From NCBI GenBank assembly GCA_964515005.1, contig CAZEVT010000004.1, positions 4,302 to 68,301 of the forward strand: a stretch of 64,000 nt of DNA. Direction: 5' to 3'. The notes below the pieces were generated by a model. That model searched no databases. It saw nothing but the letters and a program-made list of their open reading frames with translations, and was not told the DNA's origin. The position numbers were made by a program, and so were the translations under genes. The DNA is from an uncultured Gammaproteobacteria bacterium (GTDB lineage Bacteria > Patescibacteriota > Microgenomatia > UBA10105 > UBA927). Below, one piece after another: positions 1 to 64,000 of the stretch (within the stretch, counting starts at the first letter, position 1; each line of letters starts with the position of its first letter).

Positions 1-135
1 TTAAACGGCGGGTCAGACAGCTACCTCGATGTATCGCTTAACCAACTCAAGAGTGAACTTCCTCTTGCCATAAACGTCCACAAGTCAGCTGAAGAGGCGA
101 AAGTCTACACCGCCTGCGGTCCTCTTACCCCGTAA
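1..135 (+). CDS. possible 3' end of a + strand gene that starts upstream of the window (partial)
   Basis: frame 1 is open from position 1 to a TAA at 133-135 (44 sense codons, ...KSELPLAINVHKSAEEAKVYTACGPLTP*); no start within the window. Confidence 0.3.
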   Translation, partial: LNGGSDSYLDVSLNQLKSELPLAINVHKSAEEAKVYTACGPLTP

Positions 136-258
136 GGCGCTTGAAGTATTCAACCTGACGAAGTCTTTTTAATGCTTCCTCCCGCGTTTTGTAGGGCCCG
201 CCCATATTCCGCCGGGTTTTTTCGGAGAGCACGAAGTACCCTTTTTTTCTTTTAACTA

Positions 259-591
259 TCATTCTTTCGTATGTTTTTTGATTTCCCGAAGCAATTTTGC
301 TTTGGTTTTGTTTGCGCGGTCCAGGATTGCAAGTTCCAGGTTCACGACGGCGTGATCTTTGAGATATTGCATGAGCCCGGGGTCATGGGGCGCGGCGTGG
401 AACTTCGTGAGGAATTCTTCGTGTTTTTCACCCGGCAAATAGCTGAAGATGACGTCCAGGATTTCGTGCTGGATGGTCTGGTCAATGAGGATAAGAAGTT
501 TTTGCTTCTCGGCGGGTGTAAACTTATGCGCGTCCAGTACCGCAACCACTTCTTCAATGACAATGAGATGATCGTAAAATAGTTTAGACAT
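259..591 (-). CDS. hypothetical protein (110 aa)
   Basis: intact ORF lying 4 nt downstream of the co-directional 595..1509 ORF; no recognisable motif. Confidence 0.5.
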   Translation of the reverse strand: MSKLFYDHLIVIEEVVAVLDAHKFTPAEKQKLLILIDQTIQHEILDVIFSYLPGEKHEEFLTKFHAAPHDPGLMQYLKDHAVVNLELAILDRANKTKAKLLREIKKHTKE

Positions 592-594
592 ATG

Positions 595-1509
595 TTACGT
601 TGCCGCGAGCGGCCTCCCTACACGTACATTGTACTCCACAGGGCCCAAAGGAATCTCGCCGCTCGGGTCGTCGACAAAAAACAGGATAACCGCGCCTTTT
701 TGTTTCCCGACATTGTGGCCTAAGTATGCCATAACCTCGGGAGATCCTCCGTAATGCTTCCCCGTCCAGTCGGCGGGTCCTGCATCCGCTACATCCGCAA
801 CGAGTGTTTTGCCGTTTGCCGGATTGACGACCAGCACTTTCCGGTATTTGTACCAATCCCGCAGATACGGCAGCCGCTCCTGCCAGTCCGGAAGATACAA
901 CGTCTGCACGGCAACATACCATTTTTCTTTTTGGATGAGGTCCTCGGTGAGATCTCCCCTGGAATTGGCAAAGTAGCCCCAGGCGCCTTTCCCGGGCGTG
1001 ATCCCTGATCCCTGATATGCATCATGCGCTCCCACGGAGTCGCCGGGATACCGGGGGAGGTGCTGTTCGGCGCCCATATATCCGTAGCTGCGGTTTAGTC
1101 GTTCTCCTTGGAGCATGGCATTTGCGTCTATACCCCAAACACCTTTGATTTCGTTGGCGACAGCCTCTTCCTGCTGGTGGGTAAGTGGCTCCACGCCGTC
1201 AGGAAGCAGGGGCGTCAGCTGGTTACTTAATTCTTTCTGCAGGTCCGAAGGCGAAAGTTTGGCAATCGCGGTGTGGGGAGAGGAAGCTACCTGGTGGGCA
1301 AGCGGTTGGGCAAGGAGCATGGCGCCTGCCATAGCGGTCGTTGCGGCGACGCGTCCGGCGTGCTCGCGGATCCGCCCGGGGGTCAATCCGCGATCGGTAA
1401 AAAACTTGACCACATGCGGGTGGCGCTTGTGGAGTTTTTTCTCGGCTATTTGCGCCTGTTTCTGGAGGCCGAGGTACAGTTTACTCGTGTTGAGCGTGGC
1501 TTTGTACAT
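595..1509 (-). CDS. membrane-anchored secreted protein with a C-terminal RlpA-like (double-psi beta-barrel) signature
   Basis: N-terminal hydrophobic anchor (RVAATTAMAGAMLLAQPLA); C-terminal VVNPANGKTLVADVADAGP resembles the DPBB core of RlpA/3D-domain proteins. Confidence 0.5.
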   Translation of the reverse strand: MYKATLNTSKLYLGLQKQAQIAEKKLHKRHPHVVKFFTDRGLTPGRIREHAGRVAATTAMAGAMLLAQPLAHQVASSPHTAIAKLSPSDLQKELSNQLTPLLPDGVEPLTHQQEEAVANEIKGVWGIDANAMLQGERLNRSYGYMGAEQHLPRYPGDSVGAHDAYQGSGITPGKGAWGYFANSRGDLTEDLIQKEKWYVAVQTLYLPDWQERLPYLRDWYKYRKVLVVNPANGKTLVADVADAGPADWTGKHYGGSPEVMAYLGHNVGKQKGAVILFFVDDPSGEIPLGPVEYNVRVGRPLAAT

Positions 1510-1522
1510 TAGATATTAGTAT

Positions 1523-1590
1523 ACACGCACCTTACTCAGATTTGCAGCCCGACAGGGCGAAAAAGCTGATTAGATGCGTGGATATCCGGA
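1523..1590 (+). promoter_or_regulatory. conserved structured leader element, copy 1 (candidate cis-regulatory RNA)
   Basis: core UUACUCAGAUUUGCAGCCCGACAGGGCGAAAAAGCUGAUUAGAUG enclosed by the helix CACGCA/UGCGUG; two further copies with different closing helices; about 65 nt upstream of the 1658 start codon. Confidence 0.6.
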
Positions 1591-1657
1591 CTTACCTAAA
1601 TTTAGAGGGTGTACCGACTTGACAAGATCTGGTACATAGGGTTTACTTACATAAGAG

Positions 1658-2272
1658 ATGAAAAAAGCCGGTATAGCCATAGCTGTCTTGATATTTTTGT
1701 TTAGTGCCGCACCGGTGAATGCCGCATGGAGGTTTGGGGATTATTTTCCAAGAAGAACGCCTACCCCCAGAGTGTATCCCACGAGAGTCCAACCAACTTC
1801 AGCATCTGCAAGATCTACAGAGAAGGCAGCGAACCTGGCCGTGCGGACACAGGCAGTCGTCACCCGGATGCTCAATAGCTACCAAAATAGATTGGACAAT
1901 TACAAAGACTTCCTGGCCAAAGTGAAATTACGCCGCGATAAACTTGCGGCGGACGGCAAGGATGTTGCCCGGCTGGATGCGTTTATCCTGCGGGCGACGG
2001 ATAATGCGGCCAATGCGGAGTCAGTGCTCAACAGCGCCAAAACCGCGTTAGGTCTTTTGGATTATACTATGGACATGAAAGAGTTGCGACGCGCGATACA
2101 AACAGAACTTCGCAAGATCCGCCTGGCATTTACGCAGATGCACAAAAGCATGAGTGAAAACGTACGTGCAATTCGTGAATTGTCTTTGAGGTCAACTATT
2201 GCACCGACCAGAACACAACCGACGCGGGGTCCCTTTCCGACAAAACCAGGCAAAAGGGTAGGTCAACAATGA
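1658..2272 (+). CDS. secreted alpha-helical protein (signal peptide), hypothetical
   Basis: N-terminal signal-like segment (IAIAVLIFLFSAAPVNAA); helical, charged remainder; first gene downstream of element copy 1. Confidence 0.6.
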   Translation: MKKAGIAIAVLIFLFSAAPVNAAWRFGDYFPRRTPTPRVYPTRVQPTSASARSTEKAANLAVRTQAVVTRMLNSYQNRLDNYKDFLAKVKLRRDKLAADGKDVARLDAFILRATDNAANAESVLNSAKTALGLLDYTMDMKELRRAIQTELRKIRLAFTQMHKSMSENVRAIRELSLRSTIAPTRTQPTRGPFPTKPGKRVGQQ

Positions 2273-2499
2273 AACATAAACATTTTAGAACCGTTGTGAT
2301 CTTTGTGGTTGTAGCCATTGCCTTTCTGGTCTACATTGTCGGCGTGGTACGCCAAGGCGCCGGATCGACCCAGAGCCGCGCCTCACGCAGTGAAACTTTG
2401 ACCCCCGGGGATGATGCCCTATCACTTGAACAGGACCTCAACAAACTTCAACAGGACCCCGAGCCCGGTGTTGAGCAGGAGCTCAACGCTATCCAGTAA
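2269..2499 (+). CDS. small single-pass membrane protein, hypothetical
   Basis: 4-nt overlap with the upstream gene; one transmembrane helix (VVIFVVVAIAFLVYIVGVV). Confidence 0.5.
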   Translation: MKHKHFRTVVIFVVVAIAFLVYIVGVVRQGAGSTQSRASRSETLTPGDDALSLEQDLNKLQQDPEPGVEQELNAIQ

Positions 2500-2508
2500 C
2501 CCCATCTT

Positions 2509-2799
2509 ATGGACGGTACGCTACGCGTTTCCATCCGGGTACGGAAATACTTGTGGGATGAGTTTGTGCATGACGTGGCCTACTTCCTCTACGCCACCAT
2601 CATCATTTCCAACGCCCTCTCCAAGCGGTACCTCCACCGCTCATTGCAGCAACTTATCGACGGCATATGGGCGATTCCGAACTTCCTTGCCGGAGTTATA
2701 CTTCTGATCCTAGCCGGCGCAGCAGGAATGGTCGTGATGGCGTCCATGTTTGCCATTCCGGTAATTCTGTACCTCGCCTCCACCGGAAGGCTTCAGTGA
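2509..2799 (+). CDS. small membrane protein, hypothetical
   Basis: ORF carrying two hydrophobic helices; third gene of the putative 1658..2799 operon. Confidence 0.5.
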   Translation: MDGTLRVSIRVRKYLWDEFVHDVAYFLYATIIISNALSKRYLHRSLQQLIDGIWAIPNFLAGVILLILAGAAGMVVMASMFAIPVILYLASTGRLQ

Positions 2800-2839
2800 G
2801 GGGAAACATCGTATTTTGAGCGTGAGGGGAGTATACAGC

Positions 2840-2904
2840 CCATCTTACTCAGATTTGTAGTCCGACAGGACGAAAAAGCTGATTAGATGGATGGATACCC
2901 GGAC
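2840..2904 (+). promoter_or_regulatory. conserved structured leader element, copy 2
   Basis: same core as copy 1; closing helix CCAUCU/AGAUGG; inner hairpin GUCC-GACA-GGAC carries a compensatory double change relative to GCCC-GACA-GGGC. Confidence 0.6.
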
Positions 2905-2928
2905 TTTCCTTAATTTATAGGGTATAAT

Positions 2929-3297
2929 TTGAGCATTCCTCTGATGAAATCATATATACGATTTGCACATCGCCTGATGACGCTCATGGATACAAAATTT
3001 AACCTTTTTGGTATCCGGTTTGGGATAGATCCGCTTCTGGATATCTGGCCGGGTTTTGGAAGTTTGATCGGAGCGGGCATTTCCAGTTATCTCTTTTGGA
3101 TAGCCTACAAGCTGAATGTTCCCACGCGGCTCTACTTACGCATGGGTTGGCACATAGCGGTAGATTTTGTATTGGGCGCGATACCGTTTGTAGGATTTGC
3201 CTTTGACCTTTTCTACCGTGCAAATGCAAAAAACCTCGCACTTCTTACCCCATACGTAGATTCAGAAATACTTGAGGGAGTGGTGATGGAGAGATAA
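2929..3297 (+). CDS. DUF4112-like small membrane protein
   Basis: GIDPLLDIWPGFGSLIGAGIS motif typical of DUF4112. The ORF opens at a TTG at 2929, but ATG 2944 (MKSYIRF) is the more likely start. A TATAAT lies at 2923-2928. Confidence 0.6.
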   Translation: MSIPLMKSYIRFAHRLMTLMDTKFNLFGIRFGIDPLLDIWPGFGSLIGAGISSYLFWIAYKLNVPTRLYLRMGWHIAVDFVLGAIPFVGFAFDLFYRANAKNLALLTPYVDSEILEGVVMER

Positions 3298-3366
3298 TCG
3301 AAGTGTATGGAGTTTACACTGAGTTCTACCGAAGTGAGCGCGGGAAGAGTATAATTTGGCGTAGTT

Positions 3367-4050
3367 ATGATCAAAGTTTTGCCTAAAGGTGCCGGTCATA
3401 GAAAACGATTAAGAGATAGATTTCTACAATCGGGCTTAGATGGATTTCTAGATTATGAAGTGATCGAATTGCTTTTAACTTTGGGAACACCCAGACGGGA
3501 TTGTAAGCAGATGGCGAAAGATGTGGTTAAAAAATTTAATGGGTTACGCGGCGCTCTTGATGCCTCAATTGAAGAATTACAAAATATTAGTGGAATAGGT
3601 CCGTATAATGCATTTGGCCTAAAACTCTTTCAGGAAATGTCTGCGCGTCTGGCAAGGGAGCAAATACCAGAAAAGATTACGCTCGATTCTTCAAAAGCTG
3701 TTGCGAATTATTTACAAAAATCTATAGGTTCAAAAAAGAAAGAATATTTTATTATGTTATCTTTAGACGCACGAAATAACTTAATAAAGATTAGTAATAT
3801 TTCAGTTGGTTCGCTTAACGCAAGCATTGTGCACCCAAGGGAGATTTTTAAAGAGGCAATTCAATCTTCTGCTGCGCACATATTAATAGCGCACAATCAT
3901 CCATCGGGTGACCCTGAAGCTTCGCCGGAAGATGTTGCCTTAACGCGACGATTGGGGGAAGCCGCAAAGATTTTTGACATAGATTTACTTGATCATGTTA
4001 TAGTTACAAGAGACAATTTTTTTAGCTTAAAGGAGCAAAATTTAATTTAA
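3367..4050 (+). CDS. radC: RadC-like JAB-domain protein (UPF0758)
   Basis: HNHPSGDPEASPEDVALTRRL JAMM/JAB motif and overall RadC length; first gene of the AT-rich island. Confidence 0.85.
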   Translation: MIKVLPKGAGHRKRLRDRFLQSGLDGFLDYEVIELLLTLGTPRRDCKQMAKDVVKKFNGLRGALDASIEELQNISGIGPYNAFGLKLFQEMSARLAREQIPEKITLDSSKAVANYLQKSIGSKKKEYFIMLSLDARNNLIKISNISVGSLNASIVHPREIFKEAIQSSAAHILIAHNHPSGDPEASPEDVALTRRLGEAAKIFDIDLLDHVIVTRDNFFSLKEQNLI

Positions 4051-4054
4051 ATAA

Positions 4055-4402
4055 ATGTCTGGTATAAAAAAACTTACAGAAAAAATTAAGAAATTTCGAG
4101 ATGAGCGAGATTGGAAACAATTTCATAACCCGAAAGATATGTCCCTTTCGCTAGTTTTGGAGGCGGCAGAGGTAATGGAGCATTTCCAATGGATGAGTTC
4201 AGAAGAAATGATAGTTTATACAAAAAGTAATAAGCATGAAATTGGTGAAGAGTTGGCAGACGTATTATATTGGATTCTTCTCATAAGTCATGATTTAGAG
4301 ATTGATATTATAGATGCATTAGAAAAGAAGCTTATAATTCAAGAAAAAAAATATCCAATAGAAAAAGCTAAGGGGAAGCACACTAAATATAACAAGCTTT
4401 AA
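4055..4402 (+). CDS. MazG-like nucleotide pyrophosphohydrolase domain protein
   Basis: about 115 aa; LEAAEVMEHFQW and EELADVLYWIL helices characteristic of MazG/NTP-PPase all-alpha domains; 4 nt after radC. Confidence 0.7.
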   Translation: MSGIKKLTEKIKKFRDERDWKQFHNPKDMSLSLVLEAAEVMEHFQWMSSEEMIVYTKSNKHEIGEELADVLYWILLISHDLEIDIIDALEKKLIIQEKKYPIEKAKGKHTKYNKL

Positions 4403-4405
4403 ATT

Positions 4406-6265
4406 ATGATCCTTTACGATGCCTCTATAGAACATTTTAATGAAGACGTAATGCAAAATCGTATTGCAGATCGTGCAGCCGAAAAATATCACGCGTACTA
4501 TAAAAGACAACCGGGGGAGTCTGAATATCGTTCATGGGCAATGTCGTTGGCAATTTTAAACAATAGCTTCATCTATGCTGGACTTAAAGATAATCATATA
4601 GTAGTTGAATACGAGCTCCCATTCGCTTCACAAAGGATCGATGTGTTATTGTTTGGACATGATGTTGATGGAAAAGAAAATATAGTGATTATGGAGCTTA
4701 AACAGTGGTCAAATGACAATGTTAAGGATTCAATTTCAGAGGGAAATATAATCGTTAATTATGGAAAATTCAAAAAAGAACAACCCCATCCGGCTTTGCA
4801 GGTGCAGGGGTATTATTTCGGTTTGAAAGATTTTGTTCAAGTTTTTGATGAAACAAATGCTCCAGATTTGAGCGCGACTATCTATGCACATAATTATTCG
4901 AAATACAAAGATGCAACACTCTTTTCTCCTAAATATTCTGAATTAATAAAAACGTTCCCGATATTTACAAAAGAAGATGCTGTCGAACTCGGCAGGTATT
5001 TAAAAAAACGTCTCCAAAGTGGAAAGGGGCAGTTGGTTTATGAACACTTTGCAAGAAGTCCAATCGGCCCATCAAAAAAACTTCTTGATCACACGAGTGA
5101 AATGATTAATAAACAACAAATATTTAACTTAATTGATGATCAAATTGTAGCGTACAACGCCATCATGCACAAAGCAAAACAGTTAGCAAAAATAAAAAAG
5201 AAATCAGTAATAATCGTAAAAGGTGGTCCTGGCACAGGGAAGTCAGTCATCGCGCTCGAGGTTATGGGTGAGCTTTTAAGGCGGGGAAAAACGGTTATGC
5301 ACGCTACTGGTTCGTCCGCGTTTACAAACACACTTAGAAAAATTGTTGGCGTTCGCGCACGAACTCTCTTCAAGTTTTTTAATGGCTTTACAACAACCAA
5401 ACCAGATTCTCTTGATGTTCTTGTCTGTGATGAGGCACATCGTATTAGAGAGACTAGTGTGAACAGATACACTCCTAGAGATCAAAGAACAAATTTGCCT
5501 CAGATCGACGAATTATTAAGAATAGCAAAGCTAAATATTTTCTTTATCGATGAAAATCAAACAGTTCGCCCAAATGAAATCGGCAGTGTTGCAATCATTA
5601 AAGAAGCTGCCAGACGCTTTGAGATCGATGAGTCAGAAATAATTGAATTTGAATTAAAAACCCAGTTTCGTTGTTCTGGGTCGGATGCATATTTACAATG
5701 GATTGATAAAGTTTTAGATATTCAAGGTTCTGACATCGCACACTTTGATCCTAAAATGGAATTTCGTATTTTTGAGTCTCCGTCTGAAATGATGACGGAA
5801 ATTAGAGCTAGAAATCAAGAGAAGGGCAATTCTGCAAGAATAGTTGCTGGGTTTTGCTGGCCATGGAGTAATCCAAATAGTGACGGGTCCTTAGTAAGTG
5901 ATGTAAAGGTTGGTAATTTTGAAATGCCGTGGGAGAAAAAAAATGAGTTTTGGAAATGGGCAACTGACCCGAGTGGAATGGAACAAGTTGGAACAGTGTA
6001 TACGTCACAAGGTTTTGAGTTTGACTATATAGGCGTCATATTCGGTAACGATTTAGTGTATGACTTGAAAAAACAAAAATGGATTGTAAAACCAGAAAAT
6101 TCACACGACACAATGGTTACAAGAAACAATGAAGACCTAGATAGACATTTAAAAAATGTATACCGGGTACTTATGTCCAGAGCTCACAAAGGGGTTTATG
6201 TATATTTTGTGGATAAGGCAACTGAAGAGTACTTTAAAGCTAATCTTAAAGAAGAACAAAAATGA
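4406..6265 (+). CDS. DUF2075-family ATPase/helicase-like protein with an N-terminal PD-(D/E)xK-like nuclease domain (Schlafen-like architecture)
   Basis: N-terminal QRIDVLLFG...IVIMELKQW (D...ExK); Walker A GGPGTGKS; Walker B/DEAH-like LVCDEAHR; C-terminal TVYTSQGFEFDYIGVIFG typical of DUF2075/UvrD-like C-termini. Confidence 0.8.
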   Translation: MILYDASIEHFNEDVMQNRIADRAAEKYHAYYKRQPGESEYRSWAMSLAILNNSFIYAGLKDNHIVVEYELPFASQRIDVLLFGHDVDGKENIVIMELKQWSNDNVKDSISEGNIIVNYGKFKKEQPHPALQVQGYYFGLKDFVQVFDETNAPDLSATIYAHNYSKYKDATLFSPKYSELIKTFPIFTKEDAVELGRYLKKRLQSGKGQLVYEHFARSPIGPSKKLLDHTSEMINKQQIFNLIDDQIVAYNAIMHKAKQLAKIKKKSVIIVKGGPGTGKSVIALEVMGELLRRGKTVMHATGSSAFTNTLRKIVGVRARTLFKFFNGFTTTKPDSLDVLVCDEAHRIRETSVNRYTPRDQRTNLPQIDELLRIAKLNIFFIDENQTVRPNEIGSVAIIKEAARRFEIDESEIIEFELKTQFRCSGSDAYLQWIDKVLDIQGSDIAHFDPKMEFRIFESPSEMMTEIRARNQEKGNSARIVAGFCWPWSNPNSDGSLVSDVKVGNFEMPWEKKNEFWKWATDPSGMEQVGTVYTSQGFEFDYIGVIFGNDLVYDLKKQKWIVKPENSHDTMVTRNNEDLDRHLKNVYRVLMSRAHKGVYVYFVDKATEEYFKANLKEEQK

Positions 6266-6963
6266 GACAAATACAAGATGACGTCCTTTCGTATAGGGAA
6301 ATGTGCGATGCGGAAAAGGTTCAAACGCTTCAGAGAGGAATGAATTTTCGCCTCAATTCGTCATATTCAGTTATTTTAATGTCCCAGAGATCAAATGCAC
6401 CTTATGCAGATAGGATACATTCTGATGGAGTAACCATTGAATATGAGGGACATGATGTATCGCGCCAGTCATACACCCACAATCCAAAGCTTGAAGATCA
6501 ATCGCATCAGCTACCCTCAGGCAAGCTCACGCAAAATGGTTTGTTTATTGATTCAATTAATAAATACAAAGAAAATAAATCGACACCCGAGCGCGTAAAG
6601 GCGTACGAAAAAATTATGAATGGTGTCTGGTCATTGAAGGGCTATTTTGATCTCATTGACTACAAAATAGTGAATGACGGCAAGCGCAACGTATTTCGAT
6701 TTATTTTACGACTCTCGGATAAACAATCCCCTGATACGAATATTCAGAACATGCAGCTTAGTCATACACGTCTTATTCCATCTGAGGTAAAAAAAGAAGT
6801 GTGGAAGAGAGATGAAGGTAAATGTGTCAAATGCGGATCTCGAGAAAATTTACATTTCGATCACGATTTGCCCTTTTCACGAGGTGGAACAAGTCTAACA
6901 GCGAAGAACGTACGACTATTATGTTTGAAACACAATTTAGAAAAATCAGCGAAAATTCAGTAG
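6262..6963 (+). CDS. HNH endonuclease with an uncharacterised ~170-aa N-terminal domain
   Basis: C-terminal CVKCGS...LHFDHDLPFSRGG...LLCLKHN HNH motif; ATGA overlap with the upstream ATPase gene. Confidence 0.8.
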   Translation: MRQIQDDVLSYREMCDAEKVQTLQRGMNFRLNSSYSVILMSQRSNAPYADRIHSDGVTIEYEGHDVSRQSYTHNPKLEDQSHQLPSGKLTQNGLFIDSINKYKENKSTPERVKAYEKIMNGVWSLKGYFDLIDYKIVNDGKRNVFRFILRLSDKQSPDTNIQNMQLSHTRLIPSEVKKEVWKRDEGKCVKCGSRENLHFDHDLPFSRGGTSLTAKNVRLLCLKHNLEKSAKIQ

Positions 6964-7204
6964 CATTTTCTTAAACGAATTTTACCCGACACCGGTGGGG
7001 AGGGTTGAGGTGGAGGGAATGGTAAGACATAGATGCCATCGGTACGCTCAGCACAACTGAATACTTAATAATCTTCAATGCTAGAACTCCAAGGTAAAAA
7101 ATTTATCTATCACATGATTGAGTATCTTTGATACTTTTTGATATAAAAAAGCTATATTGTTTTTTGGCAGTCTTTAGATCATACTGCTTAAGTAGCTCAA
7201 TTTT

Positions 7205-7495
7205 ATGCTTGATTATGATGATATGACTACCAAAGAATTAAAAGAAAAAGAAACAGTAAGAACAAATGATCTGCTTTTAGAACTCAACAATAGAGTAGGA
7301 GTAATGATTTCTCTGCTTTTACGGATGGTGCAACAAGACAAATCATCAATAAGCCTAAAAGATCAAATTCAAATTCTTAACAATCTAGGTTTACGCCCTC
7401 GTGACATTGCCGCTATCCTTGGTAAGACCCCTACTCACATCAGTAAAGAACTTGTTGGCATAAGAAAAACAAAAACAACAGCAACCGAGGAGTAA
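7205..7495 (+). CDS. small sigma70-region-4-like HTH protein, paralog 1 of a tandem array
   Basis: ILNNLGLRPRDIAAILGKTPTHISKELVGIRK resembles the sigma70_r4/LuxR-type HTH; start may instead be Met-7. Confidence 0.55.
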   Translation: MLDYDDMTTKELKEKETVRTNDLLLELNNRVGVMISLLLRMVQQDKSSISLKDQIQILNNLGLRPRDIAAILGKTPTHISKELVGIRKTKTTATEE

Positions 7496-7501
7496 TCGAC
7501 T

Positions 7502-7717
7502 ATGAGCGACCTGCAATTACTTGAACAAATATCTAACAAGCTGAGTGCATTAATTGCGCTTTCTCTACCAAGTGACGTAATAAAAATGTCTACAGCAGAC
7601 GGAGAGCGATTACTCAGACGATTCGACCTAAACAATCAAGCTATAGCAGACATTTTGGGAACTACAAAGAGAACAATTGAAGTGATGAAGAGTAGAGATC
7701 AAAAAAATAATAAATAA
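7502..7717 (+). CDS. small sigma70-region-4-like HTH protein, paralog 2
   Basis: ERLLRRFDLNNQAIADILGTTKRTIEVMKSR; 7 nt after paralog 1. Confidence 0.55.
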   Translation: MSDLQLLEQISNKLSALIALSLPSDVIKMSTADGERLLRRFDLNNQAIADILGTTKRTIEVMKSRDQKNNK

Positions 7718-7719
7718 AC

Positions 7720-7908
7720 ATGGAAGACACAAAGGAAATCGAAAAAACGCTTAATAATCTCAAAAAATCAATTGATACTTTGATTTTGCTTGAGCTTTGT
7801 AAACTCGGTGCCGGCGCAAAAGAAATTCGAAATATTTTAGGGGGTTTGGACAATAATCAATTTTCCGCTATAAATGCAGCTATCAAAGGAGGCAAACAAC
7901 ATGGATGA
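7720..7908 (+). CDS. small HTH-like protein, paralog 3
   Basis: LCKLGAGAKEIRNILG; 3 nt after paralog 2; same N-terminal amphipathic helix pattern. Confidence 0.5.
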   Translation: MEDTKEIEKTLNNLKKSIDTLILLELCKLGAGAKEIRNILGGLDNNQFSAINAAIKGGKQHG

Positions 7909-8080
7909 AAAAATTATCGGCATCCTAGAGGATATAAAAAAATTAGTAATTCTTGGTTTAATTACACGCGGTGTTCAGGGAAAAGACATAGCCCAGGTAA
8001 TCGGGGTAGATAAAAGCACGATCACGAGAATAGCCCCAGCACGAAAAATAAAAGTGAATAAAATAGATGAGCAGATATAA
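7901..8080 (+). CDS. small HTH-like protein, paralog 4
   Basis: LGLITRGVQGKDIAQVIGVDKSTITRIA. The ORF track opens at 7874, but ATG 7901 gives an 8-nt overlap with paralog 3 and is preferred. Confidence 0.5.
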   Translation: MDEKIIGILEDIKKLVILGLITRGVQGKDIAQVIGVDKSTITRIAPARKIKVNKIDEQI

Positions 8081-8477
8081 TCCCGATTTAATAAAAAAAA
8101 TAAGTCAAAAACTTAACAAAGCCCCGACCTATATTCGAGAGCAGATAAGCCGACGTGCATTACGACATAATATTTTATCAGAGGCAGAATTAGCCAATTG
8201 GGCAAGATCTTTAGGAATTTCTGCGGATTCATATATCCGCACATTATCGCCAAGTGTTCAAAGTCAAATTTTATCAACTCCCTCACCTGTTAAAAATTAT
8301 TTTTCTAAACCCTCAGTACTAAGGATTGTTCAACTTGGTAAAAAAGAAAATGAATGGTATAACCTTTGGTGGGTGCAGCTACTAATAGCCTTTTTTGTAG
8401 TAGGGATATTAGCAAGTACAATTTCTCAAATTTTAGGGGTATATTTTACAAATTCACTCGGTTTAACTAAACCATAA
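8067..8477 (+). CDS. membrane-anchored relative of the HTH array (N-terminal HTH-like segment plus C-terminal TM helix)
   Basis: SEAELANWARSLGISADSYIRTL followed by the hydrophobic WWVQLLIAFFVVGILASTISQILGVYF; overlaps paralog 4. Confidence 0.5.
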   Translation: MSRYNPDLIKKISQKLNKAPTYIREQISRRALRHNILSEAELANWARSLGISADSYIRTLSPSVQSQILSTPSPVKNYFSKPSVLRIVQLGKKENEWYNLWWVQLLIAFFVVGILASTISQILGVYFTNSLGLTKP

Positions 8478-8581
8478 GTCGCAGACATGCCTTGAAGCCT
8501 AAATTATTTCCCCACGGCGTGGATTGCCGGAGAAATGATTACACACCGGGTGTGAAATAGCTAGACACCTAATAAAAATTT

Positions 8582-8609
8582 ATGTATAAACTTTCTCCAT
8601 CAGATTTTG
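8582..8609 (+). repeat. 28-bp direct repeat, copy A (5' end of the nuclease gene)
   Basis: atgtataaactttctccatcagattttg matches 10253..10280 at 27 of 28 positions. Confidence 0.8.
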
Positions 8610-9229
8610 CTTATTTATACGAGGAGTGTAAGCATTGCTATTACCTGAAAATCCGTAAGGGCATTGGGCGGCCGAGCATGCCGTTCCCCGGAGTATTTGG
8701 CGCGATCAATACCAGATTGCAGGGGAATATGGTGGGGAAGGACTTGCGGGAGCTTTCGGATAAACTCCCCGAGGGGACCGTGGAGAGTCAGGAGGGGTAT
8801 GTGCAATCCGCCGTTATTGCCGGAACCACGGTATTTGTCAAAGGCAAGTATGATCTTCTGGTCAGACTCCCGGATGGCACGTACATGATAGTTGATCTCA
8901 AACTCAGTACTCCGAAAGATGAGAAGGTTGCCAAATATCAATCGCAACTATGGTCGTATGTATATGCCTTTGAACATCCTGCCGCGGGAGCACCAAAGAA
9001 GATAACGCGGGCGGGACTCCTGATTTTCTATCCCGATGCCGTTTCATTTGCCGGCGGCGTCGCTTCCCTTACGTTTCCGCCCACGTGGCTGGCGGTACCG
9101 GTGGACCGCGATGCATTTGCGAAGTTTATCGTAGGAGTGAACGATCTTTTGGAAGGCCCAACGCCGCCGGAGAATACGGATTGTAATTGGTGTAAATATA
9201 GACAAGCTGTTAAAGTGCTTGAAAACTGA
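8582..9229 (+). CDS. PD-(D/E)xK nuclease of the RecB/Cas4-like family with N- and C-terminal Cys pairs
   Basis: motifs KYDLLV, IVDLKLS (DxK) and QSQLWSYVYAF (QxxxY); CKHCYY near the N-terminus and CNWCKY near the C-terminus. Confidence 0.65.
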   Translation: MYKLSPSDFAYLYEECKHCYYLKIRKGIGRPSMPFPGVFGAINTRLQGNMVGKDLRELSDKLPEGTVESQEGYVQSAVIAGTTVFVKGKYDLLVRLPDGTYMIVDLKLSTPKDEKVAKYQSQLWSYVYAFEHPAAGAPKKITRAGLLIFYPDAVSFAGGVASLTFPPTWLAVPVDRDAFAKFIVGVNDLLEGPTPPENTDCNWCKYRQAVKVLEN

Positions 9230-9281
9230 GTCATGATAAATAGGAAATCAACCCGACGGGTTACATTGATTTGCTAACTCT

Positions 9282-9398
9282 ATGATCCTCAATAAAACCA
9301 TCCTGATTCTGGAAGATGACCTCCTTACGCTTTCAAAGATATTGGATCGGTTAGCAACGATTGAGCAGGATCAGCCGTATGATTATTCGGAAAAATAG
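9282..9398 (+). pseudogene. 38-aa remnant resembling a response-regulator receiver N-terminus
   Basis: MILNKTILILEDDLLTLSKILDRL... then a stop; looks like the first beta-alpha unit of a REC domain only. Confidence 0.4.
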
Positions 9399-9410
9399 TA
9401 TAATTGACCC

Positions 9411-10247
9411 ATGACCACCCGTGACATCGAAACGACGAAAATTGCCCTGTTCAAAGGGAAAAAGATAAGAAAAATTATTTATAACAACGACTGGTGGTTT
9501 TCGATTATTGACGTCATTGCAGCGCTTACGGGAAATGCTCGTCCGAGAAAATATTGGAGCGATCTAAAGAAGAAGCTTATTAAAGAAGGCTATTTTGAAG
9601 TGTCCGAAAAAATCGGACAGTTGAAATTGGAAGCTCCTGACGGGAAAAAGCGCGAAACTGACTGTGCAAACACAGAAACACTTTTCCGCATTGTCCAATC
9701 CATTCCCTCTCCGAAAGCAGAACCGTTTAAGCGCTGGCTGGCAAGAGTGGGGTATGAGCGAATCCAAGAAATAGAAGATCCGGAGCTTGCTACCAAGAGA
9801 ACGCGGATACTTTATAAACTGAAAGGATATCCAAATGATTGGATTGAAAAACGCATGCGCGGGATAGCGATTCGCGAAGAATTGACCGATGAATGGCAAA
9901 AACGAGGAGCAAGACATCAAAAAGAATATGAAATTCTTACCGCTGAGATTTCCAAAGCGACGTTCGGCGTTACTCCGAGTGGTTATAAAAAGCTGAAAGG
10001 TTTGAAGCGGGAGAATCTGCGCGATCATATGGATGATTTTGAGCTAATTTTTACCATGCTTGGTGAGCGATCAACGACGGAAATTCACCGTACAGAAGAT
10101 TCGAGGGGTGTGCCAAAACTAAAAGCAGATGCTAGAGCCGGTGGTGATATAGCCGGCGGAGCAAGAAAAAAGTTGGAAAAACGCTTAGCTCGTTCGATTG
10201 TTTCAAAAAATAATTATTTACCAAAGAGAAGAAAATCGTTAAAGTAA
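9411..10247 (+). CDS. Bro-N domain protein (phage antirepressor-like)
   Basis: IRKIIYNNDWWFSIIDVIAALTGNARPRKYWSDL and SPKAEPFKRWLARVGYERIQ match Bro-N signatures; TATAAT at 9399-9404. Confidence 0.75.
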   Translation: MTTRDIETTKIALFKGKKIRKIIYNNDWWFSIIDVIAALTGNARPRKYWSDLKKKLIKEGYFEVSEKIGQLKLEAPDGKKRETDCANTETLFRIVQSIPSPKAEPFKRWLARVGYERIQEIEDPELATKRTRILYKLKGYPNDWIEKRMRGIAIREELTDEWQKRGARHQKEYEILTAEISKATFGVTPSGYKKLKGLKRENLRDHMDDFELIFTMLGERSTTEIHRTEDSRGVPKLKADARAGGDIAGGARKKLEKRLARSIVSKNNYLPKRRKSLK

Positions 10248-10252
10248 TCTCT

Positions 10253-10280
10253 ATGTACAAACTTTCTCCATCAGATTTTG
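10253..10280 (+). repeat. 28-bp direct repeat, copy B
   Basis: atgtacaaactttctccatcagattttg; opens a 54-codon orphan ORF (MYKLSPSDFVSSGSG...) that lies antisense to the 10271..10816 gene. Confidence 0.8.
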
Positions 10281-10816
10281 TCAGTTCCGGGAGTGGGTTC
10301 CGGGGGGAGATTTTCTTCTCCGCTTGGGGCGGCTGCGCCGTAGTCACCGGGCTTGAGCCATTCGACATACGTGCAGCCGGTGGCCTGCCGCTTGGCCGCA
10401 TCCCAACCGCTGGTTGAACATTTTTTCATCTTCTTGCCCGTGGCCGTCGTGTACAGGACGAGCTTCTTGCCGCATTCCGGGCAATCTTCGTTGAGCTCTT
10501 CGGTCGTGCCGTTTATCCATTCGATATAGTCACACCCTTCGGCCTTCTTGGTGTCTTTGTTCCAGACGTTGGTCGAACATTTCTTCATCTTCTTTCCAAA
10601 CCGGGTGACTGCAAAAACAAGAGGCGAGCCGCATGTGGGACATTTCTCGTTCAAGGTTTTGGGCTCGGGCATGATCCATTTCACATAATCACAGCCTTCG
10701 TTTTTCTTCGTGTCTTTGTTCCAGGAGCCGGTAGAACAGCGCTGAAGCTGACGGCCGGATTTGGTTTCGACAACTTCTCCCAGAGGGGAACCACATTTGG
10801 GACACATATCTGCCAT
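10271..10816 (-). CDS. triple topoisomerase-type C4 zinc-ribbon protein
   Basis: three tandem repeats of CPxCGSPL...GKKMKKCST..WNKDTKK.EGCDY.EW resembling zf-C4_Topoisom. Confidence 0.7.
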   Translation of the reverse strand: MADMCPKCGSPLGEVVETKSGRQLQRCSTGSWNKDTKKNEGCDYVKWIMPEPKTLNEKCPTCGSPLVFAVTRFGKKMKKCSTNVWNKDTKKAEGCDYIEWINGTTEELNEDCPECGKKLVLYTTATGKKMKKCSTSGWDAAKRQATGCTYVEWLKPGDYGAAAPSGEENLPPEPTPGTDKI

Positions 10817-10876
10817 AGGATAAATGTACCAGACTTGGAGGAAGTTTCATACACCTGATATACTCCTCCTTATTGT

Positions 10877-11416
10877 ATGCGTATGGTGTGGAAGAATTTT
10901 TTCTTTGGAATGCTTCTTGGGGGACTGATGCTCTCCGGGGGAGTCGCGGTGTGGGGTAGGCAGGAAGCAAAAGTACTCAGCGTGACCGTTGCTCTTCCGA
11001 CAAGTACCCCTACTTTTAATCCCACGCCGACGCCACTACCCACGCCTACACCCACGCCAACAAAAAAACCTACACCCAAGCCCACTCCCACGGCAACTCC
11101 CATTCCAGTTCCCACCGCTACCTCCCAAGAGATAAACGGGTTTATAGACCGATTTTCTTCCCAGTACGGCGTGGACCCGAATGTGCTACGGCACACGGCC
11201 ATCTGTGAGTCCGGATTTAACCCGGGGGCCACAAACGGCTCCTATGTGGGCCTCTTCCAGTTTGGCCCCATCACGTGGCAAAAATACAGGAGTCTCATGG
11301 GAGAGGACGCAAGTATCGTACTCCGGGTAAATGCAGAAGAAGCGGTCCAGACGGCGGCCTACGTGTATTCAACTGGCGCATCCCGCATCTGGCCCAATTG
11401 CGTACCGGGGAGTTAG
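10877..11416 (+). CDS. membrane-anchored transglycosylase-like (Rpf/SLT-like lysozyme fold) protein with a Pro/Thr-rich linker
   Basis: N-terminal TM helix; PTPTP linker; AICESGFNPGATNGSYVGLFQFGPITW resembles the transglycosylase-like domain catalytic region. Confidence 0.65.
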   Translation: MRMVWKNFFFGMLLGGLMLSGGVAVWGRQEAKVLSVTVALPTSTPTFNPTPTPLPTPTPTPTKKPTPKPTPTATPIPVPTATSQEINGFIDRFSSQYGVDPNVLRHTAICESGFNPGATNGSYVGLFQFGPITWQKYRSLMGEDASIVLRVNAEEAVQTAAYVYSTGASRIWPNCVPGS

Positions 11417-11417
11417 G

Positions 11418-12164
11418 TTACGAAGAAATGTATGCGTGGTAGATGTTTTGGGCGCCTTTTCCCTTGAGTGCTTTATCGGTGTTTGCAAGAACCCCGTCGT
11501 AATCGGATATGATGACGACATTATCATCTAAGCGTGACAATTCTTTTTTAAGAAACGCATAGGCGTCCCGTGGGGTGGCGCCTTGTACGCCATCTTTTAC
11601 ATAGAAATCGTGCAGCTCGATGTTGAGGGCGGCCACCGAGGAGACAAGGGACCGGATATCATGGATATGATCCTCTTTATCGTCAAGGACATACGCGTGG
11701 AGCGCCGTATCACGGGGTTTTTGTGCGCGGAGTTCCTGTAAAATAGTGAGTAGCCCTTCCCGTTTGTTTTCCGTCATGCACCGGAAGTTTTCGCGGGGAA
11801 CCCCGAGATCAAAAATCCCGGTTCTTTCTGCCTTATTTGTTTGCCAGCCCACGTCTCCCACCGTCCAGACGATAAGCTCGTTTCCGTGAGTGCGGGCGAG
11901 TGTTGTGAGTTTGGCGACAAAAGGCTCCTCTCCTGCGCGCATGAGACAATCCGGAGTACATGCGGTTTCCAGAGCTTCGCGGACTGTTTCGAAAAGATCC
12001 GGTCTGTCCCATGACAGCTCGCTGCGCAGACTCTCGGTCATGTTGCCTACACTTGCCGGCCAGTTAAACCCACCGGCTGGCGTGAGACCGTACCACGCTT
12101 TGGCGGCGATCGTCTCTTGAATGATCCGAAGGGCGTGTGGTTTGGGAGCAACTTCTATGACCAT
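11418..12164 (-). CDS. hypothetical protein (248 aa)
   Basis: intact ORF. The C-terminal ISDYDGVLANTD looks like a HAD motif I but sits at the wrong end of the protein, so it is left unassigned. Confidence 0.5.
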   Translation of the reverse strand: MVIEVAPKPHALRIIQETIAAKAWYGLTPAGGFNWPASVGNMTESLRSELSWDRPDLFETVREALETACTPDCLMRAGEEPFVAKLTTLARTHGNELIVWTVGDVGWQTNKAERTGIFDLGVPRENFRCMTENKREGLLTILQELRAQKPRDTALHAYVLDDKEDHIHDIRSLVSSVAALNIELHDFYVKDGVQGATPRDAYAFLKKELSRLDDNVVIISDYDGVLANTDKALKGKGAQNIYHAYISS

Positions 12165-12214
12165 TCGTATAGTATACAGGATTCTTCGCGGGCAAACAAT
12201 ATTATAGGCTCAGA

Positions 12215-12580
12215 TTATTTCCCGGCTGCGCGGATTTGGGCGTCGGTCATGCCGAAGTGGTGGCCGATCTCGTGAAGGACGGTATTCCTCACCTGCGCCT
12301 TCACGTCTTCCGGATTTTCTCCGTACACGGCGACAATGGGTCCCGCAAAAATGATGATTTTGTCCGGAAGCACCGAGTGGTACGTACCGCGTTTGGTCTT
12401 GGGTATGCCGCGGTAAAGTCCGAAGAGTGTTCCGTGGCCGCGGACACCTCCGTCAACCAGATCCTGCCCCGTGGGCCAGATTTCTACCACGAGCTCCACA
12501 TTGTCCATCGCCCGGGCAAATTGCTCGGGTAAATTATCGAGCGCTGCTGCCACCAATTCTTCGAATTCCTTTATTGTCAT
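12215..12580 (-). CDS. MTDAQ-type zinc metallopeptidase family protein (minimal HExxH protease fold)
   Basis: C-terminal VLHEIGHHFGMTDAQIR. The ORF extends to 12745, but family length and the MTIKEFEEL sequence favour the internal ATG at 12580. Confidence 0.65.
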   Translation of the reverse strand: MTIKEFEELVAAALDNLPEQFARAMDNVELVVEIWPTGQDLVDGGVRGHGTLFGLYRGIPKTKRGTYHSVLPDKIIIFAGPIVAVYGENPEDVKAQVRNTVLHEIGHHFGMTDAQIRAAGK

Positions 12581-12616
12581 GCCATTATTGTACCGCACGG
12601 ATGATATAATAAGTGC

Positions 12617-12955
12617 GTGATAGTCACAAGCGACCAACCATTTACGAAAGATCAAATACAAAAGCTCCGCGAGCAATTTGACGTGTATATCAAAACGGTT
12701 GTCGATATCTCTACGGGAGTATGCTCTGCCGGTTCGGATCGGCATTTTGAAATGGAGAAATTACTTCTGGATCAGGGATCCGTGCAGTCGAACCTCTGGG
12801 GAGGCGGGATTGATCTGGATACAAGAACTATTGATTGTAATTCATTCATCAATATCCGCCCGGCAGATGACAACAAGAGCAATGAAATTCAGAATCCGGA
12901 GATCCGGAAAAAATTCGAGATCCTTATGGCGTCGTTTTTTCGGGAGATTCTATGA
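12617..12955 (+). CDS. hypothetical protein (112 aa)
   Basis: intact ORF; no motif recognised. Confidence 0.5.
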   Translation: MIVTSDQPFTKDQIQKLREQFDVYIKTVVDISTGVCSAGSDRHFEMEKLLLDQGSVQSNLWGGGIDLDTRTIDCNSFINIRPADDNKSNEIQNPEIRKKFEILMASFFREIL

Positions 12956-13227
12956 TACAGGCGAACGTACCGTTAGCGGCCCTTTCCATGGATCTTAAGC
13001 GCGTGGCGTTGGCATCGCATAGTCATTCTCAAAAAGTGGCGGATCGGTTTATCCAGGAATCACTTGCGAAGAAAAACAAACTTGATCCGGCCACCCAGAG
13101 GCCGCACGTGAGGCGTCTATTAACAACACTTGATGCTATGCTTTCGCAGAAAGATACTGCGAAACTTGCGGAGGATGCGCTTCTTTACAGCACGCTTTTG
13201 CAAAATGCTGCAATGAGTAGCGGTTAG
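12952..13227 (+). CDS. hypothetical protein (91 aa)
   Basis: 4-nt overlap with the upstream ORF. Confidence 0.45.
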   Translation: MIQANVPLAALSMDLKRVALASHSHSQKVADRFIQESLAKKNKLDPATQRPHVRRLLTTLDAMLSQKDTAKLAEDALLYSTLLQNAAMSSG

Positions 13228-13241
13228 GATACAAAAGAACT

Positions 13242-13574
13242 ATGGAATCCACGTGTCCGCAGTGTCATACACCAGTGAAACAGACGGACTTCTTCTGCTA
13301 CAACTGCGGGAAGAATCTCAAGGAAAAGCCGCTTTCGACCGCGCTTGCCACGCAACTTATGTACTACGCCGGAAGCGTCCTTTTGCCGCCATTTGGGATC
13401 ATTTGGGGGCTGCGGTACCTTAAACAGCCGGACCCTGTGGCCAGGCGGATAGGAATAATCAATATCGCCCTCACCGTCGTTTCCCTGATTGTCACGACCA
13501 TTTGGGCGGTGAACCTCATTAATGGTATTAATGCTCAGGTGAACCAGCAGCTCAATGGTTTGCAGGGGTTCTGA
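13242..13574 (+). CDS. zinc-ribbon plus transmembrane protein
   Basis: CPQCHTPV...CYNCGKNL zinc ribbon followed by two hydrophobic helices. Confidence 0.6.
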   Translation: MESTCPQCHTPVKQTDFFCYNCGKNLKEKPLSTALATQLMYYAGSVLLPPFGIIWGLRYLKQPDPVARRIGIINIALTVVSLIVTTIWAVNLINGINAQVNQQLNGLQGF

Positions 13575-13579
13575 TTTTT

Positions 13580-15277
13580 ATGAAAAGATTTTTTGGGGTG
13601 GCGATACTTGCGGTTTTTGTATTCTTTTTTGCGGTTTTCGCGGGTCAGGCGGCAGCAAAAAGCGGAGAAGAGTCAATTCAGTCTTACGATGTTGAAGCAA
13701 CCATTGGGGAAGACGCAACCGTTTCCTTCACCGAGACCATTGTCTATAATTTTGACGGACTTGAGCGCCACGGCATCATCCGGACGATTCCGGTGACCAA
13801 AACCAACGCACAGGACAAGAAATTTGCGCTCGATATCACTATTGTTTCGGTAACTGATCCCGGCGGAAAGACATACCGGTACACAACCACCCGTGAAGGA
13901 GATGCGCTTCAAGTGAAAATCGGGGACCCGGATAAAACGATAACAGGTCAACATATCTACGTCATCCGGTATACCGCCGCTGGCGCCTTGACCTACTTCC
14001 CCGAGCATGATGAGCTCTACTGGAATGCGATAGGCACCGAGTGGGACGTGCCGGTTGCCAAAGGCACAACCCGCGTCACCATCCCGCAAGCGTTTGCGGA
14101 CCCGGATGTCCACGTTGCCTGTTTCACCGGGCCCACGGGGGCAACGGAGAGCGATTGTCCTACCGGGTACAAAGACGGGGTCGCCACCGTGACTCCCGCG
14201 CGGGAGCTTTCGGCAAATGAGGGGCTGACGGTCGTCGTCGGGTTCCCCAAAGGCGCGGTTGCGGTCGTCGAGCCCAAGGAAGTTGTTCCCTTTTTCAGTA
14301 CGTTTTTCGGCAGGATTGTGGCAGGGATACTTTTTGTTCTAGGATTTATTTGGTATACGCTCGTCCCGCTGTGGATCATCTGGTACTGGTGGAAAAACGG
14401 CCGCGACCCGAAGCCCGCCATGGGGGTGACGAGCGCCTGGTTCAGCCCGCCCAAAAACAGTAAGCATAGGCCGCTTACCCCCATCGAAACCGGTGCGCTT
14501 ATTGATGAGACGGTCGATATGCGGGACATATTTGCAACCATCGTCGATCTTGCCCGCCGCGGATATATGAAAATTACGGAGAAGGAAAAAAATACATTCA
14601 CGCTCACCAAAACCAAAGAATGGAAGGAAGATGCGGAACTGCTTTCTTTTGAAAAGGAACTACTCAAAGGAATTTTTGAATCAAAGGACATGGTAAAGCT
14701 TGGCGACGTCAATCTCGTCTCGACGGTCTCAAAGGTATCCGGTCAGGTATACGAGTCCCTCGTTGCGGACGGATTTTTCCCCAAAAATCCACAGAGCGTC
14801 CGAACGGTCTACTATGTGATTGCCGGGATTGCGTTTTTCACGTTTAACCTCTTTCTTGCCCTCATTGCAGTACTCGTTGGCCGCCATATTCCCAGGAAAA
14901 CCCCAATGGGCGCACAAGAAGCTGCGGTTGCGAAGTCTCTGAAGAATTTTCTTGTAAGCCAGGACCGGCACCTGAAGTTTCAGGCGCAAAATCAGATGTT
15001 TTTTGAGAAGCTTTTGCCGTATGCGGTTGCCTTCGGCGTGGAAAAGATTTGGGCCGAACGTTTTGCAAAGATCAAAATGACGCCGCCGGACTGGTATGAG
15101 CCTTACCATTCCGGCACGTTTAACAGTGCGGTGTTTGCCCGGTCACTGGGTGCGGGCTACAGCCACGGATTTGCTTCTTCTGCCTCATACAAGTCCTCAA
15201 GCGGATTTTCATCAGGGTTCTCCGGAGGCGGATCCTCAGGCGGTGGTGGAGGAGGCGGTGGTGGAGGGAGTTGGTAG
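13580..15277 (+). CDS. DUF2207-like membrane protein with a Gly-rich C-terminal tail
   Basis: signal peptide, beta-rich ectodomain, TM helices near residues 250 and 400, and a C-terminal SSGFSGGGSSGGGGGGGGGGSW tail characteristic of DUF2207. Confidence 0.7.
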   Translation: MKRFFGVAILAVFVFFFAVFAGQAAAKSGEESIQSYDVEATIGEDATVSFTETIVYNFDGLERHGIIRTIPVTKTNAQDKKFALDITIVSVTDPGGKTYRYTTTREGDALQVKIGDPDKTITGQHIYVIRYTAAGALTYFPEHDELYWNAIGTEWDVPVAKGTTRVTIPQAFADPDVHVACFTGPTGATESDCPTGYKDGVATVTPARELSANEGLTVVVGFPKGAVAVVEPKEVVPFFSTFFGRIVAGILFVLGFIWYTLVPLWIIWYWWKNGRDPKPAMGVTSAWFSPPKNSKHRPLTPIETGALIDETVDMRDIFATIVDLARRGYMKITEKEKNTFTLTKTKEWKEDAELLSFEKELLKGIFESKDMVKLGDVNLVSTVSKVSGQVYESLVADGFFPKNPQSVRTVYYVIAGIAFFTFNLFLALIAVLVGRHIPRKTPMGAQEAAVAKSLKNFLVSQDRHLKFQAQNQMFFEKLLPYAVAFGVEKIWAERFAKIKMTPPDWYEPYHSGTFNSAVFARSLGAGYSHGFASSASYKSSSGFSSGFSGGGSSGGGGGGGGGGSW

Positions 15278-15297
15278 TATCTTGCAACTTTTAAGCT

Positions 15298-15330
15298 AAA
15301 TTCACGCCAAATTGACAAAAATACGTGAAT
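15298..15330 (+). promoter_or_regulatory. 33-bp operator-like direct repeat, copy 1 (palindrome AAATTCACG-N15-CGTGAATTT)
   Basis: identical to 15349..15381; contains TTGACA. Confidence 0.6.
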
Positions 15331-15348
15331 TTGACCTATTTTTGATTC

Positions 15349-15381
15349 AAATTCACGCCAAATTGACAAAAATACGTGAAT
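15349..15381 (+). promoter_or_regulatory. 33-bp operator-like direct repeat, copy 2, overlapping a sigma70-like promoter for the Fic gene
   Basis: TTGACA at 15363-15368, then 17 nt, then TATACT; ATG at 15398. Confidence 0.6.
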
Positions 15382-15397
15382 ATGCTATACTTTTCCC

Positions 15398-16300
15398 ATG
15401 ACTACCGGTTCAACGTTAAAAATCCGCATAGCCGAGCTCAAAAAGAGATTCGATACGCTTAGGAGGGGCAAAGACGCGCTCCTTACCGTCCTTGATGAGG
15501 CTGAAGTGCCGGAAAGCGTCTATAACTCCAATGCCATAGAAAACTCTACCTTAACCCTGAAACAAACGGAGCAAATTCTTTTGGAGTTGGAAGTTTCCGG
15601 TCATATAACACTTCGTGAGGTATATGAAGCGAAAAATCTGGCACGAGTCATCGGATACACCCGTGAAAAAGCGAAAGAAAGCAATGTAACCATAGATGTC
15701 ATTCTATTTTTACATAAAATGCTGTTGTCCCATATCCATGAATCAATTGCGGGGAAATTTCGTACACTTGGGCAATACGTGCGCGTGGGCACATTTATAG
15801 CCCCGCCGCCTGAACACGTAGTGAAACTCATGGATGAGTTATGTATGGCATATGAAAATGACTTTAGCGGGTACTTTTTGGATAAAATTGCAATGTTCCA
15901 TCTTGGATTTGAAACGATTCATCCGTTTGTTGATGGGAACGGCAGAATCGGTCGGGAGATAATGAACTATCAATTACGTCGACTGGGATTTCCGCGGGTA
16001 ATCATACGGGATAAGGAAAAGCAAACGTATTACCGATCATTCATTGAGTACCGCGATTATAAACGTACCAAAACGATGGAACGTGTCGTTGCACTCGCAA
16101 TCATGGAGTCACTTCATAAGAGAATTGCGTATCTCGTTGGTGCAACGATTATTCCTTTGTCTGATGTGGTCCGGGATCAACATGCAGCGCCATCGGCTGT
16201 GTTTAACGCCGCAAAACGTCAGACGATCCCTGCGTTTCGGGAAAAAGGCGTATGGAAGATCGGGAAAGAAGAGATGGAGCGTAGTCAGAAACCCGTCTAA
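15398..16300 (+). CDS. Fic/Doc (Fido) family protein
   Basis: HPFVDGNGRIGR Fic motif. Confidence 0.9.
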   Translation: MTTGSTLKIRIAELKKRFDTLRRGKDALLTVLDEAEVPESVYNSNAIENSTLTLKQTEQILLELEVSGHITLREVYEAKNLARVIGYTREKAKESNVTIDVILFLHKMLLSHIHESIAGKFRTLGQYVRVGTFIAPPPEHVVKLMDELCMAYENDFSGYFLDKIAMFHLGFETIHPFVDGNGRIGREIMNYQLRRLGFPRVIIRDKEKQTYYRSFIEYRDYKRTKTMERVVALAIMESLHKRIAYLVGATIIPLSDVVRDQHAAPSAVFNAAKRQTIPAFREKGVWKIGKEEMERSQKPV

Positions 16301-16626
16301 GCTTTTTCTTTTGCAATCGTTTTCCAGTGGTAGAGATAGAGCGGGAGGCCTATAAGCACCATCGCGATTGCGCCGGAGAATTCCCGCTGGCGTTGCCGCT
16401 GCATTTCCATCTTTTGATCCTCAATCCATTTGGCGTCCAGCTTCGGGTCCACGGCTGTTTCCTTTGTCGGTTCAGCCATCCGCGGCTGGGTCATGTACTG
16501 ATCGGCGCCGCGAAACACATAGACTTTGATCCCCAGATCAGCGAGGCGAATAAGTCCGATGACGGTGATAAGAAGTCCGACGAAAGAAAAGAGGTACAGA
16601 TACAGGAGGCGTATATTGAACTTCAT
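16297..16626 (-). CDS. small two-TM membrane protein, hypothetical
   Basis: the ORF runs to 16695, but start MKFNIRLLYLYLF at 16626 is preferred; convergent with fic with a 4-nt overlap. Confidence 0.45.
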   Translation of the reverse strand: MKFNIRLLYLYLFSFVGLLITVIGLIRLADLGIKVYVFRGADQYMTQPRMAEPTKETAVDPKLDAKWIEDQKMEMQRQRQREFSGAIAMVLIGLPLYLYHWKTIAKEKA

Positions 16627-16756
16627 AGTCTTACTGTATCTGGTTTTTACTTCCAGGACAAGCGATATATTGAGTAGCACAACCCTGCTGGACATTATCG
16701 GCTCCTTCTGGTATATTGCCTGCTACTACAACCCCTGCCCGATATAAAAAGTATCT

Positions 16757-17305
16757 ATGAATAGCTGGATTGAAGAAGCAAGAACACGAGGAATACAAGA
16801 ATCCCGCGCCCGTTGGGATGAACACAAAGCCGTGGCAGCGGCAAAGGCAAAGTATCACGCAGAGACAGTTACTGAAGAGACGGTGATAAACTTTCTCGAT
16901 CAATTTCTTGAGCCGATGGCAATTGTGGCAAAGGATCTTGCCAGCCGCGGATATACGGTGGAGGATGAGGGGTACAAATACCTCATGGTAGGGCAACACG
17001 CCAGCGAACAGTATGCATTAATAGAGAACGTGAGAGAAAGAGACAGAGATGTCTATGGTAGGGCATTTGGTCGCGTGTGGACGGTTACCACTCCCGGGGG
17101 GAGCGTTTTAGATACCGTGTGTTTGTTCCCCATGATAAACGATGAGACGCATTTTGCAAAAGCATATTATGACTCGGTTTCCGCCGACGGTGTCACTATC
17201 GATTCTCCCGTGGATATGCAAAAAGCCGTTGCTGATTTACGCAGTATGATCGGGTCACGCATAACCACCTATTTTAGCGAACACCCTCCGGCTCTGAAGT
17301 CGTGA
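16757..17305 (+). CDS. hypothetical protein (182 aa)
   Basis: intact ORF. Confidence 0.5.
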   Translation: MNSWIEEARTRGIQESRARWDEHKAVAAAKAKYHAETVTEETVINFLDQFLEPMAIVAKDLASRGYTVEDEGYKYLMVGQHASEQYALIENVRERDRDVYGRAFGRVWTVTTPGGSVLDTVCLFPMINDETHFAKAYYDSVSADGVTIDSPVDMQKAVADLRSMIGSRITTYFSEHPPALKS

Positions 17306-17318
17306 GGTTGTCTAGGTT

Positions 17319-17765
17319 ATGGCAATCTACATCCACACATTCAATAAACCGGTGTTTGTAGCCAACTTCAATCCTGAAAAAATTGATTGGCAGCAGATAC
17401 TCCGGACGAATCCAAATTCCGAAATGTCTGTGCCGCCGAGGTGGAAGGATGATATAAGCTCGGATATAAGTGTGGGGCCACGTCGGTCTGTTCTTGTGAC
17501 GTTTGAGTCGATACGTAATCGAAATGACACGGTTGGTGAATTGGAAGTGTATCAGAAGCCGGCGGTAACAGTGCGATTAAAAAAAGAATCGGAGGCAAAA
17601 GAGCGCGAAATCCCGCTCCCAAGTATACGTATTGATGAATCTCACCCATTTGCGCCGGTGTATCAGCCTGGAAATGAAGGGGCGCTCATTTATCGGGTCG
17701 TCAAATATATGCCTTTTGCCGAGATCCGAGTAGAGGATCGAAGTCAAGTTTTAGCATACGCGTAA
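17319..17765 (+). CDS. hypothetical protein (148 aa)
   Basis: intact ORF 14 nt after the previous gene. Confidence 0.5.
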   Translation: MAIYIHTFNKPVFVANFNPEKIDWQQILRTNPNSEMSVPPRWKDDISSDISVGPRRSVLVTFESIRNRNDTVGELEVYQKPAVTVRLKKESEAKEREIPLPSIRIDESHPFAPVYQPGNEGALIYRVVKYMPFAEIRVEDRSQVLAYA

Positions 17766-17769
17766 TTTG

Positions 17770-17841
17770 TAGCGCGTAGGGGAGTCGAACCCCTCTTGCT
17801 AGATTGAGAATCTAACGTCCTAACCGATAGACGAACGCGCC
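17770..17841 (-). tRNA. tRNA-Glu (anticodon CUC)
   Basis: hand-folded from the reverse complement GGCGCGUUCGUCUAUCGGUUAGGACGUUAGAUUCUCAAUCUAGCAAGAGGGGUUCGACUCCCCUACGCGCUA. It has a 7-bp acceptor stem (G1-U72 wobble), a 3-bp D stem as in bacterial tRNA-Glu, the anticodon loop UUCUCAA, and a GGGGUUCGACUCCCC T-arm. No CCA is encoded. Confidence 0.75.
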
Positions 17842-17868
17842 ATTGAAGCTAATTTTATCAGTTTCTAC

Positions 17869-17898
17869 TTGACATAGCAATGTGAATTGCGATACAAT
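17869..17898 (+). promoter_or_regulatory. sigma70-like promoter upstream of greA
   Basis: TTGACA (17869-17874), 18-nt spacer, TACAAT (17893-17898). Confidence 0.5.
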
Positions 17899-17939
17899 TT
17901 ATTTACTTTACCAAGAGTAAAGTGAATTTATTCAGCTTG

Positions 17940-17978
17940 CTCCCTAAGATCCTATTCGGCCGTAGGGAGGTTTTTTTT
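17940..17978 (+). promoter_or_regulatory. leader hairpin plus U-tract in the greA 5' UTR (possible attenuator that sequesters the SD)
   Basis: CTCCCTA / TAGGGAG 7-bp stem, 16-nt loop, then T8. The 3' arm overlaps the GGGAGG Shine-Dalgarno. Confidence 0.45.
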
Positions 17979-17982
17979 GATT

Positions 17983-18450
17983 ATGGACCCAAACAGCAAA
18001 GTACTCCTTACCAAAGAAGGACTTGAAGAAATCAAACGGGAATACGACGAACTCGCCCGCGTAAAGCGGCCGGTGGCCGTCAAGCGCCTCGCGGATGCCC
18101 GCGAGCTCGGTGATTTATCCGAAAACAGCGAGTATGCCGCGGCAAAACAGGATTTGGCGTTCATGGACGGGCGCATCATAGAGCTTGAGGAAATCCTCCA
18201 CAGCGCCAAACTCATTTCCAAAAACCACACCAGAAGCATGGTCGATGTCGGCTGCAAAGTCACCCTCCACGTTGACGGCAAGAAAGAAGAGTTTACGCTC
18301 GTGGGCGAGTGGGAGGCAGACCCCAAAGAAAAGAAAATATCCCACGAATCTCCGCTTGGGAAGGCTCTCATGGGCAAAAAGGTCGGAGAAAAAGTGGAGG
18401 TTGAGGCTCCGGCGGGCCGCGTGCTCTATAAGATATTAACGATAGAATAA
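17983..18450 (+). CDS. greA: transcription elongation factor GreA
   Basis: MDPNSKVLLTKEGLEELKREYDEL... with GreA coiled-coil and FKBP-like C-terminal domain signatures. The ORF track starts at TTG 17977, but ATG 17983 is preferred. Confidence 0.9.
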   Translation: MDPNSKVLLTKEGLEEIKREYDELARVKRPVAVKRLADARELGDLSENSEYAAAKQDLAFMDGRIIELEEILHSAKLISKNHTRSMVDVGCKVTLHVDGKKEEFTLVGEWEADPKEKKISHESPLGKALMGKKVGEKVEVEAPAGRVLYKILTIE

Positions 18451-18468
18451 ACAACATTATATACACGA

Positions 18469-18493
18469 AACCCGCCACGAGGCGGGTTTTTTT
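18469..18493 (+). terminator. rho-independent terminator after greA
   Basis: AACCCGCC-ACGA-GGCGGGTTTTTTT. Confidence 0.8.
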
Positions 18494-18509
18494 GTGATAC
18501 TATTGACCT

Positions 18510-19970
18510 ATGGCGACGATTGATGATTTGAAAAAAATCCGGTTGGAAAAGCTCGAATCCCTTAAAAAACGCGGGATAGATCCGTATCCCGGAACGATAA
18601 CCCGCAAAGAAACTATTGCTAAAGCACGCAAGTTGACCGGTAAGAGTGTGGCTGTTGCCGGGCGCGTGATGGGCATGCGCGGGCATGGGAAAATTTTCTT
18701 TTTGGACCTGGTCGACGGAACCGGAAAGCTCCAGGTAGTTCTCAAGTCAGATGTCTGCGAAAAAAAATCATTTGCCATCACCGCTTTCATGGATCTTGGG
18801 GACTTTCTTGCCGTTCAGGGAGAGGTAGGGAAAACCCAGGCCGGCGAAGTGTCGGTATTCGGCAAGAGCTTTCAGATTATCGCGAAGGCCATTCGTCCCC
18901 TGCCCGGCGAGTGGAGCGGCCTGAAGGACATTGAGGAGCGGTACCGTCAACGGTATGTGGATCTCATCGCCAATCCCGACGTCCGCGATATATTCGTCAC
19001 CCGCAGTAAAGTCGTGACCTATCTCCGGAGTTTTTTGGATAGCGACGGATTTATTGAGGTGGATACGCCGGTTTTGCAGCCTGTTTACGGCGGGGCCTCT
19101 GCCAAGCCATTCAAAACGCACCATAATGCGCTGGACATGGATCTTTTTCTTCGGATTTCCGATGAATTGTATTTGAAGCGGCTCATCGTCGGAGGATTTG
19201 ACCGCGTGTATGAGATCGGGCGCGATTTTAGGAACGAAGGCATCGACCGCCAGCATAATCCGGAGTTTACGATGCTTGAGTTTTACTGGGCCTATGCCGA
19301 CTACGAGGATCTCATGAAATACACGGAAACCATGCTCGCCAGCTTGGTCAAAGAGCTCAAAGGTTCGTACAAGTTTGAGTATCAGGGAGTAGAACTTAAT
19401 TTCACGCCGCCGTGGCCGAGGAAAACATATCGGGACGTGGTCATGCATTACTCCGGTATCGACATAAATAAAGCCAGCGATGAAAAGAAGCTCCTTGCTG
19501 CCATTCGTGCCAAGAAAATTAAGCTGGATTTGACCGGCGTCGTTGGGTTCGGCGCGCTTTTAGATACATTATACAAAGCAACCGCCAGGCCCCATCTTAT
19601 GGGACCTATGTATTTGACTGACCGGCCGACGGCATTTGTTGCCCTTGCCAAACGGACGCCCAAAGACCCCACGAAAACGTCCTCGTTCCAACTTCTGGTT
19701 GCCAGCCGCGAACTCATCAACGCCTACAATGAGCTCAATGACCCCATGGATCAGGCTGCGCGCTGGCGGGAGTCGGAAAAGCTCGGGAAAAAAGGACAGA
19801 CAGAACACGAGGCGTTTGATGACGACTATATCCGTGCCCTTGAGTACGGTATGCCCCCGACCGCCGGGTGGGGACTCGGGATTGACAGACTCGTATCCAT
19901 TCTCACTGACCAGCCAAATATCAAAGACGTCATTCTTTTCCCGACTTTACGACCCGAACATAATGAATAA
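18510..19970 (+). CDS. lysS: lysine--tRNA ligase (class II)
   Basis: class II motifs including FRNEGIDRQHNPEFTMLEFY and the C-terminal GIDRLV. Confidence 0.95.
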   Translation: MATIDDLKKIRLEKLESLKKRGIDPYPGTITRKETIAKARKLTGKSVAVAGRVMGMRGHGKIFFLDLVDGTGKLQVVLKSDVCEKKSFAITAFMDLGDFLAVQGEVGKTQAGEVSVFGKSFQIIAKAIRPLPGEWSGLKDIEERYRQRYVDLIANPDVRDIFVTRSKVVTYLRSFLDSDGFIEVDTPVLQPVYGGASAKPFKTHHNALDMDLFLRISDELYLKRLIVGGFDRVYEIGRDFRNEGIDRQHNPEFTMLEFYWAYADYEDLMKYTETMLASLVKELKGSYKFEYQGVELNFTPPWPRKTYRDVVMHYSGIDINKASDEKKLLAAIRAKKIKLDLTGVVGFGALLDTLYKATARPHLMGPMYLTDRPTAFVALAKRTPKDPTKTSSFQLLVASRELINAYNELNDPMDQAARWRESEKLGKKGQTEHEAFDDDYIRALEYGMPPTAGWGLGIDRLVSILTDQPNIKDVILFPTLRPEHNE

Positions 19971-20577
19971 GCTCCTTATCGCCACGACCAATCCCGGGAA
20001 ATTAACAGAGATAAAACGCTTTCTTTCGGATGTTCCTGTTGAGCTTGTGGGCCTCAAGGATGTGGGTATTACCGATTCCCCCGAAGAAACAGGAATTAGT
20101 TTTGAGGAGAATGCGATCCTCAAAGCAAAACACTATGCCAAGGAATCCGGGCTCCCCACGCTTGCCGACGACGGGGGTCTGGAGATTGATGCACTAAACG
20201 GCGAGCCCGGGGTGAAGTCGCACCGGTGGATCCACTCCGACCGGGAAGACACGGATGAAGAGCTCATCCAGTACACGCTGGACCGGATGAAGGATGTGCC
20301 GGATGATAAGCGCGGGGCGCAGCTCCGGCTCGTGCTGGCGCTGGTCATGCCCGACGCTGAAGTGTTTACGTCAGAGGAAAAAATTCGTGGGATTATTCCC
20401 CAAAAGCCCTCGGACGCCCGGCACGAAGGGTTTCCGTATCGGTCGCTCCTGTTTCTTCCGGAGATCAACAAGTTCTACAATCACGATGAATTGACCGCAA
20501 CCGAAAACGAAACGTATAATCATAGGAAGAAGGCTCTCGACATTCTCAAGCCAATTATTCAAAAGAAATTATGTTAG
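19963..20577 (+). CDS. rdgB: non-canonical purine NTP pyrophosphatase (RdgB/Ham1 family)
   Basis: MNKLLIATTNPGKLTEIKRFL N-terminus; 8-nt overlap with lysS (ATGAATAA). The ORF track extends upstream in the same frame, but the internal ATG is preferred. Confidence 0.85.
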   Translation: MNKLLIATTNPGKLTEIKRFLSDVPVELVGLKDVGITDSPEETGISFEENAILKAKHYAKESGLPTLADDGGLEIDALNGEPGVKSHRWIHSDREDTDEELIQYTLDRMKDVPDDKRGAQLRLVLALVMPDAEVFTSEEKIRGIIPQKPSDARHEGFPYRSLLFLPEINKFYNHDELTATENETYNHRKKALDILKPIIQKKLC

Positions 20578-21839
20578 ACATTAAATTTATCAGAGACAAT
20601 TTGGATCTGTGTAAAACAGCGGCAAAAAATAAAAATCGGGATGTGGATTGGGACGGACTCTTAACGCTTGACGATAAGCGGCGTGAACTTATCGGTGCCT
20701 CTGAAAAACTTCGTGAAGAACGGAATAAGCTTGGAGACAATCGTGAGCGAGGAACAACATTAAAACAAGAATTAAAAACGGTCGAGGAAGAGCTTAGAGA
20801 TGTCGAGGAGAAGTTTAATTTGCTGATGTTTACGGTTCCCAACGTGCCGGACAAAAGTGTGCCGGTAGGGAAGGATGCCAGCGGAAACGTGGAAGTAAAA
20901 AAGTGGGGGAAAGTTCCGAAGTTTGGTTTCGAGCCGAAAGACCATATCGAGCTTGCGAAATCCCTTGACCTTATCGACTTTGAACGCGGCGCCAAGGTCG
21001 GCGGATCCAGGGCGTACTTCCTCAAGAACGAAGCGGCGCAGCTGGAGTTTGCCGTCCTTTTCTATACGTTCAACAAATTGATTCAAAAAGGATATACGCC
21101 AATGATTGCCCCAAGCTTGGTTCGTGAATTTACCTTGTTTGGAGTTGGACAGTTTCCGTGGGGACGGGAAGAAGTATATCATCTCGAAAAGGATGATCAA
21201 TATCTTGCGGGTACTGCGGAGCAAACGGTGACCGCCTATTATAGTGATGAAGTGTTAAAAGAAGAGGATTTGCCCAAAAAATTCGTGGCATTTTCGCCCT
21301 GTTTCCGCCGCGAGGCAGGAAGCTACGGCAAGGATACGAGAGGGGTCTATAGATTGCACCAATTCAACAAAGTTGAACAAGTAATTATCTCAACTAATGA
21401 TATGAACACTTCCCTTACTCTACATGAAGAGTTATTGGCCAACGCAGAGGAAATTCTGCAGGATCTGGAGTTGCCGTACCGGGTGATGCTTATGTGCACC
21501 GGGGATATGGGTGAGCCTCAGGTGAAAAAATATGATATCGAGACCTGGATGGCTGGTCGGCCTTCGGCCGACGGGAAAACAAAAGGCGAATATGGGGAGA
21601 CCATGTCCAATTCGGTGATGGGCGACTTCCAGGCCAGGAGACTGAAGATCCGCTACAAAACCAAAGACGGCAAAACCATGTTTGTTCACACGCTCAACAA
21701 CACCGCGATCGCCTCGCCCAGAATTCTTATTGCGATACTGGAAAATAACCAGCAAAAGGATGGCTCGATCACTATCCCCAAGGTTCTCCAATCCTATGTG
21801 GGTAAAAAAATTATTTCCCGAGACGATCGCCAGGTTTAG
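20571..21839 (+). CDS. serS: serine--tRNA ligase
   Basis: N-terminal coiled-coil arm, class II core, 422 aa; 7-nt overlap with rdgB. Confidence 0.95.
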   Translation: MLDIKFIRDNLDLCKTAAKNKNRDVDWDGLLTLDDKRRELIGASEKLREERNKLGDNRERGTTLKQELKTVEEELRDVEEKFNLLMFTVPNVPDKSVPVGKDASGNVEVKKWGKVPKFGFEPKDHIELAKSLDLIDFERGAKVGGSRAYFLKNEAAQLEFAVLFYTFNKLIQKGYTPMIAPSLVREFTLFGVGQFPWGREEVYHLEKDDQYLAGTAEQTVTAYYSDEVLKEEDLPKKFVAFSPCFRREAGSYGKDTRGVYRLHQFNKVEQVIISTNDMNTSLTLHEELLANAEEILQDLELPYRVMLMCTGDMGEPQVKKYDIETWMAGRPSADGKTKGEYGETMSNSVMGDFQARRLKIRYKTKDGKTMFVHTLNNTAIASPRILIAILENNQQKDGSITIPKVLQSYVGKKIISRDDRQV

Positions 21840-22434
21840 CACAAAATATAATCACGATATTCGTGTCGTGAAAGAGCGGGGAACACACAAGCTTCTGGTT
21901 AACGGGTCGCGCCAGTCGGGTGAATACATCGAGAGGCTTTGGCAGCACGCGTTTTCGGAATTCGGCATTATTCCAGCTCCCGGCATCCGTTCCATTTTGG
22001 TTTTGGGAGTCGCCGGCGGCACGGTGATCCATCTTCTTCGTGCGATCTACCCTGACGCATCGATTCACGGCGTGGATATTGATGCAAAGATGATTGAAAT
22101 AGGAAAAAAACATTTCGGGCTTGGGTACGTACCGAAGCTCACCATGGTTACTTCAGATGCAAATCTCTTTGTGAAAACACAGAAACGCCAGTGGGACATG
22201 ATCGTCGTGGATCTTTTTGTCGGCGCGACTATACCACCTTTTGTTGGAGATGATGCGTTTTTGAAAGACATAAAACGCCTGCTGGTGCCGCACGGAAAGC
22301 TCGTCATCAATTATCTCTACGAGCTTGAATACAAAAAACTGTCGGATTTGTTCTTTGTAAAACTGCAAAGCAATTTTCCCCACGTCCGGGATGTGAAGAT
22401 TTATTACAATCGATTCTTCTTCGTGGTAAAATAG
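21796..22434 (+). CDS. spermidine-synthase-like (PABS fold) methyltransferase-type protein
   Basis: ILVLGVAGGTVIHLL...IHGVDIDAKMIEIGKKHF...MIVVDLF. Start is uncertain: ATG 21796 overlaps serS by 44 nt; GTG 21869 is an alternative. Confidence 0.6.
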   Translation: MWVKKLFPETIARFSTKYNHDIRVVKERGTHKLLVNGSRQSGEYIERLWQHAFSEFGIIPAPGIRSILVLGVAGGTVIHLLRAIYPDASIHGVDIDAKMIEIGKKHFGLGYVPKLTMVTSDANLFVKTQKRQWDMIVVDLFVGATIPPFVGDDAFLKDIKRLLVPHGKLVINYLYELEYKKLSDLFFVKLQSNFPHVRDVKIYYNRFFFVVK

Positions 22435-22438
22435 GCAC

Positions 22439-25096
22439 ATGTTAAAGTTTCTGGGAAAGCTTCTTGATAGCAACGAAAAGGAAATCACGAGGTACAGAAA
22501 AATCGTTGAGGTCGTGAGCAGCCACGAGCCCGAAATGAAGAAGTTGAAAGACGCGGGATTTGTCAAAAAGACCGCTGAATTCAAAGAACGGCTGGCGACT
22601 GGCCAAACCCTCGATGACCTCCTCCCCGAGGCGTTTGCTTTGGTTCGTGAGGCCGCGCACCGGGCCATAGGACAGCGCCACTTTGATGTGCAGATGATTG
22701 CGGCGCTCACTCTCCACAATGGCAAGGTCGCGGAGCAAAAGACCGGAGAAGGAAAAACGCTTTCCGCAATTCCGGCTTTGTATTTGAATGCCTTAACCGG
22801 CCGCGGCGTGCACTTGGTGACGGTCAATGACTACCTGGCTCGCCGGGACGCAGGTTGGATGGGACCCATTTTTCACTTACTAGGGCTTTCCGTGTCCGCG
22901 ATGATCAGCGATCAGTCATTCCTCTATGATCCCACTCACACGGATCCGTCGGCCACTGACGGAAGACTCAGGCACCTTCGGCCGATTACCCGTAAAGAAG
23001 CGTATGGCGCTGATGTTGCGTACGGCATAAACAGCGAATACGGGTTTGACTATCTTCGCGACAACATGGTGTCTGATATTTCCCAGGTGGTGCAAAGGGA
23101 GTATCACTATGCGGTCGTTGATGAAGTAGATTCTGTTTTGATCGATGAGGCGAGAACTCCCCACATCATATCCGCCCCCGACACCGAGGCGACGCACGCA
23201 TATTACGACTATGCCAAAATGGTCGATAAATTAAACGGTGACACGGACTTCGTCATCGATGAAAAACTCCGAACCGCACATCTTACCGATCACGGCATTC
23301 TCAAGGTCGAAAAAATGCTCGGGATCGCGAATATCTACGAAAAGGATTTTGAAACCGTCCACCATATAGAGGCGGCGCTGAAAGCACGAACGCTTTTTAA
23401 ACGGGAAAAAGACTATATCGTCAAGGACAATCAGGTGATTATTGTTGACGAGTTTACCGGCCGTCTCTTAATTGGCCGCAGGTTTTCCGAGGGTATTCAT
23501 CAGGCTATAGAGGCAAAAGAAAATGTCCCGATCCAGCAGGAGAGTAAGACGCTGGCGACCGTGTCGCTTCAGAACTACTTCCGTATGTACCAGAAGCTCG
23601 CTGGCATGACGGGAACCGCGTCAACCGAGGCGGAAGAGTTCCATAAAATCTATGCTCTGGATGTCGTGGTCATTCCTACTCATAGAAACATGATACGCCG
23701 CGACTATGCCGACAGCGTCTACAAAACGCCCCGAGCCAAATATGCCGCTATTGCCGCAGACATCATGGAAAACCACAAGCGCGGCCAACCGGTCTTGGTG
23801 GGAACGACATCGATTGAGAAAAATGAAATCATCAGCGAGTACCTGAAGCGGAAAGGTGTGCCGCACCAGGTGTTGAATGCCAAAAACCACTTAAAAGAAG
23901 CCATGATCATCGCAGACGCCGGCCGCAAAGGCGCGGTGACGGTCGCCACCAACATGGCCGGGCGGGGCGTGGATATTATTTTAGGAGGCCAGACGCCGGA
24001 GTCAGGAGAAACCAAAGAGTGGAAAAAATCCCATGACGATGTCGTTGCCCTCGGCGGGCTTCATGTCATCGGCACCGAGCGGCATGAGTCGCGGCGGATT
24101 GATAATCAACTTCGTGGTCGCTCCGGGCGGCAGGGAGACCCCGGGACCAGCCGTTTTTACGTGTCGCTTGAGGATGACATCATGAGACTTTTCGGCGGCG
24201 ATCAGGTGGCGCGACTCATGAGCATATTTAAGCTTCCCGAGGATGTGCCTTTGGAACATGCGATGGTATCCCGTGCCATCGAACAGGCGCAGGTGAAAGT
24301 GGAGGGATTCCATTTTGACAGCCGCAAGCATCTGGTGGAATACGATGATGTTCTCAATAAGCAGCGGGAAATCGTCTATCGGAAACGCCGGAAAATTCTC
24401 GAGGGAGAAAGTCAGAAAGACACGATTCTTGCAAATGTCTCGTCTGATATTACCAATGTCGTTGCTATGTATACCGGGGAGAAAGGCGCAGATATAGACC
24501 GCACCAAAGTAATCACGGAGTTTGTCTCTATCATTCCGTTTGACCCCCCGTCGCAGGAACAACTGGGCAAACAGCTTGAACAGGCCCATACTGCCCCCGA
24601 CGTGACGCAGTTTCTGACCTCAGTTGCGAGTGATATGTATGAGAACCGTGAAAAACAAATGAGCCCCGAGCTTATGCGGCAGGTGGAACGGTGGGTGAGT
24701 TTGCAGGTTATAGATAATTACTGGATGGATCACCTGGACGCGATTGATGATTTGCGCGAGGGTATAGGACTTCGGGGCTACGGACAGCGGGATCCGCTCG
24801 TCGAGTACAAAAACGAGGCGTTCAACATGTTTGAGCGGCTGGTTTCGGGCATCGACACTGAAATTGTCCACAGAATATACAAGGTACAGGTGGCGACGCA
24901 AAATCCTACGGCCCCGACGAATGAAAAACTAGAAACGCCGATAACCCAGGCGGCAAAACATATTCATACTAATATGAGTGAACAAGTGGTTGCCCAACCG
25001 GTGGTCAATTCCGCCAAAAAAATCGGCCGCAACGACCCCTGCTGGTGTGGGAGCGGCAAGAAATGGAAGCGCTGTCACTATCCCGCGTTAGGCTGA
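22439..25096 (+). CDS. secA: preprotein translocase ATPase SecA
   Basis: DEAD-like motor motifs; C-terminal zinc-binding CWCGSGKKWKRCH. Confidence 0.95.
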   Translation: MLKFLGKLLDSNEKEITRYRKIVEVVSSHEPEMKKLKDAGFVKKTAEFKERLATGQTLDDLLPEAFALVREAAHRAIGQRHFDVQMIAALTLHNGKVAEQKTGEGKTLSAIPALYLNALTGRGVHLVTVNDYLARRDAGWMGPIFHLLGLSVSAMISDQSFLYDPTHTDPSATDGRLRHLRPITRKEAYGADVAYGINSEYGFDYLRDNMVSDISQVVQREYHYAVVDEVDSVLIDEARTPHIISAPDTEATHAYYDYAKMVDKLNGDTDFVIDEKLRTAHLTDHGILKVEKMLGIANIYEKDFETVHHIEAALKARTLFKREKDYIVKDNQVIIVDEFTGRLLIGRRFSEGIHQAIEAKENVPIQQESKTLATVSLQNYFRMYQKLAGMTGTASTEAEEFHKIYALDVVVIPTHRNMIRRDYADSVYKTPRAKYAAIAADIMENHKRGQPVLVGTTSIEKNEIISEYLKRKGVPHQVLNAKNHLKEAMIIADAGRKGAVTVATNMAGRGVDIILGGQTPESGETKEWKKSHDDVVALGGLHVIGTERHESRRIDNQLRGRSGRQGDPGTSRFYVSLEDDIMRLFGGDQVARLMSIFKLPEDVPLEHAMVSRAIEQAQVKVEGFHFDSRKHLVEYDDVLNKQREIVYRKRRKILEGESQKDTILANVSSDITNVVAMYTGEKGADIDRTKVITEFVSIIPFDPPSQEQLGKQLEQAHTAPDVTQFLTSVASDMYENREKQMSPELMRQVERWVSLQVIDNYWMDHLDAIDDLREGIGLRGYGQRDPLVEYKNEAFNMFERLVSGIDTEIVHRIYKVQVATQNPTAPTNEKLETPITQAAKHIHTNMSEQVVAQPVVNSAKKIGRNDPCWCGSGKKWKRCHYPALG

Positions 25097-27448
25097 CAAC
25101 TTTTTCCACCGGATAAGAAGAATTCCCCCGAGGAGTAAAAGTACTCCTCCTCCCATTGCATAAATTCCGAGAGTTAGTGATTGCGGCCAATAATACATAA
25201 AGACGGTATGGTCGCCAGCGGGCACGGGGATGCCGCGGAAGGTAAAGTTGGTCCGGTACACCGGCACTTCTTTTCCGTCAACGCTAGCGTGCCAGCCAGG
25301 GGCGTAGGTGTCGGTGAGGACAAGAAGTCCGCCCGAGGAAGAATGAACGGTCATGGAAAGATCATTCATTCGATATGAATCTATGGAAACAGAATTGTTT
25401 ATGTCTGTTGAAGGGGGTAGTTCAATTGGTTCTTCGATTATTGCAGTATTTCGAAGATCAACAGTATAGAGCGCGTCAAGAATTTCCTGTGGGTCTTTTT
25501 TGACGACGATGTTGGTCGCAATATACGCCCGATCGAGTACATCGGGATTTTCCCAAATCCGGAAATATGTGCCTTCCCACACGGATGTGTGGTTTGGAAA
25601 TACCCGCCCGTACCATCCGCTTTCTTTTCTTTCGACGATATATTTAACGTCCAGCAGGGATAATATTTTTTTATTCATCGTTTCCAAATCAAGCTGTACA
25701 CTTATTCTTGGAATATCATTCGTCAGTTTCCCCCCATTGACCGATGACTGTATGAGTTGACCGTATCGGAGAGGAAAAACAGGATTAAGTCCTTCCGGGC
25801 TATACAACCCGTAGACCACATTTGCTCCAGATGGAATCCTGGACAGGTGATTGGCAAATCCGATTCGGTCATGCCCGGCTATTTTTTGTAGCTGACTGAT
25901 AACCGGGACCTCCGGGTACACAAACTGTCGTTCCCCAAAGTAGAAGCTTTTACTGGTAAAATACCAGGCCGAGGCGACCGTGACGGCTACCAGTATCCAC
26001 TTGGCGCGTTTTGAAATGTGCAAAAACACGAGCGTACCGGCGGTAAGGAATATGGATACCGCAAGGTTGCGCAGGAGCACCATGGGGTATGCTTCGGTAA
26101 CCTTCATCGAACTGACGATAGCTGATCGGATGTTGTGTGCGATTGCACCTGCAGGAAATGTCGGAAGTCCGATCTCGGTGTAGTAGGCCAGAAGAAATAC
26201 TTCAAAAATGATAAGAATCATAAGATACGCGCCTATGACCGGACGTGGTATTTTGGGAATCCCCCGGTCAAACACGCGGGCCGCGAGGACCGCAAGCGCA
26301 AATGAAGTGAGATAAAAAATTCGACTCGGAAGCATAGAGGAGAGAATTGGGATGGGAAGAGAAAAGAGCCACTGCGTAAACGGTGAGGAAAATCCAAGAA
26401 ATAGCGTGATGCCGGCTATCCACCAGAAAAACTTTTCCCATGAAGATTTTTTCTGGAACAATCCAATAATCACAAACACGAGCGGAGTGACCCCGATAAA
26501 GAGCGCCTTATCATAATAGCTGCCGATGCCAAAGAAGTTATACGTCCCCGGATTTCCCAGCCAGTCCGGGTTAAAAAGCGAAAGGATATGGGACCATTGG
26601 ACGAGAAATATAGATCGGATTTCGGGAACCGGAACTATGTCCCGCGGGGACATGCGGTATGCTTCCCACGTGGTACAGAGATACGGCGCAACCAGAAGAA
26701 GTCCGGTGAACCCGGCGGCGATAATTAAGCCAAGCCGCTTCTTTCCGAACACCAGTGCGTACGCCGCGATAAAAAGAAGTTCATATATGCCTATTTGTAA
26801 AAATCCCGACGACAACATGATGGCAACTGAGACGGCGAACGCAGCAAACCAAAGGCGGCGCGGTCGAGTGATGAGCAGATCTAATATCCAAACGAGGAGC
26901 GGCAGCCATATGGCGGTTTGGGAAACGGCAGGATTTTCTTCCATCCAGACGGACATGAATCCCGAGAAAGCAAACGCAACGGCGCCAAAAAATGAAGCCA
27001 GCGGGCTCAATTTGAAATGCCGTAGCATCCCGTAGGTGAAAAGCATTGCGAGGGTGGGTACGAGCAGGACCATGATGGAGAATGCGTCCGGCAGCGACGG
27101 GAAAAGATATAGGTAGGTGAGGGGATACATGGGCGCGGATTGTCCGTCGCCAAACAGCGGCCCGCCGGCAAAATTAAATGGATTCCACAGGGGGAGACTT
27201 TTTTCGGATATGGCGAGACGCAGGAGTGACTTCATCGGGTAAAAGAAGAGTAAATTGTCACCGCCCAGATCTTTAAACGGAATATTCACCCATCCCGGAT
27301 AGCTTTGGGTGTTCCAGGGACTGTAAAAGGCGACGAGTTTGTTGGTTGGAAAAAGTATTTTGCCCCCAAAAAGATAGCTGCGGAAGAAAAAAGCAACGAC
27401 ACCGACGATGAGCCCGATGATAAGAAGATTTCTTTTCATTTCGCTCAT
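25088..27448 (-). CDS. YfhO-family polytopic membrane protein (GT-C-like)
   Basis: 786 aa; many N-terminal TM helices, a large C-terminal ectodomain and a terminal TM; paralogous to 59952..62237 and 63253.. Confidence 0.7.
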   Translation of the reverse strand: MSEMKRNLLIIGLIVGVVAFFFRSYLFGGKILFPTNKLVAFYSPWNTQSYPGWVNIPFKDLGGDNLLFFYPMKSLLRLAISEKSLPLWNPFNFAGGPLFGDGQSAPMYPLTYLYLFPSLPDAFSIMVLLVPTLAMLFTYGMLRHFKLSPLASFFGAVAFAFSGFMSVWMEENPAVSQTAIWLPLLVWILDLLITRPRRLWFAAFAVSVAIMLSSGFLQIGIYELLFIAAYALVFGKKRLGLIIAAGFTGLLLVAPYLCTTWEAYRMSPRDIVPVPEIRSIFLVQWSHILSLFNPDWLGNPGTYNFFGIGSYYDKALFIGVTPLVFVIIGLFQKKSSWEKFFWWIAGITLFLGFSSPFTQWLFSLPIPILSSMLPSRIFYLTSFALAVLAARVFDRGIPKIPRPVIGAYLMILIIFEVFLLAYYTEIGLPTFPAGAIAHNIRSAIVSSMKVTEAYPMVLLRNLAVSIFLTAGTLVFLHISKRAKWILVAVTVASAWYFTSKSFYFGERQFVYPEVPVISQLQKIAGHDRIGFANHLSRIPSGANVVYGLYSPEGLNPVFPLRYGQLIQSSVNGGKLTNDIPRISVQLDLETMNKKILSLLDVKYIVERKESGWYGRVFPNHTSVWEGTYFRIWENPDVLDRAYIATNIVVKKDPQEILDALYTVDLRNTAIIEEPIELPPSTDINNSVSIDSYRMNDLSMTVHSSSGGLLVLTDTYAPGWHASVDGKEVPVYRTNFTFRGIPVPAGDHTVFMYYWPQSLTLGIYAMGGGVLLLLGGILLIRWKKLSA

Positions 27449-27475
27449 TATACTGCATGTGGTAGAATATGAAAT

Positions 27476-28522
27476 GTGAAAAGTGAGACAAAATTATTCC
27501 TCGGGATCATCCTCGGCACGGTCGCCATTGTAGCGGCTGGAATATTTCTTTTGAGTAAACCTGCGGGAACGAACAAAGTCGACAGTTCACTTCTTGTCCG
27601 GGAAGACAGTCAAAAAATAGCGACCGGATCCGGGGCTGTTGTGCTCGTTGAGTTTTCCGATTTTCAGTGTCCGGCATGCGGGGCGTACTACCCGATAGTG
27701 AAAAAACTCGTAGAGGAGTTTGCCAAAGATCTCACATTTGTCTATCGCAATTATCCCTTAATTTCCATTCACGAGAATGCGTTTCTTGCGGCCCAGACTG
27801 CTGAGGCGGCAGGGAAACAGGGGAAGTATTGGGAGATCCATGATCTTCTTTTTGAGAATCAAAAAGAATGGTCGAAAGTCGGGAATGCCCGTGAGCTTTT
27901 TATCGGGTATGCAAAAACGTTAGGAATTACCCTGGACATAGATGCGCAGGATGTGAAAGACAAAGTACAAAGAGATATGGCAGATGGAAATGCGCTTGGC
28001 ATCAGCGGTACGCCCACGTTTTTCGTCAACGGCGAGAAGATACAGAATCCGGCAAATCTGGCAGCGTTCGAAGCCGTCATCAAAGCAGCGATCGAAAAAG
28101 CTCCGAAGCCCACAACAGGATCTGAAGAGGCCGTACATATACACTTTAACCTCGCGGTAAATCTCGGCGGGAAGATTCTTGATTTTTCGCTTCCCAAATA
28201 TCAGGAAACCACAGAATCGATTCACTTCCATGATAACAAAGGAGATATGGTGCACATTCATAAAGCAAATGCGACGCTCAAGGAACTTTTTGATTCTCTG
28301 GGAGTATCGGTTGCCGGCGCAAAAATGTATGTGAACGGGAAAGAAAACAGTACGCTTTTGGGTTATGCACCGCAGGATCTAGACCGCATTCTCATTACCG
28401 ACGGACCAATGGTGAGCGTTGCCGACGATGCCTGTATTTATTCAGAAACATGTCCCGAGCGGGGTACGCCGCCTACCGAGGAATGCGTCGGGGGCTTAGG
28501 GACCGACTGCGTGGAAAAATAA
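27476..28522 (+). CDS. membrane-anchored DsbA-like thioredoxin-fold protein with a Cys-rich C-terminal extension
   Basis: GTG start; FSDFQCPACGAYYP (CxxC) in a DsbA-like context; extra C-terminal domain of about 150 aa with several Cys. Confidence 0.75.
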   Translation: MKSETKLFLGIILGTVAIVAAGIFLLSKPAGTNKVDSSLLVREDSQKIATGSGAVVLVEFSDFQCPACGAYYPIVKKLVEEFAKDLTFVYRNYPLISIHENAFLAAQTAEAAGKQGKYWEIHDLLFENQKEWSKVGNARELFIGYAKTLGITLDIDAQDVKDKVQRDMADGNALGISGTPTFFVNGEKIQNPANLAAFEAVIKAAIEKAPKPTTGSEEAVHIHFNLAVNLGGKILDFSLPKYQETTESIHFHDNKGDMVHIHKANATLKELFDSLGVSVAGAKMYVNGKENSTLLGYAPQDLDRILITDGPMVSVADDACIYSETCPERGTPPTEECVGGLGTDCVEK

Positions 28523-28526
28523 TCAC

Positions 28527-29378
28527 ATGACCTGGCAACTTCTCATATTATTTAGTGTCCTTACCTATTCTGTTTCCGTCCTTCTCCAGCGAATTCTTGT
28601 CAAAGAAGATAAAAGCGATCCTATATCCTTTGCGATTCTGTTTCAGTTCATAACGGGCATATTTATCGGGGTTTATGGATTCGCAACCCAAGATATGAGC
28701 CTCCCCAACCTGACTCCGATTCTTGGAAATATTTTTCTCATGATTACTATGTACACGCTGGGCAATTATTTTTTGTTTACCGCGCTTCAAAAAATTGAAG
28801 CATCGAAATTTACCGTCATCTTTTCGAGCCGGGCGATTTTTACGGTTATTGCATCGACCATATTCCTCCGGGAGTCACTCGACGCAGGACAATGGTTTGG
28901 CGCGCTCCTTATTCTGTTTGCCATTTTACTCGTTACCGGGAAAATTCGGACACTCACGTTTCAGAAGCCCGAATGGTATGCGCTTCTTGCTGCAGTATGT
29001 TTCGGGGTAGAAATTACCAATGACCGTATACTCCTTAACTCACTATCGGTGTACCCTTTTGCATTTTGGGGATTTCTTCTTCCGGGGTTGGCACTACTCC
29101 TGATATACAAGAAATCAGTTCGTAATATGTCGCGATATTTTCGTCCGAAAACACTCCGGACAATTTTGCTTTTATGCGCGATTTATGCCGCAAGCGCGGT
29201 TACTTTTTTTGTTGCTCTTCAAATGGCCCCAAATTCGTCACAAGTGGCGACTATTAATTTAACAAACGTGATTGTGATCGTACTTTTGTCGATTGTGTTT
29301 CTACGGGAACGAACCGATTGGGTGAAGAGAGTTATCGGTGCGGTCTTGAGTTTTGTCGGATTGCTACTCGTAAATTAA
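28527..29378 (+). CDS. EamA/DMT-family transporter
   Basis: ten predicted TM helices and a duplicated EamA-like pattern. Confidence 0.75.
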   Translation: MTWQLLILFSVLTYSVSVLLQRILVKEDKSDPISFAILFQFITGIFIGVYGFATQDMSLPNLTPILGNIFLMITMYTLGNYFLFTALQKIEASKFTVIFSSRAIFTVIASTIFLRESLDAGQWFGALLILFAILLVTGKIRTLTFQKPEWYALLAAVCFGVEITNDRILLNSLSVYPFAFWGFLLPGLALLLIYKKSVRNMSRYFRPKTLRTILLLCAIYAASAVTFFVALQMAPNSSQVATINLTNVIVIVLLSIVFLRERTDWVKRVIGAVLSFVGLLLVN

Positions 29379-29426
29379 CGAAAGTGATCCCTTGCGGAAG
29401 TAGATATTTGTAAGTAAAATAACATA

Positions 29427-29494
29427 TACTCATTTTACTCAGGTTTGCAGCCCGATAGGGCGAAAAAACTGATTAGATGAGTAGATACCCGGAC
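29427..29494 (+). promoter_or_regulatory. conserved structured leader element, copy 3
   Basis: same core; closing helix UACUCAU/AUGAGUA; ends about 20 nt before ATG 29516. Confidence 0.6.
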
Positions 29495-29506
29495 GGGTAA
29501 AATCCC

Positions 29507-30343
29507 TTGGAATATATGAAGATATTTAAAAACTTTAAGCTTCCTTCAAACTCCGTCCAAACCATATTGGTTATTGCTCTTATCGCGGCCGCCTATTTCA
29601 TCGGGAATCTTTCGGCAAAAGTCCAGTTGCTTCAGGGAGGCGCAGGTGCTCCTACGACCGCACAGCCGGATGCTGCTGCTCCAGTAGTGACACTTGATCA
29701 GATTAAGGAAGTATTTAAAAAGGGTGTTATTAAATTCGGCGACGTCAACAGCAAGCTTCTTTTTGTGGAAGTGGCAGATCCGAGCTGTCCGTACTGTCAT
29801 ATTGCCGCCGGTAAAAACCCTGAGCTGAATAACACATCTGACCAATTTAAACTGGTTTCCGCGGGAGGAACCTACCTGGCACCGGTGCCGGAAATGAAAA
29901 AGTTGGTCGATGCTGGAAAAGCGGCATTTGTCTGGTTGTATACCAGCGGGCACGGGAACGGGGAAATGGGAACCAAAGCACTCTACTGCGCCTTTGAAAA
30001 AGGAAAATTCTGGGAAGCGCATGACCTTCTTATGACGGCAAAAGGGTATGAACTTCTCAACGGCACAACGGCGGCGGGTGCGGCTACGACCGGACCGGTT
30101 GTGAAAAATGATAAAACAAAATCCGGCGAGCTTGCAGCCTTCTTGGCGCCAGCCGTTGACTCCGCATTTCTCAAGTCGTGCCTTGATTCCGGCAAATATG
30201 ACGGGCGAATTTCTGAAGACAGCCAACTGGCTGCGGGCGTTGGGATCACCGGTACCCCGGGATTCTTTGTGAACGAACGGTCATTTTCCGGGGCATATAG
30301 CTTCAAAGACATGCAGCCTTTAGTTGACGCCGCACTTAAGTAA
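29507..30343 (+). CDS. DsbA-like thioredoxin-fold protein
   Basis: SCPYCH CxxC motif; N-terminal TM helix. The ORF opens at TTG 29507; ATG 29516 (MKIFKNF) is the likely start. Confidence 0.75.
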   Translation: MEYMKIFKNFKLPSNSVQTILVIALIAAAYFIGNLSAKVQLLQGGAGAPTTAQPDAAAPVVTLDQIKEVFKKGVIKFGDVNSKLLFVEVADPSCPYCHIAAGKNPELNNTSDQFKLVSAGGTYLAPVPEMKKLVDAGKAAFVWLYTSGHGNGEMGTKALYCAFEKGKFWEAHDLLMTAKGYELLNGTTAAGAATTGPVVKNDKTKSGELAAFLAPAVDSAFLKSCLDSGKYDGRISEDSQLAAGVGITGTPGFFVNERSFSGAYSFKDMQPLVDAALK

Positions 30344-30348
30344 ACCTG

Positions 30349-30846
30349 TTAGCTCTTTCGCCTCTTTGCCGTATGCCCATTTAATCGATACCCGTGAGTA
30401 AGGGCAATGGCCAGCGCATCTGCCGTATCATCCGGTTTCGGAATTTCCCGCAAATGCAGTAGTTTCGTTACCGTCTTTTGTACATCCTTTTTTTCCGCCC
30501 TTCCGTTGCCGCAGATGGTTAATTTGACTGACGGGGGAGAGTAGGAAATAACCGGAATGTTGTGAGTGGCAGCCGCCAGAATTATTACTCCTCGAGCTTG
30601 CCCGACCGCCATGACCGTTTTTGCGTTTGAGGCAAAAAAGAGGAGCTCAATGCTTACATATTCCGGCTTATATTTGACAACGATGTGTAATATTTTCTGG
30701 TAAATAATCAGAAGTCGCTCTTGGGGGCTCTCTGTTTTTTCCGTCTCAATACATCCGTACGCAATTGCGTGAAACTTTGATTTTTGTTTATCGAGTATCG
30801 CCCAGCCGACACGTGCAGTTCCCGGATCGATACCTAAGATAATCAT
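30349..30846 (-). CDS. ruvC: Holliday junction resolvase RuvC
   Basis: MIILGIDPGTARVGWAIL N-terminus and RNase-H-like acidic residues. Confidence 0.9.
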   Translation of the reverse strand: MIILGIDPGTARVGWAILDKQKSKFHAIAYGCIETEKTESPQERLLIIYQKILHIVVKYKPEYVSIELLFFASNAKTVMAVGQARGVIILAAATHNIPVISYSPPSVKLTICGNGRAEKKDVQKTVTKLLHLREIPKPDDTADALAIALTHGYRLNGHTAKRRKS

Positions 30847-30863
30847 GTCATGTAGTATACTAC

Positions 30864-31232
30864 ATGTGTGATCAAGTTTATTCAGCCATGATGAATTTTC
30901 TTTTTGCCCTTATTGTCGCCGCAGTATCCGCATCGGGGGGCAGCCTCTTGTGGCCGCGGTTGACGAGCGTGCCCCGCCCGCAATTACTTCAGCAGATACA
31001 CGATTTCGTCATCCATACGCCGATGGGTACGCAGGCGGCTACGGTGCTGGGAGTTGCGGACGAAGCGAACGTTGAGCCCCTCGATGGCGGCGCGATTGTC
31101 GGAGGCGCTATGGGAGCTCTGAAAGATGCGGTGCAAAAGCGGGCAGAAGCGATTATCATTACACAGGTCACCCGACAGATTTCCCAAAACCAGGAGTTAC
31201 GGGAACTTATTTGCAAACCGGAGCGTCAATAA
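30864..31232 (+). CDS. hypothetical secreted protein
   Basis: likely start at MMNFLFALIVAAVSA (signal-like segment). Confidence 0.45.
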   Translation: MCDQVYSAMMNFLFALIVAAVSASGGSLLWPRLTSVPRPQLLQQIHDFVIHTPMGTQAATVLGVADEANVEPLDGGAIVGGAMGALKDAVQKRAEAIIITQVTRQISQNQELRELICKPERQ

Positions 31233-31981
31233 TGGCATTTTTTTACGCACTCGCGGCCGTCACTATCGTCAGCTTGCTATCACTTCTGGGGGCGATATTT
31301 ATATCGCTACAGCGGAAATTTTTGGATTCGTTCACGACCTACATGGTCGCGTTTTCATCAGGCATATTACTCGGGACGACGTTTTATGATCTGGTACCGG
31401 AGGGACATGCGGGGGTGGGCGACGCGGTATACACGTGGGTTATCATCGGTATCGTTGCGTTTTTTATTCTCGAGAAATTCATTCATTGGCATCATCATAA
31501 AGAAGATCTTGAAGGTCATACGGAGGAGAAAAAACATGTTGCGTATCTGACGCTTATCGGTGACGGGATTCATAACTTTTTGGACGGGACGATCATTGCC
31601 GTTACATTCCTGACCAGTATTCCGCTGGGGGTTGCAACTACGATTGCCGTTATCGCCCATGAGATACCGCACGAACTTGGCGACTTTTTCCTTTTGACGT
31701 ACGGCGGGTTTCCCAACAAAAAAGCGCTCTGGTACAACTTCTTGTCCGCGCTTACCGCAGTTGCCGGAACGGTGTTTGTATTTATCTTTTCCAAAAACGT
31801 TCTGTCTTTTGCTCCGTATGTTGTCGGGTTTGCGGCAGGTAACTTCCTGTATATTGCGTCTTCTGATCTCATTCCCGCACTTCACGAAAAACGAAATATC
31901 AAAACGTCGCTCCTTCAGATCATCTGTTTGGTATCCGGAGTTATCCTCATGCGTATGCTCACGCAATTTTTGGCTGGGTGA
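31211..31981 (+). CDS. ZIP-family divalent metal transporter (ZupT-like)
   Basis: AHEIPHELGDFFLL and HxxxD/E metal-binding TM motifs. Confidence 0.85.
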   Translation: MQTGASIMAFFYALAAVTIVSLLSLLGAIFISLQRKFLDSFTTYMVAFSSGILLGTTFYDLVPEGHAGVGDAVYTWVIIGIVAFFILEKFIHWHHHKEDLEGHTEEKKHVAYLTLIGDGIHNFLDGTIIAVTFLTSIPLGVATTIAVIAHEIPHELGDFFLLTYGGFPNKKALWYNFLSALTAVAGTVFVFIFSKNVLSFAPYVVGFAAGNFLYIASSDLIPALHEKRNIKTSLLQIICLVSGVILMRMLTQFLAG

Positions 31982-32001
31982 ACGTGGTAAAATAAGCATC
32001 T

Positions 32002-33027
32002 ATGATGAAAGCTCCTATGGACCAGTCTCTCGCCACACGCGCCAAGGAGCTTATTGCCAAACTCAATCTCGATGGGAAACGTAAAGCGATCCGTGAGCTT
32101 GAAGCTCTCTCTTCCCAACCCGATTTTTGGAAGGATTCTCAAGCCGCGGTCAAAAAGATGAAGGAAATGGCGGCCCTGCAAAAAGAGCTTGCAGAAGGGG
32201 AGATGCTTGAACTGTACCTTTCCGAAGGAAAAGAAACGGAACTTGCAAAAGAATTGGACCGCATGGAGTTTGCCTTATATCTTTCCGGCCCCTATGACCG
32301 GGGCGATGCCATTTTTTCCATACACTCCGGCCAGGGTGGAACGGAAGCCATGGACTGGACGAGCATGCTGTACCGCATGTACACCCGCTACATAGAAAGA
32401 AAAGGATGGGCGGCAGAGGAAATAGATTATACGCAGGGGGAAGAAGCGGGTATTAAGATGGTCACGGTTGCCGTGACCGGTGCGTACGCGTACGGATTTT
32501 TAAAGGCCGAAGTGGGCGTTCACCGACTCGTGCGACAGTCGCCGTTTAACGCGGATAACCTGCGGCAGACATCATTTGCCATGGTTGAGGTGTTGCCGGT
32601 GGTTGATGAAAATTCCGATATTGAAATTAAGGAAGACGAGTTGGAGTGGGACTTTTATCGGTCCGGGGGCAAAGGCGGACAAAATGTGAACAAGGTGTCA
32701 ACTGCGGTGAGACTCAAGCATAAGCCGACCGGCATTATTGTAACGAGTCAGGCTCAGCGCTATCAGGGACAAAACCGCGAGTATGCCCTGAAGGTACTTC
32801 GCGCCAAACTCTGGGAACGGCAGGAGCAAAAACGCCTTGAAGAGGAAAAATCCGTCCGCGGCGTCTACAAAACTCCGGGGTGGGGAAATCAGATTCGATC
32901 GTATGTTCTTCACCCGTATCACATGGTGAAGGATCTGCGTACGCAGTTTGAAACAGGTAATACCGATCGGGTTTTAGACGGCGACATCGATGACTTCGTG
33001 ATCGCGTACTTGAAAAAAATATCGTAA
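32002..33027 (+). CDS. prfB: peptide chain release factor 2
   Basis: SPF tripeptide (RQSPFNA) and GGQ motif; single continuous ORF with no +1 frameshift site. Confidence 0.9.
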   Translation: MMKAPMDQSLATRAKELIAKLNLDGKRKAIRELEALSSQPDFWKDSQAAVKKMKEMAALQKELAEGEMLELYLSEGKETELAKELDRMEFALYLSGPYDRGDAIFSIHSGQGGTEAMDWTSMLYRMYTRYIERKGWAAEEIDYTQGEEAGIKMVTVAVTGAYAYGFLKAEVGVHRLVRQSPFNADNLRQTSFAMVEVLPVVDENSDIEIKEDELEWDFYRSGGKGGQNVNKVSTAVRLKHKPTGIIVTSQAQRYQGQNREYALKVLRAKLWERQEQKRLEEEKSVRGVYKTPGWGNQIRSYVLHPYHMVKDLRTQFETGNTDRVLDGDIDDFVIAYLKKIS

Positions 33028-33030
33028 GGC

Positions 33031-33534
33031 TTGATAATGGGAGGACGGGGTAAGTGTCCTATGAAACAAACCATGTCAGCAGATGCACAAGTATCAAGAG
33101 GGGTAAAGGACGCGCCTCATATTGAACCGATTGATGGAAAAGAAAAAGGAGAAAGATCTATGAACATAAAGCCACAGCGAGTAGTTTTAGCAGTTTATGT
33201 TGTGCTGGTTCTTTTGGGTGTGGGGACAGGATATCTTTTGTCCCGGTCGGGTGCAGCCGGCCCGTCGGTTATTCAAACTGACAAAGTTTCAGGAAGTACG
33301 GACACCAAGACATTTAAAGATTCCGCAGAAGGTACAATCGAAAAAGACGGCGCCGCCGGCGAAGGAACGCACCAGCTTGTCCGGGACGGTGGGCCGTCCC
33401 AGACCGTGACCCTTATCTCATCTGTTGTCGATTTGGACCTGTTTGCCGGGAAGAAAGTAAAAGTCTGGGGTCAAACGATGGCAGCCAAAAAAGTAGCCTG
33501 GCTTATGGATGTGGGCAAAGTAGAGCTGCAATGA
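33031..33534 (+). CDS. single-pass membrane protein, hypothetical
   Basis: likely start at MNIKPQRVVLAVYVVLVLL (33160); 4-nt overlap with ftsE. Confidence 0.45.
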   Translation: MIMGGRGKCPMKQTMSADAQVSRGVKDAPHIEPIDGKEKGERSMNIKPQRVVLAVYVVLVLLGVGTGYLLSRSGAAGPSVIQTDKVSGSTDTKTFKDSAEGTIEKDGAAGEGTHQLVRDGGPSQTVTLISSVVDLDLFAGKKVKVWGQTMAAKKVAWLMDVGKVELQ

Positions 33535-34256
33535 TTCGATTCGATCATGTCGATAAACAATACGCCGGGCACTCACACGCCCTGTCAGATCTAACCGTAG
33601 AAATTGGTGACGGAGAGTTTGTGTTTCTTATCGGTCCCTCGGGTGCCGGGAAAACGACATTTTTGCGCCTCCTCATCCGAGATTTGCTCCCATCGGCGGG
33701 CACGATTCATGTGGATTCCTGGAAAATCAATACGCTTCCTTCGGCAAAGGTTCATCTTCTCCGAAGAAAAATAGGGACCGTGTTTCAGGATTTTAAGCTT
33801 CTGACTGACCGCACGGTATTTGAAAACGTCGCCCTGGGGCTTGAGATTCTCGGCAAAAGCCCGAAGGAGATAGCCTCACGGGTTACGGATGTTTTGGAGC
33901 TTGTGGGATTGCCGGGGAAAAAGAACTCTTTCCCCCGCGAGCTATCGGCCGGCGAAATGCAGCGGACGGGGATTGCTAGGGCCATTGTCGGCGGGCCGAC
34001 GATCCTTCTTGCTGACGAGCCGACCGGCAATTTGGACCCGGATACCGCATCGGAAATTCTGGATATCCTCACGGAGATAAATAAGATCGGGACCACGATT
34101 GTCATGGCCACGCATAATGCAAACATTGTGAATGCATTGAAGAAGCGAACCATCGCCCTTCACGAAGGACGCCTCGTGAGCGATGAGGCGAGGGGGAAAT
34201 ATCATGTCACATCAAAAACAAAAGAGGTAAAGAAGAAACATCCATCACATGGTTAG
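33531..34256 (+). CDS. ftsE: cell-division ABC ATPase FtsE
   Basis: Walker A GPSGAGKTT, ABC signature LSAGEMQR, Walker B ILLADEPT. Confidence 0.9.
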   Translation: MIRFDHVDKQYAGHSHALSDLTVEIGDGEFVFLIGPSGAGKTTFLRLLIRDLLPSAGTIHVDSWKINTLPSAKVHLLRRKIGTVFQDFKLLTDRTVFENVALGLEILGKSPKEIASRVTDVLELVGLPGKKNSFPRELSAGEMQRTGIARAIVGGPTILLADEPTGNLDPDTASEILDILTEINKIGTTIVMATHNANIVNALKKRTIALHEGRLVSDEARGKYHVTSKTKEVKKKHPSHG

Positions 34257-35136
34257 TCTCTGGACACATATCAGGCGGTCACCCTATCAGTCTATGGCTG
34301 CGGTACTCACCATGTTTTTGACATTCCTCCTGGGCGGGTTTTTCTTTATCGCCATGGTCACGTCGGCCCTCGTCCTTCAGTTTTTTGAGAGTAAACCCCA
34401 GATTACGGTCTTTTTTGCGGACCGCGCAACGCAGGCCGATGCAGACGCGCTCAAAAAAACGCTTGAAGGAACCGGCAAGGTGCTCTCCACCAAATACGTA
34501 ACGAAAGAAGATGCGCTCGCCATCTACCGTGAGCAAAATAAAAGCGATCCCTTGCTTCTTGAGATGGTAACGGCAGATATTCTTCCTGCCTCTCTTGAAG
34601 TATCAGCCCTTGACCCTTCCTATCTCTCTGAACTGGCGCCGTCAATCCGCGCCGCAAACGGAGTCGAGGAGGTTGTGTTTCAAAAGGATGTTGTCGATAC
34701 GCTACTTGCGTGGACCAATGCAATACGCATCGTCGGAGGTACGCTCGCAACGCTTTTGGCACTGGACTCACTTCTTATTATCATGACCGTCATCAGTATG
34801 AAAATTGCCCTTAAGCGGGATGAAATAGAAATTCTAAACCTGGTGGGCGCCAGCCCCTGGTATATCCGCACGCCGTTTGTCCTGGAAGGGGGATTTTACG
34901 GGGCAATCGGTGCATTTGGGTCGTGGATTATTATCACCGGCCTCATCGTGTGGGTGCAACCCGTCGTCGTTTCATTTTTGGGGACGATCCCCGCGGTTTC
35001 CGGGGTACTGGGAAATCTGGGATCGCCCGCTTTTTTCCTCGCGGGCACAGGATTTTTGACTGCCATGCTCGTCATCGGATTTCTTTTGGGAAGCGTCGGG
35101 AGTTATATCGCGGTGAAGAGGTTTTTGAAAATTTGA
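34249..35136 (+). CDS. ftsX: cell-division permease FtsX
   Basis: 4-TM FtsX topology with a large first ectoloop; 8-nt overlap with ftsE. Confidence 0.85.
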   Translation: MVSLWTHIRRSPYQSMAAVLTMFLTFLLGGFFFIAMVTSALVLQFFESKPQITVFFADRATQADADALKKTLEGTGKVLSTKYVTKEDALAIYREQNKSDPLLLEMVTADILPASLEVSALDPSYLSELAPSIRAANGVEEVVFQKDVVDTLLAWTNAIRIVGGTLATLLALDSLLIIMTVISMKIALKRDEIEILNLVGASPWYIRTPFVLEGGFYGAIGAFGSWIIITGLIVWVQPVVVSFLGTIPAVSGVLGNLGSPAFFLAGTGFLTAMLVIGFLLGSVGSYIAVKRFLKI

Positions 35137-35146
35137 CGGCACATGC

Positions 35147-36274
35147 ATGAAATTTCTTCGCATTCTTCTTATCTGCTGCCTCGTTTTTCTGGCCGTTACC
35201 ACGGCGGCGTTTGCCGATGAGATCGGGGATAAGATCCAGGAGTACACCAAGAAAATTGCGGAGCTTCAAGGGCAGGAACATACGCTTTCCAATCAGATAA
35301 ACCTTCTTAATTCCCAAATTTCCCTGGCGACGCTTCGGATTAACACCATCCGCGGCCAGATTGATAAGCTGTCAACCGAAATTGATGAGCTCAACGGCGA
35401 AATTGACCGGCTGGAGGAGCTCAAAACCAAACGGCTCGAACTTGTGCTTCACCGGATTCCCGAATCGTACAAGAGGAGCCGCGTGCCGCAAATCGGGCTT
35501 CTTTTCTTCAGTAAAAATTTTTCAGACTTTGTGGCCCGTCTACAGTACTTACGCACCGTGGAGGAAGAAGACGCCTTAAACTACCGCAAATTGCAGGACA
35601 CGCAGGATCAGTACAATGAGAGGAAGAGCCTGCGGGAGAAAAAGAAGGATCAAAGCGAAGCCCTGAAGCGTGAACTGGAGAAAGAATCGGTCGCCCTTGC
35701 CCAGCAGAAAAAAAATAAACAGGTGCTTCTGGACGAGACGCGAAACAGCGAGACGGTGTATCAACGGCTTCTTGCCCAGGCACTTGCAGAAAAACAGGCA
35801 CTGGAGCGCGCGCTCGTGGATTCCGTAAAGGTCGGGCCGGTAAATAAAGGAGACCCGATTGCGCTGGTTGGGAATTCCGGGTATCCGGGGTGTTCAACAG
35901 GCGCCCATCTTCACTTTGAAGTGCGGAAAAACAACGCATGGGTTGATCCGGGAAGTTATTTGTCCGGGAAAACGGTCTTTGATGAGCAAACGAGTAGTAA
36001 CATGGGTATCGGTTCGGGTTCATGGGACTGGCCGCTATCGGACCCCATTCGTCTCACCCAGCGCTTTGGCCACACACCATGGAGCTACCGGTATAGCTAC
36101 TCAGGAGGGATTCATACAGGCTTTGATATGACCAGCGGAAGTTCCGTCATCCGCGCTCCTCAAAGCGGGACGCTGTACTCCTCTTCGCAAGCTTGCGGCG
36201 GCAGTAGTATCATAAAGATAAAGTACATAGACCACGGAGACGGGGTCTTGAGTTTTTATCTGCATGTGCAGTAA
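35147..36274 (+). CDS. coiled-coil M23 (LytM) peptidase, EnvC-like
   Basis: long N-terminal coiled coil; C-terminal HLHFEVRKNNAWVDP M23 motif; directly follows ftsEX. Confidence 0.85.
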   Translation: MKFLRILLICCLVFLAVTTAAFADEIGDKIQEYTKKIAELQGQEHTLSNQINLLNSQISLATLRINTIRGQIDKLSTEIDELNGEIDRLEELKTKRLELVLHRIPESYKRSRVPQIGLLFFSKNFSDFVARLQYLRTVEEEDALNYRKLQDTQDQYNERKSLREKKKDQSEALKRELEKESVALAQQKKNKQVLLDETRNSETVYQRLLAQALAEKQALERALVDSVKVGPVNKGDPIALVGNSGYPGCSTGAHLHFEVRKNNAWVDPGSYLSGKTVFDEQTSSNMGIGSGSWDWPLSDPIRLTQRFGHTPWSYRYSYSGGIHTGFDMTSGSSVIRAPQSGTLYSSSQACGGSSIIKIKYIDHGDGVLSFYLHVQ

Positions 36275-36995
36275 AATCGGACTGATTTTTCTTTTTTTCC
36301 TTTTTGTAGTTCCCGTATTTGCTGTTTCGGTAATTGTCACAGACGTGCCTTCTCCTATTTCTGCTATTCCTTTCCCTGTGACTGTTTCCGTGTATGGAGC
36401 AAATTCCGGGAAAAATTATTTTCGGGTGGATTTGTTTAAAGACGGGACATCTAATTACTTTGGAGAAACATATAATGGAAGTGAATGGTATTTTGGATCT
36501 GTCGGTACTTCATATTTTCCGATAGATATAACATCTTCAGCGACTACTGCCTCGGCTACTTTTCAGGCGCAGATAGGGGAGCCAACCTCTGCCGAATATC
36601 CCGGGCCCGGCGCTTATAAATTAAGAATTAGAAGGTATACCTCGGCCTCAAGTTACTCACCAAGTAGTTTGTATGATGTGACTATAGATATTCCGATGCC
36701 CACCCCGACACCGACTCCTACGTCTACATCTGTAAATACTCCGACGCCTACCGTGGCACTCACTCCGACAAAAACGCCCACGCCGACCCCGATACGTACC
36801 CCCACACCAATCAAAATTGCTACCCCCACAACACATGCAACAGAAACCGCGGTGTTGGGGTTGACTGATGAGGTTGATCCACCGGCAAGCGCGAGTAGCA
36901 CGTCCCGTCCGCTTATGCCCGTCGCCATCTCATTGCTTCTTATCGGTTTGGGCTTGGGAATTTTGTCTTTAGCCTTTATACTAAAGAAGAAATGA
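36264..36995 (+). CDS. Pro/Thr-rich secreted protein with a C-terminal membrane anchor
   Basis: signal peptide, PTPTPTPT linker, C-terminal hydrophobic helix followed by KKK. Confidence 0.55.
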   Translation: MCSKIGLIFLFFLFVVPVFAVSVIVTDVPSPISAIPFPVTVSVYGANSGKNYFRVDLFKDGTSNYFGETYNGSEWYFGSVGTSYFPIDITSSATTASATFQAQIGEPTSAEYPGPGAYKLRIRRYTSASSYSPSSLYDVTIDIPMPTPTPTPTSTSVNTPTPTVALTPTKTPTPTPIRTPTPIKIATPTTHATETAVLGLTDEVDPPASASSTSRPLMPVAISLLLIGLGLGILSLAFILKKK

Positions 36996-37363
36996 AATAT
37001 ATTCGATCTTGGGGGCCGGTAGTAGCATGGATGGTTATTATTTTTCTCTTTTCTTCGCGACCGAGCACCGAAGTATCATCCGAACAAATCCTTAATTTTC
37101 TGTTTTTCAAATCTCTGCACGTTTTGGAGTATGCCGCATTATTTTTTCTTACGTATCGGGCTACGAAGCGGGTGGTATTGTCTTTTGTCATTACGATTCT
37201 GTATGCCGCCAGCGACGAGATCCACCAACTGTATGTGCCAACAAGGGAAGGGAAGGTGCGGGATGTTATAATTGACACATTAGGGGCGACTCTCGCATGG
37301 ATAACAATCGCGAAATTATTACCAAAAATGCCCAAGAAACTGCAGAAGTGGGCGCGCGCCTAG
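36992..37363 (+). CDS. VanZ-family membrane protein
   Basis: AASDEIHQLYVPTREGKVRDVIIDTLG VanZ signature. Confidence 0.7.
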   Translation: MKYIRSWGPVVAWMVIIFLFSSRPSTEVSSEQILNFLFFKSLHVLEYAALFFLTYRATKRVVLSFVITILYAASDEIHQLYVPTREGKVRDVIIDTLGATLAWITIAKLLPKMPKKLQKWARA

Positions 37364-37728
37364 CAGGGGAGCGGCCGCGGCTCGTCTGCCTCTATGGAGA
37401 ATTGGGAAGCGGCAAGACGACATTCACCCAGGGGTTTGCAAAAGCGCTGGGCGTAAAAAACAGACTTCTCTCCCCCACCTTCATAATTGTGCGACGTTAT
37501 GATTTACCCAAGAACCTTTTGTTTTATCACGTCGATCTGTATCGCCTGAATTCAACTGATGAAATGGAAGAGTTAGGGCTATCCGAGATATTTTCAGATC
37601 CGCAGGCGTTCGTGGTCGTCGAATGGGCTGACAAGTTGGGGGATCTGTTGCCAACGAATCGAATAGATATTCATTTTTCGGTAGTGGATAATGAAAAACA
37701 CAAACTTACAATTACAAAAGGCAATTGA
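37297..37728 (+). CDS. tsaE: tRNA t6A biosynthesis ATPase TsaE
   Basis: LYGELGSGKTTFTQGFAKALG P-loop with TsaE spacing; overlaps the vanZ-like gene by 67 nt. Confidence 0.85.
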   Translation: MDNNREIITKNAQETAEVGARLAGERPRLVCLYGELGSGKTTFTQGFAKALGVKNRLLSPTFIIVRRYDLPKNLLFYHVDLYRLNSTDEMEELGLSEIFSDPQAFVVVEWADKLGDLLPTNRIDIHFSVVDNEKHKLTITKGN

Positions 37729-38272
37729 GGTCGCGCGCGCCGGCGGAATAATCATTTTTCCGACCGATACGGCGTTTGGCATAGGGTGCAGGATAGACAA
37801 CCGCGAAGCGGTTGATAGACTGTTTGCAATAAGACGTCGTCCGCTGGCGCAGCCAATGCCGGTACTGGTTGACTCGGAAACTATGGCCCTTTCCTTTTTT
37901 GATTCCCCTTCAGATGTTGTGCGACGTCTTATACGAATGTATTGGCCCGGAGGACTCACGATCATTGCCCCGTGCAAAAAAAATATGATGTACTCCCCTA
38001 TTCGTGCGGGAGGCGAGACGGTTGGTCTTCGGATGCCCGATCACGAAACAATATTGCAAATCATCAAAGGGGTGGGTGTGCCGATATTGGGTCCGTCTGC
38101 CAACTTTCACGGTGACCCGACTCCCTACAGGTTTGAAGATATCAATCCGGAACTTGTTACGCTTGTCGATTACGTTGTGCCGGGTGAGTGTACGTTGAAG
38201 CAGGCCTCAACGGTTGTTGACTGTTCCGTGGATCCGTATAAAATAATCCGCCAGGGCGCGGTGAAGATATGA
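37691..38272 (+). CDS. tsaC: L-threonylcarbamoyladenylate synthase TsaC/YrdC
   Basis: IIFPTDTAFGIGC YrdC motif. Confidence 0.85.
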   Translation: MKNTNLQLQKAIEVARAGGIIIFPTDTAFGIGCRIDNREAVDRLFAIRRRPLAQPMPVLVDSETMALSFFDSPSDVVRRLIRMYWPGGLTIIAPCKKNMMYSPIRAGGETVGLRMPDHETILQIIKGVGVPILGPSANFHGDPTPYRFEDINPELVTLVDYVVPGECTLKQASTVVDCSVDPYKIIRQGAVKI

Positions 38273-38583
38273 AAGATATCACACTAAAAATTGATACCTC
38301 TGAAATCAATACCGCCAAAGTCGCGGTGACGATTGAGGGGAAACGATTTGAAAAAACAAGCGAGTCGCGGGTGATGAAGTCACAGATGGTGCTGCCGCTT
38401 ATTGAATCGCTCCTTGCGGAGCACCAGATGAAGCTTACTGACGTGACTAGGATTGAAGTTGCGACCGGTCCGGGCTCGTTTACAGGACTCCGTGTCGGAA
38501 CGACCGTCGCCAACGCGCTTGGATTTTTACTGGATGTCCCGGTCAACGGGAAAAAGACCCTTGCTATTCCTACGTATCAGTGA
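38269..38583 (+). CDS. tsaB: TsaB-like protein, N-terminal half only (104 aa)
   Basis: ATGPGSFTGLRVGTTVANALG matches the TsaB/YeaZ N-domain; no C-terminal half. Confidence 0.65.
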   Translation: MKDITLKIDTSEINTAKVAVTIEGKRFEKTSESRVMKSQMVLPLIESLLAEHQMKLTDVTRIEVATGPGSFTGLRVGTTVANALGFLLDVPVNGKKTLAIPTYQ

Positions 38584-38621
38584 TATCTATGATATAGTAG
38601 AAATTATTCGAAAGGAGTTCT

Positions 38622-39188
38622 ATGGCAGAAGAAACAAAGAAAGAAAAGAAAAAAACCAGTCCGCTGGTGTTTATAGGTATCGGATGTTTAGTGCTCATTG
38701 TGCTTTTTGGTATCGGGAGTGCGGTGGTTGGTAAGTTTTTTGCTAAGAAGTTTGTATCGGGTGTCATAGAAAGTAAAACTGGGATTAAAACAAATATCCA
38801 GGACCTGGAGCAAGGGAAAATGACGTTCACCGATGAGAAAACCGGAACGAAGGTGGATATTGGTACAAACAAGGTACCGGATACCTTCCCGAAGGAATTT
38901 CCTCTCTATCCGGGCGCCAAGGTAACCAGCGCGCTGTCAGGCGAAGCGTCGGGGAAAAGCAACGGGTTCTGGCTGACTATGTCAACCCCTGATTCGGTCG
39001 ATAAAGTCGCGGGTTTTTACAAAAGTCAGTTTGCGGCGGCTGGTTGGGCTGTCGAGGCCACCTATACCGCAAGCGGTACGACAACGGAAACTGTGTCTAA
39101 AGACAAATGGAAGGGCTCGCTTGCGATATCACGTGATGAGAGTTCCAAAGACACACAGATCGTGATTATCCTAGGTCAGGAAGATTAA
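38622..39188 (+). CDS. membrane-anchored hypothetical protein
   Basis: N-terminal TM helix (LVFIGIGCLVLIVLFGIGSAVV). Confidence 0.5.
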   Translation: MAEETKKEKKKTSPLVFIGIGCLVLIVLFGIGSAVVGKFFAKKFVSGVIESKTGIKTNIQDLEQGKMTFTDEKTGTKVDIGTNKVPDTFPKEFPLYPGAKVTSALSGEASGKSNGFWLTMSTPDSVDKVAGFYKSQFAAAGWAVEATYTASGTTTETVSKDKWKGSLAISRDESSKDTQIVIILGQED

Positions 39189-39208
39189 TAATGCTATGAT
39201 GGTTTGGT

Positions 39209-40150
39209 ATGGCTAGGATTAATCTGCTTGTCCACCTATTCCTTCCCCATCACACGAACAACCACCGTGCCAAAGCGCTCCACATCGATGCGCTTCTTGC
39301 CTACGTTTTGGTGTTTGCCCTTTTTAATCTCGGCCTCAAAGCCATCCACAGAACAATTCCTGACGTCTTAGGATACGCCACAGACATCCATGTTGAACAA
39401 CTTCTTGCCGGAACAAACGCCAAACGCGCCGAAGCTGGGCTTTCGGCGTTGTCTCTCAACAGTAAACTTTCAGCGGCAGCAGCTGCCAAAGCCGGGGATA
39501 TGTTTGCCAAAGGCTATTGGGCACACAATAGCCCAACAGGGGCGACCCCGTGGGAGTTTATATCCGGCGCCGGATACCGCTATACCGTGGCAGGGGAAAA
39601 TCTTGCCAAAAATTTTTCAACGAGTGGCGCGGTTGTGGACGCGTGGATGGGGTCCCCCACACACCGGGCAAATGTGGTAAAACCTTCGTATAAAGAGGTA
39701 GGATTTGCGGTCGTCAACGGCACATTAAACGGTGAAGAAACGACCCTCGTGGTGCAAATGTTTGGGGCGTCAACAGGCGCACCGGTTGCCTCCGCTCCGC
39801 CTGCAGCTGTCAAGCAGGTTGAGGTTCCCAAAACTGCGGCTTCCGAGGAGACACCTCAAGTCGTCGTGACCCAAGCTCCCGTGCCACTGCCGACGTTGGC
39901 GCCTCTCGATGCGGCAGTCGTCAGCGGCTACCAGAGTGTGACCAAAAATCCAATCTTCAATATCCCCACGGTTTCCCGCGATATTGTATTTGCGTTTTTG
40001 GGTATCATGATGGGGCTCCTTTTAGTTGACGCGGTTGTCGCTTCCCGCCGTCATGTCGTGCGGATTGCCGGTCACAATATTGCGCATATGTTTTTCATGC
40101 TTGCTTTTTATATTCTGCTTTCCAGTGTGGAAAGGGGTAGGCTCTTATGA
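39209..40150 (+). CDS. CAP/SCP-domain extracellular protein with a C-terminal membrane region
   Basis: KGYWAHNSPTG...GENLAKNFS...WMGSPTHRANV CAP motifs. Confidence 0.75.
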   Translation: MARINLLVHLFLPHHTNNHRAKALHIDALLAYVLVFALFNLGLKAIHRTIPDVLGYATDIHVEQLLAGTNAKRAEAGLSALSLNSKLSAAAAAKAGDMFAKGYWAHNSPTGATPWEFISGAGYRYTVAGENLAKNFSTSGAVVDAWMGSPTHRANVVKPSYKEVGFAVVNGTLNGEETTLVVQMFGASTGAPVASAPPAAVKQVEVPKTAASEETPQVVVTQAPVPLPTLAPLDAAVVSGYQSVTKNPIFNIPTVSRDIVFAFLGIMMGLLLVDAVVASRRHVVRIAGHNIAHMFFMLAFYILLSSVERGRLL

Positions 40151-40398
40151 GGAAGACACATATTGCCCATCTGCTCGTTCTCATTGCAATGCTCGGGATT
40201 GCGGTCTGGGGGTTTTTTGCCGCCGCACCGAATGTCGTGTTGCAGCTTGGAATCGGCGTCGTTACCGCAGTGTCCTACGTGCTCTGGGGCATACTGCACC
40301 ACGCCAGTGAGGGCGATCTTCACCCAAAGATTGTGGTAGAATATATCCTCATAGGAGCGATTTCGATCGTACTGTTACTAACGGTACTCGGCTTCTGA
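40147..40398 (+). CDS. small two-TM membrane protein
   Basis: 4-nt overlap with the upstream gene; hydrophobic. Confidence 0.45.
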   Translation: MRKTHIAHLLVLIAMLGIAVWGFFAAAPNVVLQLGIGVVTAVSYVLWGILHHASEGDLHPKIVVEYILIGAISIVLLLTVLGF

Positions 40399-40422
40399 TA
40401 CAACCATGCGAAAGGAGAATCT

Positions 40423-41157
40423 ATGAAAGGTGTCATACTCGCCGGAGGACAAGCGACTCGGCTTCGTCCGCTCACTCTGGTTACCAACAAACATTTACTG
40501 CCGGTATATCGGAAACCGATGATTTATTATCCTCTGGAGGCCATGGCAAAAGCGGGAATTAAAGAAGTGCTTTTGACCACTTCTTCCGATCACGCCGGGC
40601 ATTTTGCAAACTTGCTTCAGGCAGGAGAAGAATTCGGTCTCCGCCTGTACTACGCAATCCAAAAAGAGCCCAAAGGCATCTCCCATGCCATCAGTCTTGC
40701 CGAAGAGTTTGCCCGGGACGAGTCCCTCCTGGTTATCTTGGGGGACAATATTTTTAATTTTGACCTCGCAAAATCGGTGAAAAAGCTTGAAGCCCAAGGC
40801 CACGGCGCCATGGTGTTTGGCGTCCATAAGGACACTGAATCAAAACACTACGGCGTTATAGAAGTAGACGCCGCGGGAAAAGTGGTGTCTATTGAGGAAA
40901 AACCGGCGCATCCCAAATCTGACATCGCCCAAACCGGGATATACATGTATGACAAAAAAGTATTTGATTATATTCGCACGCTCAAGCCGTCGGCGCGGGG
41001 TGAATATGAAGTGACGGATTTAAACAATTGTTATTTGCGTGAAGGAACACTGTCGTGTCAAGTCATCGACTGGTGGGTGGACGCGGGAACATCCCATGAT
41101 GAGCTCCTGCGTGCCAACGCAGAAGTTGCCCGGTTAGTGAAGGAAGGAAAATTATGA
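40423..41157 (+). CDS. rmlA: glucose-1-phosphate thymidylyltransferase-like nucleotidyltransferase
   Basis: MKGVILAGGQATRLRPLT...KPMIYYPL very close to the RmlA/RfbA N-terminus. Confidence 0.85.
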   Translation: MKGVILAGGQATRLRPLTLVTNKHLLPVYRKPMIYYPLEAMAKAGIKEVLLTTSSDHAGHFANLLQAGEEFGLRLYYAIQKEPKGISHAISLAEEFARDESLLVILGDNIFNFDLAKSVKKLEAQGHGAMVFGVHKDTESKHYGVIEVDAAGKVVSIEEKPAHPKSDIAQTGIYMYDKKVFDYIRTLKPSARGEYEVTDLNNCYLREGTLSCQVIDWWVDAGTSHDELLRANAEVARLVKEGKL

Positions 41158-41630
41158 TCGACGGCGTCCTCGTCAAGGAGCTCGTCCGTCACGATGACGA
41201 ACGGGGATTTTTTGAAGAAATGATCAGGAAGACCGACGAGTTTTTTAGCGAGGGATTCGGACAGGTATCTCATTCCTTCATGCAAGCAGGCGTGGTGAAG
41301 GCCTGGCATATTCATAAGACGCAGGTTGACTGGTGGTATGTCGTACGGGGGAAAATCAAAGCCGCGCTCTATGATACGCGGGAATCTTCGCCCACTTACA
41401 AGGAACTCAATGAGTTTACCTTGGGCGGAGAGGCGCCGGATAACAAGATAATTAAAATTCCTGCCGGGGTTGCCCACGGACTCAAGGTCATCGAAGGCCC
41501 TTCGGATCTCGTCTATGTGACAAGCGGGGTCTATGCAAAAGATGAGGAAGGTCGGATTGCCTATGATGATGCCACGATCGGCTACGATTGGGTGCAGGGG
41601 ATGCCCATAACCAACAAAAATATTACATGA
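41154..41630 (+). CDS. rmlC: dTDP-4-dehydrorhamnose 3,5-epimerase-like cupin
   Basis: cupin fold with the [17 protein letters not shown] motif. Confidence 0.75.
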
Positions 41631-42601
41631 AACTACTCGTTACCGGTGGCGCGGGGTTTATCGGCTCGAATTTTATCCTCTACTGGATGGCTGCCCACCC
41701 GGAAGATGACGTGACCAATCTGGATAAGCTCACCTACGCGGGAAACCTGGAAAATCTGGCTTCTGTTGAAAAGAATCCCAAGTACCATTTCATTCACGGC
41801 GATATTTGCGATCCTGCAGTCGTCAAGACCGCCATGGGCGGGGTAGACGTCGTCGTACATTTTGCGGCCGAAAGCCATGTCGACCGGTCTATTGATAACG
41901 CCGCTCCCTTTATTCAGACGAATGTCGTGGGTACACAGGTACTTCTTGACGCGGCGGTCGAGGCAAAGGTCTCGCGGTTTCATCATGTGTCAACAGATGA
42001 GGTATTCGGATCGCTTGAACTTGGTGATCCGAGTAAATTTAATGAACGAACACCATATGATCCCAGAAGCCCGTATTCGGCAAGCAAAGCAGGCTCCGAC
42101 CATTTAGTTCGCGCGTACTACCATACGTACGGCCTCCCCATAAGCATTACCAACTGTTCCAACAACTTCGGCCCGTATCATTTCCCTGAAAAGTTTATTC
42201 CCCTTGCCATTACCAATATTCTCGAGGGGAAGAAAGTGCCGGTCTACGGCGACGGGAAAAATGTTCGTGACTGGCTCTATGTCACCGATCACTGCCGCGC
42301 AATTGAAGCGGTGTTGACCCGCGGCAAAGTTGGCGACACGTATTGTATCGGCGGCATGAGTCGGGATGTAAATAATCTGGAAGTAATAAAAATGATTCTC
42401 CAAAAAATGGGGAAAGATGAGTCATTCATAGAATTCGTCAAAGACCGGCCTGGTCACGACCGTCGGTATGCAATGGATTACCGGAAGATTCATGACGAAC
42501 TCGGCTGGTCGCCGGAACACGACTTTGAGGAGTGGCTAACCAAGACGATTGATTGGTATAAAGAGCATGAATCCTGGTGGAAACCCCTTAAAAAAATATG
42601 A
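41627..42601 (+). CDS. rmlB: dTDP-glucose 4,6-dehydratase
   Basis: [16 protein letters not shown] Rossmann motif; YSASKA catalytic motif; ATGA overlap with rmlC. Confidence 0.9.
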
Positions 42602-43473
42602 ATATTCTCGGTACCGGGCTTTCGGGACTCGTGGGATCGCGCGTCGTTGAACTCATGACAGGGGAATTTCAGTTTGAAAATTTGAGCCTCGAAACCGGCG
42701 TTGATATCACGAATATAGAAAGTGTCGATTCCTATTTTGCGAAATCCGCGGCTCCCTGGGTGTTTCATATGGCCGCCTACACCGACGTCCAGGGGGCAGA
42801 AAAAGAGCGCGACCTGGGCGAGGCGAGTACTGCCTGGATGGTAAACGTGAAGGCTACAGAAAACATCGTCGACAATTGCAGAAGGTTGGGTAAAAAACTC
42901 CTCTATATAGATACCGATTATGCGTTTGACGGCAAAAAGAAGTCATATGGCGAAGACGACGCGCCCAGTCCCCTCGGCTGGTATGCCAAAACGAAATCAG
43001 AAGGAGCCAAACGGGTACTGGCGTTAGGCGCGCAGGGACTCGTGATCAGAATTTCAAACCCCTACCGCGCGCATCCCGTGGGCAAGAAGGATTTTGTGCA
43101 TAAAATGCTTGAACGATTACTGGCAGGCCAACTGATAACGGGTGCGACCGATCAGCTTTTTACCCCGACATTCATTGATGATATTGCAGGAGCCCTTCGT
43201 ATTCTGGTTGCAAAAAATGCCAGCGGAATCTATCATGTGGTTTCGGCTCCCGCCATCTCTCCGTACGATGCCGCGATGCAAATTGCAGAAACATTTGGGT
43301 GTGATAAGACACTCGTGAAGACAACGACGTTTGCCGAAATGTTTGCGGGACGCGCGCCTGCTCCCCAGTATGCCGCACTCAAAAATGATAAGATTACGTC
43401 TCTGGGGGTGGCGATGCATTCGTTCGCCGAAGGAATTGCAGAGGTAAAAAAGCAGGAGGGTGTGATAAAATAA
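42598..43473 (+). CDS. rmlD: dTDP-4-dehydrorhamnose reductase-like
   Basis: short-chain SDR with GLVGSRV and YAKTK motifs; ATGA overlap. Confidence 0.75.
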
Positions 43474-43479
43474 TTTCTT

Positions 43480-44778
43480 ATGACTATTGCATTTATCGGA
43501 CATGGCTACGTGGGATTGGTTACCGCTTCAGTGTTTGCGGATCTTGGCAATACCGTATGGGTCGTGGGCAGGACGCCCGAGAAAATCGAGAAACTCAAAA
43601 AAGGCATCGCGCCGTTTTTTGAACCCGGGCTTTCGGAGCTCGTCAAACGAAATGTTCTCTCTGGGAGACTCAAATTTACGCTGGATTACCAAGAGGCGGT
43701 TAGTCCTTCCGATATCATATTCATTTGCGTCGGCACGCCTTCGGGGCAAAACGGCGAGGCGGATCTCACGAACGTTTACGAGGCCGCAGAAAGTATTGCG
43801 AGAAACATGGTGGGATACAAAGTCGTGGTGACCAAAAGCACCGTCCCACCGGGAACAAACAAAAAAGTCGGCGACATTATCGGAAAGTATAAAACCGAGG
43901 GGTCGTCCTTTGCCATTGCGTCTGTTCCTGAATTTCTGCGGGAGGGGTCGGCAATTGAAGACACGCTCCACCCTGACCGCGTGGTTATTGGCACGACATC
44001 TGACCGGGCCCGGGAACTCCTTCTTGAGTTGCATAAGCCGATTACGACCAAAATGGTACTGTGTAATGTAGAAACCGCTGAGCTTATTAAATACGCGTCC
44101 AATTCACTCCTGTCGACCAAGATTTCATTTGCCAATGCCATTGCCTTTTTGTCAGAGAAGGTTGGGGCAGACGCCGAGCGCGTGCTTGAGGCGGTGGGTT
44201 TGGACAAGAGACTCGGCAGAAGCTTCCTCTTCGCAGGAGTCGGCTACGGCGGCAGCTGTTTCCCCAAAGACGTGAAGGCGCTTGTTGCTATTTCCCAGGT
44301 CCACGGATATGATTTTAAACTTCTGAAGGCGGTGGACCAGATAAATACCGATACGGCAAAACACTTTGTCGATAAGATCGTCAGTCATTTTCACAAGAAG
44401 CTCCACGGGAAGAAGGTTGCGGTTTTGGGTCTTTCATTTAAGCCGAATACAGACGATATGCGGGAAGCTCCCTCAATAAATATTATTTCTTCACTCACCA
44501 AAGAAGGGGCGTCAGTCGTCGCCTATGATCCGGTCGCCATGGATAATGCCAAAAAGGTGTTGCCAAAAACTGTCTCGTATGCATCCGATGCATATGAAGC
44601 CGTACAAGACGCCGACGCGGTCGTTATCCTCACCGAATGGAATGAGTTCCGGCAGCTTGATTTGGTACGGCTCGCCAAAGGTTTGAAGCAACTGGTTTTG
44701 TTTGACGGAAGGAATATCTATGAGCCCGCAAAAATAAAACAGCTCGGATTTACGTATTACGGTGTGGGAAGAATGTGA
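43480..44778 (+). CDS. ugd: UDP-glucose 6-dehydrogenase
   Basis: IAFIGHGYVGLV N-terminus; GGSCFPKDV catalytic Cys motif. Confidence 0.9.
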   Translation: MTIAFIGHGYVGLVTASVFADLGNTVWVVGRTPEKIEKLKKGIAPFFEPGLSELVKRNVLSGRLKFTLDYQEAVSPSDIIFICVGTPSGQNGEADLTNVYEAAESIARNMVGYKVVVTKSTVPPGTNKKVGDIIGKYKTEGSSFAIASVPEFLREGSAIEDTLHPDRVVIGTTSDRARELLLELHKPITTKMVLCNVETAELIKYASNSLLSTKISFANAIAFLSEKVGADAERVLEAVGLDKRLGRSFLFAGVGYGGSCFPKDVKALVAISQVHGYDFKLLKAVDQINTDTAKHFVDKIVSHFHKKLHGKKVAVLGLSFKPNTDDMREAPSINIISSLTKEGASVVAYDPVAMDNAKKVLPKTVSYASDAYEAVQDADAVVILTEWNEFRQLDLVRLAKGLKQLVLFDGRNIYEPAKIKQLGFTYYGVGRM

Positions 44779-44795
44779 TACAATAAACGGAGCAT

Positions 44796-45752
44796 ATGGC
44801 AAAGAAAATACTTATTACCGGTATTGCTGGGTTTGTTGGAAGTCACTTGGCAGAGTTTCTTCTGAAAGAAGGGCATGAGATTTATGGGTTGGTACGTCCA
44901 AGAAGCAAAACCGATTACATAGAGCCGATTATAAGTAAACTCCATCTTGAGGACGCGGACCTCATGGATACGCATAGTTTGTATACCCTCATCTCCAAGA
45001 TTAAACCCGACTATATTTTTCATCTTGCGGCGCAATCATTTGTTCCCACCTCATGGGTGTCGCCGTCCGTCACGCTGGAAGTAAATATAGTGGGGAGCGC
45101 GAACTTGTTTGAAGCCGTACGGATGTCCGGCATAAGTCCCACAATTCAAATTGCCTGTTCGAGCGAAGAATACGGGCTCGTGCATCCGGATGAGCTGCCG
45201 ATCAAAGAGACTAATCCCTTGCGTCCGCTTTCCCCATATGCGGTGTCTAAGCTCGGGATGGATTATTTGGGCTATCAATATTATCAATCATACAAAATTC
45301 GCATTATGCGGACGCGTGGGTTTAACCACACAGGCCCCAGGCGAGGCGATACATTTGCCGAATCGAACTTTGCCAAACAAATTGCACTTATTGAAAAGGG
45401 GAAACAGGAGCCGGTCATTCATGTGGGTAATTTAGAGGCCTCCCGGGACTACACGGATGTCCGGGATATGGTCCGCGGATATTACTTGTCCGTTGAAAAA
45501 TGCGATCCGGGAGAGGTGTATAACATCTGCACCGGTAAGACGATAAAAATAGGCGACATGCTCAATCTTCTCCTTTCATTTTCCAAAAACAAAGTGACGA
45601 TCAAAGAAGACCCGTCGCGCATGCGGCCGTCTGACGTACCCGTCCTTTTAGGAGACAATACGAAGTTTGTAACAAAGACCGGTTGGAAACCCACAATCCC
45701 TTTCGAAAAGACAATGGAGGACCTCCTCAACTACTGGCGTGAGCGGGTCTGA
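44796..45752 (+). CDS. NAD-dependent sugar epimerase/dehydratase (GMD-like)
   Basis: ILITGIAGFVGSHLAEFLL...YAVSKL SDR extended-family motifs. Confidence 0.8.
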   Translation: MAKKILITGIAGFVGSHLAEFLLKEGHEIYGLVRPRSKTDYIEPIISKLHLEDADLMDTHSLYTLISKIKPDYIFHLAAQSFVPTSWVSPSVTLEVNIVGSANLFEAVRMSGISPTIQIACSSEEYGLVHPDELPIKETNPLRPLSPYAVSKLGMDYLGYQYYQSYKIRIMRTRGFNHTGPRRGDTFAESNFAKQIALIEKGKQEPVIHVGNLEASRDYTDVRDMVRGYYLSVEKCDPGEVYNICTGKTIKIGDMLNLLLSFSKNKVTIKEDPSRMRPSDVPVLLGDNTKFVTKTGWKPTIPFEKTMEDLLNYWRERV

Positions 45753-45762
45753 CGGGACACTT

Positions 45763-46875
45763 ATGAAGGTAGTTATCGTCCTTCCGACCTACAACGAACG
45801 AGAAAATATTATTCCGCTTCTTGGTGAGTTGAGACAAGTCTTCCGTGGGGTAAAGAACCATACTATTTCATATTTGGTCGTTGACGACACATCACCCGAC
45901 GGTACCGCCGCGGCGGTTGACGAATACAGAAAAAAACATTCGGATGTGTCCATCATTGTGGGGAAGAAAGAAGGGTTGGGAAAAGCCCTACTCCGCGGCA
46001 TGACGCACGCGGTGGGTGAGATGGGGGCCGATGTCATATTACAGATGGACGCGGATCTGTCGCACGACCCAAAAGTAGCCCCGGAGTTTTTGAAAGCGAT
46101 AGACAACGGTGCCAATTTCGTCGTCGGCAGCCGCTATATTCCCGGCGGATCAATTCCGGACAATTGGGGCATTCACCGGAAGATTTTCAGCCGTGTGGGA
46201 AACGCCATAGTCCGGTTCGGGCTGGGGCACCCGGAGGTCCATGATTGGACAGGGGGATACCGGGCATACAGCAAAACATTTTATCAAGACCTCCACGCGC
46301 AGGTAAAAGGATACAGCGGGTATGTGTTTCAGATAGCATTCCTGCACAAAGCAATATTGCAAGGCGCCAATATAACCGAGGTGCCCATACATTTTACGGA
46401 CCGGCGCTTCGGACACTCAAAAATAGCCCCGGCAGAATATATAAAAAACGTCCTGAAGTATGTTGCGATTGTCCGCATGCGCGGCTCGTTCGGAAAGTTT
46501 TTGGTCGTCGGTGGATTCGGATTTATCATAAACGCGGTACTTCTGGTTGTGCTTCATGAGATTGCCCGAATGCCTGCAGTTGCCGCAAACCTCGTGGGCT
46601 CGGCGGTAGCCATATTTTCCAACTATAACTTCAATAATATGTGGACCTTCAAACACCGGAAAATTTTTGGCGTACGGAAATATGTGAAACAGCTGGTTTA
46701 TTTTTACGGAACGAGTGTGTTTGGCGTCGTCGTTATTCAAACCGGAACGATTTGGCTGGGTGTGCACCTTGTGGACCCCAGATATTACTTCTTATATTTT
46801 CTTATCGGTACCGGATTTCTCATGTTGTGGAATTTCACCATGTATTCAAAAGTTATTTGGAAAAAAATTAAATGA
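45763..46875 (+). CDS. GT2 glycosyltransferase (Dpm1-like) fused to a C-terminal GtrA-like 4-TM domain
   Basis: MKVVIVLPTYNERENI...VVDDTSPDGT GT2 N-terminus; C-terminal hydrophobic GtrA-like helices. Confidence 0.8.
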   Translation: MKVVIVLPTYNERENIIPLLGELRQVFRGVKNHTISYLVVDDTSPDGTAAAVDEYRKKHSDVSIIVGKKEGLGKALLRGMTHAVGEMGADVILQMDADLSHDPKVAPEFLKAIDNGANFVVGSRYIPGGSIPDNWGIHRKIFSRVGNAIVRFGLGHPEVHDWTGGYRAYSKTFYQDLHAQVKGYSGYVFQIAFLHKAILQGANITEVPIHFTDRRFGHSKIAPAEYIKNVLKYVAIVRMRGSFGKFLVVGGFGFIINAVLLVVLHEIARMPAVAANLVGSAVAIFSNYNFNNMWTFKHRKIFGVRKYVKQLVYFYGTSVFGVVVIQTGTIWLGVHLVDPRYYFLYFLIGTGFLMLWNFTMYSKVIWKKIK

Positions 46876-48329
46876 AACGTTGGTGGATGGTTCCTTTGGT
46901 TGTCATTCTCCTTATCGCCGCGTACCTGCGGCTTCATGATATCGCAGGCTACATGACCTTCCTGGGAGACGAGGGGAGGGACGTCCTCATCGTCAAACGG
47001 ATGCTCGTTGATCATACGTTTACGCTTCTTGGCCCGACGGCCTCGGTTGGCGGATTTTTCTTAGGCCCCATCTATTACTACTTCATGCTTCCGTTTTTGT
47101 GGGCCTGGCAGCTCAACCCGGTGGGACCGGCGGTTATGGTCGCCCTCTTTGGCATCGCAACGGTTTTTTTGGTTTTTAAAGTCGGCAAGGAATTCTTTCA
47201 CCCGTGGGTAGGGCTTATTGCCGCGAGTTTATATGCGTTATCGCCGCTGGTTATTGCTTATTCCCGTTCATCCTGGAATCCGAATCTCGTGCCTTTCTTT
47301 TCTCTTCTTTTCATATATCTTTTATGGAAAAAGTCTCTCCTTTTTGCAGGTTTGGCTCTGGGTATTGGACTTCAGCTTCACTATTTATTTCTTTTCCTTT
47401 TCGTCGTTACCGGAGTTTGGCTTTTGATAGAGCGGAAAAGCCCGATACCGGTATTGGTAGGATTTGTCATCGGCTACAGCCCATTTCTCTTGTTTGAACT
47501 GCGTCACTCCTTCCCCAACACACAATCGATCATCCGCTTTGTACTTGCAGGTCAGGATACCGGATTTAGGCCAGGATTTTTCACTATTGTTGACGAGGTG
47601 CTTTTCCGGTCATTTGGCCGCCTCCTGTTTCGCTTGCCGGACGGCTCCCTTTGGGACAAACTGCCTAGCTGGCAGCTCTATAGCTGGTTTATTGTCACAC
47701 GGGTGACGATATTTTTGGGTGTGGCATATCTTGCGATGAAACGCGCAAACCGGTCAGCTACATTATTACTGCTCTGGCTAGCTACGGTCGTTATTCTATT
47801 CGGTTTTTATCAAAAGGGGATTTATGATTATTATTTCGGCATCCTGTTTCCATTGCCGTTTTTACTTGTTGGACTGCTTCTCTACTCCTTATGGAAAACA
47901 CGCGTTGGGAAAGTGGCCGCTGTCGTTTTGTGGGTGGCCCTTCTATGGTTTAACTGGCAGGGGAGACCATTTTTACACGAGCCGAATAATCAACTCGCGC
48001 AGGCCCGTCGTATCGCGGAAACGGCGCTGGCACACACCGGCGGCAAGCCGTTTAATTTCGCCCTTATCACCGGCGCCAACTCTGACCATGTCTACCGCTA
48101 CTTTTTTGAGATTGCAGGACAGGCTCCGGTAACGATTGAAAACAATCAGATAGACCCGGAGAGAAAAACGGTGACGGATCAGCTTATTGTTATATGCGAA
48201 CTGAACGATTGTAAACCGCTGGGGCACCCATTGTGGGAAATCGCAGGATTCGGCCGCGCGGAAATTGTGGGAACCTGGGATGTGCCGTTTGTGAAAATAT
48301 TCCGGCTCGTGCACTATACTGGAACATGA
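46872..48329 (+). CDS. GT39/ArnT-like membrane glycosyltransferase
   Basis: multi-TM with the YLRLHDIAGYMTFLGDEGRD motif typical of PMT/ArnT-fold enzymes. Confidence 0.7.
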   Translation: MKRWWMVPLVVILLIAAYLRLHDIAGYMTFLGDEGRDVLIVKRMLVDHTFTLLGPTASVGGFFLGPIYYYFMLPFLWAWQLNPVGPAVMVALFGIATVFLVFKVGKEFFHPWVGLIAASLYALSPLVIAYSRSSWNPNLVPFFSLLFIYLLWKKSLLFAGLALGIGLQLHYLFLFLFVVTGVWLLIERKSPIPVLVGFVIGYSPFLLFELRHSFPNTQSIIRFVLAGQDTGFRPGFFTIVDEVLFRSFGRLLFRLPDGSLWDKLPSWQLYSWFIVTRVTIFLGVAYLAMKRANRSATLLLLWLATVVILFGFYQKGIYDYYFGILFPLPFLLVGLLLYSLWKTRVGKVAAVVLWVALLWFNWQGRPFLHEPNNQLAQARRIAETALAHTGGKPFNFALITGANSDHVYRYFFEIAGQAPVTIENNQIDPERKTVTDQLIVICELNDCKPLGHPLWEIAGFGRAEIVGTWDVPFVKIFRLVHYTGT

Positions 48330-49081
48330 TGAAACCGTTGAAACTATCAATTGTCATACCTGCATATAATGAGGAAACGAATATCCGTTTAGGCGCGCTT
48401 GATAAGGTTTCCAGGTACCTCGATCAGCAAACATTCTCTTGGGAGGCCCTTATTGTTGACGACGGATCGGGTGACGGCACTCCTGAGTTACTTGACGCCT
48501 TTGCCAAGGCCAACAAAAGATTTTCCGTTATCCACAATCCACACCAGGGCAAAGCGGCAACGGTGATCACCGGTGTGATGGCAGCCGCGGGAGACATCGT
48601 CCTGTTTACCGATCTTGATCAGGCGACGCCGATTACCGAGCTTGCCCAGATACTTCCTTGGTTTGACCGGGGGTTTGACGTGGTCATCGGGTCACGGAGT
48701 GCTCGCAGGCAAGGAGCACCGTTCACCCGCCGTATTATGGCGCGCGGGTTTATGATGATCCGGGGACTCATCCTGGGTCTTCGGGGAATCGTCGATACGC
48801 AGTGCGGCTTTAAAGCATTTAGGAAAGGCGTTGCCCGTGACATTTTTCAAAGGCTGAAGCTCTACGGTGCGCGACATGCAGCGAGCGGGTCTATGGTGAC
48901 GGCGGGATTTGATATCGAAGTACTCTTTTTGGCTAAAAAATTGGGGTATAAAATCCGCGAAGTCCCGGTTGAATGGCATTACGTTGAGACACGCCGGGTC
49001 AACCCGATCGTCGATTCAATACAGGGATTTTCTGACATCCTGAAGATCCGCGTCAACGCATGGCAAGGACTGTATGGATAA
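48326..49081 (+). CDS. GT2 glycosyltransferase (DPM/DPG-synthase-like)
   Basis: LSIVIPAYNEETNI...LIVDDGSGDGT. Confidence 0.85.
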   Translation: MMKPLKLSIVIPAYNEETNIRLGALDKVSRYLDQQTFSWEALIVDDGSGDGTPELLDAFAKANKRFSVIHNPHQGKAATVITGVMAAAGDIVLFTDLDQATPITELAQILPWFDRGFDVVIGSRSARRQGAPFTRRIMARGFMMIRGLILGLRGIVDTQCGFKAFRKGVARDIFQRLKLYGARHAASGSMVTAGFDIEVLFLAKKLGYKIREVPVEWHYVETRRVNPIVDSIQGFSDILKIRVNAWQGLYG

Positions 49082-50213
49082 AAAATTACTCATCGGATAC
49101 CTGTTTGCCGCGCTTGCACTTTTCTTGTTTTCCTACACGCAGGTAGATTTAAGTCTTACACTCTCGCGCTTCAGCGTCTTTCAAACGGTTCAAAAAAGTT
49201 TTCAATATATTGGATATTACCAACGGCCGATCGCGACGGTGATGTTTGTAGGCCTCGTTTGCATTTTTTTCGCGCTTTACGCTCTTGCGCTCTTTCACAT
49301 CCGCCGCGGGACCATGAATCTCCGAAGCTTTTGGCGCATCGTCATTCCTATTACTGTGCTTCTTGTTTTTTCTTATCCGGCATTTTCTTATGACCTTTTC
49401 AACTACATGTTTGATGCCAAAACCATACTGGTCTATCACAAAAATCCGTATCTGGTTAGTCCCTTGCAGTTTACCGGGATTGAGCCGTGGCTTTCATTTA
49501 TGCACTGGACGCACGTGCCGAGCGCCTACATGCCCTTTTGGATTGTTCTTTCAATTCCCGCGTATCTTCTGGGGTTTGGATATTTCTTGACGATTATGTG
49601 GAGCTTCAAGGCGCTTATGGCGGCGGCCTACCTTGCGGCGATTTGGGGCATCGGAAAGATCCTCTCACGGCTGGACCCCAAGCAGGCGCTTTTGGGAATG
49701 GCAGCCTTTGCCCTCAACCCCTTAGTGATCTTTGAAAGTCTCGTAAGCGGGCACAATGATGTGGTCATGATGGCATTTGCGGTGGTTTCGTTTTACTTAT
49801 ACTTGTCTAAGAGACGCCTCGCATCGTTTATACTTCTTTCTTTCTCCGCGGCGACAAAAGTCATGACAGGCGCGCTTCTGCCTCTTTTTGTCATCGGTTG
49901 GCAGAGGAAGTGGTCGGTCGTTGCCATGGCTGCCGGATTTATATTTTTTATCCTCGTCACCAAACGCGAAATTTTACCCTGGTACCTCATGTGGTTTATT
50001 CCGTGGTACGCGCTTCTTCCGCGCATGAGCTGGCTTCGAACTCTCGGCACCGGGGCCTCGCTCGGGTTTCTCCTCTCCTACGCGCCCTTTCTCTATTTCG
50101 GCAACTACAATCCTCCCGTGCCAATGTTCAAGCTCTGGATTACGATGACGCCGGTTGCGCTTGTACTCGTTATCTCTTTAGTGAAGAGTGCAATAAAATT
50201 GCGCCAAGAATAA
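49074..50213 (+). CDS. polytopic membrane protein (possible GT-C-type), hypothetical
   Basis: 379 aa; at least nine hydrophobic helices. Confidence 0.55.
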   Translation: MDKKLLIGYLFAALALFLFSYTQVDLSLTLSRFSVFQTVQKSFQYIGYYQRPIATVMFVGLVCIFFALYALALFHIRRGTMNLRSFWRIVIPITVLLVFSYPAFSYDLFNYMFDAKTILVYHKNPYLVSPLQFTGIEPWLSFMHWTHVPSAYMPFWIVLSIPAYLLGFGYFLTIMWSFKALMAAAYLAAIWGIGKILSRLDPKQALLGMAAFALNPLVIFESLVSGHNDVVMMAFAVVSFYLYLSKRRLASFILLSFSAATKVMTGALLPLFVIGWQRKWSVVAMAAGFIFFILVTKREILPWYLMWFIPWYALLPRMSWLRTLGTGASLGFLLSYAPFLYFGNYNPPVPMFKLWITMTPVALVLVISLVKSAIKLRQE

Positions 50214-50351
50214 AAACTGCCCAAGAGATGATAAACAACGGAATATTCATAGTATTATATTATCTTTTTTTGGTTAATAAGTAAATAAAAATGAAAAGTA
50301 ACCCAGTAAGAAATGTCGCAAAGGAAAAAATATTGAGCAGTTGATCTGAAT

Positions 50352-50663
50352 TCATAGCCTTTTGTTTTTGATTACGGATAGAGAGAAAGTCAAAGATACG
50401 AGAGCCAGAACGAGGCCCCATACTCCCGGAATATAGATTTCTGAAACTTTTTTCAAGGCCAGGATTGGTGCAATAATTCCTCCGGCAAACCATGCGACTC
50501 CCAAGTTGGCTAAAAACTCGGATAGAATTTTTCTCTGATCGAGATTCAATCTCACTACTATTAGTCTAGCAAGACTCCTTCGTTTTATCAACCAAGAATT
50601 TGCCCCCCAAACCGCGCTCGAGTATAATTTAAGCATGGCCATTTTTAAGCGGGGGTGGGTCAA
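50352..50663 (-). CDS. small membrane protein, hypothetical
   Basis: 103-aa ORF with two hydrophobic helices; its TGA overlaps the ATG of a 31-codon single-TM ORF (50260..50355) as ATGA. Confidence 0.4.
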   Translation of the reverse strand: MTHPRLKMAMLKLYSSAVWGANSWLIKRRSLARLIVVRLNLDQRKILSEFLANLGVAWFAGGIIAPILALKKVSEIYIPGVWGLVLALVSLTFSLSVIKNKRL

Positions 50664-52140
50664 GTTACTCCTTCTTATAGGGGGTTTGACAGCGCTTTAC
50701 CTAGTCACGAGGCTGACTAACCTCACCGATCTGCCTATATTTACCGATGAGGCTATCTATATCCGCTGGGCTCAGATAGGGAGCCGGGACGCTAATTGGC
50801 GCTATATATCGCTTGTTGACGGCAAACAGCCACTATTCACTTGGATTATGATGGTATTCTTGCGCTTTATCCACGATCCGCTTCTTGCCGGTAGACTGGT
50901 TTCCGTTGTTGCCGGAGGAGTCACCACGGCCGGCATGTGGGTAACGGCGTATGAGCTATTTAAAAGCAGGAAGGTGGCAATAGCCGCGAGCCTCGTCTAT
51001 ATTCTTATTCCATTCGGCCTCATGTATGACCGCATGGCCCTGTATGACTCGCTTTCGGCCGCCCTCTCCATATGGAGCCTTTACCTTTCCATACTGCTTG
51101 TTCGCCGCGTGAGGCTGGATGCGGCTCTTCTTTTGGGCATGTCTTTGGGGCTCGGGATGCTCAATAAAACTTCCGGTTTTTTGAGTCTGTATATGCTTCC
51201 TGGTACGCTCCTTCTTTTTGACTGGACGAAGCGGGACCGGCTCAAAAGGGTAGTAAAGTGGGTGGGACTTGCCTTCATTGCCGCGATTCTCTCGCTTCTT
51301 ATGTATAGTGTTCTTCGCCTGTCTCCTCTTTTTGCCATGATCGGACAAAAAGATACCGTATTTGTGTATTCGATCAAAGAATGGTTTACCCACCCCTTTA
51401 ATTTTGTATTTGGTAATTTGCGCGGGCTTTTTGACTGGGATATTCACTACCTTACCTGGCCGGTATTTGTTGTAGCTATTCTTTCAGGACTATCTTTGTG
51501 GAAATGGCCACGGGAGAAGCTTCTTCTTTTGGGCTGGTGGTTTGCGCCGTTTTTTGCCCTCGCCACGGTCGGCCGCGTGCTGTACCCTCGCTTTATACTG
51601 TTTATGAGCCTGCCCCTCATGATCCTTGCGGGTGTCGGGGTCGTCTGGGTTTGGGAGAGGCTGCGTGCTTCTATTTGGCGCTGGGTTCTTATCGGGACGC
51701 TTTTTGTGGGAAGCATATATACCGACTTTTATATTATCACCAACCCTTTGTATGCGCCTATTCCGTATGCTGATGCGGGGCAGTATATTGACGACTGGCC
51801 GTCAGGGTGGGGAATTCCGGAGGTCAACGCATTTTTGGCAGAAGAGTCAAAAAAAGGGAAAATAAGTATATTTACGGACGGAACATTCGGACTCCTGCCG
51901 TACGCGATAGAAATATATCACGTAGATAATCCGAATATAAAAATTAAAGGCCTCTATCCGATTGCGGAACTGACGCCGGATGAGATGATTGCCGACGCAA
52001 AAGACCACCCGACCTATGTTCTTTTTAATCAGCAGCAGTACACGCCGCCTTGGCCTTTGCGGCTTATTGCGGAATATCAAAAAGGGAAACGAACGGACAT
52101 GCATATGCGCCTTTTTGAGGTACTACCGCCTTCGCTATGA
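50635..52140 (+). CDS. GT39/ArnT-like membrane glycosyltransferase
   Basis: TRLTNLTDLPIFTDEAIYIRWAQ motif and multi-TM PMT-like fold. Confidence 0.7.
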   Translation: MAIFKRGWVKLLLLIGGLTALYLVTRLTNLTDLPIFTDEAIYIRWAQIGSRDANWRYISLVDGKQPLFTWIMMVFLRFIHDPLLAGRLVSVVAGGVTTAGMWVTAYELFKSRKVAIAASLVYILIPFGLMYDRMALYDSLSAALSIWSLYLSILLVRRVRLDAALLLGMSLGLGMLNKTSGFLSLYMLPGTLLLFDWTKRDRLKRVVKWVGLAFIAAILSLLMYSVLRLSPLFAMIGQKDTVFVYSIKEWFTHPFNFVFGNLRGLFDWDIHYLTWPVFVVAILSGLSLWKWPREKLLLLGWWFAPFFALATVGRVLYPRFILFMSLPLMILAGVGVVWVWERLRASIWRWVLIGTLFVGSIYTDFYIITNPLYAPIPYADAGQYIDDWPSGWGIPEVNAFLAEESKKGKISIFTDGTFGLLPYAIEIYHVDNPNIKIKGLYPIAELTPDEMIADAKDHPTYVLFNQQQYTPPWPLRLIAEYQKGKRTDMHMRLFEVLPPSL

Positions 52141-53669
52141 AACGGAAAGAGCGCCTCACCGTATGGATATTTCTCGTCCTCCTTGCCGTAGGCATTGTTT
52201 GTTTGCCGCTTTTTCGCCCGGGATTTTTCGTATCGGATGACGGTGGATGGATGATTATCCGCTTAAGCGCGTTTTATCAAAGTTTTCGTGAGGGGCAGTT
52301 TCCCGTTCGGTTTTTGGGAAGACTGAACAATAGCTATGGATATCCGGTCGCAAACTTCCTCTATCCGGGATTTATGTATATCGGGTCCTTCATACATGCT
52401 CTGGGATTTTCATTCGTGGATACGATAAAAATTATTCTCGGCGGATCGATACTCACCGGTTCGCTCTTCACGTTCCTTTGGCTCAAAAAATACTTTTCCC
52501 CCATGGCAAGTTTCATCGGGGCCATCGGATTTACCACAGCGCCGTACGTGCTTTTCGATCTGTACCACCGCGGATCCGTGGGTGAGGTTCTCGCACTCGC
52601 CTGGGCAGCCATGGGTCTTTACAGTATCGCGGCAAAAAAGCCCTGGCTCTTCGGGCTTGCCGTACCACTTCTTATTCTTTCCCATAACACGCTTGCGCTT
52701 TTATTCTTGGCATTTTTTGCCGCGTACATTACCTTTTTACGTCTGTGGCGGGAGTTTTGGTTTATGTTTGCAGTAGGGGTGGGCATGAGTGCATTTTTCT
52801 GGCTTCCCGCCATCTACGAACGCAAGTATGTGGTATTTGACCGCACCCTGGTGGCAACTGCCAATGAATTCTTCGTTACCATCTCCAATATGGGGCTCGT
52901 GGGTTTATCCGGGCTCATTGGTGCCACGGTTTCCCTCACTATTTTCAAGCCGCTTCGGCGAGAAAAAGTATTTTTCTTTACTTTCCTTCTCGCTTCGCTT
53001 TTTATGGCTCTGCCAGTAAGCCAGGTGGTGTGGAAGCTGCCGATATTTACGTCAATTATCCAGTTCCCGTACCGTTTTTTGTCACTTGCCGTATTTGCCT
53101 CCGTATGGCTGATGGCGTATGCGCTTTCATTTGCCAAAAGAAATGTGCCTCCTTTTCTTTTTTGCTTTTTTGTGGGGGCCGCAATTTTCAATACCTATGG
53201 GGCGCTGCGCCGGGTAGTTCCGACGCATGAGCCTGAAGGGTACTATACGACCAATGAGGGCACGACCAATGTGGCAGACGAATATATGCCCAAATGGGTC
53301 AGCCGGAAGCCGGCAGGTCGCGCAAGCGAGCGCCTACTTTTTTACGACGGGGGTGGAACAATTGTTGAAAATCGAGTGACCACACAAACCATAGACGTAA
53401 CCATCAGAGCCGCCCAGGACAGCGTCGTACAGGTAAACACCGTGTACTACCCGGGATGGGGTGCAACAGTTGATGGGACAAAGGCGCGCCTGGACTATAC
53501 CAATATGGAAGGGCTCATGCGGATTCCGGTTCCGGCCGGAGAGCATCATCTGATCATTGCGTTTCGGGAGACAATTTCCCGGTTCCTTGCGGACATGGTC
53601 TCGCTGGGGAGCATTGCGGCCTATATTTTCATACGTGTTCTGAATTTGAAAAAGTCTCGGAAAAAATGA
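52137..53669 (+). CDS. polytopic membrane protein, paralog A (putative GT-C-like)
   Basis: DDGGWMIIRLSAFYQSFREGQFPVRFLGRLNNSYGYPVANF shared with the next gene. Confidence 0.6.
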   Translation: MKRKERLTVWIFLVLLAVGIVCLPLFRPGFFVSDDGGWMIIRLSAFYQSFREGQFPVRFLGRLNNSYGYPVANFLYPGFMYIGSFIHALGFSFVDTIKIILGGSILTGSLFTFLWLKKYFSPMASFIGAIGFTTAPYVLFDLYHRGSVGEVLALAWAAMGLYSIAAKKPWLFGLAVPLLILSHNTLALLFLAFFAAYITFLRLWREFWFMFAVGVGMSAFFWLPAIYERKYVVFDRTLVATANEFFVTISNMGLVGLSGLIGATVSLTIFKPLRREKVFFFTFLLASLFMALPVSQVVWKLPIFTSIIQFPYRFLSLAVFASVWLMAYALSFAKRNVPPFLFCFFVGAAIFNTYGALRRVVPTHEPEGYYTTNEGTTNVADEYMPKWVSRKPAGRASERLLFYDGGGTIVENRVTTQTIDVTIRAAQDSVVQVNTVYYPGWGATVDGTKARLDYTNMEGLMRIPVPAGEHHLIIAFRETISRFLADMVSLGSIAAYIFIRVLNLKKSRKK

Positions 53670-55273
53670 AAAAAATTATCGGATGTATTATCGTCATTAT
53701 TCTTTCCTACTGGACCGTGCGTCCGCTTCTTGGCGGCGGATACTTTCCGATGCACGATGATACGCAGGTTGCCCGGGTTGTTGAGATGGGGCGGGCACTC
53801 CGCGAAGGACAAGTCCCGGTCCGCTGGGTATCCAATCTGGGGTACGGGTACGGGTATCCTATTTTTAACTTTTACGGCCCGCTGCCGTATTATGTCGGGG
53901 GATTTTTCTATGCGCTTGGGTTTGCGGGGCTTACCGCCACAAAAATCATGATGGGTATCGGGCTGGTGGGAGGCGCGGTGACCATGTACCTTGCGGCCGC
54001 GGAAATCCTTGGCACTTCCGCGGGAATCTTGGCCGCCGCCATCTATATGTATGCGCCGTATCGGGCAGTTGATGTATATGTTCGGGGTGCGGTCGGGGAG
54101 TATTTTGCGCTTATTTTCCTACCGCTCATATTTCTAGGATTTTGGCGTAAAAATATTCTTGTTGGGGCACTAGGTATCGCAGGTCTCATTTTGTCTCATA
54201 CAATCCTCGGATATGCGGGTATGGTTTTTGTAATCCTGGCAGTTCTGGTTATGCGGATGCCAAAAAGGATTTTGTTTCTCGTCCTCTTGGGCCTTGGGTT
54301 GTCCGCATTTTTTTGGTTGCCTGCCATAACCGAAATGAAGTACACCAATGTGGAAAGTCAAATCAGTGCGACCGCCGACTTTCGCGACCATTTCGTGTGT
54401 CTCCCTCAACTCTGGAATTCGTACTGGGGATTCGGAGGATCTGCCAAAGGATGCCTGGACGGGCTATCCTTTAAAGTCGGGAAAGTGCATCTTTTGCTCG
54501 CAGCACTTTCACTTTTAGGAATTCTTTTTGGGTTCCTCAGGTCGAAGCAAGCGCGTACGGTCGTGCTCGCGGGGCTTTCTATTTTTCTTCTTTCCGTATT
54601 TTTTATGCTTCCCGCATCGCTTTCTGTCTGGGGGTTTTTACCGCTCTTTTCGTACGTTCAGTACCCCTGGCGGTTTCTGGCGTTTGCCATATTCGGCGTC
54701 TCTCTTATGGGGAGCGGATTTGCGCTTGTCTTCCGGCCGAAAATTTTGCGGTGGCTCGCCGTATCGGCGGGCATAGTAATCCTTTTGGTTGTGGAGGCTA
54801 AGCGGTTTGTGCCGCAGTATACGTATGGGAAAGAACCTGCCGAGTTTGAATCTGTAAAAGACATCAGATTTCGTGCATCTAAAGTTTCCGACGAATATCT
54901 GCCGCCTGCAGTTGTCAGGCCCTCAAAAGAAGAAGATATTCTTTTTGATACAATACCAAGATCCGATAATTATGAGCTCTTGGTGGAACAGGACACGAAT
55001 ACATACAAGAAGTTTAGCGTCCGTTCTGGGATTGATAATACGATCATAGTCAGAAGTGCATATTTTCCGGGGTGGCACTACATGGTGAATGAAAACGTTG
55101 TGTACCCCACCATTGAAAACGGATTACCCCTTATCAGGGTGCCCGCGGGTTTTAGCGTCGTGCAAATGTGGTTTCGGGATACAGGCGTCCGGGTAGTGGG
55201 GAATATATTGAGTCTCATATCACTCGGTGTTTATTTTTATCTTTATGACAAACGGAAAAAAACAAACTCTTAA
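53666..55273 (+). CDS. polytopic membrane protein, paralog B (putative GT-C-like)
   Basis: HDDTQVARVVEMGRALREGQVPVRWVSNLGYGYGYPIFNF; same architecture with a terminal TM. Confidence 0.6.
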   Translation: MKKIIGCIIVIILSYWTVRPLLGGGYFPMHDDTQVARVVEMGRALREGQVPVRWVSNLGYGYGYPIFNFYGPLPYYVGGFFYALGFAGLTATKIMMGIGLVGGAVTMYLAAAEILGTSAGILAAAIYMYAPYRAVDVYVRGAVGEYFALIFLPLIFLGFWRKNILVGALGIAGLILSHTILGYAGMVFVILAVLVMRMPKRILFLVLLGLGLSAFFWLPAITEMKYTNVESQISATADFRDHFVCLPQLWNSYWGFGGSAKGCLDGLSFKVGKVHLLLAALSLLGILFGFLRSKQARTVVLAGLSIFLLSVFFMLPASLSVWGFLPLFSYVQYPWRFLAFAIFGVSLMGSGFALVFRPKILRWLAVSAGIVILLVVEAKRFVPQYTYGKEPAEFESVKDIRFRASKVSDEYLPPAVVRPSKEEDILFDTIPRSDNYELLVEQDTNTYKKFSVRSGIDNTIIVRSAYFPGWHYMVNENVVYPTIENGLPLIRVPAGFSVVQMWFRDTGVRVVGNILSLISLGVYFYLYDKRKKTNS

Positions 55274-55988
55274 TATCGTCATACCGGTCTACAACGAGGA
55301 AAGAGAACTCGCCTCTAGCGTGCATACGCTTGAGTCTTACCTGCGGGAGCATATGACCGATTTTGCGTGGCATATCACGATTGCCGATAATGCTTCAACC
55401 GACACGACGCTCGCAATTGCCAAGAAGCTTTCCGGCGAGAGTCCCAAGGTTTCCTCTGTGCATTTACCACAGAAAGGCCGCGGCCGGGCCGTCAAAAAGG
55501 TATGGGAAAAAGACGCGTCAGATATCCAGGCGTACATGGATGTAGATCTCTCGACGGATCTTAAGCATTTTCCGCCGCTTATTCGGAGTCTTCTTTCTGG
55601 GTTTGATCTGGCAATCGGTACCAGAAACTCTTCGCGTTCGCGCGTTTCCGGAAGAAGTTTTCTTCGGACGATCACGTCAAAAACATATATTCTCCTTATC
55701 AAGCTGTTTTTCTGGGTCCACTTCACCGATGCGCAGTGCGGGTTTAAGGCAGTTACCCGGCGCGTCGTTGACGAAGTCATCCCAAAGGTGAGGGACAACG
55801 AGTGGTTTTTTGATACGGAACTTCTCATCTTTTCTGAAAAAATGGGGTACCGGATCTATGAAGAACCCGTAACCTGGATCGATAACCCGGGCTCCACGGT
55901 ACGCGTATTGAAGACTGCCCAAGGGGACCTCGCGGGACTGAAAAGATTATTTATGACGAAACCCTGGGAGGATCATGGAAGAGATTGA
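55245..55988 (+). CDS. GT2 glycosyltransferase
   Basis: LNIVIPVYNEERELA...DxD (YMDVDLSTD). Confidence 0.8.
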   Translation: MTNGKKQTLNIVIPVYNEERELASSVHTLESYLREHMTDFAWHITIADNASTDTTLAIAKKLSGESPKVSSVHLPQKGRGRAVKKVWEKDASDIQAYMDVDLSTDLKHFPPLIRSLLSGFDLAIGTRNSSRSRVSGRSFLRTITSKTYILLIKLFFWVHFTDAQCGFKAVTRRVVDEVIPKVRDNEWFFDTELLIFSEKMGYRIYEEPVTWIDNPGSTVRVLKTAQGDLAGLKRLFMTKPWEDHGRD

Positions 55989-57417
55989 TATAGCGAGCAT
56001 CAAACGAAAGTCGCTCTCGGGCGTTGTTGCGTTAACCTCACGGACGTTTATCCTGCAGCTTATTGCGTTTGCGGCGACCTTCCTCCTTACCATATTCTTA
56101 AGCCCGGAGATTTTCGGCATTTTTTATGTCGTGTCCGCGGTTATTAGTTTCTTGGGATACTTTGCCGATATAGGCCTGGCCGCCGCCCTCATTCAAAAAA
56201 AGGACGCGCTCACCCAGGAGGATCTGTCGACGACATTCAGTATTCAGCAGATGCTCGTCGGGTCGATAGTGGTCATTGCGTTTATATTTTCAAGCAGCAT
56301 TGCGGTATTTTACCGCCTCGACAGCGCGGGGCTTTGGCTTTTTCGGGCACTCGTCCTTTCGTTTTTCCTGTCTTCTCTCAAAACCATTCCCTCGATACTC
56401 TTGGAGCGTAAGCTTGAATTTAATAAGCTGATTATTCCCCAAATTCTGGAAACGCTGGGTTTTTATATCGTCGCCGTGATGCTGGCTTGGCAGGGATACG
56501 GTGTGATGAGCTTTGCATGGGCGGTACTTGTTCGGGCAGTCATTGGGCTCGTTGCCATGTACGTGGTTTCGCCCTGGAGGGTGTCGCTTGCCTTATCCCG
56601 AGACGTCGCCCACAAGCTTATGAAGTTTGGCATACCGTTCCAATTCAACTCGTTTATCGCGCTTCTTAAAGACGACCTTCTCACCGTATTTTTGGGAAAA
56701 GTCCTCCCGTTTGCCGAAGTTGGGTACATCGGGTGGGCCAAAAAATGGGCAGAGGTGCCCTTGAGGTTGATTATGGACAGCGTCATCCGCGTCACATTCC
56801 CGGCGTTTTCGCGCTTACAGGCCTCCCCCGAACACCTAAGGAAGGCGATAGAAAAAACGCTCTTTGGGCTTTCGCTGACGATGTTCCCGATATCCGTGGG
56901 GCTGTTGTTTTTTGTTGAGCCTTTGATCGGTATTATCCCCAAATACTCCAAATGGGAGCCGGCCATTATGGCATTTTATCTTTTGACCGTGACGGCACTA
57001 TTTGCGGGGCTTACGACGCCCCTTACCAACGCACTAAATGCGATAGGGAAAATTAAGGTAACGCTGGGCCTCATGGTGATGTGGACCGCCCTCACCTGGG
57101 CCCTTACCCTCACCTTTGTTCGCCTGTATGGCTTTAACGGAGTGCCGATGGCATTTTTGGCTGTCTCCACAACCATTGTGGTCGTGATTTTCCTCGTGAA
57201 ACGCGAGGTAGATTTCGCGTTTTGGAAAAGCGTTTTTGCCGCGTGTGTGGGGGCTATTCTGCAGGCTCTGTGGTATGCCGGGATTCTCCGCGTCGTCCCG
57301 CACTCGGCCGTCGGGCTTATCGTCGCAGGCACGACCGGTGGTATACTGTACCTGGGTGTGGTCCTCACGCTTGAAAAGAAACGGATTACGGACACCGTAA
57401 GGAGTTTTAGGTCATGA
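55975..57417 (+). CDS. Wzx-like oligosaccharide flippase (MOP superfamily)
   Basis: 480 aa, about 12-14 TM helices, polysaccharide-biosynthesis-protein N-terminal pattern. Confidence 0.75.
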   Translation: MEEIDIASIKRKSLSGVVALTSRTFILQLIAFAATFLLTIFLSPEIFGIFYVVSAVISFLGYFADIGLAAALIQKKDALTQEDLSTTFSIQQMLVGSIVVIAFIFSSSIAVFYRLDSAGLWLFRALVLSFFLSSLKTIPSILLERKLEFNKLIIPQILETLGFYIVAVMLAWQGYGVMSFAWAVLVRAVIGLVAMYVVSPWRVSLALSRDVAHKLMKFGIPFQFNSFIALLKDDLLTVFLGKVLPFAEVGYIGWAKKWAEVPLRLIMDSVIRVTFPAFSRLQASPEHLRKAIEKTLFGLSLTMFPISVGLLFFVEPLIGIIPKYSKWEPAIMAFYLLTVTALFAGLTTPLTNALNAIGKIKVTLGLMVMWTALTWALTLTFVRLYGFNGVPMAFLAVSTTIVVVIFLVKREVDFAFWKSVFAACVGAILQALWYAGILRVVPHSAVGLIVAGTTGGILYLGVVLTLEKKRITDTVRSFRS

Positions 57418-58313
57418 AACAAACACTTTCAGTTGTCGTGTCGGCCTATAACGAGCAAAAGTCACTCGGAAGATGTTTATCGTCCGTGTCTTTTGCTGAT
57501 GAGATCATTGTTGTCGATAATGAGTCGGAGGATACAACAGTGGAGGTTGCCAAAAAGCACACCAAAAACGTGTATTCGCAAAAGAATATCCTCATGCTCA
57601 ATACGAACAAAAATTACGGGTTTAGTAAGGCAACCGGCGATTGGATACTCAATCTCGATGCCGATGAGGAGATTCCGAAGGAGCTTTCCCGCGAAATCCA
57701 ATCGCATATGAAGTCCAGTCCAAAAGAAAACGGATTTTGGATCAAAAGAAAGAATATTATTTTCGGCAAATGGGTGCGGAACGGGCTATGGTGGCCGGAC
57801 AAACAGGTACGTCTCTTTCGGCGAGGCAAGGGAAAGTTTCCGTGCGTGCATATCCACGAATACATCGCTGTTGATGGGCAAGTGGGTGAGCTAACCGAAC
57901 CCTACACCCATTACAATTACGAATCCGTAAGCCAATATTTGCGGACCATAGACCGGGCTTCAACCAGCGAAGCGTTGTCTTTGAAAGATATGAATCACCA
58001 GTTCGTTTGGTACGATGCCCTACGGTTTCCGCTTTCTGATTTTTTGAAGATATATTTTGCCCAAGCCGGATACAAAGACGGGCTTCATGGGCTGGTACTC
58101 GCGCTTTTCCAGGCGTTTTACTCATTTACCGTGTTTGCTAAATACTGGGAAATGCACAAATTTGAAGAGCGGGAGCTTACATTGAGCGCCGCCACGGACG
58201 AACTTACCCGCGGGGCGAAAGAGACAAAATACTGGATGGTATCCGCAAAAATTGCCGAAACCCCCGGAATATTGGGAAAAATTCTATGGAAAATACGGCG
58301 AAAGTTTTTGTAA
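57414..58313 (+). CDS. GT2 glycosyltransferase
   Basis: LSVVVSAYNEQKSL...IIVVDNESEDTT...LNLDADEE. Confidence 0.85.
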   Translation: MKQTLSVVVSAYNEQKSLGRCLSSVSFADEIIVVDNESEDTTVEVAKKHTKNVYSQKNILMLNTNKNYGFSKATGDWILNLDADEEIPKELSREIQSHMKSSPKENGFWIKRKNIIFGKWVRNGLWWPDKQVRLFRRGKGKFPCVHIHEYIAVDGQVGELTEPYTHYNYESVSQYLRTIDRASTSEALSLKDMNHQFVWYDALRFPLSDFLKIYFAQAGYKDGLHGLVLALFQAFYSFTVFAKYWEMHKFEERELTLSAATDELTRGAKETKYWMVSAKIAETPGILGKILWKIRRKFL

Positions 58314-59206
58314 TCATTGTCAACTGGAATGGAAAAAAAGATACGCAGGCTTGTTTGTCTTCACTTGCCAAAGTAAACAGTGCCCTCGTTGACCTGCACA
58401 TTGTGGTTGTCGACAACGGCTCCAAAGACGATTCTGTGTCCTATCTCAAAAAGAAATTCCCTCAAGCTACCGTATTGGAAACCGGTAAAAACCTAGGATT
58501 TACCGGAGGCAACAACGTGGGAATTCGTCACGCAATCTCCCGTGGGGCGGATTTCGTTTGGCTTCTCAACAATGACACCATTGTTGCCGACCGCGTGCTG
58601 TCTCTGGTCAAAGCGTTTGATGATCCCACGGTAGGAATCTGCGGCAGCAAAATCTATTTTGCTCCGGGGCACGAATTTCATCACGACCGCTATAAGGAGA
58701 GTGAACGCGGGAAAGTATTTTGGTATGCGGGCGGTATTGTCGACTGGAACAATATGTACGCATCGCACCGGGGAGTTGATGAGGTAGATCACGGACAATA
58801 TAACAAAACAGAGGAAACCCCCTTTATCAGCGGATGTTCTTTCATGATCAGGCGATCTGTTATAGAGAAAATCGGAGTATTGGACGATCGATTTTTTGCA
58901 TATCTTGAAGATTTGGATTATTGCCTGCGGGCTAAAAAAGCGGGATTCAAGCTTTTGTACGTACCCACCTCTGTTCTCTGGCATGTGAATGCGGGATCGT
59001 CCGGAAGGCCCGGGAATCCCCTCCATGAATACTATTTCACCCGCAACCGGCTACTTCTCGGATTTCGGTATGCGGCGACGCGAACGAAATTTGCGCTCCT
59101 CCGGGAGGCGTTCAGGTTTCTCGTGAGCGGCTCCCCGGTTCGCAGAAAGGCCGTTATGGATGCATTTACCGGAAGGTTTGGAAATAGATTTTCCTTGAAG
59201 CCATGA
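58286..59206 (+). CDS. GT2 glycosyltransferase
   Basis: VIIVNWNGKKDT...VVVDNGSKDDS...LNNDT. Confidence 0.85.
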   Translation: MENTAKVFVIIVNWNGKKDTQACLSSLAKVNSALVDLHIVVVDNGSKDDSVSYLKKKFPQATVLETGKNLGFTGGNNVGIRHAISRGADFVWLLNNDTIVADRVLSLVKAFDDPTVGICGSKIYFAPGHEFHHDRYKESERGKVFWYAGGIVDWNNMYASHRGVDEVDHGQYNKTEETPFISGCSFMIRRSVIEKIGVLDDRFFAYLEDLDYCLRAKKAGFKLLYVPTSVLWHVNAGSSGRPGNPLHEYYFTRNRLLLGFRYAATRTKFALLREAFRFLVSGSPVRRKAVMDAFTGRFGNRFSLKP

Positions 59207-59955
59207 AACACGTGCTTTCCGTCATCATCATTGCGAAAAACGAAGAAGCGCGGATTGTCGATTGCCTCGGCTTCCTCTCATTTGCCGATGAAATAATACT
59301 TGTTGATAACGGGTCGACCGACAAAACCATGACCATCGCGCGCACGCACGGCGCCAAGATTTTTGAGGCCGGGGAAAAAGATTTTGCGAGCGTCCGGGAA
59401 TTAGGACTGCGAGAGGCAACAGGCAAATGGGTTCTCTATATAGATGCCGACGAGGAAGTGGGAGAAGCGCTCCAAAAAGAAATTCGCAAGGCGATAAGGT
59501 CTCACCAAATCGGAGGTCCGTCCGCATACCTTATAAAGCGCGATACGTACTATTTAGGATACCACTGGCCGTATCAGGATACAGTTGAACGGCTGTTTTT
59601 GAAATCAGCGCTGAAAGGGTGGCACGGAAAACTACACGAAACACCGGTTTTTGTCGGAAAATCAGCAGTTTTAAGGCACCCGCTTGTCCATCGGACCCAC
59701 CGCACACTAGAGGAGATGCTAGTCAAAACCAATGACTGGTCGGAGATTGAAGCGGCGTTGCGCTTCGATGCCCATCATCCACCGATGGTGTGGTGGAGGT
59801 TTCTTCGTGTGATGTTTACCGGGTTTATCCGTTCTTACGTCGATCAACGCGGGTGGCGCGCCGGGATAGTCGGTTGGATCGAGAGTATTTATCAGGCATT
59901 CAGCATGTTTGTGACGTACGCAAAACTGTGGGAAATGCAACAGCGTAAAAAATGA
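59203..59955 (+). CDS. GT2 glycosyltransferase (paralog of 57414..58313)
   Basis: LSVIIIAKNEEARI...ILVDNGSTDKT...YIDADEE. Confidence 0.85.
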   Translation: MKHVLSVIIIAKNEEARIVDCLGFLSFADEIILVDNGSTDKTMTIARTHGAKIFEAGEKDFASVRELGLREATGKWVLYIDADEEVGEALQKEIRKAIRSHQIGGPSAYLIKRDTYYLGYHWPYQDTVERLFLKSALKGWHGKLHETPVFVGKSAVLRHPLVHRTHRTLEEMLVKTNDWSEIEAALRFDAHHPPMVWWRFLRVMFTGFIRSYVDQRGWRAGIVGWIESIYQAFSMFVTYAKLWEMQQRKK

Positions 59956-62237
59956 AATCATTTATTCACAAATACTGGCCGCAGGTTGTCATCGTATCCT
60001 TGTGGCTTATATTTTCTTTTCCGTATGTTGCGCGCGGGCTGATTCCGTTTCCGTCGGACTATCTGGTGACTTTTTTTCCTCCATGGAGCGCCGAGTACGG
60101 CATGCCGGTAAAAAATAACGCGATACCGGATGTCATTACCCAGATATACCCCTGGAAAAAGTTAACCATCGATACGTGGAAATCCGGGCAGGTGCCCTTA
60201 TGGAACCCGTATAGTTTTGCAGGCACTCCTCACGCCGGCAATTACCAGAGCGCGGTTTTTTCACCCCTGAATCTTCTGTTTTTTATCCTGCCCTTTATTG
60301 ACGCATGGGCTATTTTTATTTTGCTTCAACCGCTTCTGGCGGGAGTATTCATGTATATGTTTGTTCGCAGTCTTGACCGGTCGCGGGCGGCCGCGCTTCT
60401 TTCAGCAACAGCATTCATGTTCTGCGGATTTATCGTTTCTTGGATGGCATACGGGACGCTGGGGTACGCCGCGCTCTTCCTGCCATTAATTTTTTGGGGC
60501 ATAAACAAAAAGAAGGGGCTCGCAATAAGTCTGGGTGTCGCGTTATCATTTGTGTCCGGGCATTTTCAAGTGAGTACGTATGTGCTCGCTGCTGCGGCGT
60601 TTTATAGTATTTGGAAGAGAGAGTGGAAGGCCTGTATATACCTTGCTCTTGGTGTTTTTATTGCCGCACCGCAAATATTTCTTGGTTTTAAGTCATTTTT
60701 ACTCTCAACAAGAGGAGAGACCGTATTGAAAGGTGAAGTTATCCCGTGGGCGTACCTTCTTACCCTGATCGCCCCTGATTTTTTCGGCAATCCGGTGACG
60801 AGAAACGACTGGTTTGGTCACTACGCCGAGTGGGGAGGATTTGTGGGGGTTGTTCCGTTTCTTTTAGCTGTCTTCGCCGGAGTCCGGAGAAAGACACCCG
60901 CGACATGGTTTTTTGTTGCGCTTGCCGTCCTCGCGTTTGCCTTTGCACTACCAACGCCGTTTAATAGTCTTCTGTATATTCTCAAAGTACCGGTTCTTTC
61001 AGGCAGCGCCGCGTCACGAATTATTATCCTTGCTAGCTTCGCGATCGCCGTTCTTTCTGGATTCGGTCTTGACCACTTGGTGCGTGATTGGAAAGACAAT
61101 AAGCGGAAACAGATTATTTGGTTTGCGGTAGCGTGTTTTGCTTTCGGCGCCACAGCGTGGGCAATTTTATTATTCGGCAATCCCTTGCCTATCGACAAGC
61201 TCGCCATTGCGAAGCGGAATTTTGTCTTGCCAAGCGCCCTTATTGTTGCCGGATCGGTCTTTTTTGTCTTGGGACTAGTTCGTCGCAAATGGCTGCAGGC
61301 ATTGGTTATATGTTTGATTCTTGGTGCGTCTGCTTTTGATGGGCTTCGTTTTGCAATAAAATGGATGCCGTTTGAATCTCGGCAATACGTCTATCCAGAA
61401 GTGAAATCTTTGGAATTCTTACAATCAAAAGTAGGCAGCGACCGGGTGTTTGGCAACATGGGGGCAGGCGAAGTAGGGGTCGAGTCCCGCATTCCCCTTA
61501 TTGAGGGCTACGATGCGGTGTACCCGGCACGGTACGGGGAATTTATAAGCGCTGTATCGAAAGGTTCCGTGAATCCCGGCGAACGATCGGTTGTGCAATT
61601 TGATAAATATGGGGTACACAAAACAGAGGCGCTCCAGCTTCTCGGGGTGCGATATATATATCATAGACTAAGCGACGCAAGGAACGTCTGGGCATTTCCG
61701 TATTGGGAATATGTTACAGATGGAAGCATGCGTCAGATCTACAGTGATGAAAAGTATTGGATATATGAATATACCCAAGTCTACCCGCGGGCATTTTTGG
61801 CATCAGTCTATACCGTAGCCACGGATCCACAGGAGACCGTATCGAAATTATTTGCGGAAGGTTTTGACCGGCGAAATACACTGGTTCTTGAGGAAAAGCC
61901 TTCGCTTGAACCACAACCTGCCTCGCCGGCAGGCGGGGAGGGTTCCGCGTCAGCAACTATTGTATCCTACACACCAAACAAGGTGGTTATCGAAACAAAT
62001 TCGGAAGTTGCGAAATTACTGTTTCTCTCCGACACATTTGATACCGGTTGGAAAGCGACGGTGGATGGAGTTCCTACGAACGTCTATCGGGCGGACTATG
62101 ATTTCCGCGCCGTTCCCGTGCCGGCGGGCGCCCACACGGTCATATTTACCTATACACCTGACGAATTCCGCTGGGGTATAATGCTAGCTATTGTCGGGGT
62201 TGTAACGCTTGGGTATTTGTTAAAACAGAAAAAATGA
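59952..62237 (+). CDS. YfhO-family polytopic membrane protein
   Basis: 761 aa; N-terminus alignable with 25088..27448(-) and 63253.. Confidence 0.7.
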   Translation: MKSFIHKYWPQVVIVSLWLIFSFPYVARGLIPFPSDYLVTFFPPWSAEYGMPVKNNAIPDVITQIYPWKKLTIDTWKSGQVPLWNPYSFAGTPHAGNYQSAVFSPLNLLFFILPFIDAWAIFILLQPLLAGVFMYMFVRSLDRSRAAALLSATAFMFCGFIVSWMAYGTLGYAALFLPLIFWGINKKKGLAISLGVALSFVSGHFQVSTYVLAAAAFYSIWKREWKACIYLALGVFIAAPQIFLGFKSFLLSTRGETVLKGEVIPWAYLLTLIAPDFFGNPVTRNDWFGHYAEWGGFVGVVPFLLAVFAGVRRKTPATWFFVALAVLAFAFALPTPFNSLLYILKVPVLSGSAASRIIILASFAIAVLSGFGLDHLVRDWKDNKRKQIIWFAVACFAFGATAWAILLFGNPLPIDKLAIAKRNFVLPSALIVAGSVFFVLGLVRRKWLQALVICLILGASAFDGLRFAIKWMPFESRQYVYPEVKSLEFLQSKVGSDRVFGNMGAGEVGVESRIPLIEGYDAVYPARYGEFISAVSKGSVNPGERSVVQFDKYGVHKTEALQLLGVRYIYHRLSDARNVWAFPYWEYVTDGSMRQIYSDEKYWIYEYTQVYPRAFLASVYTVATDPQETVSKLFAEGFDRRNTLVLEEKPSLEPQPASPAGGEGSASATIVSYTPNKVVIETNSEVAKLLFLSDTFDTGWKATVDGVPTNVYRADYDFRAVPVPAGAHTVIFTYTPDEFRWGIMLAIVGVVTLGYLLKQKK

Positions 62238-63256
62238 AGATAGGTTTTTCCAGCCCGTATTTTGACAGCCTTTCCGGTGGGGAGCGCTATGCCTTGACGC
62301 TCGCCTCGCACTGGTCAAAGAGCCACAAAGTCTCGCTCTTTTGGGATGAGCCGGGAGTACTTCGCAAAGCCGAGTCGCGGTTCAATATCGACCTTTCGGC
62401 AGTCCGGACGGTCGAGAACGTGTTCAAAACCCGTAACGTATTTAAGAAAATGATGGTCAGCCGCGGGTACGATTGTATTTTTTTTCTCACCGACGGCAGC
62501 ATTCCGACCACATTTTGCAGGCATAACATTCTACATTTTCAGGTACCGTTTCAGCACATTCCCGTACACCCCATAAAACTGAGCCGATTTCAGGCAATTG
62601 TATGCAATTCAGATTTTACGAAACGAAATATAACCGCGCGACTGGGGAGACGTGCAATCGTGATCTATCCGCCGGTTACTCCCATTAAACCCGCCAGAGT
62701 GGCGAAGAAAAAAATGATTCTATCCGTCGGGAGGCTTCATCCTCTCAAGAAGCATGACGTGCTCGTTGAAGCATTCGGCAAGGGAAAGTTTGAGGGCTAT
62801 GAATTAGTGTTGACCGGAGGGCTTTTACCTGCGGACGCAGCATACGTGAAGCGGCTCATGCGGCTCGCATCGGGACTCCCAGTGCGACTACTTCCAAATA
62901 TATCTTTTGATAAATTAAGTCTTCTCTACAACCATTCATCCATCTATTGGCACGCGGCAGGGTTTGGAGAAACAAATCCGGAAAATATGGAACATTTTGG
63001 TATTTCAACCGTTGAGGCCATGTCAGCAGGCAGCATACCGGTTGTGTTTGACGGTGGAGGATTACCCGAGATAGTACGCGAGGGGGAAGAAGGATACCTT
63101 TGGAAAAATGCCGATGAGTTATGCCGTAAAACAAAACAAATTATGGCAGGAGGCACCAGCAAATTTACAAAAAGCGCAGTAGTCAGATCACAACAATTTT
63201 CTGTACAAAAATTTACGCAATCATTTGATGCATTACTTGCAGATATTGCAGGATGA
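62234..63256 (+). CDS. GT4 glycosyltransferase
   Basis: C-terminal EAMSAGSIPVVFDGGGLPEIV (GT-B EX7E-like region). Confidence 0.8.
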   Translation: MKIGFSSPYFDSLSGGERYALTLASHWSKSHKVSLFWDEPGVLRKAESRFNIDLSAVRTVENVFKTRNVFKKMMVSRGYDCIFFLTDGSIPTTFCRHNILHFQVPFQHIPVHPIKLSRFQAIVCNSDFTKRNITARLGRRAIVIYPPVTPIKPARVAKKKMILSVGRLHPLKKHDVLVEAFGKGKFEGYELVLTGGLLPADAAYVKRLMRLASGLPVRLLPNISFDKLSLLYNHSSIYWHAAGFGETNPENMEHFGISTVEAMSAGSIPVVFDGGGLPEIVREGEEGYLWKNADELCRKTKQIMAGGTSKFTKSAVVRSQQFSVQKFTQSFDALLADIAG

Positions 63257-64000
63257 AAAAATTATTACCAATCATAGTAATTATTGCAGCCTGCGCGATA
63301 TTTTTTAGCCCGACATTACGGCAAGGCAAAATTCCGGTGCCGACCGATACCCTGATCGGGTTGTATCATCCGTGGCTTGATCAGGCGGCGACAACCAATC
63401 CCGCGGGCGTGCCGTTTAAAAACTTTCTCATCACGGACCCCATTCGCCAGCAGATTCCGTGGCGAAAGCTCGTTATTGATCAATGGAGAGAGGGTACGTT
63501 TCCGTCCTGGAATCCGTATAATTTTTCAGGGACTCCGCTCGGGGCCAATATTCAGGCGGGATCCTTTTATCCTCTGAATATATTGTTTTTCTTTTTGCCA
63601 TTTTCCGTGGCCTGGACAATTCTTATCATCGCCCAGCCAGTACTGGCTGCGTTATTTCTCTATCTATATCTACGAAGCAAGAAAATTCTCCCAGCTGTCG
63701 CGGTTTTTGGCGGTATCGTATGGGCGTTTTGCGGTTTTGCGATCGCATGGCTTACGTGGGGAACCATCGTGCAAACCGCCCTCTGGCTGCCGCTCATCTT
63801 ACTTTCGATAGATCGGCGGTCCTATATTCTATTGCTATTATCTTCCGTTTTTGCGCTCTTTGCCGGACATGCACAAGTTGCCTTATATATTTTTGCTTTC
63901 GCCGGAATATATAGCTTGTGGAAACGTTCGTGGTGGGTTATTGCCGCCGCAGCAGTTGTCGCTCTTATTACGTCGATTCAATGGGTCCCAATGCTTACCT
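63253..64000 (+). CDS. YfhO-family membrane protein, 5' part (runs off the window)
   Basis: MKKLLPIIVIIAACAIFF...WRKLVIDQWREGTFPSWNPYNFSGTP parallels the N-terminus of 59952..62237; ATGA overlap with the GT4 gene. Confidence 0.65.
   Translation, partial: MKKLLPIIVIIAACAIFFSPTLRQGKIPVPTDTLIGLYHPWLDQAATTNPAGVPFKNFLITDPIRQQIPWRKLVIDQWREGTFPSWNPYNFSGTPLGANIQAGSFYPLNILFFFLPFSVAWTILIIAQPVLAALFLYLYLRSKKILPAVAVFGGIVWAFCGFAIAWLTWGTIVQTALWLPLILLSIDRRSYILLLLSSVFALFAGHAQVALYIFAFAGIYSLWKRSWWVIAAAAVVALITSIQWVPMLT

Follow-up and report, generated by a model that had tools for sequence, protein, structure and literature searches.

A horizontally acquired gene cassette built on a MazG-like pyrophosphatase and a predicted NERD-DUF2075 nuclease-helicase, with RadC and SRA-HNH partners, as a probable anti-phage module

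The window analysed here, a stretch of 64,000 nucleotides, carries four consecutive genes on the forward strand: gene 1 (radC, 3367-4050, 227 aa), gene 2 (mazG, 4055-4402, 115 aa), gene 3 (nuclease-helicase, 4406-6265, 619 aa) and gene 4 (SRA-HNH, 6262-6963, 233 aa). The junctions read TAA-ATAA-ATG (genes 1/2), TAA-ATT-ATG (genes 2/3) and an overlapping ATGA (genes 3/4), and both these and the ORF coordinates return the spacing of 4, 3 and -4 nt given in an earlier note on this DNA. Together with five small downstream ORFs, the four genes occupy an island (3300-8550) of ∼32-39% GC within a genome of ∼50% GC. Per-gene GC content was 0.373 for radC, 0.319 for mazG, 0.370 for gene 3, 0.389 for gene 4 and 0.353 for the small ORFs, while the flanks stand at 0.511 (1-3300) and 0.492 (10300-64000). 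Given this contrast (32-39% against 49-51%) and the presence of homologues of 57-87% identity in distant MAGs, the cassette is judged to be of foreign origin and horizontally acquired. The ORF list and Pfam showed no integrase, replication or transfer genes in the island.

Gene 1 encodes a full-length RadC, comprising a UPF0758 N-terminal domain, a helix-hairpin-helix and a RadC-type JAB metalloenzyme domain (Pfam RadC 1.4e-43, UPF0758_N 1.2e-10, HhH 5e-4; PDB 2qlc 6e-26), which bears out the JAB/RadC metalloprotein first read from the sequence. The JAMM motif is intact, with E126, H176-x-H178, S186 and D189 kept in 19 RadCs of the module. On the NCBIfam RadC equivalog, a housekeeping model, the protein scores 225.7 bits where 180 is required. 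RadC had no match in PADLOC, and we know of no established biochemistry for it.

Gene 2 is a MazG-type NTP pyrophosphohydrolase, as had been proposed (Pfam MazG-like 2e-14), of the all-alpha DCTPP1/RS21-C6-like kind. In the PDB it matched 4qgp (2.3e-19) and dCTP pyrophosphatase 1/RS21-C6 (2.8e-15), and it shares with these house-cleaning enzymes their family, small size and E-x2-E...E-x2-D metal site, the residues of which (E36, E39, E66, D69) are kept across 35 homologues. DCTPP1 and RS21-C6 are sanitising enzymes reported to prefer non-canonical dCTP analogues (PMC13510388); for gene 2, a comparable specificity is a guess from its similarity to DCTPP1 (E 3e-15). Whereas DCTPP1 is a housekeeping gene, gene 2 lies within a mobile defence cassette and its substrate is putative. 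It likewise had no match in PADLOC, and the defence role of the MazG domain has been predicted, without validation (PMC13092281).

The third gene joins a NERD-like PD-(D/E)xK candidate nuclease domain (4406-5170, forward strand; E68, D79, E97-x-K99) to a DUF2075/SLFN-group-3 SF1 helicase (5201-6265, forward strand). The domains called in the earlier note, a D...ExK nuclease-like N-terminus followed by Walker A, DEAH and DUF2075 elements, were correct: Pfam SLFN-g3_helicase/DUF2075 (PF09848) covers residues 266-603 at 1.8e-84, the Walker A GGPGTGKS lies at residues 273-280 (nt 5222-5245), the DEAH motif CDEAHR lies at residues 341-346 (nt 5426-5443), and the candidate nuclease residues D79 and E97-L-K99 could be located. 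Among homologues, E68, D79, E97, K99, Q100 and W101 are invariant, and Pfam NERD recognises nine of the 18 homologous N-termini (E 3.4e-5 at best), with no match on the window's own gene 3. A PDB profile search with the N-terminus found nothing, and the AF2 model of this domain reached a pLDDT of only 41, so that the nuclease fold is a prediction from sequence. The Schlafen-like architecture suggested earlier holds for the helicase, which belongs to the same Pfam family as that of the eukaryotic group III Schlafens (SLFN5/11/13), but not for the N-terminus, which appears NERD-like and carries no Schlafen core/AlbA_2 RNase domain.

The same layout, in which one polypeptide begins with a PD-(D/E)xK-type nuclease and continues into a DUF2075 SF1 helicase, characterises Nhi (S. 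epidermidis SERP2475) and the Nhi-like proteins, which are single-protein defences (Bari et al., 2022; Millman et al., 2022). PADLOC matched gene 3 to PDC-S41 (2.5e-21), Nhi (1.2e-13) and AbiO (5.2e-12); the latter two models match its helicase region, and the similarity to Nhi is confined to part of the helicase. Nhi and the gene 3 family are both plasmid- and island-borne and spread horizontally. Unlike the single-gene Nhi and Nhi-like systems, however, the gene 3 clade nearly always has a MazG-like gene upstream, and often RadC plus a modified-DNA reader or nuclease. Relatives of gene 3 also carry fusions to TIR, Peptidase_S24, N6_Mtase (an N6-methylase) and Type_ISP_C (a Type ISP specificity domain).

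Gene 4, the start of which overlaps the gene 3 stop and which is thus translationally coupled to the helicase gene in the window, had been described as an HNH nuclease with an N-terminal domain of no assigned family. The nuclease stands: the C-terminal domain (6823-6963, forward strand) is an HNH nuclease of the beta-beta-alpha-Me kind, in which a CxxC...C..H zinc site and the motifs CVKCG (188-192) and HFDHD (198-202) can be recognised, and although Pfam HNH was barely over its cut-off (2e-4; 21.8 against 21.4 bits), PHROG HNH families matched as low as 4e-9. Across 35 sequences, C188, C191, H198, D200, H201, N216, C221, H224 and N225 never vary. The N-terminal domain (6262-6740, forward strand; residues ∼1-160) can now be assigned, having the SRA fold of a modified-base reader with invariant Y48, D50 and Y61. 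Gene 4 is therefore a predicted TagI-like SRA-HNH Type IV (modification-dependent) endonuclease, with the architecture of the single-gene enzymes TagI, ScoA3IV and TbiR51I (PMC6212794). TagI restricts the 5hmC phage T4gt (PMC6212794), and work on HHPV4I indicates that SRA-like domains can read m6A too. No sequence similarity to TagI (285 residues, against 233 aa) was detectable, and phmmer against the PDB returned only IscB-type HNH domains, so gene 4 represents a separate subfamily. TagI-type enzymes are NTP-independent and solo, whereas gene 4 often shares an operon with MazG and an ATP-dependent nuclease-helicase. The cassette differs also from SauUSI, McrBC and Type ISP enzymes, in that its reader-nuclease and motor-nuclease, the cooperation of which is putative, are separate polypeptides and its motor is an SF1 DUF2075 helicase rather than SF2 or AAA+.

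The earlier note would have abandoned the module had the four genes never co-occurred elsewhere; all four were found together in at least nine other loci. The ∼115 loci sampled are a small, similarity-biased subset of >5000 family members. Among the loci seeded with DUF2075 (n = 21), mazG was adjacent in 17, directly upstream of DUF2075, and radC was present in 11, beside mazG in either order, while HNH was found in four of 19. The cassette is thus not the uniform, obligate four-gene system originally envisaged: MazG and DUF2075 form a conserved core that extends from DPANN archaea to megaplasmids of Bacillus cereus, roughly half of the loci add RadC, and SRA-HNH is present in ∼21% of DUF2075 loci and also alone, within restriction-rich islands. 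A similar logic is seen in cultured organisms: MazG lies directly upstream of DUF2075 on >20 B. cereus-group plasmids, and other arrangements include MrcB_N protein - MazG - DUF2075 within a Type I RM island (Priestia), NTP-PPase - HNH - DUF2075 and HNH - x - x - MazG - DUF2075 (Bacillus thuringiensis), MazG - DUF2075 - EEP nuclease (Halalkalicoccus) and DUF3883 - DUF2075 (Streptomyces). The homologues at 57-87% identity come from MAGs labelled as bacterial (Levybacteria, Saccharibacteria, Doudnabacteria, Gammaproteobacteria, Acidobacteriota, Syntrophaceae, Spirochaetales) and archaeal (Bathyarchaeia, Nanoarchaeota, Woesearchaeota, Pacearchaeota, Micrarchaeota), labels that may include mis-binned contigs. 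The arrangement is kept in many unrelated contigs and so exceeds chance. Searches of IMG/VR found no close relatives of gene 3, gene 4 or a Cas4-like gene downstream, which argues against the cassette being phage-borne.

The neighbours of the module include AbiP2/DRT (4e-168), PDC-S18 (4e-82), DpnI-like, MvaI/BcnI, REase_II, N6_N4 methylase and Ppl-like genes, with AbiEii and an OLD-like TOPRIM (OLD-like ATPase) besides, and modification-dependent restriction enzymes have been found beside DUF2075 NTPases elsewhere (PMC6765204). Spacing, low GC and recurrence in other loci all support the operon-like, horizontally acquired, defence-type module that had been proposed. No PADLOC system spans all four genes, in keeping with the earlier failure to name one; the possibility that genes 3 and 4 belong to known systems was realised only in part, through the Nhi/Nhi-like likeness of the former and the SRA-HNH Type IV architecture of the latter. 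On sequence and context, the locus reads as a genuine defence cassette of known kinds joined by two conserved partners, MazG and RadC, that have no PADLOC model.

We consider it probable that this is a mobile anti-phage cassette with a two-gene core (the small DCTPP1-like MazG pyrophosphatase and the NERD-nuclease/DUF2075 helicase), an accessory gene (the DNA-binding RadC metalloenzyme) and a semi-autonomous restriction gene (the SRA-HNH endonuclease). Comparison of sequences or structures establishes the identity of these components, and the analysis further documents their intact catalytic motifs, conserved synteny, horizontal transfer and defence-island setting. Beyond this we infer a mechanism in which the proteins would cooperate physically and functionally in the following order. 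The SRA domain would flip out and read a modified cytosine (5mC/5hmC-type) in invading DNA, which the HNH domain would nick or cut, and the ATP-driven nuclease-helicase would load onto foreign DNA ends or replication intermediates for processive degradation. MazG may hydrolyse non-canonical (modified) dNTPs, starving phages that build modified genomes and keeping salvaged modified nucleotides out of host DNA, so that self-restriction is averted. The least certain step is that of RadC, which might play an auxiliary part on DNA, as a hydrolase or a regulator.

The main competitor, which we regard as rather unlikely, is that two or three independent defence genes merely lie side by side (a stand-alone SRA-HNH Type IV restriction enzyme, a stand-alone nuclease-helicase of the Nhi-like type, whether or not MazG goes with it, and RadC), as defence genes pile up at shared hot spots, the tight spacing reflecting compact small-genome organisation. 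The cassette could be such a stack because SRA-HNH stands alone in many loci and TagI-type, Nhi and Nhi-like proteins each work alone. Loci seeded with HNH (n = 80) include at least 14 fully informative and nine upstream-informative loci without DUF2075/mazG, and 15 of 19 DUF2075 loci are without HNH. HNH also adjoins DpnI-like, MvaI/BcnI, PDC-S18 and AbiP2 genes, identities are decoupled (71-85% for HNH, 28-79% for DUF2075), and in one variant from the population HNH alone is interrupted by a nonsense mutation. Against this, besides the ATGA overlap, 27 of the 41-50 informative loci show linkage of HNH to mazG/DUF2075, which extends over divergent clades of DUF2075 (including partners only 28-44% identical where HNH is 71-85% identical) and several gene orders (L080, L081, L091, L093, L116), and Bacillus and Priestia pair another HNH or modified-DNA reader with MazG-DUF2075. 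MazG and DUF2075 remain neighbours, a few nucleotides apart, from 24% to 87% identity in Bacteria and Archaea, which favours a unit of at least these two genes.

Abortive infection by nucleotide depletion, in which the nuclease-helicase would sense phage DNA or replication intermediates and an activated MazG would hydrolyse canonical dNTPs/NTPs to halt replication, with HNH and RadC auxiliary, seems quite improbable. It would account for MazG as the most constant partner of DUF2075, with catalytic residues intact, and has precedent in PUA-HAD systems, where a MazG-like enzyme can replace the dNTP-depleting Calcineurin-CE effector; the TIR (suicide-type) and S24 autoprotease fusions of gene 3 relatives also fit. 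However, no regulatory domain is obvious in this free-standing MazG of 115 aa, and an enzyme that hydrolysed canonical dNTPs constitutively would be toxic; the nearest characterised relatives of MazG are sanitising enzymes with a preference for non-canonical analogues (PMC13510388); and gene 3 carries a nuclease of its own, in which the catalytic residues are invariant, so is unlikely to be merely a sensor. It is more improbable still that this is a non-immune DNA-repair/nucleotide-housekeeping operon, or a replication/anti-restriction module of a mobile element whose own DNA the helicase-nuclease and HNH process: the RadC 'DNA repair protein' equivalog, the house-cleaning MazG, the frequency of RadC-type JAB domains and MazG on conjugative elements and phages (PHROG matches), the BRO-N gene downstream of the island (phage family, 4.8e-90) and the circular permutation of the window's gene order in L002 are outweighed by the missing mobility genes and IMG/VR relatives, patchy cross-domain spread at high identity (typical of defence genes), overwhelmingly restriction or abortive-infection neighbours, a gene 4 architecture shared with enzymes restricting modified phage DNA, and the fusions of gene 3 relatives to TIR, methylase and Type ISP specificity domains.

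Downstream of the anti-phage cassette, the five small ORFs, which are tightly packed (7205-8477, forward strand; 96, 71, 62, 68 and 136 aa), share an 'IAxILG' motif and resemble weakly similar HTH proteins (weak Pfam HTH_23; PADLOC PDC-M64B/C, 1e-4 to 3e-3). They also occur in the independent assemblies L102 and L103 and were not conserved in other loci by BLAST, and their membership of the system is uncertain. Beyond them lies a Cas4-like PD-(D/E)xK gene (8582-9229, forward strand; Pfam PDDEXK_1 1.7e-10, PADLOC Cas4 6e-7) with a host-like GC of 50%, homologues of which (cluster C4) recur near the module in eight loci. Its first 28-29 nt are repeated directly at 10252-10280, and truncated 5' copies of it are found in L022 and L044.

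Four forward-strand genes make up the cassette: radC (gene 1, 3367-4050, 227 aa), a mazG-like gene (gene 2, 4055-4402, 115 aa), a gene for a NERD-DUF2075 protein, a predicted nuclease-helicase (gene 3, 4406-6265, 619 aa), and an SRA-HNH gene (gene 4, 6262-6963, 233 aa). ORF calls and the junction sequences (TAA-ATAA-ATG, TAA-ATT-ATG and an overlapping ATGA) bear out the spacings of 4, 3 and -4 nt reported in the earlier note, and all four of its domain calls were upheld in Pfam and NCBIfam profile searches. Together with five small ORFs, the four genes form a low-GC island, in which per-gene GC is 32-39%, compared with 51% in the upstream flank and 49% in the downstream one. Since radC lies within this island, it belongs to the imported DNA rather than to the resident housekeeping genes; the reading of RadC as an incidental housekeeping neighbour was rejected, as the gene shares the island's low GC and elsewhere may stand before or after mazG. 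A scan for promoters and terminators gave no signal exceeding shuffled expectation, and an Rfam search returned one tRNA and nothing further. The hexamer TATAAT, 12 nt 5' of the radC ATG, is recorded as a sequence observation only.

The C-terminus of gene 3 matches Pfam SLFN-g3_helicase/DUF2075 (PF09848) at 1.8e-84, and its Walker A motif (GGPGTGKS, residues 273-280) and DEAH motif (342-345) are nearly invariant in the family. The N-terminus carries D79 and E97-L-K99; across the family, E68, D79 and E97-x-K99 stay unchanged even in members only 28% identical, and Pfam NERD (PF08378, PD-(D/E)xK nuclease family) matched nine of 18 homologous N-termini, with a best E of 3.4e-5. These homologues and motifs indicate a putative NERD-like PD-(D/E)xK nuclease domain. 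An AF2 model of residues 1-260, built on a 32-sequence alignment that was too shallow at 67-91% identity, had a pLDDT of 41 and was unusable for fold search. A PDB profile search with the N-terminus returned only noise (E > 1), and the whole protein had no phmmer match among solved structures. PADLOC matched gene 3 to PDC-S41 (2.5e-21, in two partial stretches), Nhi (1.2e-13) and AbiO (5.2e-12), the Nhi match joining only residues 249-468 to model positions 190-372 of 470. Nhi and Nhi-like proteins have been shown by experiment to act in defence; gene 3 possesses the Walker A and Walker B motifs of their DUF2075 SF1 helicase, and their order of an N-terminal nuclease followed by DUF2075 is exactly that of gene 3. 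The description of gene 3 as Schlafen-like, made in the earlier note, is correct for the helicase half (PF09848) but not for the N-terminus: a Pfam search found neither AlbA_2 nor the SLFN core, and where Schlafen group III proteins have an N-terminal Schlafen core (AlbA_2) RNase domain, gene 3 has the NERD-like region instead.

The N-terminal domain of gene 4 has the base-flipping, PUA-like SRA fold. In the comparison with SRA domains it scored 11.0 against the SUVH5 SRA, 10.7 against LpnPI, 10.3 against TagI, 10.1 against ScoMcrA, 9.9 against UHRF1, 8.7 against MspJI, 8.3 against SauUSI and 8.2 against AbaSI. Y48, D50 and Y61, candidates for the two tyrosines and the carboxylate that would line a flipped-base pocket, are invariant in a 35-sequence alignment, and by spacing they resemble Y55/Y67 of TagI. 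The C-terminus matches Pfam HNH (2e-4, 21.8 bits against a cut-off of 21.4) and is an HNH beta-beta-alpha-Me nuclease with a catalytic His and a zinc site; C188, C191, H198, H201, N216, C221 and H224 are invariant in the same 35 sequences. On the SRA fold and the invariant SRA and HNH residues, gene 4 is therefore built like the modification-dependent SRA-HNH restriction enzymes of Type IV. When searched with phmmer against all PDB sequences, gene 4 recovered neither TagI nor ScoMcrA, the best match being an IscB HNH (E 0.013); its similarity to characterised members of the TagI family is thus one of fold, not of sequence-detectable homology. Because sequence search gives no connection to TagI, gene 4 counts as a separate subfamily.

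To our knowledge, RadC has gone for decades without an agreed function. Gene 1 matches the Pfam RadC-like JAB domain at 1.4e-43, along with UPF0758_N and HhH (5e-4), and the NCBIfam RadC equivalog NF000642 at 225.7 bits against a cut-off of 180. Its JAMM motif (E126, H176-x-H178, S186, D189) is complete in 19 copies of the module. Iyer and colleagues proposed that RadC acts on nucleic acids or nucleotides and not on ubiquitin-like tails (PMC5512222). Gene 2 matches Pfam MazG-like PF12643 at 2e-14 (54 bits against a cut-off of 27), and conservation of its four metal ligands (E36, E39, E66 and D69) extends over 35 homologues. Among solved structures it comes closest to the archaeal-type pyrophosphatase 4qgp (2.3e-19) and to dCTP pyrophosphatase 1/RS21-C6 (2.8e-15); by analogy with the nearest characterised relatives, it may prefer modified or non-canonical dNTPs. 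MazG is listed as a predicted, unvalidated defence domain (PMC13092281).

Gene 3 and gene 4 each have thousands of relatives at 70-87% identity. The loci compared with the cassette (L-numbers) include 21 genome loci seeded with gene 3 and 80 metagenome loci seeded with gene 4. The former carry MAG labels, in which mis-binning is possible, of bacteria (Levybacteria, Saccharibacteria, Doudnabacteria, Gammaproteobacteria, Acidobacteriota, Syntrophaceae, Spirochaetales) and archaea (Bathyarchaeia, Nanoarchaeota, Woesearchaeota, Pacearchaeota, Micrarchaeota). With the caveat that loci obtained by similarity are a biased sample, mazG lies directly upstream of the DUF2075 gene in 17 of the 21 genome loci, radC is present on either side of mazG in 11 of 21, and the SRA-HNH gene accompanies DUF2075 in four of 19 informative loci. 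In the gene 4-seeded set, the HNH gene is linked to mazG and/or DUF2075 at 27 loci and unlinked at 14 with both flanks informative and at nine with only the upstream flank informative; the contig was too short to tell at the remaining 30. All four genes occur together at L001, L002, L004/L084, L005, L022, L031, L053/L068, L080 and L116, so the objection that they might never co-occur elsewhere, which the earlier note had raised against its own candidate novel defence module, fails. The unit is modular, with a core of MazG and DUF2075, a frequent RadC and an optional SRA-HNH.

The main rival explanation is that independent defence systems have been stacked in one island. It is favoured by the frequency with which the SRA-HNH gene is found alone, and by a variant operon in an independent metagenome assembly (L103, JGI 3300010391) that is identical except for T>A at window position 6635 (L103:3444). 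This TTG-to-TAG nonsense change at Leu125 of the SRA-HNH gene is either a natural Type IV knock-out or a sequencing error. Linkage of the HNH gene (71-85% identity) and mazG (58-69%) is kept with DUF2075 partner clades that are only 28-44% identical, and across different gene orders: HNH-radC-mazG-DUF2075 at L080, L081, L091 and L093, and mazG-radC-DUF2075-HNH at L116. The active sites of the four enzymes are intact, and the genes have been transferred together and lie in defence contexts.

Beside the module or the HNH gene elsewhere are AbiP2/DRT (4e-168), PDC-S18 (4e-82), a DpnI-like methyl-directed REase, MvaI/BcnI, REase_II, an N6_N4 methylase, a Ppl-like ATPase, a caspase-like protein, AbiEii and an OLD-like TOPRIM ATPase. 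Relatives of gene 3 were sought exhaustively among 1.84 billion representative proteins, which gave 685 clusters at E <= 1e-30. Longer relatives, 36-62% identical (P0245, P0250, P0272, P0300, P0274, P0294, L010:8001-10394 and L021:7995-10364), bear a C-terminal Peptidase_S24 or TIR domain, an N-terminal N6 DNA methylase or a Type ISP C-terminal specificity domain. By these fusions, the DUF2075 clade ranks with the motor-nuclease modules that serve immunity of the restriction and abortive-infection types. The S24 (LexA-like) fusions include those at L010 and L021, and radC is missing from both loci.

Homologues of gene 3 on plasmids, found by tblastn, are distant (24-41% identity), and several cultured organisms have related arrangements. 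In Priestia aryabhattai, an MrcB_N protein (McrB-like and modified-DNA-binding) is followed by MazG-like and DUF2075 proteins within a Type I RM island, while Halalkalicoccus jeotgali has MazG, DUF2075 and an EEP nuclease in succession. Bacillus thuringiensis pKK1 carries an NTP-PPase, an HNH and a DUF2075 gene, and B. thuringiensis IS5056 has HNH, two small ORFs, MazG and DUF2075, in these orders. In Streptomyces, a DUF3883 protein precedes DUF2075, an association already noted for McaZI-type modification-dependent enzymes (PMC6765204). Cross-matched hit coordinates put MazG and DUF2075 directly adjacent on more than 20 B. cereus-group plasmids, where MazG is 48-50% identical to that of the window. 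When the gene 4 family was aligned with the Bacillus HNH proteins beside MazG-DUF2075 by hhalign, the HNH core alone matched. A phage or plasmid origin of the cassette was rejected, as IMG/VR held no close relatives of gene 3, gene 4 or the neighbouring cas4-like gene (8582-9229, +) and phage and plasmid collections gave only <=39-41% identity.

Each piece belongs to a known kind: an Nhi-like nuclease-helicase, an SRA-HNH Type IV enzyme, a MazG pyrophosphatase and RadC. PADLOC-DB 2.0 contained no match for MazG or RadC, and the operon is not described in the literature searched; neither source describes the conserved MazG-DUF2075 pairing, the RadC companion or the recurrent coupling to modified-DNA readers. 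Acting together, the components could work as follows. The SRA-HNH protein would read and cut modified DNA, probably of the 5mC/5hmC type, on the model of TagI, which restricts T4gt (PMC6212794). The nuclease-helicase would degrade foreign DNA processively, as proposed for Nhi, and the MazG step would both starve modified phages and guard against salvage-driven self-restriction. RadC might serve as an auxiliary DNA-binding hydrolase or regulator. A nucleotide-centred role fits with the position of MazG beside a non-DUF2075 partner of the HNH gene at L051 and L081, and with one locus that has, in addition, a weakly matching DUF4406 gene and another MazG.

More broadly, MazG, the NERD-DUF2075 protein, RadC and an interchangeable reader or nuclease (SRA-HNH, MrcB_N or DUF3883) could form one unrecognised multi-component restriction system across prokaryotes. 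It would attack modified phage genomes in two ways, by ATP-driven degradation of reader-flagged DNA and by DCTPP1-like destruction of the modified dNTP pool, the latter also conferring self-immunity against salvage-driven autoimmunity. We put this forward tentatively and consider it rather doubtful. If true, prokaryotes would have their own counterpart to the nucleotide sanitation that DCTPP1 performs in eukaryotes, connected to a Schlafen-type helicase.

Here an Nhi-type nuclease-helicase is seen to have MazG and RadC for conserved partners, and in eukaryotes its helicase is related to the Schlafen antiviral proteins. Should the partnership be functional, a nucleotide-pool enzyme would be coupled to DNA-targeting immunity, and what current tools annotate as 'single-gene' Nhi-like systems would often be parts of larger operons. 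Because the MazG-DUF2075 pair is found in Priestia and on megaplasmids of culturable B. cereus-group strains, the idea is open to direct testing. The cassette is also one of few defence modules common to CPR bacteria and DPANN archaea at high identity, groups whose immune repertoires are poorly known.

Several further features of these loci were observed. At L114 (6573-9860 and 11002-11316), a weak DUF4406 match (nucleoside deoxyribosyltransferase-like) precedes MazG, RadC and DUF2075; another MazG follows downstream and an SLFN_AlbA_2 gene is close by, an arrangement that hints at a larger nucleotide-catabolising set. Two protein clusters recur directly beside the SRA-HNH gene: C10 (331-396 aa; L081:3576-4766, L030:3255-4361, L051:822-1817), which takes the place of DUF2075 downstream of mazG in L081 and L051, and C5 (344-376 aa; L097:4029-5159, L032:1829-2863). 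Neither has a Pfam or PDB match; C5 weakly matches the PADLOC REase_II (Type II REase) model (5e-11), and D...ExK motifs can be seen by eye in the C-termini of both. From reading the sequences only, our impression, which we do not claim as a result, is of a PUA-like reader joined to PD-(D/E)xK.

The five small ORFs of the island (96, 71, 62, 68 and 136 aa) are tightly packed at 7205-8477 and are not kept beside the module in other loci. They share a weak HTH-like 'IAxILG' motif, have faint PADLOC PDC-M64B/C matches and resemble paralogous copies, in tandem, of one small DNA-binding protein. Downstream, a BRO-N protein (9411-10247) matches phage family phrog_15286 at 4.8e-90. In L002, a 48% identical homologue stands upstream of radC, which makes the gene order there a circular permutation of the window's; L002 was rejected as a circular element, having no terminal overlap. 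The opening 28-29 nt of the cas4-like gene (8581-8609) are repeated at 97% identity after the BRO-N gene (10252-10280), bracketing a 1.67-kb segment with both genes, and truncated cas4-like 5' ends occur at island borders elsewhere (L022:9709, L044:3634). These repeats suggest a recombination or integration hot spot for the exchange of defence cassettes.

The host genes bordering the island (10271-10816, -, and 2929-3297, +) encode a repeated zinc-ribbon protein and a DUF4112 protein, and the same genes adjoin the module in L025 and L026. Beside them, the HNH gene is 82% identical and the DUF2075 gene only 43%, which suggests that the helicase-nuclease gene has been swapped in place. Lastly, an intergenic element of ~70-97 nt is present in three forward-strand copies (1518-1615, 2830-2928 and 29421-29494), ~86% identical and each just 5' of a forward-strand ORF. 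It matches no Rfam family; RNAalifold predicts a ~58 nt hairpin of 20 pairs, three of which keep pairing despite changes on both sides, and the element may act in cis as a regulatory RNA or represent a conserved leader.

Follow-up and report, generated by a model that had tools for sequence, protein, structure and literature searches.

A recurrent cassette of paralogous mini-helix-turn-helix genes with an interchangeable terminal gene as a candidate conflict operon

Positions 7180 to 8477 of the DNA analyzed here, a 64,000-nucleotide stretch referred to as the window, contain four small genes encoding paralogous helix-turn-helix (HTH) proteins followed by a terminal gene encoding a protein with a predicted transmembrane (TM) helix. 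We put at about even the chance that this region is an autonomous, horizontally mobile operon of an undescribed conflict type, either a toxin-antitoxin (TA) or an abortive-infection system. The cassette is ~1.3 kb long in the window and 1.4 to 2.9 kb long in its relatives, and its features in the window are as follows.

7180-7200, + strand: putative -10 hexamer CATACT (7180-7185), then a putative leader/operator motif, (G)TAGCTCAA (7192-7200)
7205-7495, + strand: ORF1, first in the array, subfamily 1a, 96 aa as the longest ORF
7502-7717, + strand: ORF2, subfamily 1b, 71 aa, with a GAGGAG ribosome-binding site (RBS) upstream
7720-7908, + strand: ORF3, subfamily 0f, 62 aa, a minimal three-helix HTH-like protein
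7901-8080, + strand: ORF4, subfamily 0c, 59 aa, a minimal HTH protein; the longest ORF runs from 7874
8067-8477, + strand: ORF5, the terminal gene, 136 aa, putative effector

The five tightly spaced plus-strand ORFs described in the initial annotation were all recovered where it had placed them, and every peptide that it quoted is present in their translations. Successive genes are separated by 6 nt and 2 nt and then overlap by 8 nt and 14 nt; this overlapping or almost abutting arrangement implies co-translation, and the overlaps suggest that the array and the terminal gene are also co-transcribed. The start of ORF1 is most likely the ATG at 7223, giving a protein of 90 aa, since M7 is nearly invariant in its homologs, and that of ORF4 is most likely the ATG at 7901, giving 59 aa, on the basis of an RBS (AAAGGAGG) upstream at 7885-7892 and of independent gene calls of the same 59-aa protein. 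BLASTP searches found 25 homologs of ORF1 (54 to 100% identity) and 15 homologs of ORF5 (132 to 140 aa, 49 to 100% identity), and orthologs were identified for ORF2 in loci L011 and L014 (61 to 68% identity), for ORF3 in L011, L024, L035, and L040, and for ORF4 in at least 11 loci. The ratio dN/dS, calculated against orthologs, was 0.07 to 0.46 across all five ORFs, with values of 0.15 to 0.39 for ORF1, 0.07 for ORF3 (versus L035), and 0.14 to 0.33 for ORF4. The homologs, the ratios well below 1, and the recurrence of the small-ORF chain in ~30 loci of several phyla together indicate that ORF1 to ORF5 are real genes under purifying selection and not chance ORFs, which removes the first doubt raised with the initial annotation, that homologs and coding signal might be lacking. 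The second, that the ORFs might be fragments of one degraded larger gene, is answered by the finding that many loci keep each ORF as a gene of its own, in frames that differ, again with dN/dS well below 1, and by the ORF1 founder family, whose 603 clusters at 50% identity consist entirely of stand-alone proteins of 45 to 128 aa.

The mini-HTH proteins form two BLAST superfamilies (1 and 0) that are joined by hhalign. ORF1 and ORF2 are of a "long" type with an extended N-terminal helix, and ORF3 and ORF4 are of a minimal three-helix type. ORF1 and ORF2 share 32% identity over 53 aa (BLASTP); the hhalign probability was 98.4% between subfamilies 1a and 1b, 97% among 0a, 0b, 0c, and 0f (including the pair 0a-0f), and 88 to 93% between superfamilies 1 and 0. 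At the profile level (hhalign, 88 to 98%), the earlier claim of four paralogs therefore holds, and ORF1 to ORF4 are distant paralogs by this measure. An N-terminal helix followed by an HTH had likewise been proposed, and for ORF1 the AlphaFold2 (AF2) model bears this out: a helix of ~40 residues (3-44) precedes the three helices of the HTH (51-60, 65-72, and 76-95) and a basic tail, at a mean pLDDT of 77.5. The ORF1-family alignment (A1) has 16 invariant columns.

The more specific assignment of these proteins to sigma-70 region 4 or to LuxR-type HTHs fared less well. Window ORFs scored 12 to 18 bits against Pfam cut-offs of 22 to 27 bits (Sigma70_r4_2, GerE, HTH_23, HTH_38); ORF2 reached 14.0 bits for Sigma70_r4_2 (cut-off, 25.7) and 13.1 bits for GerE (cut-off, 23.5) and also had a sub-threshold Xre-like HTH match, ORF4 had a sub-threshold match to HTH_23 (E of 0.0026), and ORF1, ORF3, and ORF4 had no match to sigma-70 region 4 in Pfam at an E of ≤1. 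Across scans of ORF1 to ORF4 with Pfam, PHROGs, NCBIfam, and PADLOC, only sub-threshold and mutually inconsistent HTH matches were obtained. Among 110 family members, the most frequent Pfam matches were nearly all to HTH families, led by HTH_23 (27 members), Sigma70_r4_2 (13 members at an E of ≤0.01; best, 4.8e-6), HTH_Crp_2 (13), and GerE (7). Foldseek with the ORF1 model gave only generic HTH matches (E of ≥0.58 in the PDB and ≥0.12 in BFVD), and a PDB profile search with the ORF1 family gave nothing significant, the best match being a small-terminase HTH (E of 0.15). With the scores below the cut-offs and the matches scattered over the HTH clan, neither identity was retained. Sigma-70 region 4 was rejected because the cut-off was missed, the relatives are stand-alone proteins, and the cassette has no region 2 gene, and the LuxR/GerE HTH was rejected because ORF2 fell below the gathering score and the GerE structural matches, which were to the ORF5 N-domain, were nonsignificant. 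The three-helix AF2 model of ORF1 and the weak Foldseek and Pfam matches that converge on HTH nevertheless place the mini-proteins, as modeled, in the HTH superfamily (tri-helical class). A tandem array of stand-alone, paralogous mini-HTH proteins with a membrane-anchored fifth is unusual, as was first remarked, and belongs to no assigned family.

ORF5 consists of a helical N-domain (approximately residues 1-72), a disordered linker (73-93), and a single TM helix (approximately 101-123). The predicted TM helix, which had been noted before, is borne out by a Kyte-Doolittle 19-residue maximum of 2.35 at residues 105-123, by a helix at 86-130 in the AF2 model (in which the N-domain has a pLDDT of ~90), and by conservation of the segment in 14 homologs; G91, K92, Y98, N99, W102, Q104, and G113 are invariant. 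ORF5 had been read as having a stretch that resembles one in the other four proteins, but hhalign gave its N-domain a probability of at most 10% against every mini-HTH subfamily, and the N-domain was rejected as a fifth paralog. ORF5 has no Pfam, NCBIfam, PHROGs, or PADLOC match. A PDB profile search with its N-domain (A5) found nothing significant (best, the archaeal Rpa1 N-terminal domain; E of 0.19), Foldseek searches of the PDB with its AF2 model found nothing below an E of 0.1 (GerE and VqmA only at an E of >2), and the N-domain profile recovered only 10 short proteins from a set of 5.8 billion, which did not widen the list of effectors.

The terminal gene varies among related loci. In the window and in L035 it encodes the ORF5-type N-domain with a TM helix, and elsewhere the N-domain is joined to a Hypoth_Ymh HEPN domain (E of 8e-19 and 1.6e-14) or to a Swt1-like HEPN domain (E of 4e-13 to 6e-10), in both cases above the Pfam cut-off. 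In L003, where the terminal gene encodes 191 aa, the C terminus that follows the N-domain resembles PDC-M14B (E of 7e-7). The other terminal gene encodes a 288-aa winged HTH (wHTH) protein in which an acidic/lysine motif is conserved and which lacks the ORF5-type N-domain; a PDB profile search with this family (A6) found nothing significant (best, uridylate kinase; E of 0.089). An Mrr-like nuclease was considered for it and set aside, as the motif "DWGGE..D...AFKG" was seen only by eye in A6 and had no profile support.

The ~30 related loci lie in Patescibacteria, Alphaproteobacteria, Acidobacteriota, Planctomycetota, and other groups, with unrelated flanks, and follow one plan: three to six mini-HTH genes in conserved order, then one terminal gene. 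A subfamily 1a gene (the ORF1 type) always opens the array, and the ORF4 type (0c) is usually the last mini-HTH gene of type-I arrays. Among 23 complete arrays, 20 have exactly two family 1 (long-helix) members and one to four family 0 members; the arrays of L029, L033, and L034 have no recognizable terminal gene. ORF3 to ORF5 of the window are 87%, 74%, and 52% identical to their counterparts in L035, versus only 33% and 24% for ORF1 and ORF2, and by such comparisons the arrays are mosaic, as is typical of fast-shuffling conflict loci. Defense or TA genes occur near several loci, including AbiEi/AbiEii, MazE-Fic, LexA-MTase plus HNH, a RiboL-PSP-type HEPN just below the cut-off, and type II MTases. 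PADLOC on 150 neighboring ORFs returned MTase_II 3, mad2 6, and mad8 3 times, raw counts that provide weak context. In the window, the DUF2075-HNH set beside the cassette is a further neighbor of this kind. Searches of the published literature (PDC-M64/M14, Ymh/TIGR02391, CPR HEPN plus HTH) found no description of such arrays.

The 240-nt gap that precedes ORF1 holds the conserved putative promoter and leader. In eight type-I loci the motif TAG[CT]TNAA lies 30 to 70 nt upstream of the first gene, immediately after a -10-like hexamer, against a chance expectation of 0.015 per locus; its consensus in close relatives is GTAGCTYAA, and several type-I loci also have TTGACA-N17 ahead of the hexamer. 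Rfam and promoter/terminator scans of positions 6500 to 9000 yielded nothing meaningful. Within 7100-7230, GTAGCTCAA is a candidate autoregulatory target of the mini-HTH set.

We hypothesize that the four translationally coupled mini-HTH paralogs are produced together and that contacts between their hydrophobic N-terminal helices would join them in a DNA-binding hetero-oligomer. Bound to the cassette's own promoter/leader, and possibly to other DNA, the complex would restrain the last gene. The last gene would be a swappable effector, here an N-domain plus TM protein acting on the membrane, that is released when the HTH complex is disturbed, for example when the cell is infected or loses the cassette. 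ORF5 is predicted to be a membrane-damaging or membrane-depolarizing protein, its toxicity being suggested by the TM helix and the gene position by themselves. Different effector N-domains (ORF5-type or wHTH) follow the same array, so docking through the N-domain would not be required. To our knowledge, the ratio of four to seven regulators per single toxin is far above that of any known TA system.

It is possible, at perhaps one chance in several, that the array is a sensor and not just a repressor of its effector, making the cassette a new class of anti-phage or anti-mobile-element system. The mini-HTH hetero-oligomer would then be a multi-specificity sensor of DNA (or of RNA polymerase or an anti-sigma factor) that licenses an interchangeable suicide effector, namely, a HEPN RNase, a membrane-disrupting TM protein, or a nuclease-like protein.

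It is unlikely that the genes are the regulatory or immunity module of an unrecognized small mobile element, for instance a satellite or integrative element or the remnant of a phage, with the HTH genes encoding its repressor, Cro, excisionase-like, or small-terminase-like proteins. The low-GC island around the cassette suggests recent transfer, a Bro-N gene (of an anti-repressor family) flanked by a 29-nt direct repeat lies downstream, weak PHROG and PDB matches point to repressors, CII-like proteins, and small terminases, and L037 and L038 have a phage-type integrase 4 to 5 kb away from their arrays. However, searches of 2.9 million IMG/VR contigs, of INPHARED phages, and of PLSDB plasmids brought up no relatives, integrase, replication, and structural genes show no consistent linkage, and the boundaries of the cassette are those of the array and the terminal gene. 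Slightly less probable still, the genes could encode ordinary, independent small transcription factors, tandemly duplicated and functionally unconnected with the terminal gene. The generic HTH fold and the commonness of tandem duplication would fit, but the subfamilies keep their order from phylum to phylum, the arrays consistently end in a terminal gene whose HEPN, TM, or other domains are interchangeable, and the translational coupling extends into that gene (the 14-nt overlap in the window).

The initial annotation placed the array next to a nuclease/HNH operon and suggested that the mini-HTH proteins could be decoys or alternative DNA binders in control of the island, taken here as the adjacent RadC-MazG-DUF2075-HNH or PD-(D/E)XK genes. 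We regard this as quite unlikely. The array is on the same strand and in the same low-GC (35 to 38%) island as the DUF2075-HNH genes, and HTH proteins are mostly regulators; yet tblastn with RadC, MazG, DUF2075, PD-(D/E)XK, and Bro-N found no match in the other ~30 loci, and a distant HNH occurs near the array in only one other distinct locus. The recurrence of homologous arrays beside DUF2075/HNH genes, proposed as a check, was thus not seen among these loci. The flanks differ everywhere, the terminal gene is the only constant partner, and the cassette has its own conserved putative promoter and leader. The absence of conserved linkage largely refutes control of the island, and by its genomic distribution the cassette is self-contained, widely transferred, and independent of its flanks. 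Least probable of all, and very much so, is a sigma/anti-sigma or partner-switching mimic, in which region 4 mimics bind RNA polymerase, an anti-sigma factor, or a phage anti-sigma factor and ORF5 is a membrane anti-sigma factor: the Sigma70_r4_2 matches of the 13 members, weak NCBIfam SigX matches of ORF4, and the PhyR sigma-like domains and phage sigma factors that Foldseek matched weakly are in its favor, but the window ORFs are all under the Pfam cut-offs, HTH_23 is matched twice as often, there is neither a significant structural match nor a region 2 partner in the cassette, and the HEPN RNases at the ORF5 position in relatives are hard to square with an anti-sigma role.

If the conflict operon reading is correct, the cassette represents an unannotated family with at least 603 founder-protein clusters at 50% identity, spanning Patescibacteria (CPR), Proteobacteria, Acidobacteriota, and Planctomycetota. 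Its pairing of several mini-HTH paralogs, as one module, with HEPN, TM, or other effectors that can be exchanged is not captured by the models of Pfam, NCBIfam, PHROGs, and PADLOC. It would add a defense/TA architecture with a notable presence in CPR bacteria, a group in which little is known of immune repertoires. The mechanistic question would then be why several distinct HTH subunits serve each effector, and the small size of the cassette makes it easy to synthesize and test.

Several known systems share parts of this design. The mini-proteins resemble sigma-70 region 4 and LuxR/GerE proteins in having a helix, then an HTH, and a basic C-terminal end, but they stand alone, at 50 to 96 aa, without region 2, and their commoner weak match is to HTH_23 (homeodomain-like, of the transposase/resolvase type). 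ORF5 resembles membrane-tethered anti-sigma factors in combining a cytoplasmic N-domain with a single TM helix after HTH genes; unlike those, it has hardly any periplasmic part. The suggestion that it is an anti-sigma factor or tethered regulator is at odds with the presence of the same N-domain, at the same gene position, on cytoplasmic HEPN RNases in relatives, and a membrane anti-sigma factor was also rejected on finding no anti-sigma domain match and no ECF sigma factor in the cassette. Among the candidate systems of PADLOC, the B and C components of PDC-M64 are, like the mini-HTH proteins, small (93 to 128 aa), and their HTH weakly aligns with ORF1 (E of 1.4e-4 to 3e-3 over 35 to 40 HTH residues; best, 36 of 123 model positions). 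Membership was rejected, as ORF2 to ORF5 had no match, only 12 of the 110 relatives matched, and the other components were not found. With PDC-M14 the likeness is confined to the match of the L003 terminal C terminus to PDC-M14B, no other component being found. Literature searches returned no description of the PDC-M64 or PDC-M14 candidates.

In organization, the cassette is also close to type II TA modules and to abortive-infection modules in which HTH antitoxins or regulators go with HEPN toxins, such as HEPN-MNT, AbiE, and Xre-RES. As in these, small genes of DNA-binding type lie upstream of, and are translationally coupled to, a gene with a putatively toxic domain (HEPN in relatives), and the spread is mobile and patchy, beside other defense and TA genes. 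The cassette differs from them in having not one antitoxin but three to six distinct, paralogous HTH genes, in an N-domain and mini-HTH families that no model of Pfam or PADLOC matches, and in that the effector in the window is a predicted single-TM protein and not an enzyme. AbiJ-NTD1-5 are described as N-terminal adaptor domains that stay constant while the effector domains joined to them vary (PMC3710099), and the constant N-domain of the cassette similarly carries alternative effector domains.

Five consecutive, tightly spaced or overlapping genes lie where the initial annotation had described them, and every peptide segment that it quoted is recovered in their translations.

7205-8477, + strand: ORF1 to ORF5, of 96, 71, 62, 68, and 136 aa, spaced in order by +6 nt, +2 nt, an 8-nt overlap, and a 14-nt overlap

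ORF1 probably starts at ATG 7223 rather than at 7205, because the matching Met is nearly invariant among its 25 homologs (54 to 100% identity by BLASTP). ORF4 probably starts at ATG 7901, which sits 8 nt past AAAGGAGG, and it is 59 aa long in independent gene calls on identical contigs. The genes do not lack homologs or coding signal: besides the ORF1 relatives, ORF5 has 15 homologs (49 to 100% identity), nearly all of them full-length at 132 to 140 aa, and dN/dS is 0.07 to 0.46 for all five genes (Nei-Gojobori, against orthologs in the comparison loci L011, L014, and L035, with dS saturated). A profile of the ORF1 family matched 603 representative clusters (50% identity) at an E value of ≤1e-3 and 116 at ≤1e-10. 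The best 150 of these 603 clusters are all stand-alone proteins of 45 to 128 aa, and the idea that the ORFs are pieces of one degraded larger gene was therefore rejected.

Chains of tightly spaced + strand ORFs were taken from 28 loci, giving 160 proteins, and BLASTP single linkage placed the small proteins in two superfamilies. Family 1 (roughly 70 to 100 aa) comprises the ORF1-like 1a and ORF2-like 1b proteins, and family 0 (52 to 82 aa) comprises the ORF3-like 0f and ORF4-like 0c proteins together with 0a, 0b, 0d, and 0e. Profile-profile probabilities were 98% for 1a-1b, about 97% among 0a, 0b, 0c, and 0f, and, across the superfamilies, 93% for 1a-0b and 88% for 1b-0c; the four window proteins are therefore distant paralogs, as had been proposed. 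The AlphaFold2 model of ORF1 (mean pLDDT, 77.5) has a long helix at residues 3-44 and then helices at 51-60, 65-72, and 76-95, the last three in a predicted HTH arrangement, which agrees with the N-terminal helix and HTH originally described. For this model, Foldseek returned only generic HTH proteins (MarR, KorB, Spo0J, PhyR sigma-like domains, phage HTH proteins, and sigma factors), with nonsignificant E values no lower than 0.58 in PDB and 0.12 in BFVD. All Pfam matches of the window ORFs fell below the cut-off, and the weak matches among 110 members were to HTH_23 (27), Sigma70_r4_2 (13), HTH_Crp_2 (13), GerE (7), HTH_38 (4), and others. ORF1 to ORF4 are HTH proteins without a family, and the likeness to sigma region 4 remarked on initially is one among several that are equally weak.

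The fifth protein is of another kind. In its AlphaFold2 model (mean pLDDT, 75; about 90 in the N-domain), five helices make up the N-domain (residues 6-69), residues 73-93 are a disordered linker, and a long helix spans 86-130. The proposed membrane anchor is borne out by this helix, by a Kyte-Doolittle 19-residue maximum of 2.35 at residues 105-123 (all ≤1.38 in ORF1 to ORF4), and by conservation across homologs, in which G91, K92, Y98, N99, W102, Q104, and G113 of the segment and its flanks are invariant. ORF5 had been said to carry a segment similar to the other four proteins; hhalign gave its N-domain a probability of at most 10% with every mini-HTH family, and kinship with them was rejected. 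PDB searches by sequence and by fold returned nothing significant for this domain, the best result being the archaeal Rpa1 N-terminal domain (nonsignificant). An anti-sigma role for ORF5 is not supported.

Elsewhere the ORF5-type N-domain (about 75 aa) is fused to several alternative C-terminal parts, and in some terminal genes a wHTH replaces it. HEPN domains, which recur among these genes, are established RNase toxins in TA and abortive-infection systems.

Terminal genes of the window and of the comparison loci (L numbers)
N-domain + TM helix: window, L035, and 13 further homologs
N-domain + Hypoth_Ymh (a HEPN family): L019 and L021 (scanned; E values of 8e-19 and 1.6e-14); L022, L025, and L027 (by alignment)
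N-domain + Swt1-like HEPN: L013, L014, and L024 (scanned; E values of 4e-13 to 6e-10); L040 (by homology)
N-domain + C terminus matching PADLOC PDC-M14B: L003 (scanned; E value of 7e-7); L011 and L018 (by homology)
N-domain in an unclassified 239-aa form: L023 and L026
wHTH + Swt1-like HEPN: L012, L015, and L037
Conserved 288-aa wHTH family in which DWGGE..D and A.A.K are invariant and which matches nothing in the databases: L009, L010, L015, L016, and L017

Judged from these sequences, the terminal gene appears to be a swappable effector; N-terminal domains joined to alternative effector domains are a hallmark of TA/abortive-infection systems (PMC3710099). In L037, a 174-aa gene (7709-8233) directly 3' of the terminal gene may be a second effector; by eye, its 'GEIDVIAY...IHIEAST' motif recalls a PD-(D/E)XK nuclease.

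Run against 185,579 species genomes, the ORF1 profile yielded 24 loci; exact-protein look-ups added others. The hosts of the 24 include Patescibacteria (Parcubacteria, Portnoybacteria, Saccharibacteria, and Minisyncoccia), Alphaproteobacteria (Rhizomicrobium, Afipia, Stellaceae, and Hyphomicrobiales), Acidobacteriota, Phycisphaerales, Steroidobacteraceae, and others. GC content ranges from 32% to 63%, and the cassettes are therefore adapted to their hosts; no relatives were found in viral and plasmid collections. Nearly every complete locus has a 1a gene first, two to five more mini-HTH genes, and one larger terminal gene, with exactly two of the long-helix family 1 members in 20 of 23 complete arrays. 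Two orders recur, 1a-[0d]-1b-[0x]-0c-terminal (type I; 1a-1b-0f-0c in the window) and 1a-0a-0b-1a'-terminal (type II). In L025, a second, degenerate mini-cassette (9566-10540) directly behind the first consists of a 95-aa family 1 protein and a 288-aa-type terminal gene split into 159 and 57 aa. Between L035 (1788-3004) and the window (7223-8477), identity is 87%, 74%, and 52% for the orthologs of ORF3, ORF4, and ORF5 but only 33% and 24% for ORF1 and ORF2, a mosaic that implies recombination exchanging the front and back halves of arrays.

Flanks are unrelated between loci and include Lon/PAP2/DAGK, Fur/ZnuABC, GMP synthase/IMPDH, AbiEi/AbiEii, and MazE-Fic with LexA-MTase and HNH. The association with a DUF2075/HNH operon suggested initially is not conserved, since tblastn searches of all the other loci with RadC, MazG, DUF2075, HNH, PD-(D/E)XK, and Bro-N from the window returned nothing but a distant HNH, in one distinct locus. 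Eight type I loci (the window, L003, L010, and L012 to L016) share the motif GTAGCTYAA, located 5 to 12 nt past a -10-like hexamer and 30 to 70 nt upstream of the first gene (chance expectation, 0.015 per locus); in several of them, TTGACA-N17 precedes the hexamer.

7180-7185: -10-like hexamer CATACT of the window
7192-7200: leader motif GTAGCTCAA of the window

The motif could be an operator, the context of the transcription start site, or an RNA element in the 5' leader. Both this conserved promoter/leader and the gap of 240 nt behind the HNH gene speak for transcription of the array as a unit of its own.

The cassette is part of a low-GC island at about 3400-8500 (32 to 40% per 500-nt window, mostly 35 to 39%, versus about 45 to 60% in the flanks), which suggests that several modules were recently acquired horizontally, side by side.

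3367-4050: RadC
4055-4402: MazG-like
4406-6265: DUF2075/SLFN-type helicase
6262-6963: HNH

The MazG-like, helicase, and HNH genes (4055-6963) abut or overlap (4402/4406 and 6262-6265) and are a candidate separate defence operon; PADLOC matches of the helicase are PDC-S41 (E value of 2.5e-21, partial), Nhi (1e-13), and AbiO (5e-12). The window and L036 have a whole HNH gene (233 aa), which in L001 (3072-3773), a JGI contig otherwise matching the window, is called as 124- and 97-aa pieces, reflecting a frameshift variant or else an error in the assembly. Beyond the cassette, a direct repeat of 29 nt whose copies differ at one position (8581-8609 and 10252-10280; none expected by chance) brackets a 1.67-kb segment that carries genes for a PD-(D/E)XK/Cas4-like protein (8582-9229) and for Bro-N (9411-10247). 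The second copy of the repeat opens a truncated 'MYKLSPSDF...' ORF, and the repeat looks like a gene start duplicated through an insertion or recombination event. A 181-aa ORF at 10271-10816 (- strand) consists of a CxxC...C zinc-ribbon module repeated three times, and a similar protein in L010 gives faint Zn_ribbon_Top1 matches.

We see about an even chance that this is a conflict cassette, in which mini-HTH proteins translated together control a toxic effector. Four features fit this reading: the multi-HTH module is constant, translational coupling runs on into the terminal gene, the terminal domains are of toxic types and interchangeable, and the cassette is spread patchily across phyla beside other TA/defence genes. 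The mini-HTH proteins would most plausibly form a hetero-oligomer, joined through their hydrophobic N-terminal helices, that sits on the cassette's own leader DNA, and the window effector, ORF5, would act at the membrane. Against this reading, effectors with two different N-terminal domains stand behind the same array, and we know of no TA system that requires 3 to 6 regulators. A PADLOC census of 150 neighbours gave MTase_II, mad2, and mad8 matches, as raw counts uncorrected for background. We consider it unlikely that the HTH array is in its own right a sensor of a new type.

Overall, the paralogous HTH array and the membrane-anchored fifth gene of the initial annotation stand, and its sigma region 4, anti-sigma, and HNH/DUF2075 elements are not supported. 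Homologs of ORF1 and ORF5 have no recorded Pfam domain, PADLOC matches of the cassette are weak and HTH-limited (PDC-M64B/C), and no description of such mini-HTH arrays was found in the literature searched. The cassette is alike in logic to HTH-antitoxin/HEPN-toxin and Abi modules but differs from them in its multi-paralog HTH array and its unclassified N-domain.

Follow-up and report, generated by a model that had tools for sequence, protein, structure and literature searches.

Variable slots at conserved genes

Defence islands flanked by core genes are reportedly known both as the core defence hotspots of Pseudomonas aeruginosa and from the defence island repertoire of E. coli. The dusA-specific integrase islands insert at the start of a conserved gene and supply it with a new 5′ end; islands of this type bring a dedicated integrase and recombine at a core that is fixed and conserved. 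In naturally transformable bacteria, homology-facilitated illegitimate recombination and the so-called minimal mobile elements involve exchange via conserved flanking genes.

The locus described here lies in a 64-kb stretch of DNA (hereafter, the window) from the Patescibacteria (candidate phyla radiation) and resembles each of these systems in part. As in the core-gene-flanked hotspots, a conserved gene (a nuclease and a zinc-ribbon gene, ZnR) borders a slot that differs between close relatives, the contents of which comprise an SLFN helicase with HNH, toxin-antitoxin pairs, a UvrD-like helicase, Bro-N/PDC-S13, Fic, RhuM and restriction-modification; unlike in those hotspots, the flanking nuclease is itself partly duplicated as 5′ stubs in ~15% of loci, and there is no conserved synteny on either side. 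The succession of an orphan 5′ fragment, cargo and a full gene in direct orientation is also that of the dusA-type islands, whereas at the present locus the scans found no integrase, the stubs differ in length and the DNA core lacks conservation. One homologous crossover (near nt 575 of the nuclease) and one join at an ATTTT microhomology, both of which we infer, would correspond to homology-facilitated illegitimate recombination, although the usual product of that process lacks a duplicated 5′ end of the anchor gene. Pseudogene stubs, remnants of duplication and deletion in variable islands, likewise consist of a short 5′ fragment by cargo, in direct orientation to an intact copy, without a recombinase and without a conserved DNA site. 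The stub in the window differs from the usual ones in that its start codon is preserved and in that it runs into a convergent host gene, the last codons of which it alters. A search of the literature on defence-island hotspots in Patescibacteria yielded nothing specific to a hotspot at this nuclease.

The direct repeat and its surroundings

The features of the locus are given below in window coordinates.

3367-8477, + strand: low-GC defence island with RadC, MazG-like, SLFN/DUF2075 helicase and HNH genes, and five small ORFs (7205-8477)
8581-8609, + strand: left repeat copy, consisting of base -1 and the first 28 nt (MYKLSPSDF) of the intact nuclease gene
8582-9229, + strand: nuclease A (copy A), 215 aa, PD-(D/E)XK, Cas4-like, chimeric (Pfam PDDEXK_1, E 1.7e-10; Cas4 models; alignment)
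9240-9267, no strand assigned: conserved, terminator-like hairpin motif ATAGGAAATCAACCCGACGGGTTACATT, also present 3′ of the nuclease in loci L002-L004
9282-9398, + strand: 38-codon ORF, the first 69 nt of which (to 9350) are the 5′ stub of a 130-aa gene (family match; stub in L086)
9411-10247, + strand: Bro-N domain protein, 278 aa (PADLOC candidate defence family PDC-S13, E 5e-114)
10252-10280, + strand: right repeat copy, orphan nuclease 5′ stub, matching the full gene of L176 in strand and in its side of ZnR
10253-10417, + strand: 54-codon ORF opened by the stub and antisense to ZnR; by position, a fusion of the stub with ZnR antisense
10271-10816, - strand: zinc-ribbon gene (Top1-type, three repeats), C-terminus altered by the junction

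The initial annotation had described a 28-bp direct repeat around the nuclease and Bro-N genes, which is borne out by a repeat search of the window: the repeat measures 29 nt (8581-8609 and 10252-10280), is identical at 28 of the 29 positions and has its two starts 1671 nt apart. The copies differ once, at T8587 versus C10258, a synonymous TAT/TAC change in codon 2, and the right copy begins 5 nt past the Bro-N stop (10247). With up to three mismatches allowed, the 64-kb window contains exactly two copies, a number reached in 0 of 100 dinucleotide shuffles.

An assembly artefact, which had been raised as one possible cause, is excluded. JGI contig Ga0136847_12708613 (L001) matches window positions 3191-10754 with one mismatch over 7564 nt, and two Logan contigs of SRR6155509 are 100% identical to the window, L172 to 2067-8731, spanning the left repeat copy, and L171 to 9109-10460, spanning the right one. 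Since both junctions recur in other assemblies, the repeat is real and confirmed by three independent assemblies from two samples. The shortness of the repeat is the single point that could be made for a chance match or a mis-assembly, the probability of which is negligible given the shuffles, the junctions seen in all three assemblies and the length of the repeat, which at 29 nt stays below that of the k-mers usually responsible for a collapse.

The nuclease and its orphan 5′ stub

Nuclease A belongs to a very conserved family of ~223 aa in Patescibacteria, represented by 681 proteins in a database search and by 80 genome loci. It carries four cysteines (C16, C19, C201 and C204), and its C-terminus is short, without the ..DIPF tail usual in the family. 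It scores 27.6 bits against TIGR00372 (Cas4), below the cut-off of 65, and no cas genes were seen in the nuclease neighbourhoods; it is Cas4-like in fold family only, and not a member of Cas4 itself. The N-terminus, MYKLSPSDFAYLYEECKHCYYLK, is invariant in the family alignment, and the 28-mer is therefore simply the start of the gene.

When compared with the allele on contig L176, a relative described below, nuclease A is ~90% identical at the nucleotide level up to nt 570, with 25-30 of 30 positions identical per 30-nt block. Past nt 570, identity falls to 21/30 and then to 14/30 at nt 601-630, with C.WC.YR still encoded, and GC drops from ~0.50 to 0.39 where nuclease A switches allele (near nt 575). 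This switch resembles the trace of a homologous crossover with a different nuclease allele, and the foreign stretch appears to extend from nuclease nt ~575 over the terminator motif, the gene stub and Bro-N as far as the 28-nt stub. Another reading of the short C-terminus, that of a truncated "long stub", is not established: short tails occur in ~20 of 77 alleles, in the alignment the tail of P0027 resembles that of nuclease A, and the terminator motif is common to L002.

With regard to the right repeat copy, a nhmmer profile built from 77 gene starts matches 10253-10280 with its positions 1-28. This copy, too, encodes MYKLSPSDF, invariant in the alignment, and is an orphan 5′ stub of a gene from the family of Cas4-like PD-(D/E)XK nucleases. 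The identity of the other 76 alleles to the stub has a median of 22/28 and reaches at least 27/28 in only one, so that the stub derives from the same or a very close allele. The L176 allele is 26/28 identical to the stub.

The positions also agree with the earlier statement that the right copy, after Bro-N, opens a 54-codon ORF antisense to ZnR. This ORF is most likely not a gene and should not be annotated as one. The stop codon of ZnR (10271-10273) falls within the right repeat copy, and the last three ZnR codons (DKI*) are therefore read from the antisense strand of the stub. The ZnR tails, ..PTPGTDKI* in the window, ..PTPAS* in L176, ..PTSAP* in L086 and ..PPSV* in L087, place the junction at the native ZnR stop codon, and the C-terminus of ZnR in the window is best annotated as a fusion artefact of the rearrangement. 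Exact-protein look-ups of ZnR with both start codons gave no match.

Contents of the bracketed unit

The initial annotation had taken the 38-codon ORF for a receiver-domain fragment. It is indeed a gene fragment, containing the first 23 codons of a 130-aa family, but the receiver label is weak: the family has no Pfam hit, and its PDB match to a receiver domain has an E value of 0.045. The family sequence breaks at codon 23, as it does in the stub of the same gene in L086, and the ORF therefore represents a native stub and no random fragment. That the 38-codon ORF is itself a stub, as in L086, and that the terminator motif after copy A is common to the nuclease loci L002-L004 are both in keeping with the history favoured below.

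Bro-N is a widely spread single-gene cassette with more than 570 close metagenomic relatives, and its DNA homology to them ends with the coding sequence (9423-10247). Neither the nuclease nor the 28-mer was found near Bro-N in the best 80 metagenome Bro-N loci, and an obligate Bro-N/nuclease pair was rejected on this basis, the nuclease being nearby in 0/80. In L082, Bro-N immediately precedes the nuclease start, and in L046 it precedes a nuclease stub, which likewise fits the history favoured below. Both the nuclease family and the 28-mer are absent from IMG/VR; a phage or plasmid origin was rejected, as that database contains no nuclease homologue, no 28-mer and no Bro-N/stub junction.

Upstream island and close relatives

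The island left of the nuclease has a GC content of 0.30-0.40 versus a background of ~0.50, and its SLFN/DUF2075 helicase is PDC-S41/Nhi/AbiO-like according to PADLOC. The gene order of the window, with DUF4112, RadC, MazG and SLFN followed by the nuclease, is also found in L012.

Contig L176, which comes from the same JGI sample as L001, carries a UvrD-like helicase and then a full-length nuclease (223 aa) that is convergent with ZnR, tail-to-tail and with overlapping stop codons. Its positions 2366-2832 (ZnR) show 93.6% nucleotide identity to window 10288-10754, and its positions 1690-2300 (nuclease) 88.9% to window 8582-9192. L176 is the decisive relative, having a whole nuclease on the same strand at the site of the 28 nt of the window. 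A single resident nuclease meets each of the two syntenies, that with L012 in upstream order and that with L176 in convergence with ZnR. In both the window stub and the L176 nuclease, the upstream gene ends 3-5 nt before the ATG. Two nuclease copies that differed in what lay upstream of them would be expected to give a repeat with its left edge at the start codon.

Other relatives have a different gene at this place. L087 (ZnR 89% at the amino acid level) has MazG, SLFN and then an HNH gene facing ZnR, with 46 nt separating the stops; its ZnR flank contains no nuclease, Bro-N or 28-mer. L086 (ZnR 90%) has the 130-aa gene convergent with ZnR, in the order 5′ stub of the 130-aa gene, PhdYeFM/ParE-like pair, full 130-aa gene and ZnR; there is no nuclease in the ZnR flank, and the likeness to the 28-mer is weak and gapped (22/28, shuffle p ~0.01), with better matches elsewhere in the locus. 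An ancestral lone stub beside ZnR in L086 was rejected for this weak likeness, which better chance matches in the same locus surpass, and a shared ancestral stub is unlikely because L176, which is more closely related, carries the gene in full. The 3′ flank of ZnR and the conserved nuclease can be seen as borders of a fast-changing defence-island slot in Patescibacteria.

Recurrent 5′ stubs in Patescibacteria

A profile of the first 90 nt of the gene detected extra nuclease 5′ fragments in 12 of 80 other Patescibacteria genome loci, always on the strand of the gene and always upstream of it, and no 3′ or internal fragments of the family were seen. Seven loci have a stub of 28-30 nt, a dispersed short repeat and a -10-like box just 5′ of the real start; the spacer in these loci is the dispersed repeat CCTTCGR..CTCAGGR, which is present elsewhere in the same genomes. 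A leader RNA made of stub and spacer was considered for the seven loci and rejected, with a weak consensus fold (-6.6 kcal/mol) and no Rfam hit. The longer stubs precede cargo, namely Fic; NYN; Bro-N and Fic; DUF5678 and an aspartyl protease; Fic and RhuM; or an SMC-like ATPase. Nuclease neighbourhoods have no conserved synteny across the phylum and are rich in restriction-modification, Fic, Bro-N and RhuM genes.

Given stubs, defence or toxin cargo and a full gene in 12/80 loci, recombination in defence islands seems to recur at the 5′ end of the nuclease. The sole peculiarity of the window is that its stub lies downstream of the intact nuclease. It shares its break nucleotide with the seven short stubs, a coincidence to which a rough estimate gives a chance of a few percent. 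While the finding in the window is itself ordinary, the recurrent nuclease 5′ stubs constitute a modestly interesting lead.

A more far-reaching proposal, which we regard as rather improbable, is that in Patescibacteria the 5′ end of the nuclease, and that of other probably leaderless genes such as the 130-aa gene beside ZnR, may serve as a landing pad for small integrase-free defence or toxin cassettes, the 1671-nt unit of the window being one of them. Such a cassette would bear the first 28-110 nt of the gene, form a circle via recombination between stub and gene, and re-enter other genomes by host homologous recombination, giving arrays of stub, cargo and full gene. If cassettes were indeed moved by host recombination alone, this would help to explain the exchange of defence genes in small genomes with few classical mobile elements.

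Proposed history and alternatives

From the structure of the locus, the arrangements in its relatives and the chimerism of copy A, all of which are directly visible, a history can be proposed in which the right 28-mer is a recombination scar, the orphaned 5′ stub of a nuclease that was once tail-to-tail with ZnR. We consider this somewhat more probable than its contrary, and the supporting geometry is that the stub shares its strand and its position relative to ZnR with the L176 nuclease. The starting point would be a resident nuclease abutting ZnR, with a variable slot for defence cassettes upstream. Donor DNA carrying a related nuclease allele, the terminator, the 69-nt stub of the 130-aa gene and Bro-N would then have recombined with the resident nuclease, most simply as a circular or tandem 1671-nt unit and by one homologous crossover near nuclease nt 575. 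A donor of this form would leave nuclease sequence at both ends of the inserted stretch. The crossover would yield the chimeric copy A (8582-9229) with the terminator, the gene stub and Bro-N behind it. Of the downstream recombinant nuclease only the first 28 nt would have remained, the rest being lost at once or in a subsequent deletion of ~640 nt. The join was probably made via the microhomology ATTTT, which occurs at nuclease nt 23-27 and again in the last codons CCA TTT TAA, and would have removed the ZnR stop and created three new ZnR codons. Long direct repeats around Bro-N would presumably be unstable, and the loss of most of one copy may have stabilised the cargo.

Several observations fit this history less easily. 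The junction GATTTTG|TCAGTTCC departs from what an ATTTT deletion predicts for an L176-like sequence by a 2-nt length difference and by substitutions; L176 is a relative and not an ancestor. If the stub came from the divergent allele that supplied the 3′ part of copy A, its 27/28 identity to the 5′ end of copy A would be unusual (~1-9% of alleles), and the donor would have to be a mosaic or the 5′ ends homogenised. No genome contained a two-copy intermediate or the proposed circle, and the donor was not found either.

The tandem-duplication scar suggested by the initial annotation comes nearest to the evidence in that the right copy is the remnant of a second nuclease, but the different 3′ allele of copy A points to recombination with other nuclease-bearing DNA rather than a plain duplication of 8581-10251. 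In the plain version, 8581-10251 (nuclease, terminator, gene stub and Bro-N) would have been duplicated head to tail within one genome and the second unit then deleted from nuclease nt 29 through the ZnR stop. The spacing of 1671 nt equals one unit, the second copy starts precisely where the unit restarts, and 28/29 identity suits a recent copy of the same allele; yet the left edge lies exactly at the start codon (-1), which would be a coincidence for a random endpoint, a second event, the deletion, is still needed, and neither the allele switch near nt 575 nor the nuclease abutting ZnR in the closest relative is explained. Copy A is chimeric, and the single nuclease of L176 stands at the position of the stub and not at that of copy A. 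We judge a plain tandem duplication unlikely. Somewhat less likely still is that the stub was never a full gene in this genome and owes its closeness to the resident nuclease to accident, having arrived in an imported flank of ~0.9-1.1 kb, which would consist of Bro-N and the first 28 nt of a donor nuclease and would have entered between the nuclease region and ZnR by illegitimate recombination. The wide spread of the Bro-N cassette, with DNA homology confined to its coding sequence, its place directly upstream of a nuclease or stub in L082 and L046, and the variable 3′ flank of ZnR in L086 and L087 are compatible with such an import. It is weakened by the lack of a nuclease or 28-mer at all of the best 80 metagenome Bro-N loci, and by the nuclease native to this very position in L176, which would turn an unrelated import into an unnecessary coincidence.

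The initial annotation had also proposed a duplicated att-like core, for which no support was obtained. The 28-mer would in that case be the crossover core of a circle-forming, integrase-free 1.67-kb element (nuclease and Bro-N), mobilised in trans either by a site-specific recombinase or by its own nuclease, and such an origin is very unlikely. The direct repeats do bracket a compact two-gene unit, and this, stubs of 28-30 nt with the same break nucleotide in seven other loci, as well as the recurrence of 5′ stubs in 12/80 loci, might be cited in its favour. However, scans of all ORFs between 3367 and 10816 with Pfam, PADLOC and NCBIfam found no recombinase in or beside the bracketed unit, returning only the PD-(D/E)XK nuclease, Bro-N, SLFN helicase, HNH, RadC and MazG. 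Stub lengths elsewhere are 28, 46, 73, 78, 83, ~100 and ~110 nt, and there is therefore no fixed crossover point. By codon entropy, synonymous variation in codons 3-9 (the 28-mer) equals that at invariant residues elsewhere in the nuclease; a conserved att-like DNA site was rejected on account of this normal entropy and an unremarkable dyad symmetry. Relatives that might have retained a single core copy have no lone 28-mer in the ZnR flank, with nothing in L087, the weak likeness in L086 and a whole nuclease in L176, and the absence of the nuclease family and the 28-mer from IMG/VR points in the same direction. The block of nuclease and Bro-N is thus best not regarded as a discrete mobile element with att sites.

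Under the favoured history of a nuclease reduced to a scar beside ZnR, the repeat would have arisen as a by-product and have no function itself. At most, it might allow a rare 1.67-kb loss of the nuclease and Bro-N, a length of 29 nt being about the minimum for homologous recombination.

Stub, cargo and full-gene order

In L086, a close relative of this genome by its zinc-ribbon gene, the zinc-ribbon gene is adjoined by a 130-aa gene that has a 5′ stub (a short 5′ gene fragment) of its own, 23 codons long. A PhdYeFM/ParE-like pair separates the stub from the full 130-aa gene (10622-11932 for the whole arrangement, minus strand), and such a layout of stub, cargo and full gene is common to the 130-aa gene of L086 and the nuclease loci. 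In seven loci, the spacer that separates the 28-nt stub from the nuclease start is a short repeat, CCTTCGR-N(3-12)-CTCAGGR, of which no copy is present in the window. This repeat is dispersed, and is sometimes tandem with a spacing of approximately 24 nt, including three tandem copies at approximately 2440-2513 of L086.

Copies of the CCTTCGR-N(3-12)-CTCAGGR repeat
L019: 5954-5972
L023: 3128-3181
L032: 5955-5973
L036: 1692-1710
L041: 5956-5974
L083: 5171-5188
L086: four copies
L009, L120, L131, L133 and L135: also present

Upstream motifs and −10-like boxes

The motif ACACCGGGTGTKRAATAGC combines a short hairpin with a −10-like box. Extended −10-like boxes (TGTAGAATA, TATAAT) were also observed, and these end approximately 7-10 nt ahead of the start codons (ATG) of the nuclease and Bro-N genes.

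Positions of the upstream features
Window 8543-8561: ACACCGGGTGTKRAATAGC motif, upstream of the nuclease
L086 11095-11111, minus strand: ACACCGGGTGTKRAATAGC motif, upstream of the 130-aa gene
Window 9397-9410: −10-like box
Nuclease starts of L013, L018, L032, L041, L053, L083 and others: −10-like boxes

The ACACCGGGTGTKRAATAGC motif was not found in any further locus except L001, L170 and L172, which are contigs duplicating the window. The short distance between the −10-like boxes and the ATG suggests that the nuclease and Bro-N mRNAs are leaderless or near-leaderless. The repeat homology that stubs share with genes begins at the ATG.

C-terminal tails of the nuclease

Most members of the nuclease family (L002, L005-L009 and most of L006-L083) have an acidic C-terminal tail ending in D(I/L)PF, similar to the DDDIPF sequence at the extreme C-terminus of bacterial SSB. 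Short and unrelated tails are found in approximately 20 of the 77 nuclease alleles, including that of the window (9199-9229).

Genomic surroundings in relatives

In L005 (1294-3458), the nuclease lies between FtsK_alpha-matching ORFs of 143 and 253 aa and a 96-aa FtsK_gamma ORF, and it looks as if it took the place of the ATPase portion in an FtsK-like gene. A Fic-family gene of the window (15398-16300) clusters with the Fic cassettes located between stub and nuclease in L006, L048 and L084. Positions 1-5602 of L087 (reverse complement), another close relative by the zinc-ribbon gene, correspond to a glycosyltransferase cluster at window 44255-49783. This cluster adjoins MazG and SLFN in L087 whereas it is approximately 40 kb distant in the window, and thus the left flank of the low-GC defence island is not the same among close relatives.

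Contig ends and possible strain variants

Along 7564 nt, the JGI contig L001 matches the window at all but one base, despite a different call of the HNH gene, which is whole in the window (6262-6963, 233 aa) and was called as two genes in L001 (3072-3773; 124 and 97 aa). Window position 10754 is the end of both L001 and L176, which come from one JGI sample and have different arrangements. The other end of L001 (window 3191) coincides with the low-GC island's left border, and the Logan contigs break at window 8731 and 9109, both within the nuclease. These contig ends suggest that strain variants co-exist in the JGI and Logan samples.
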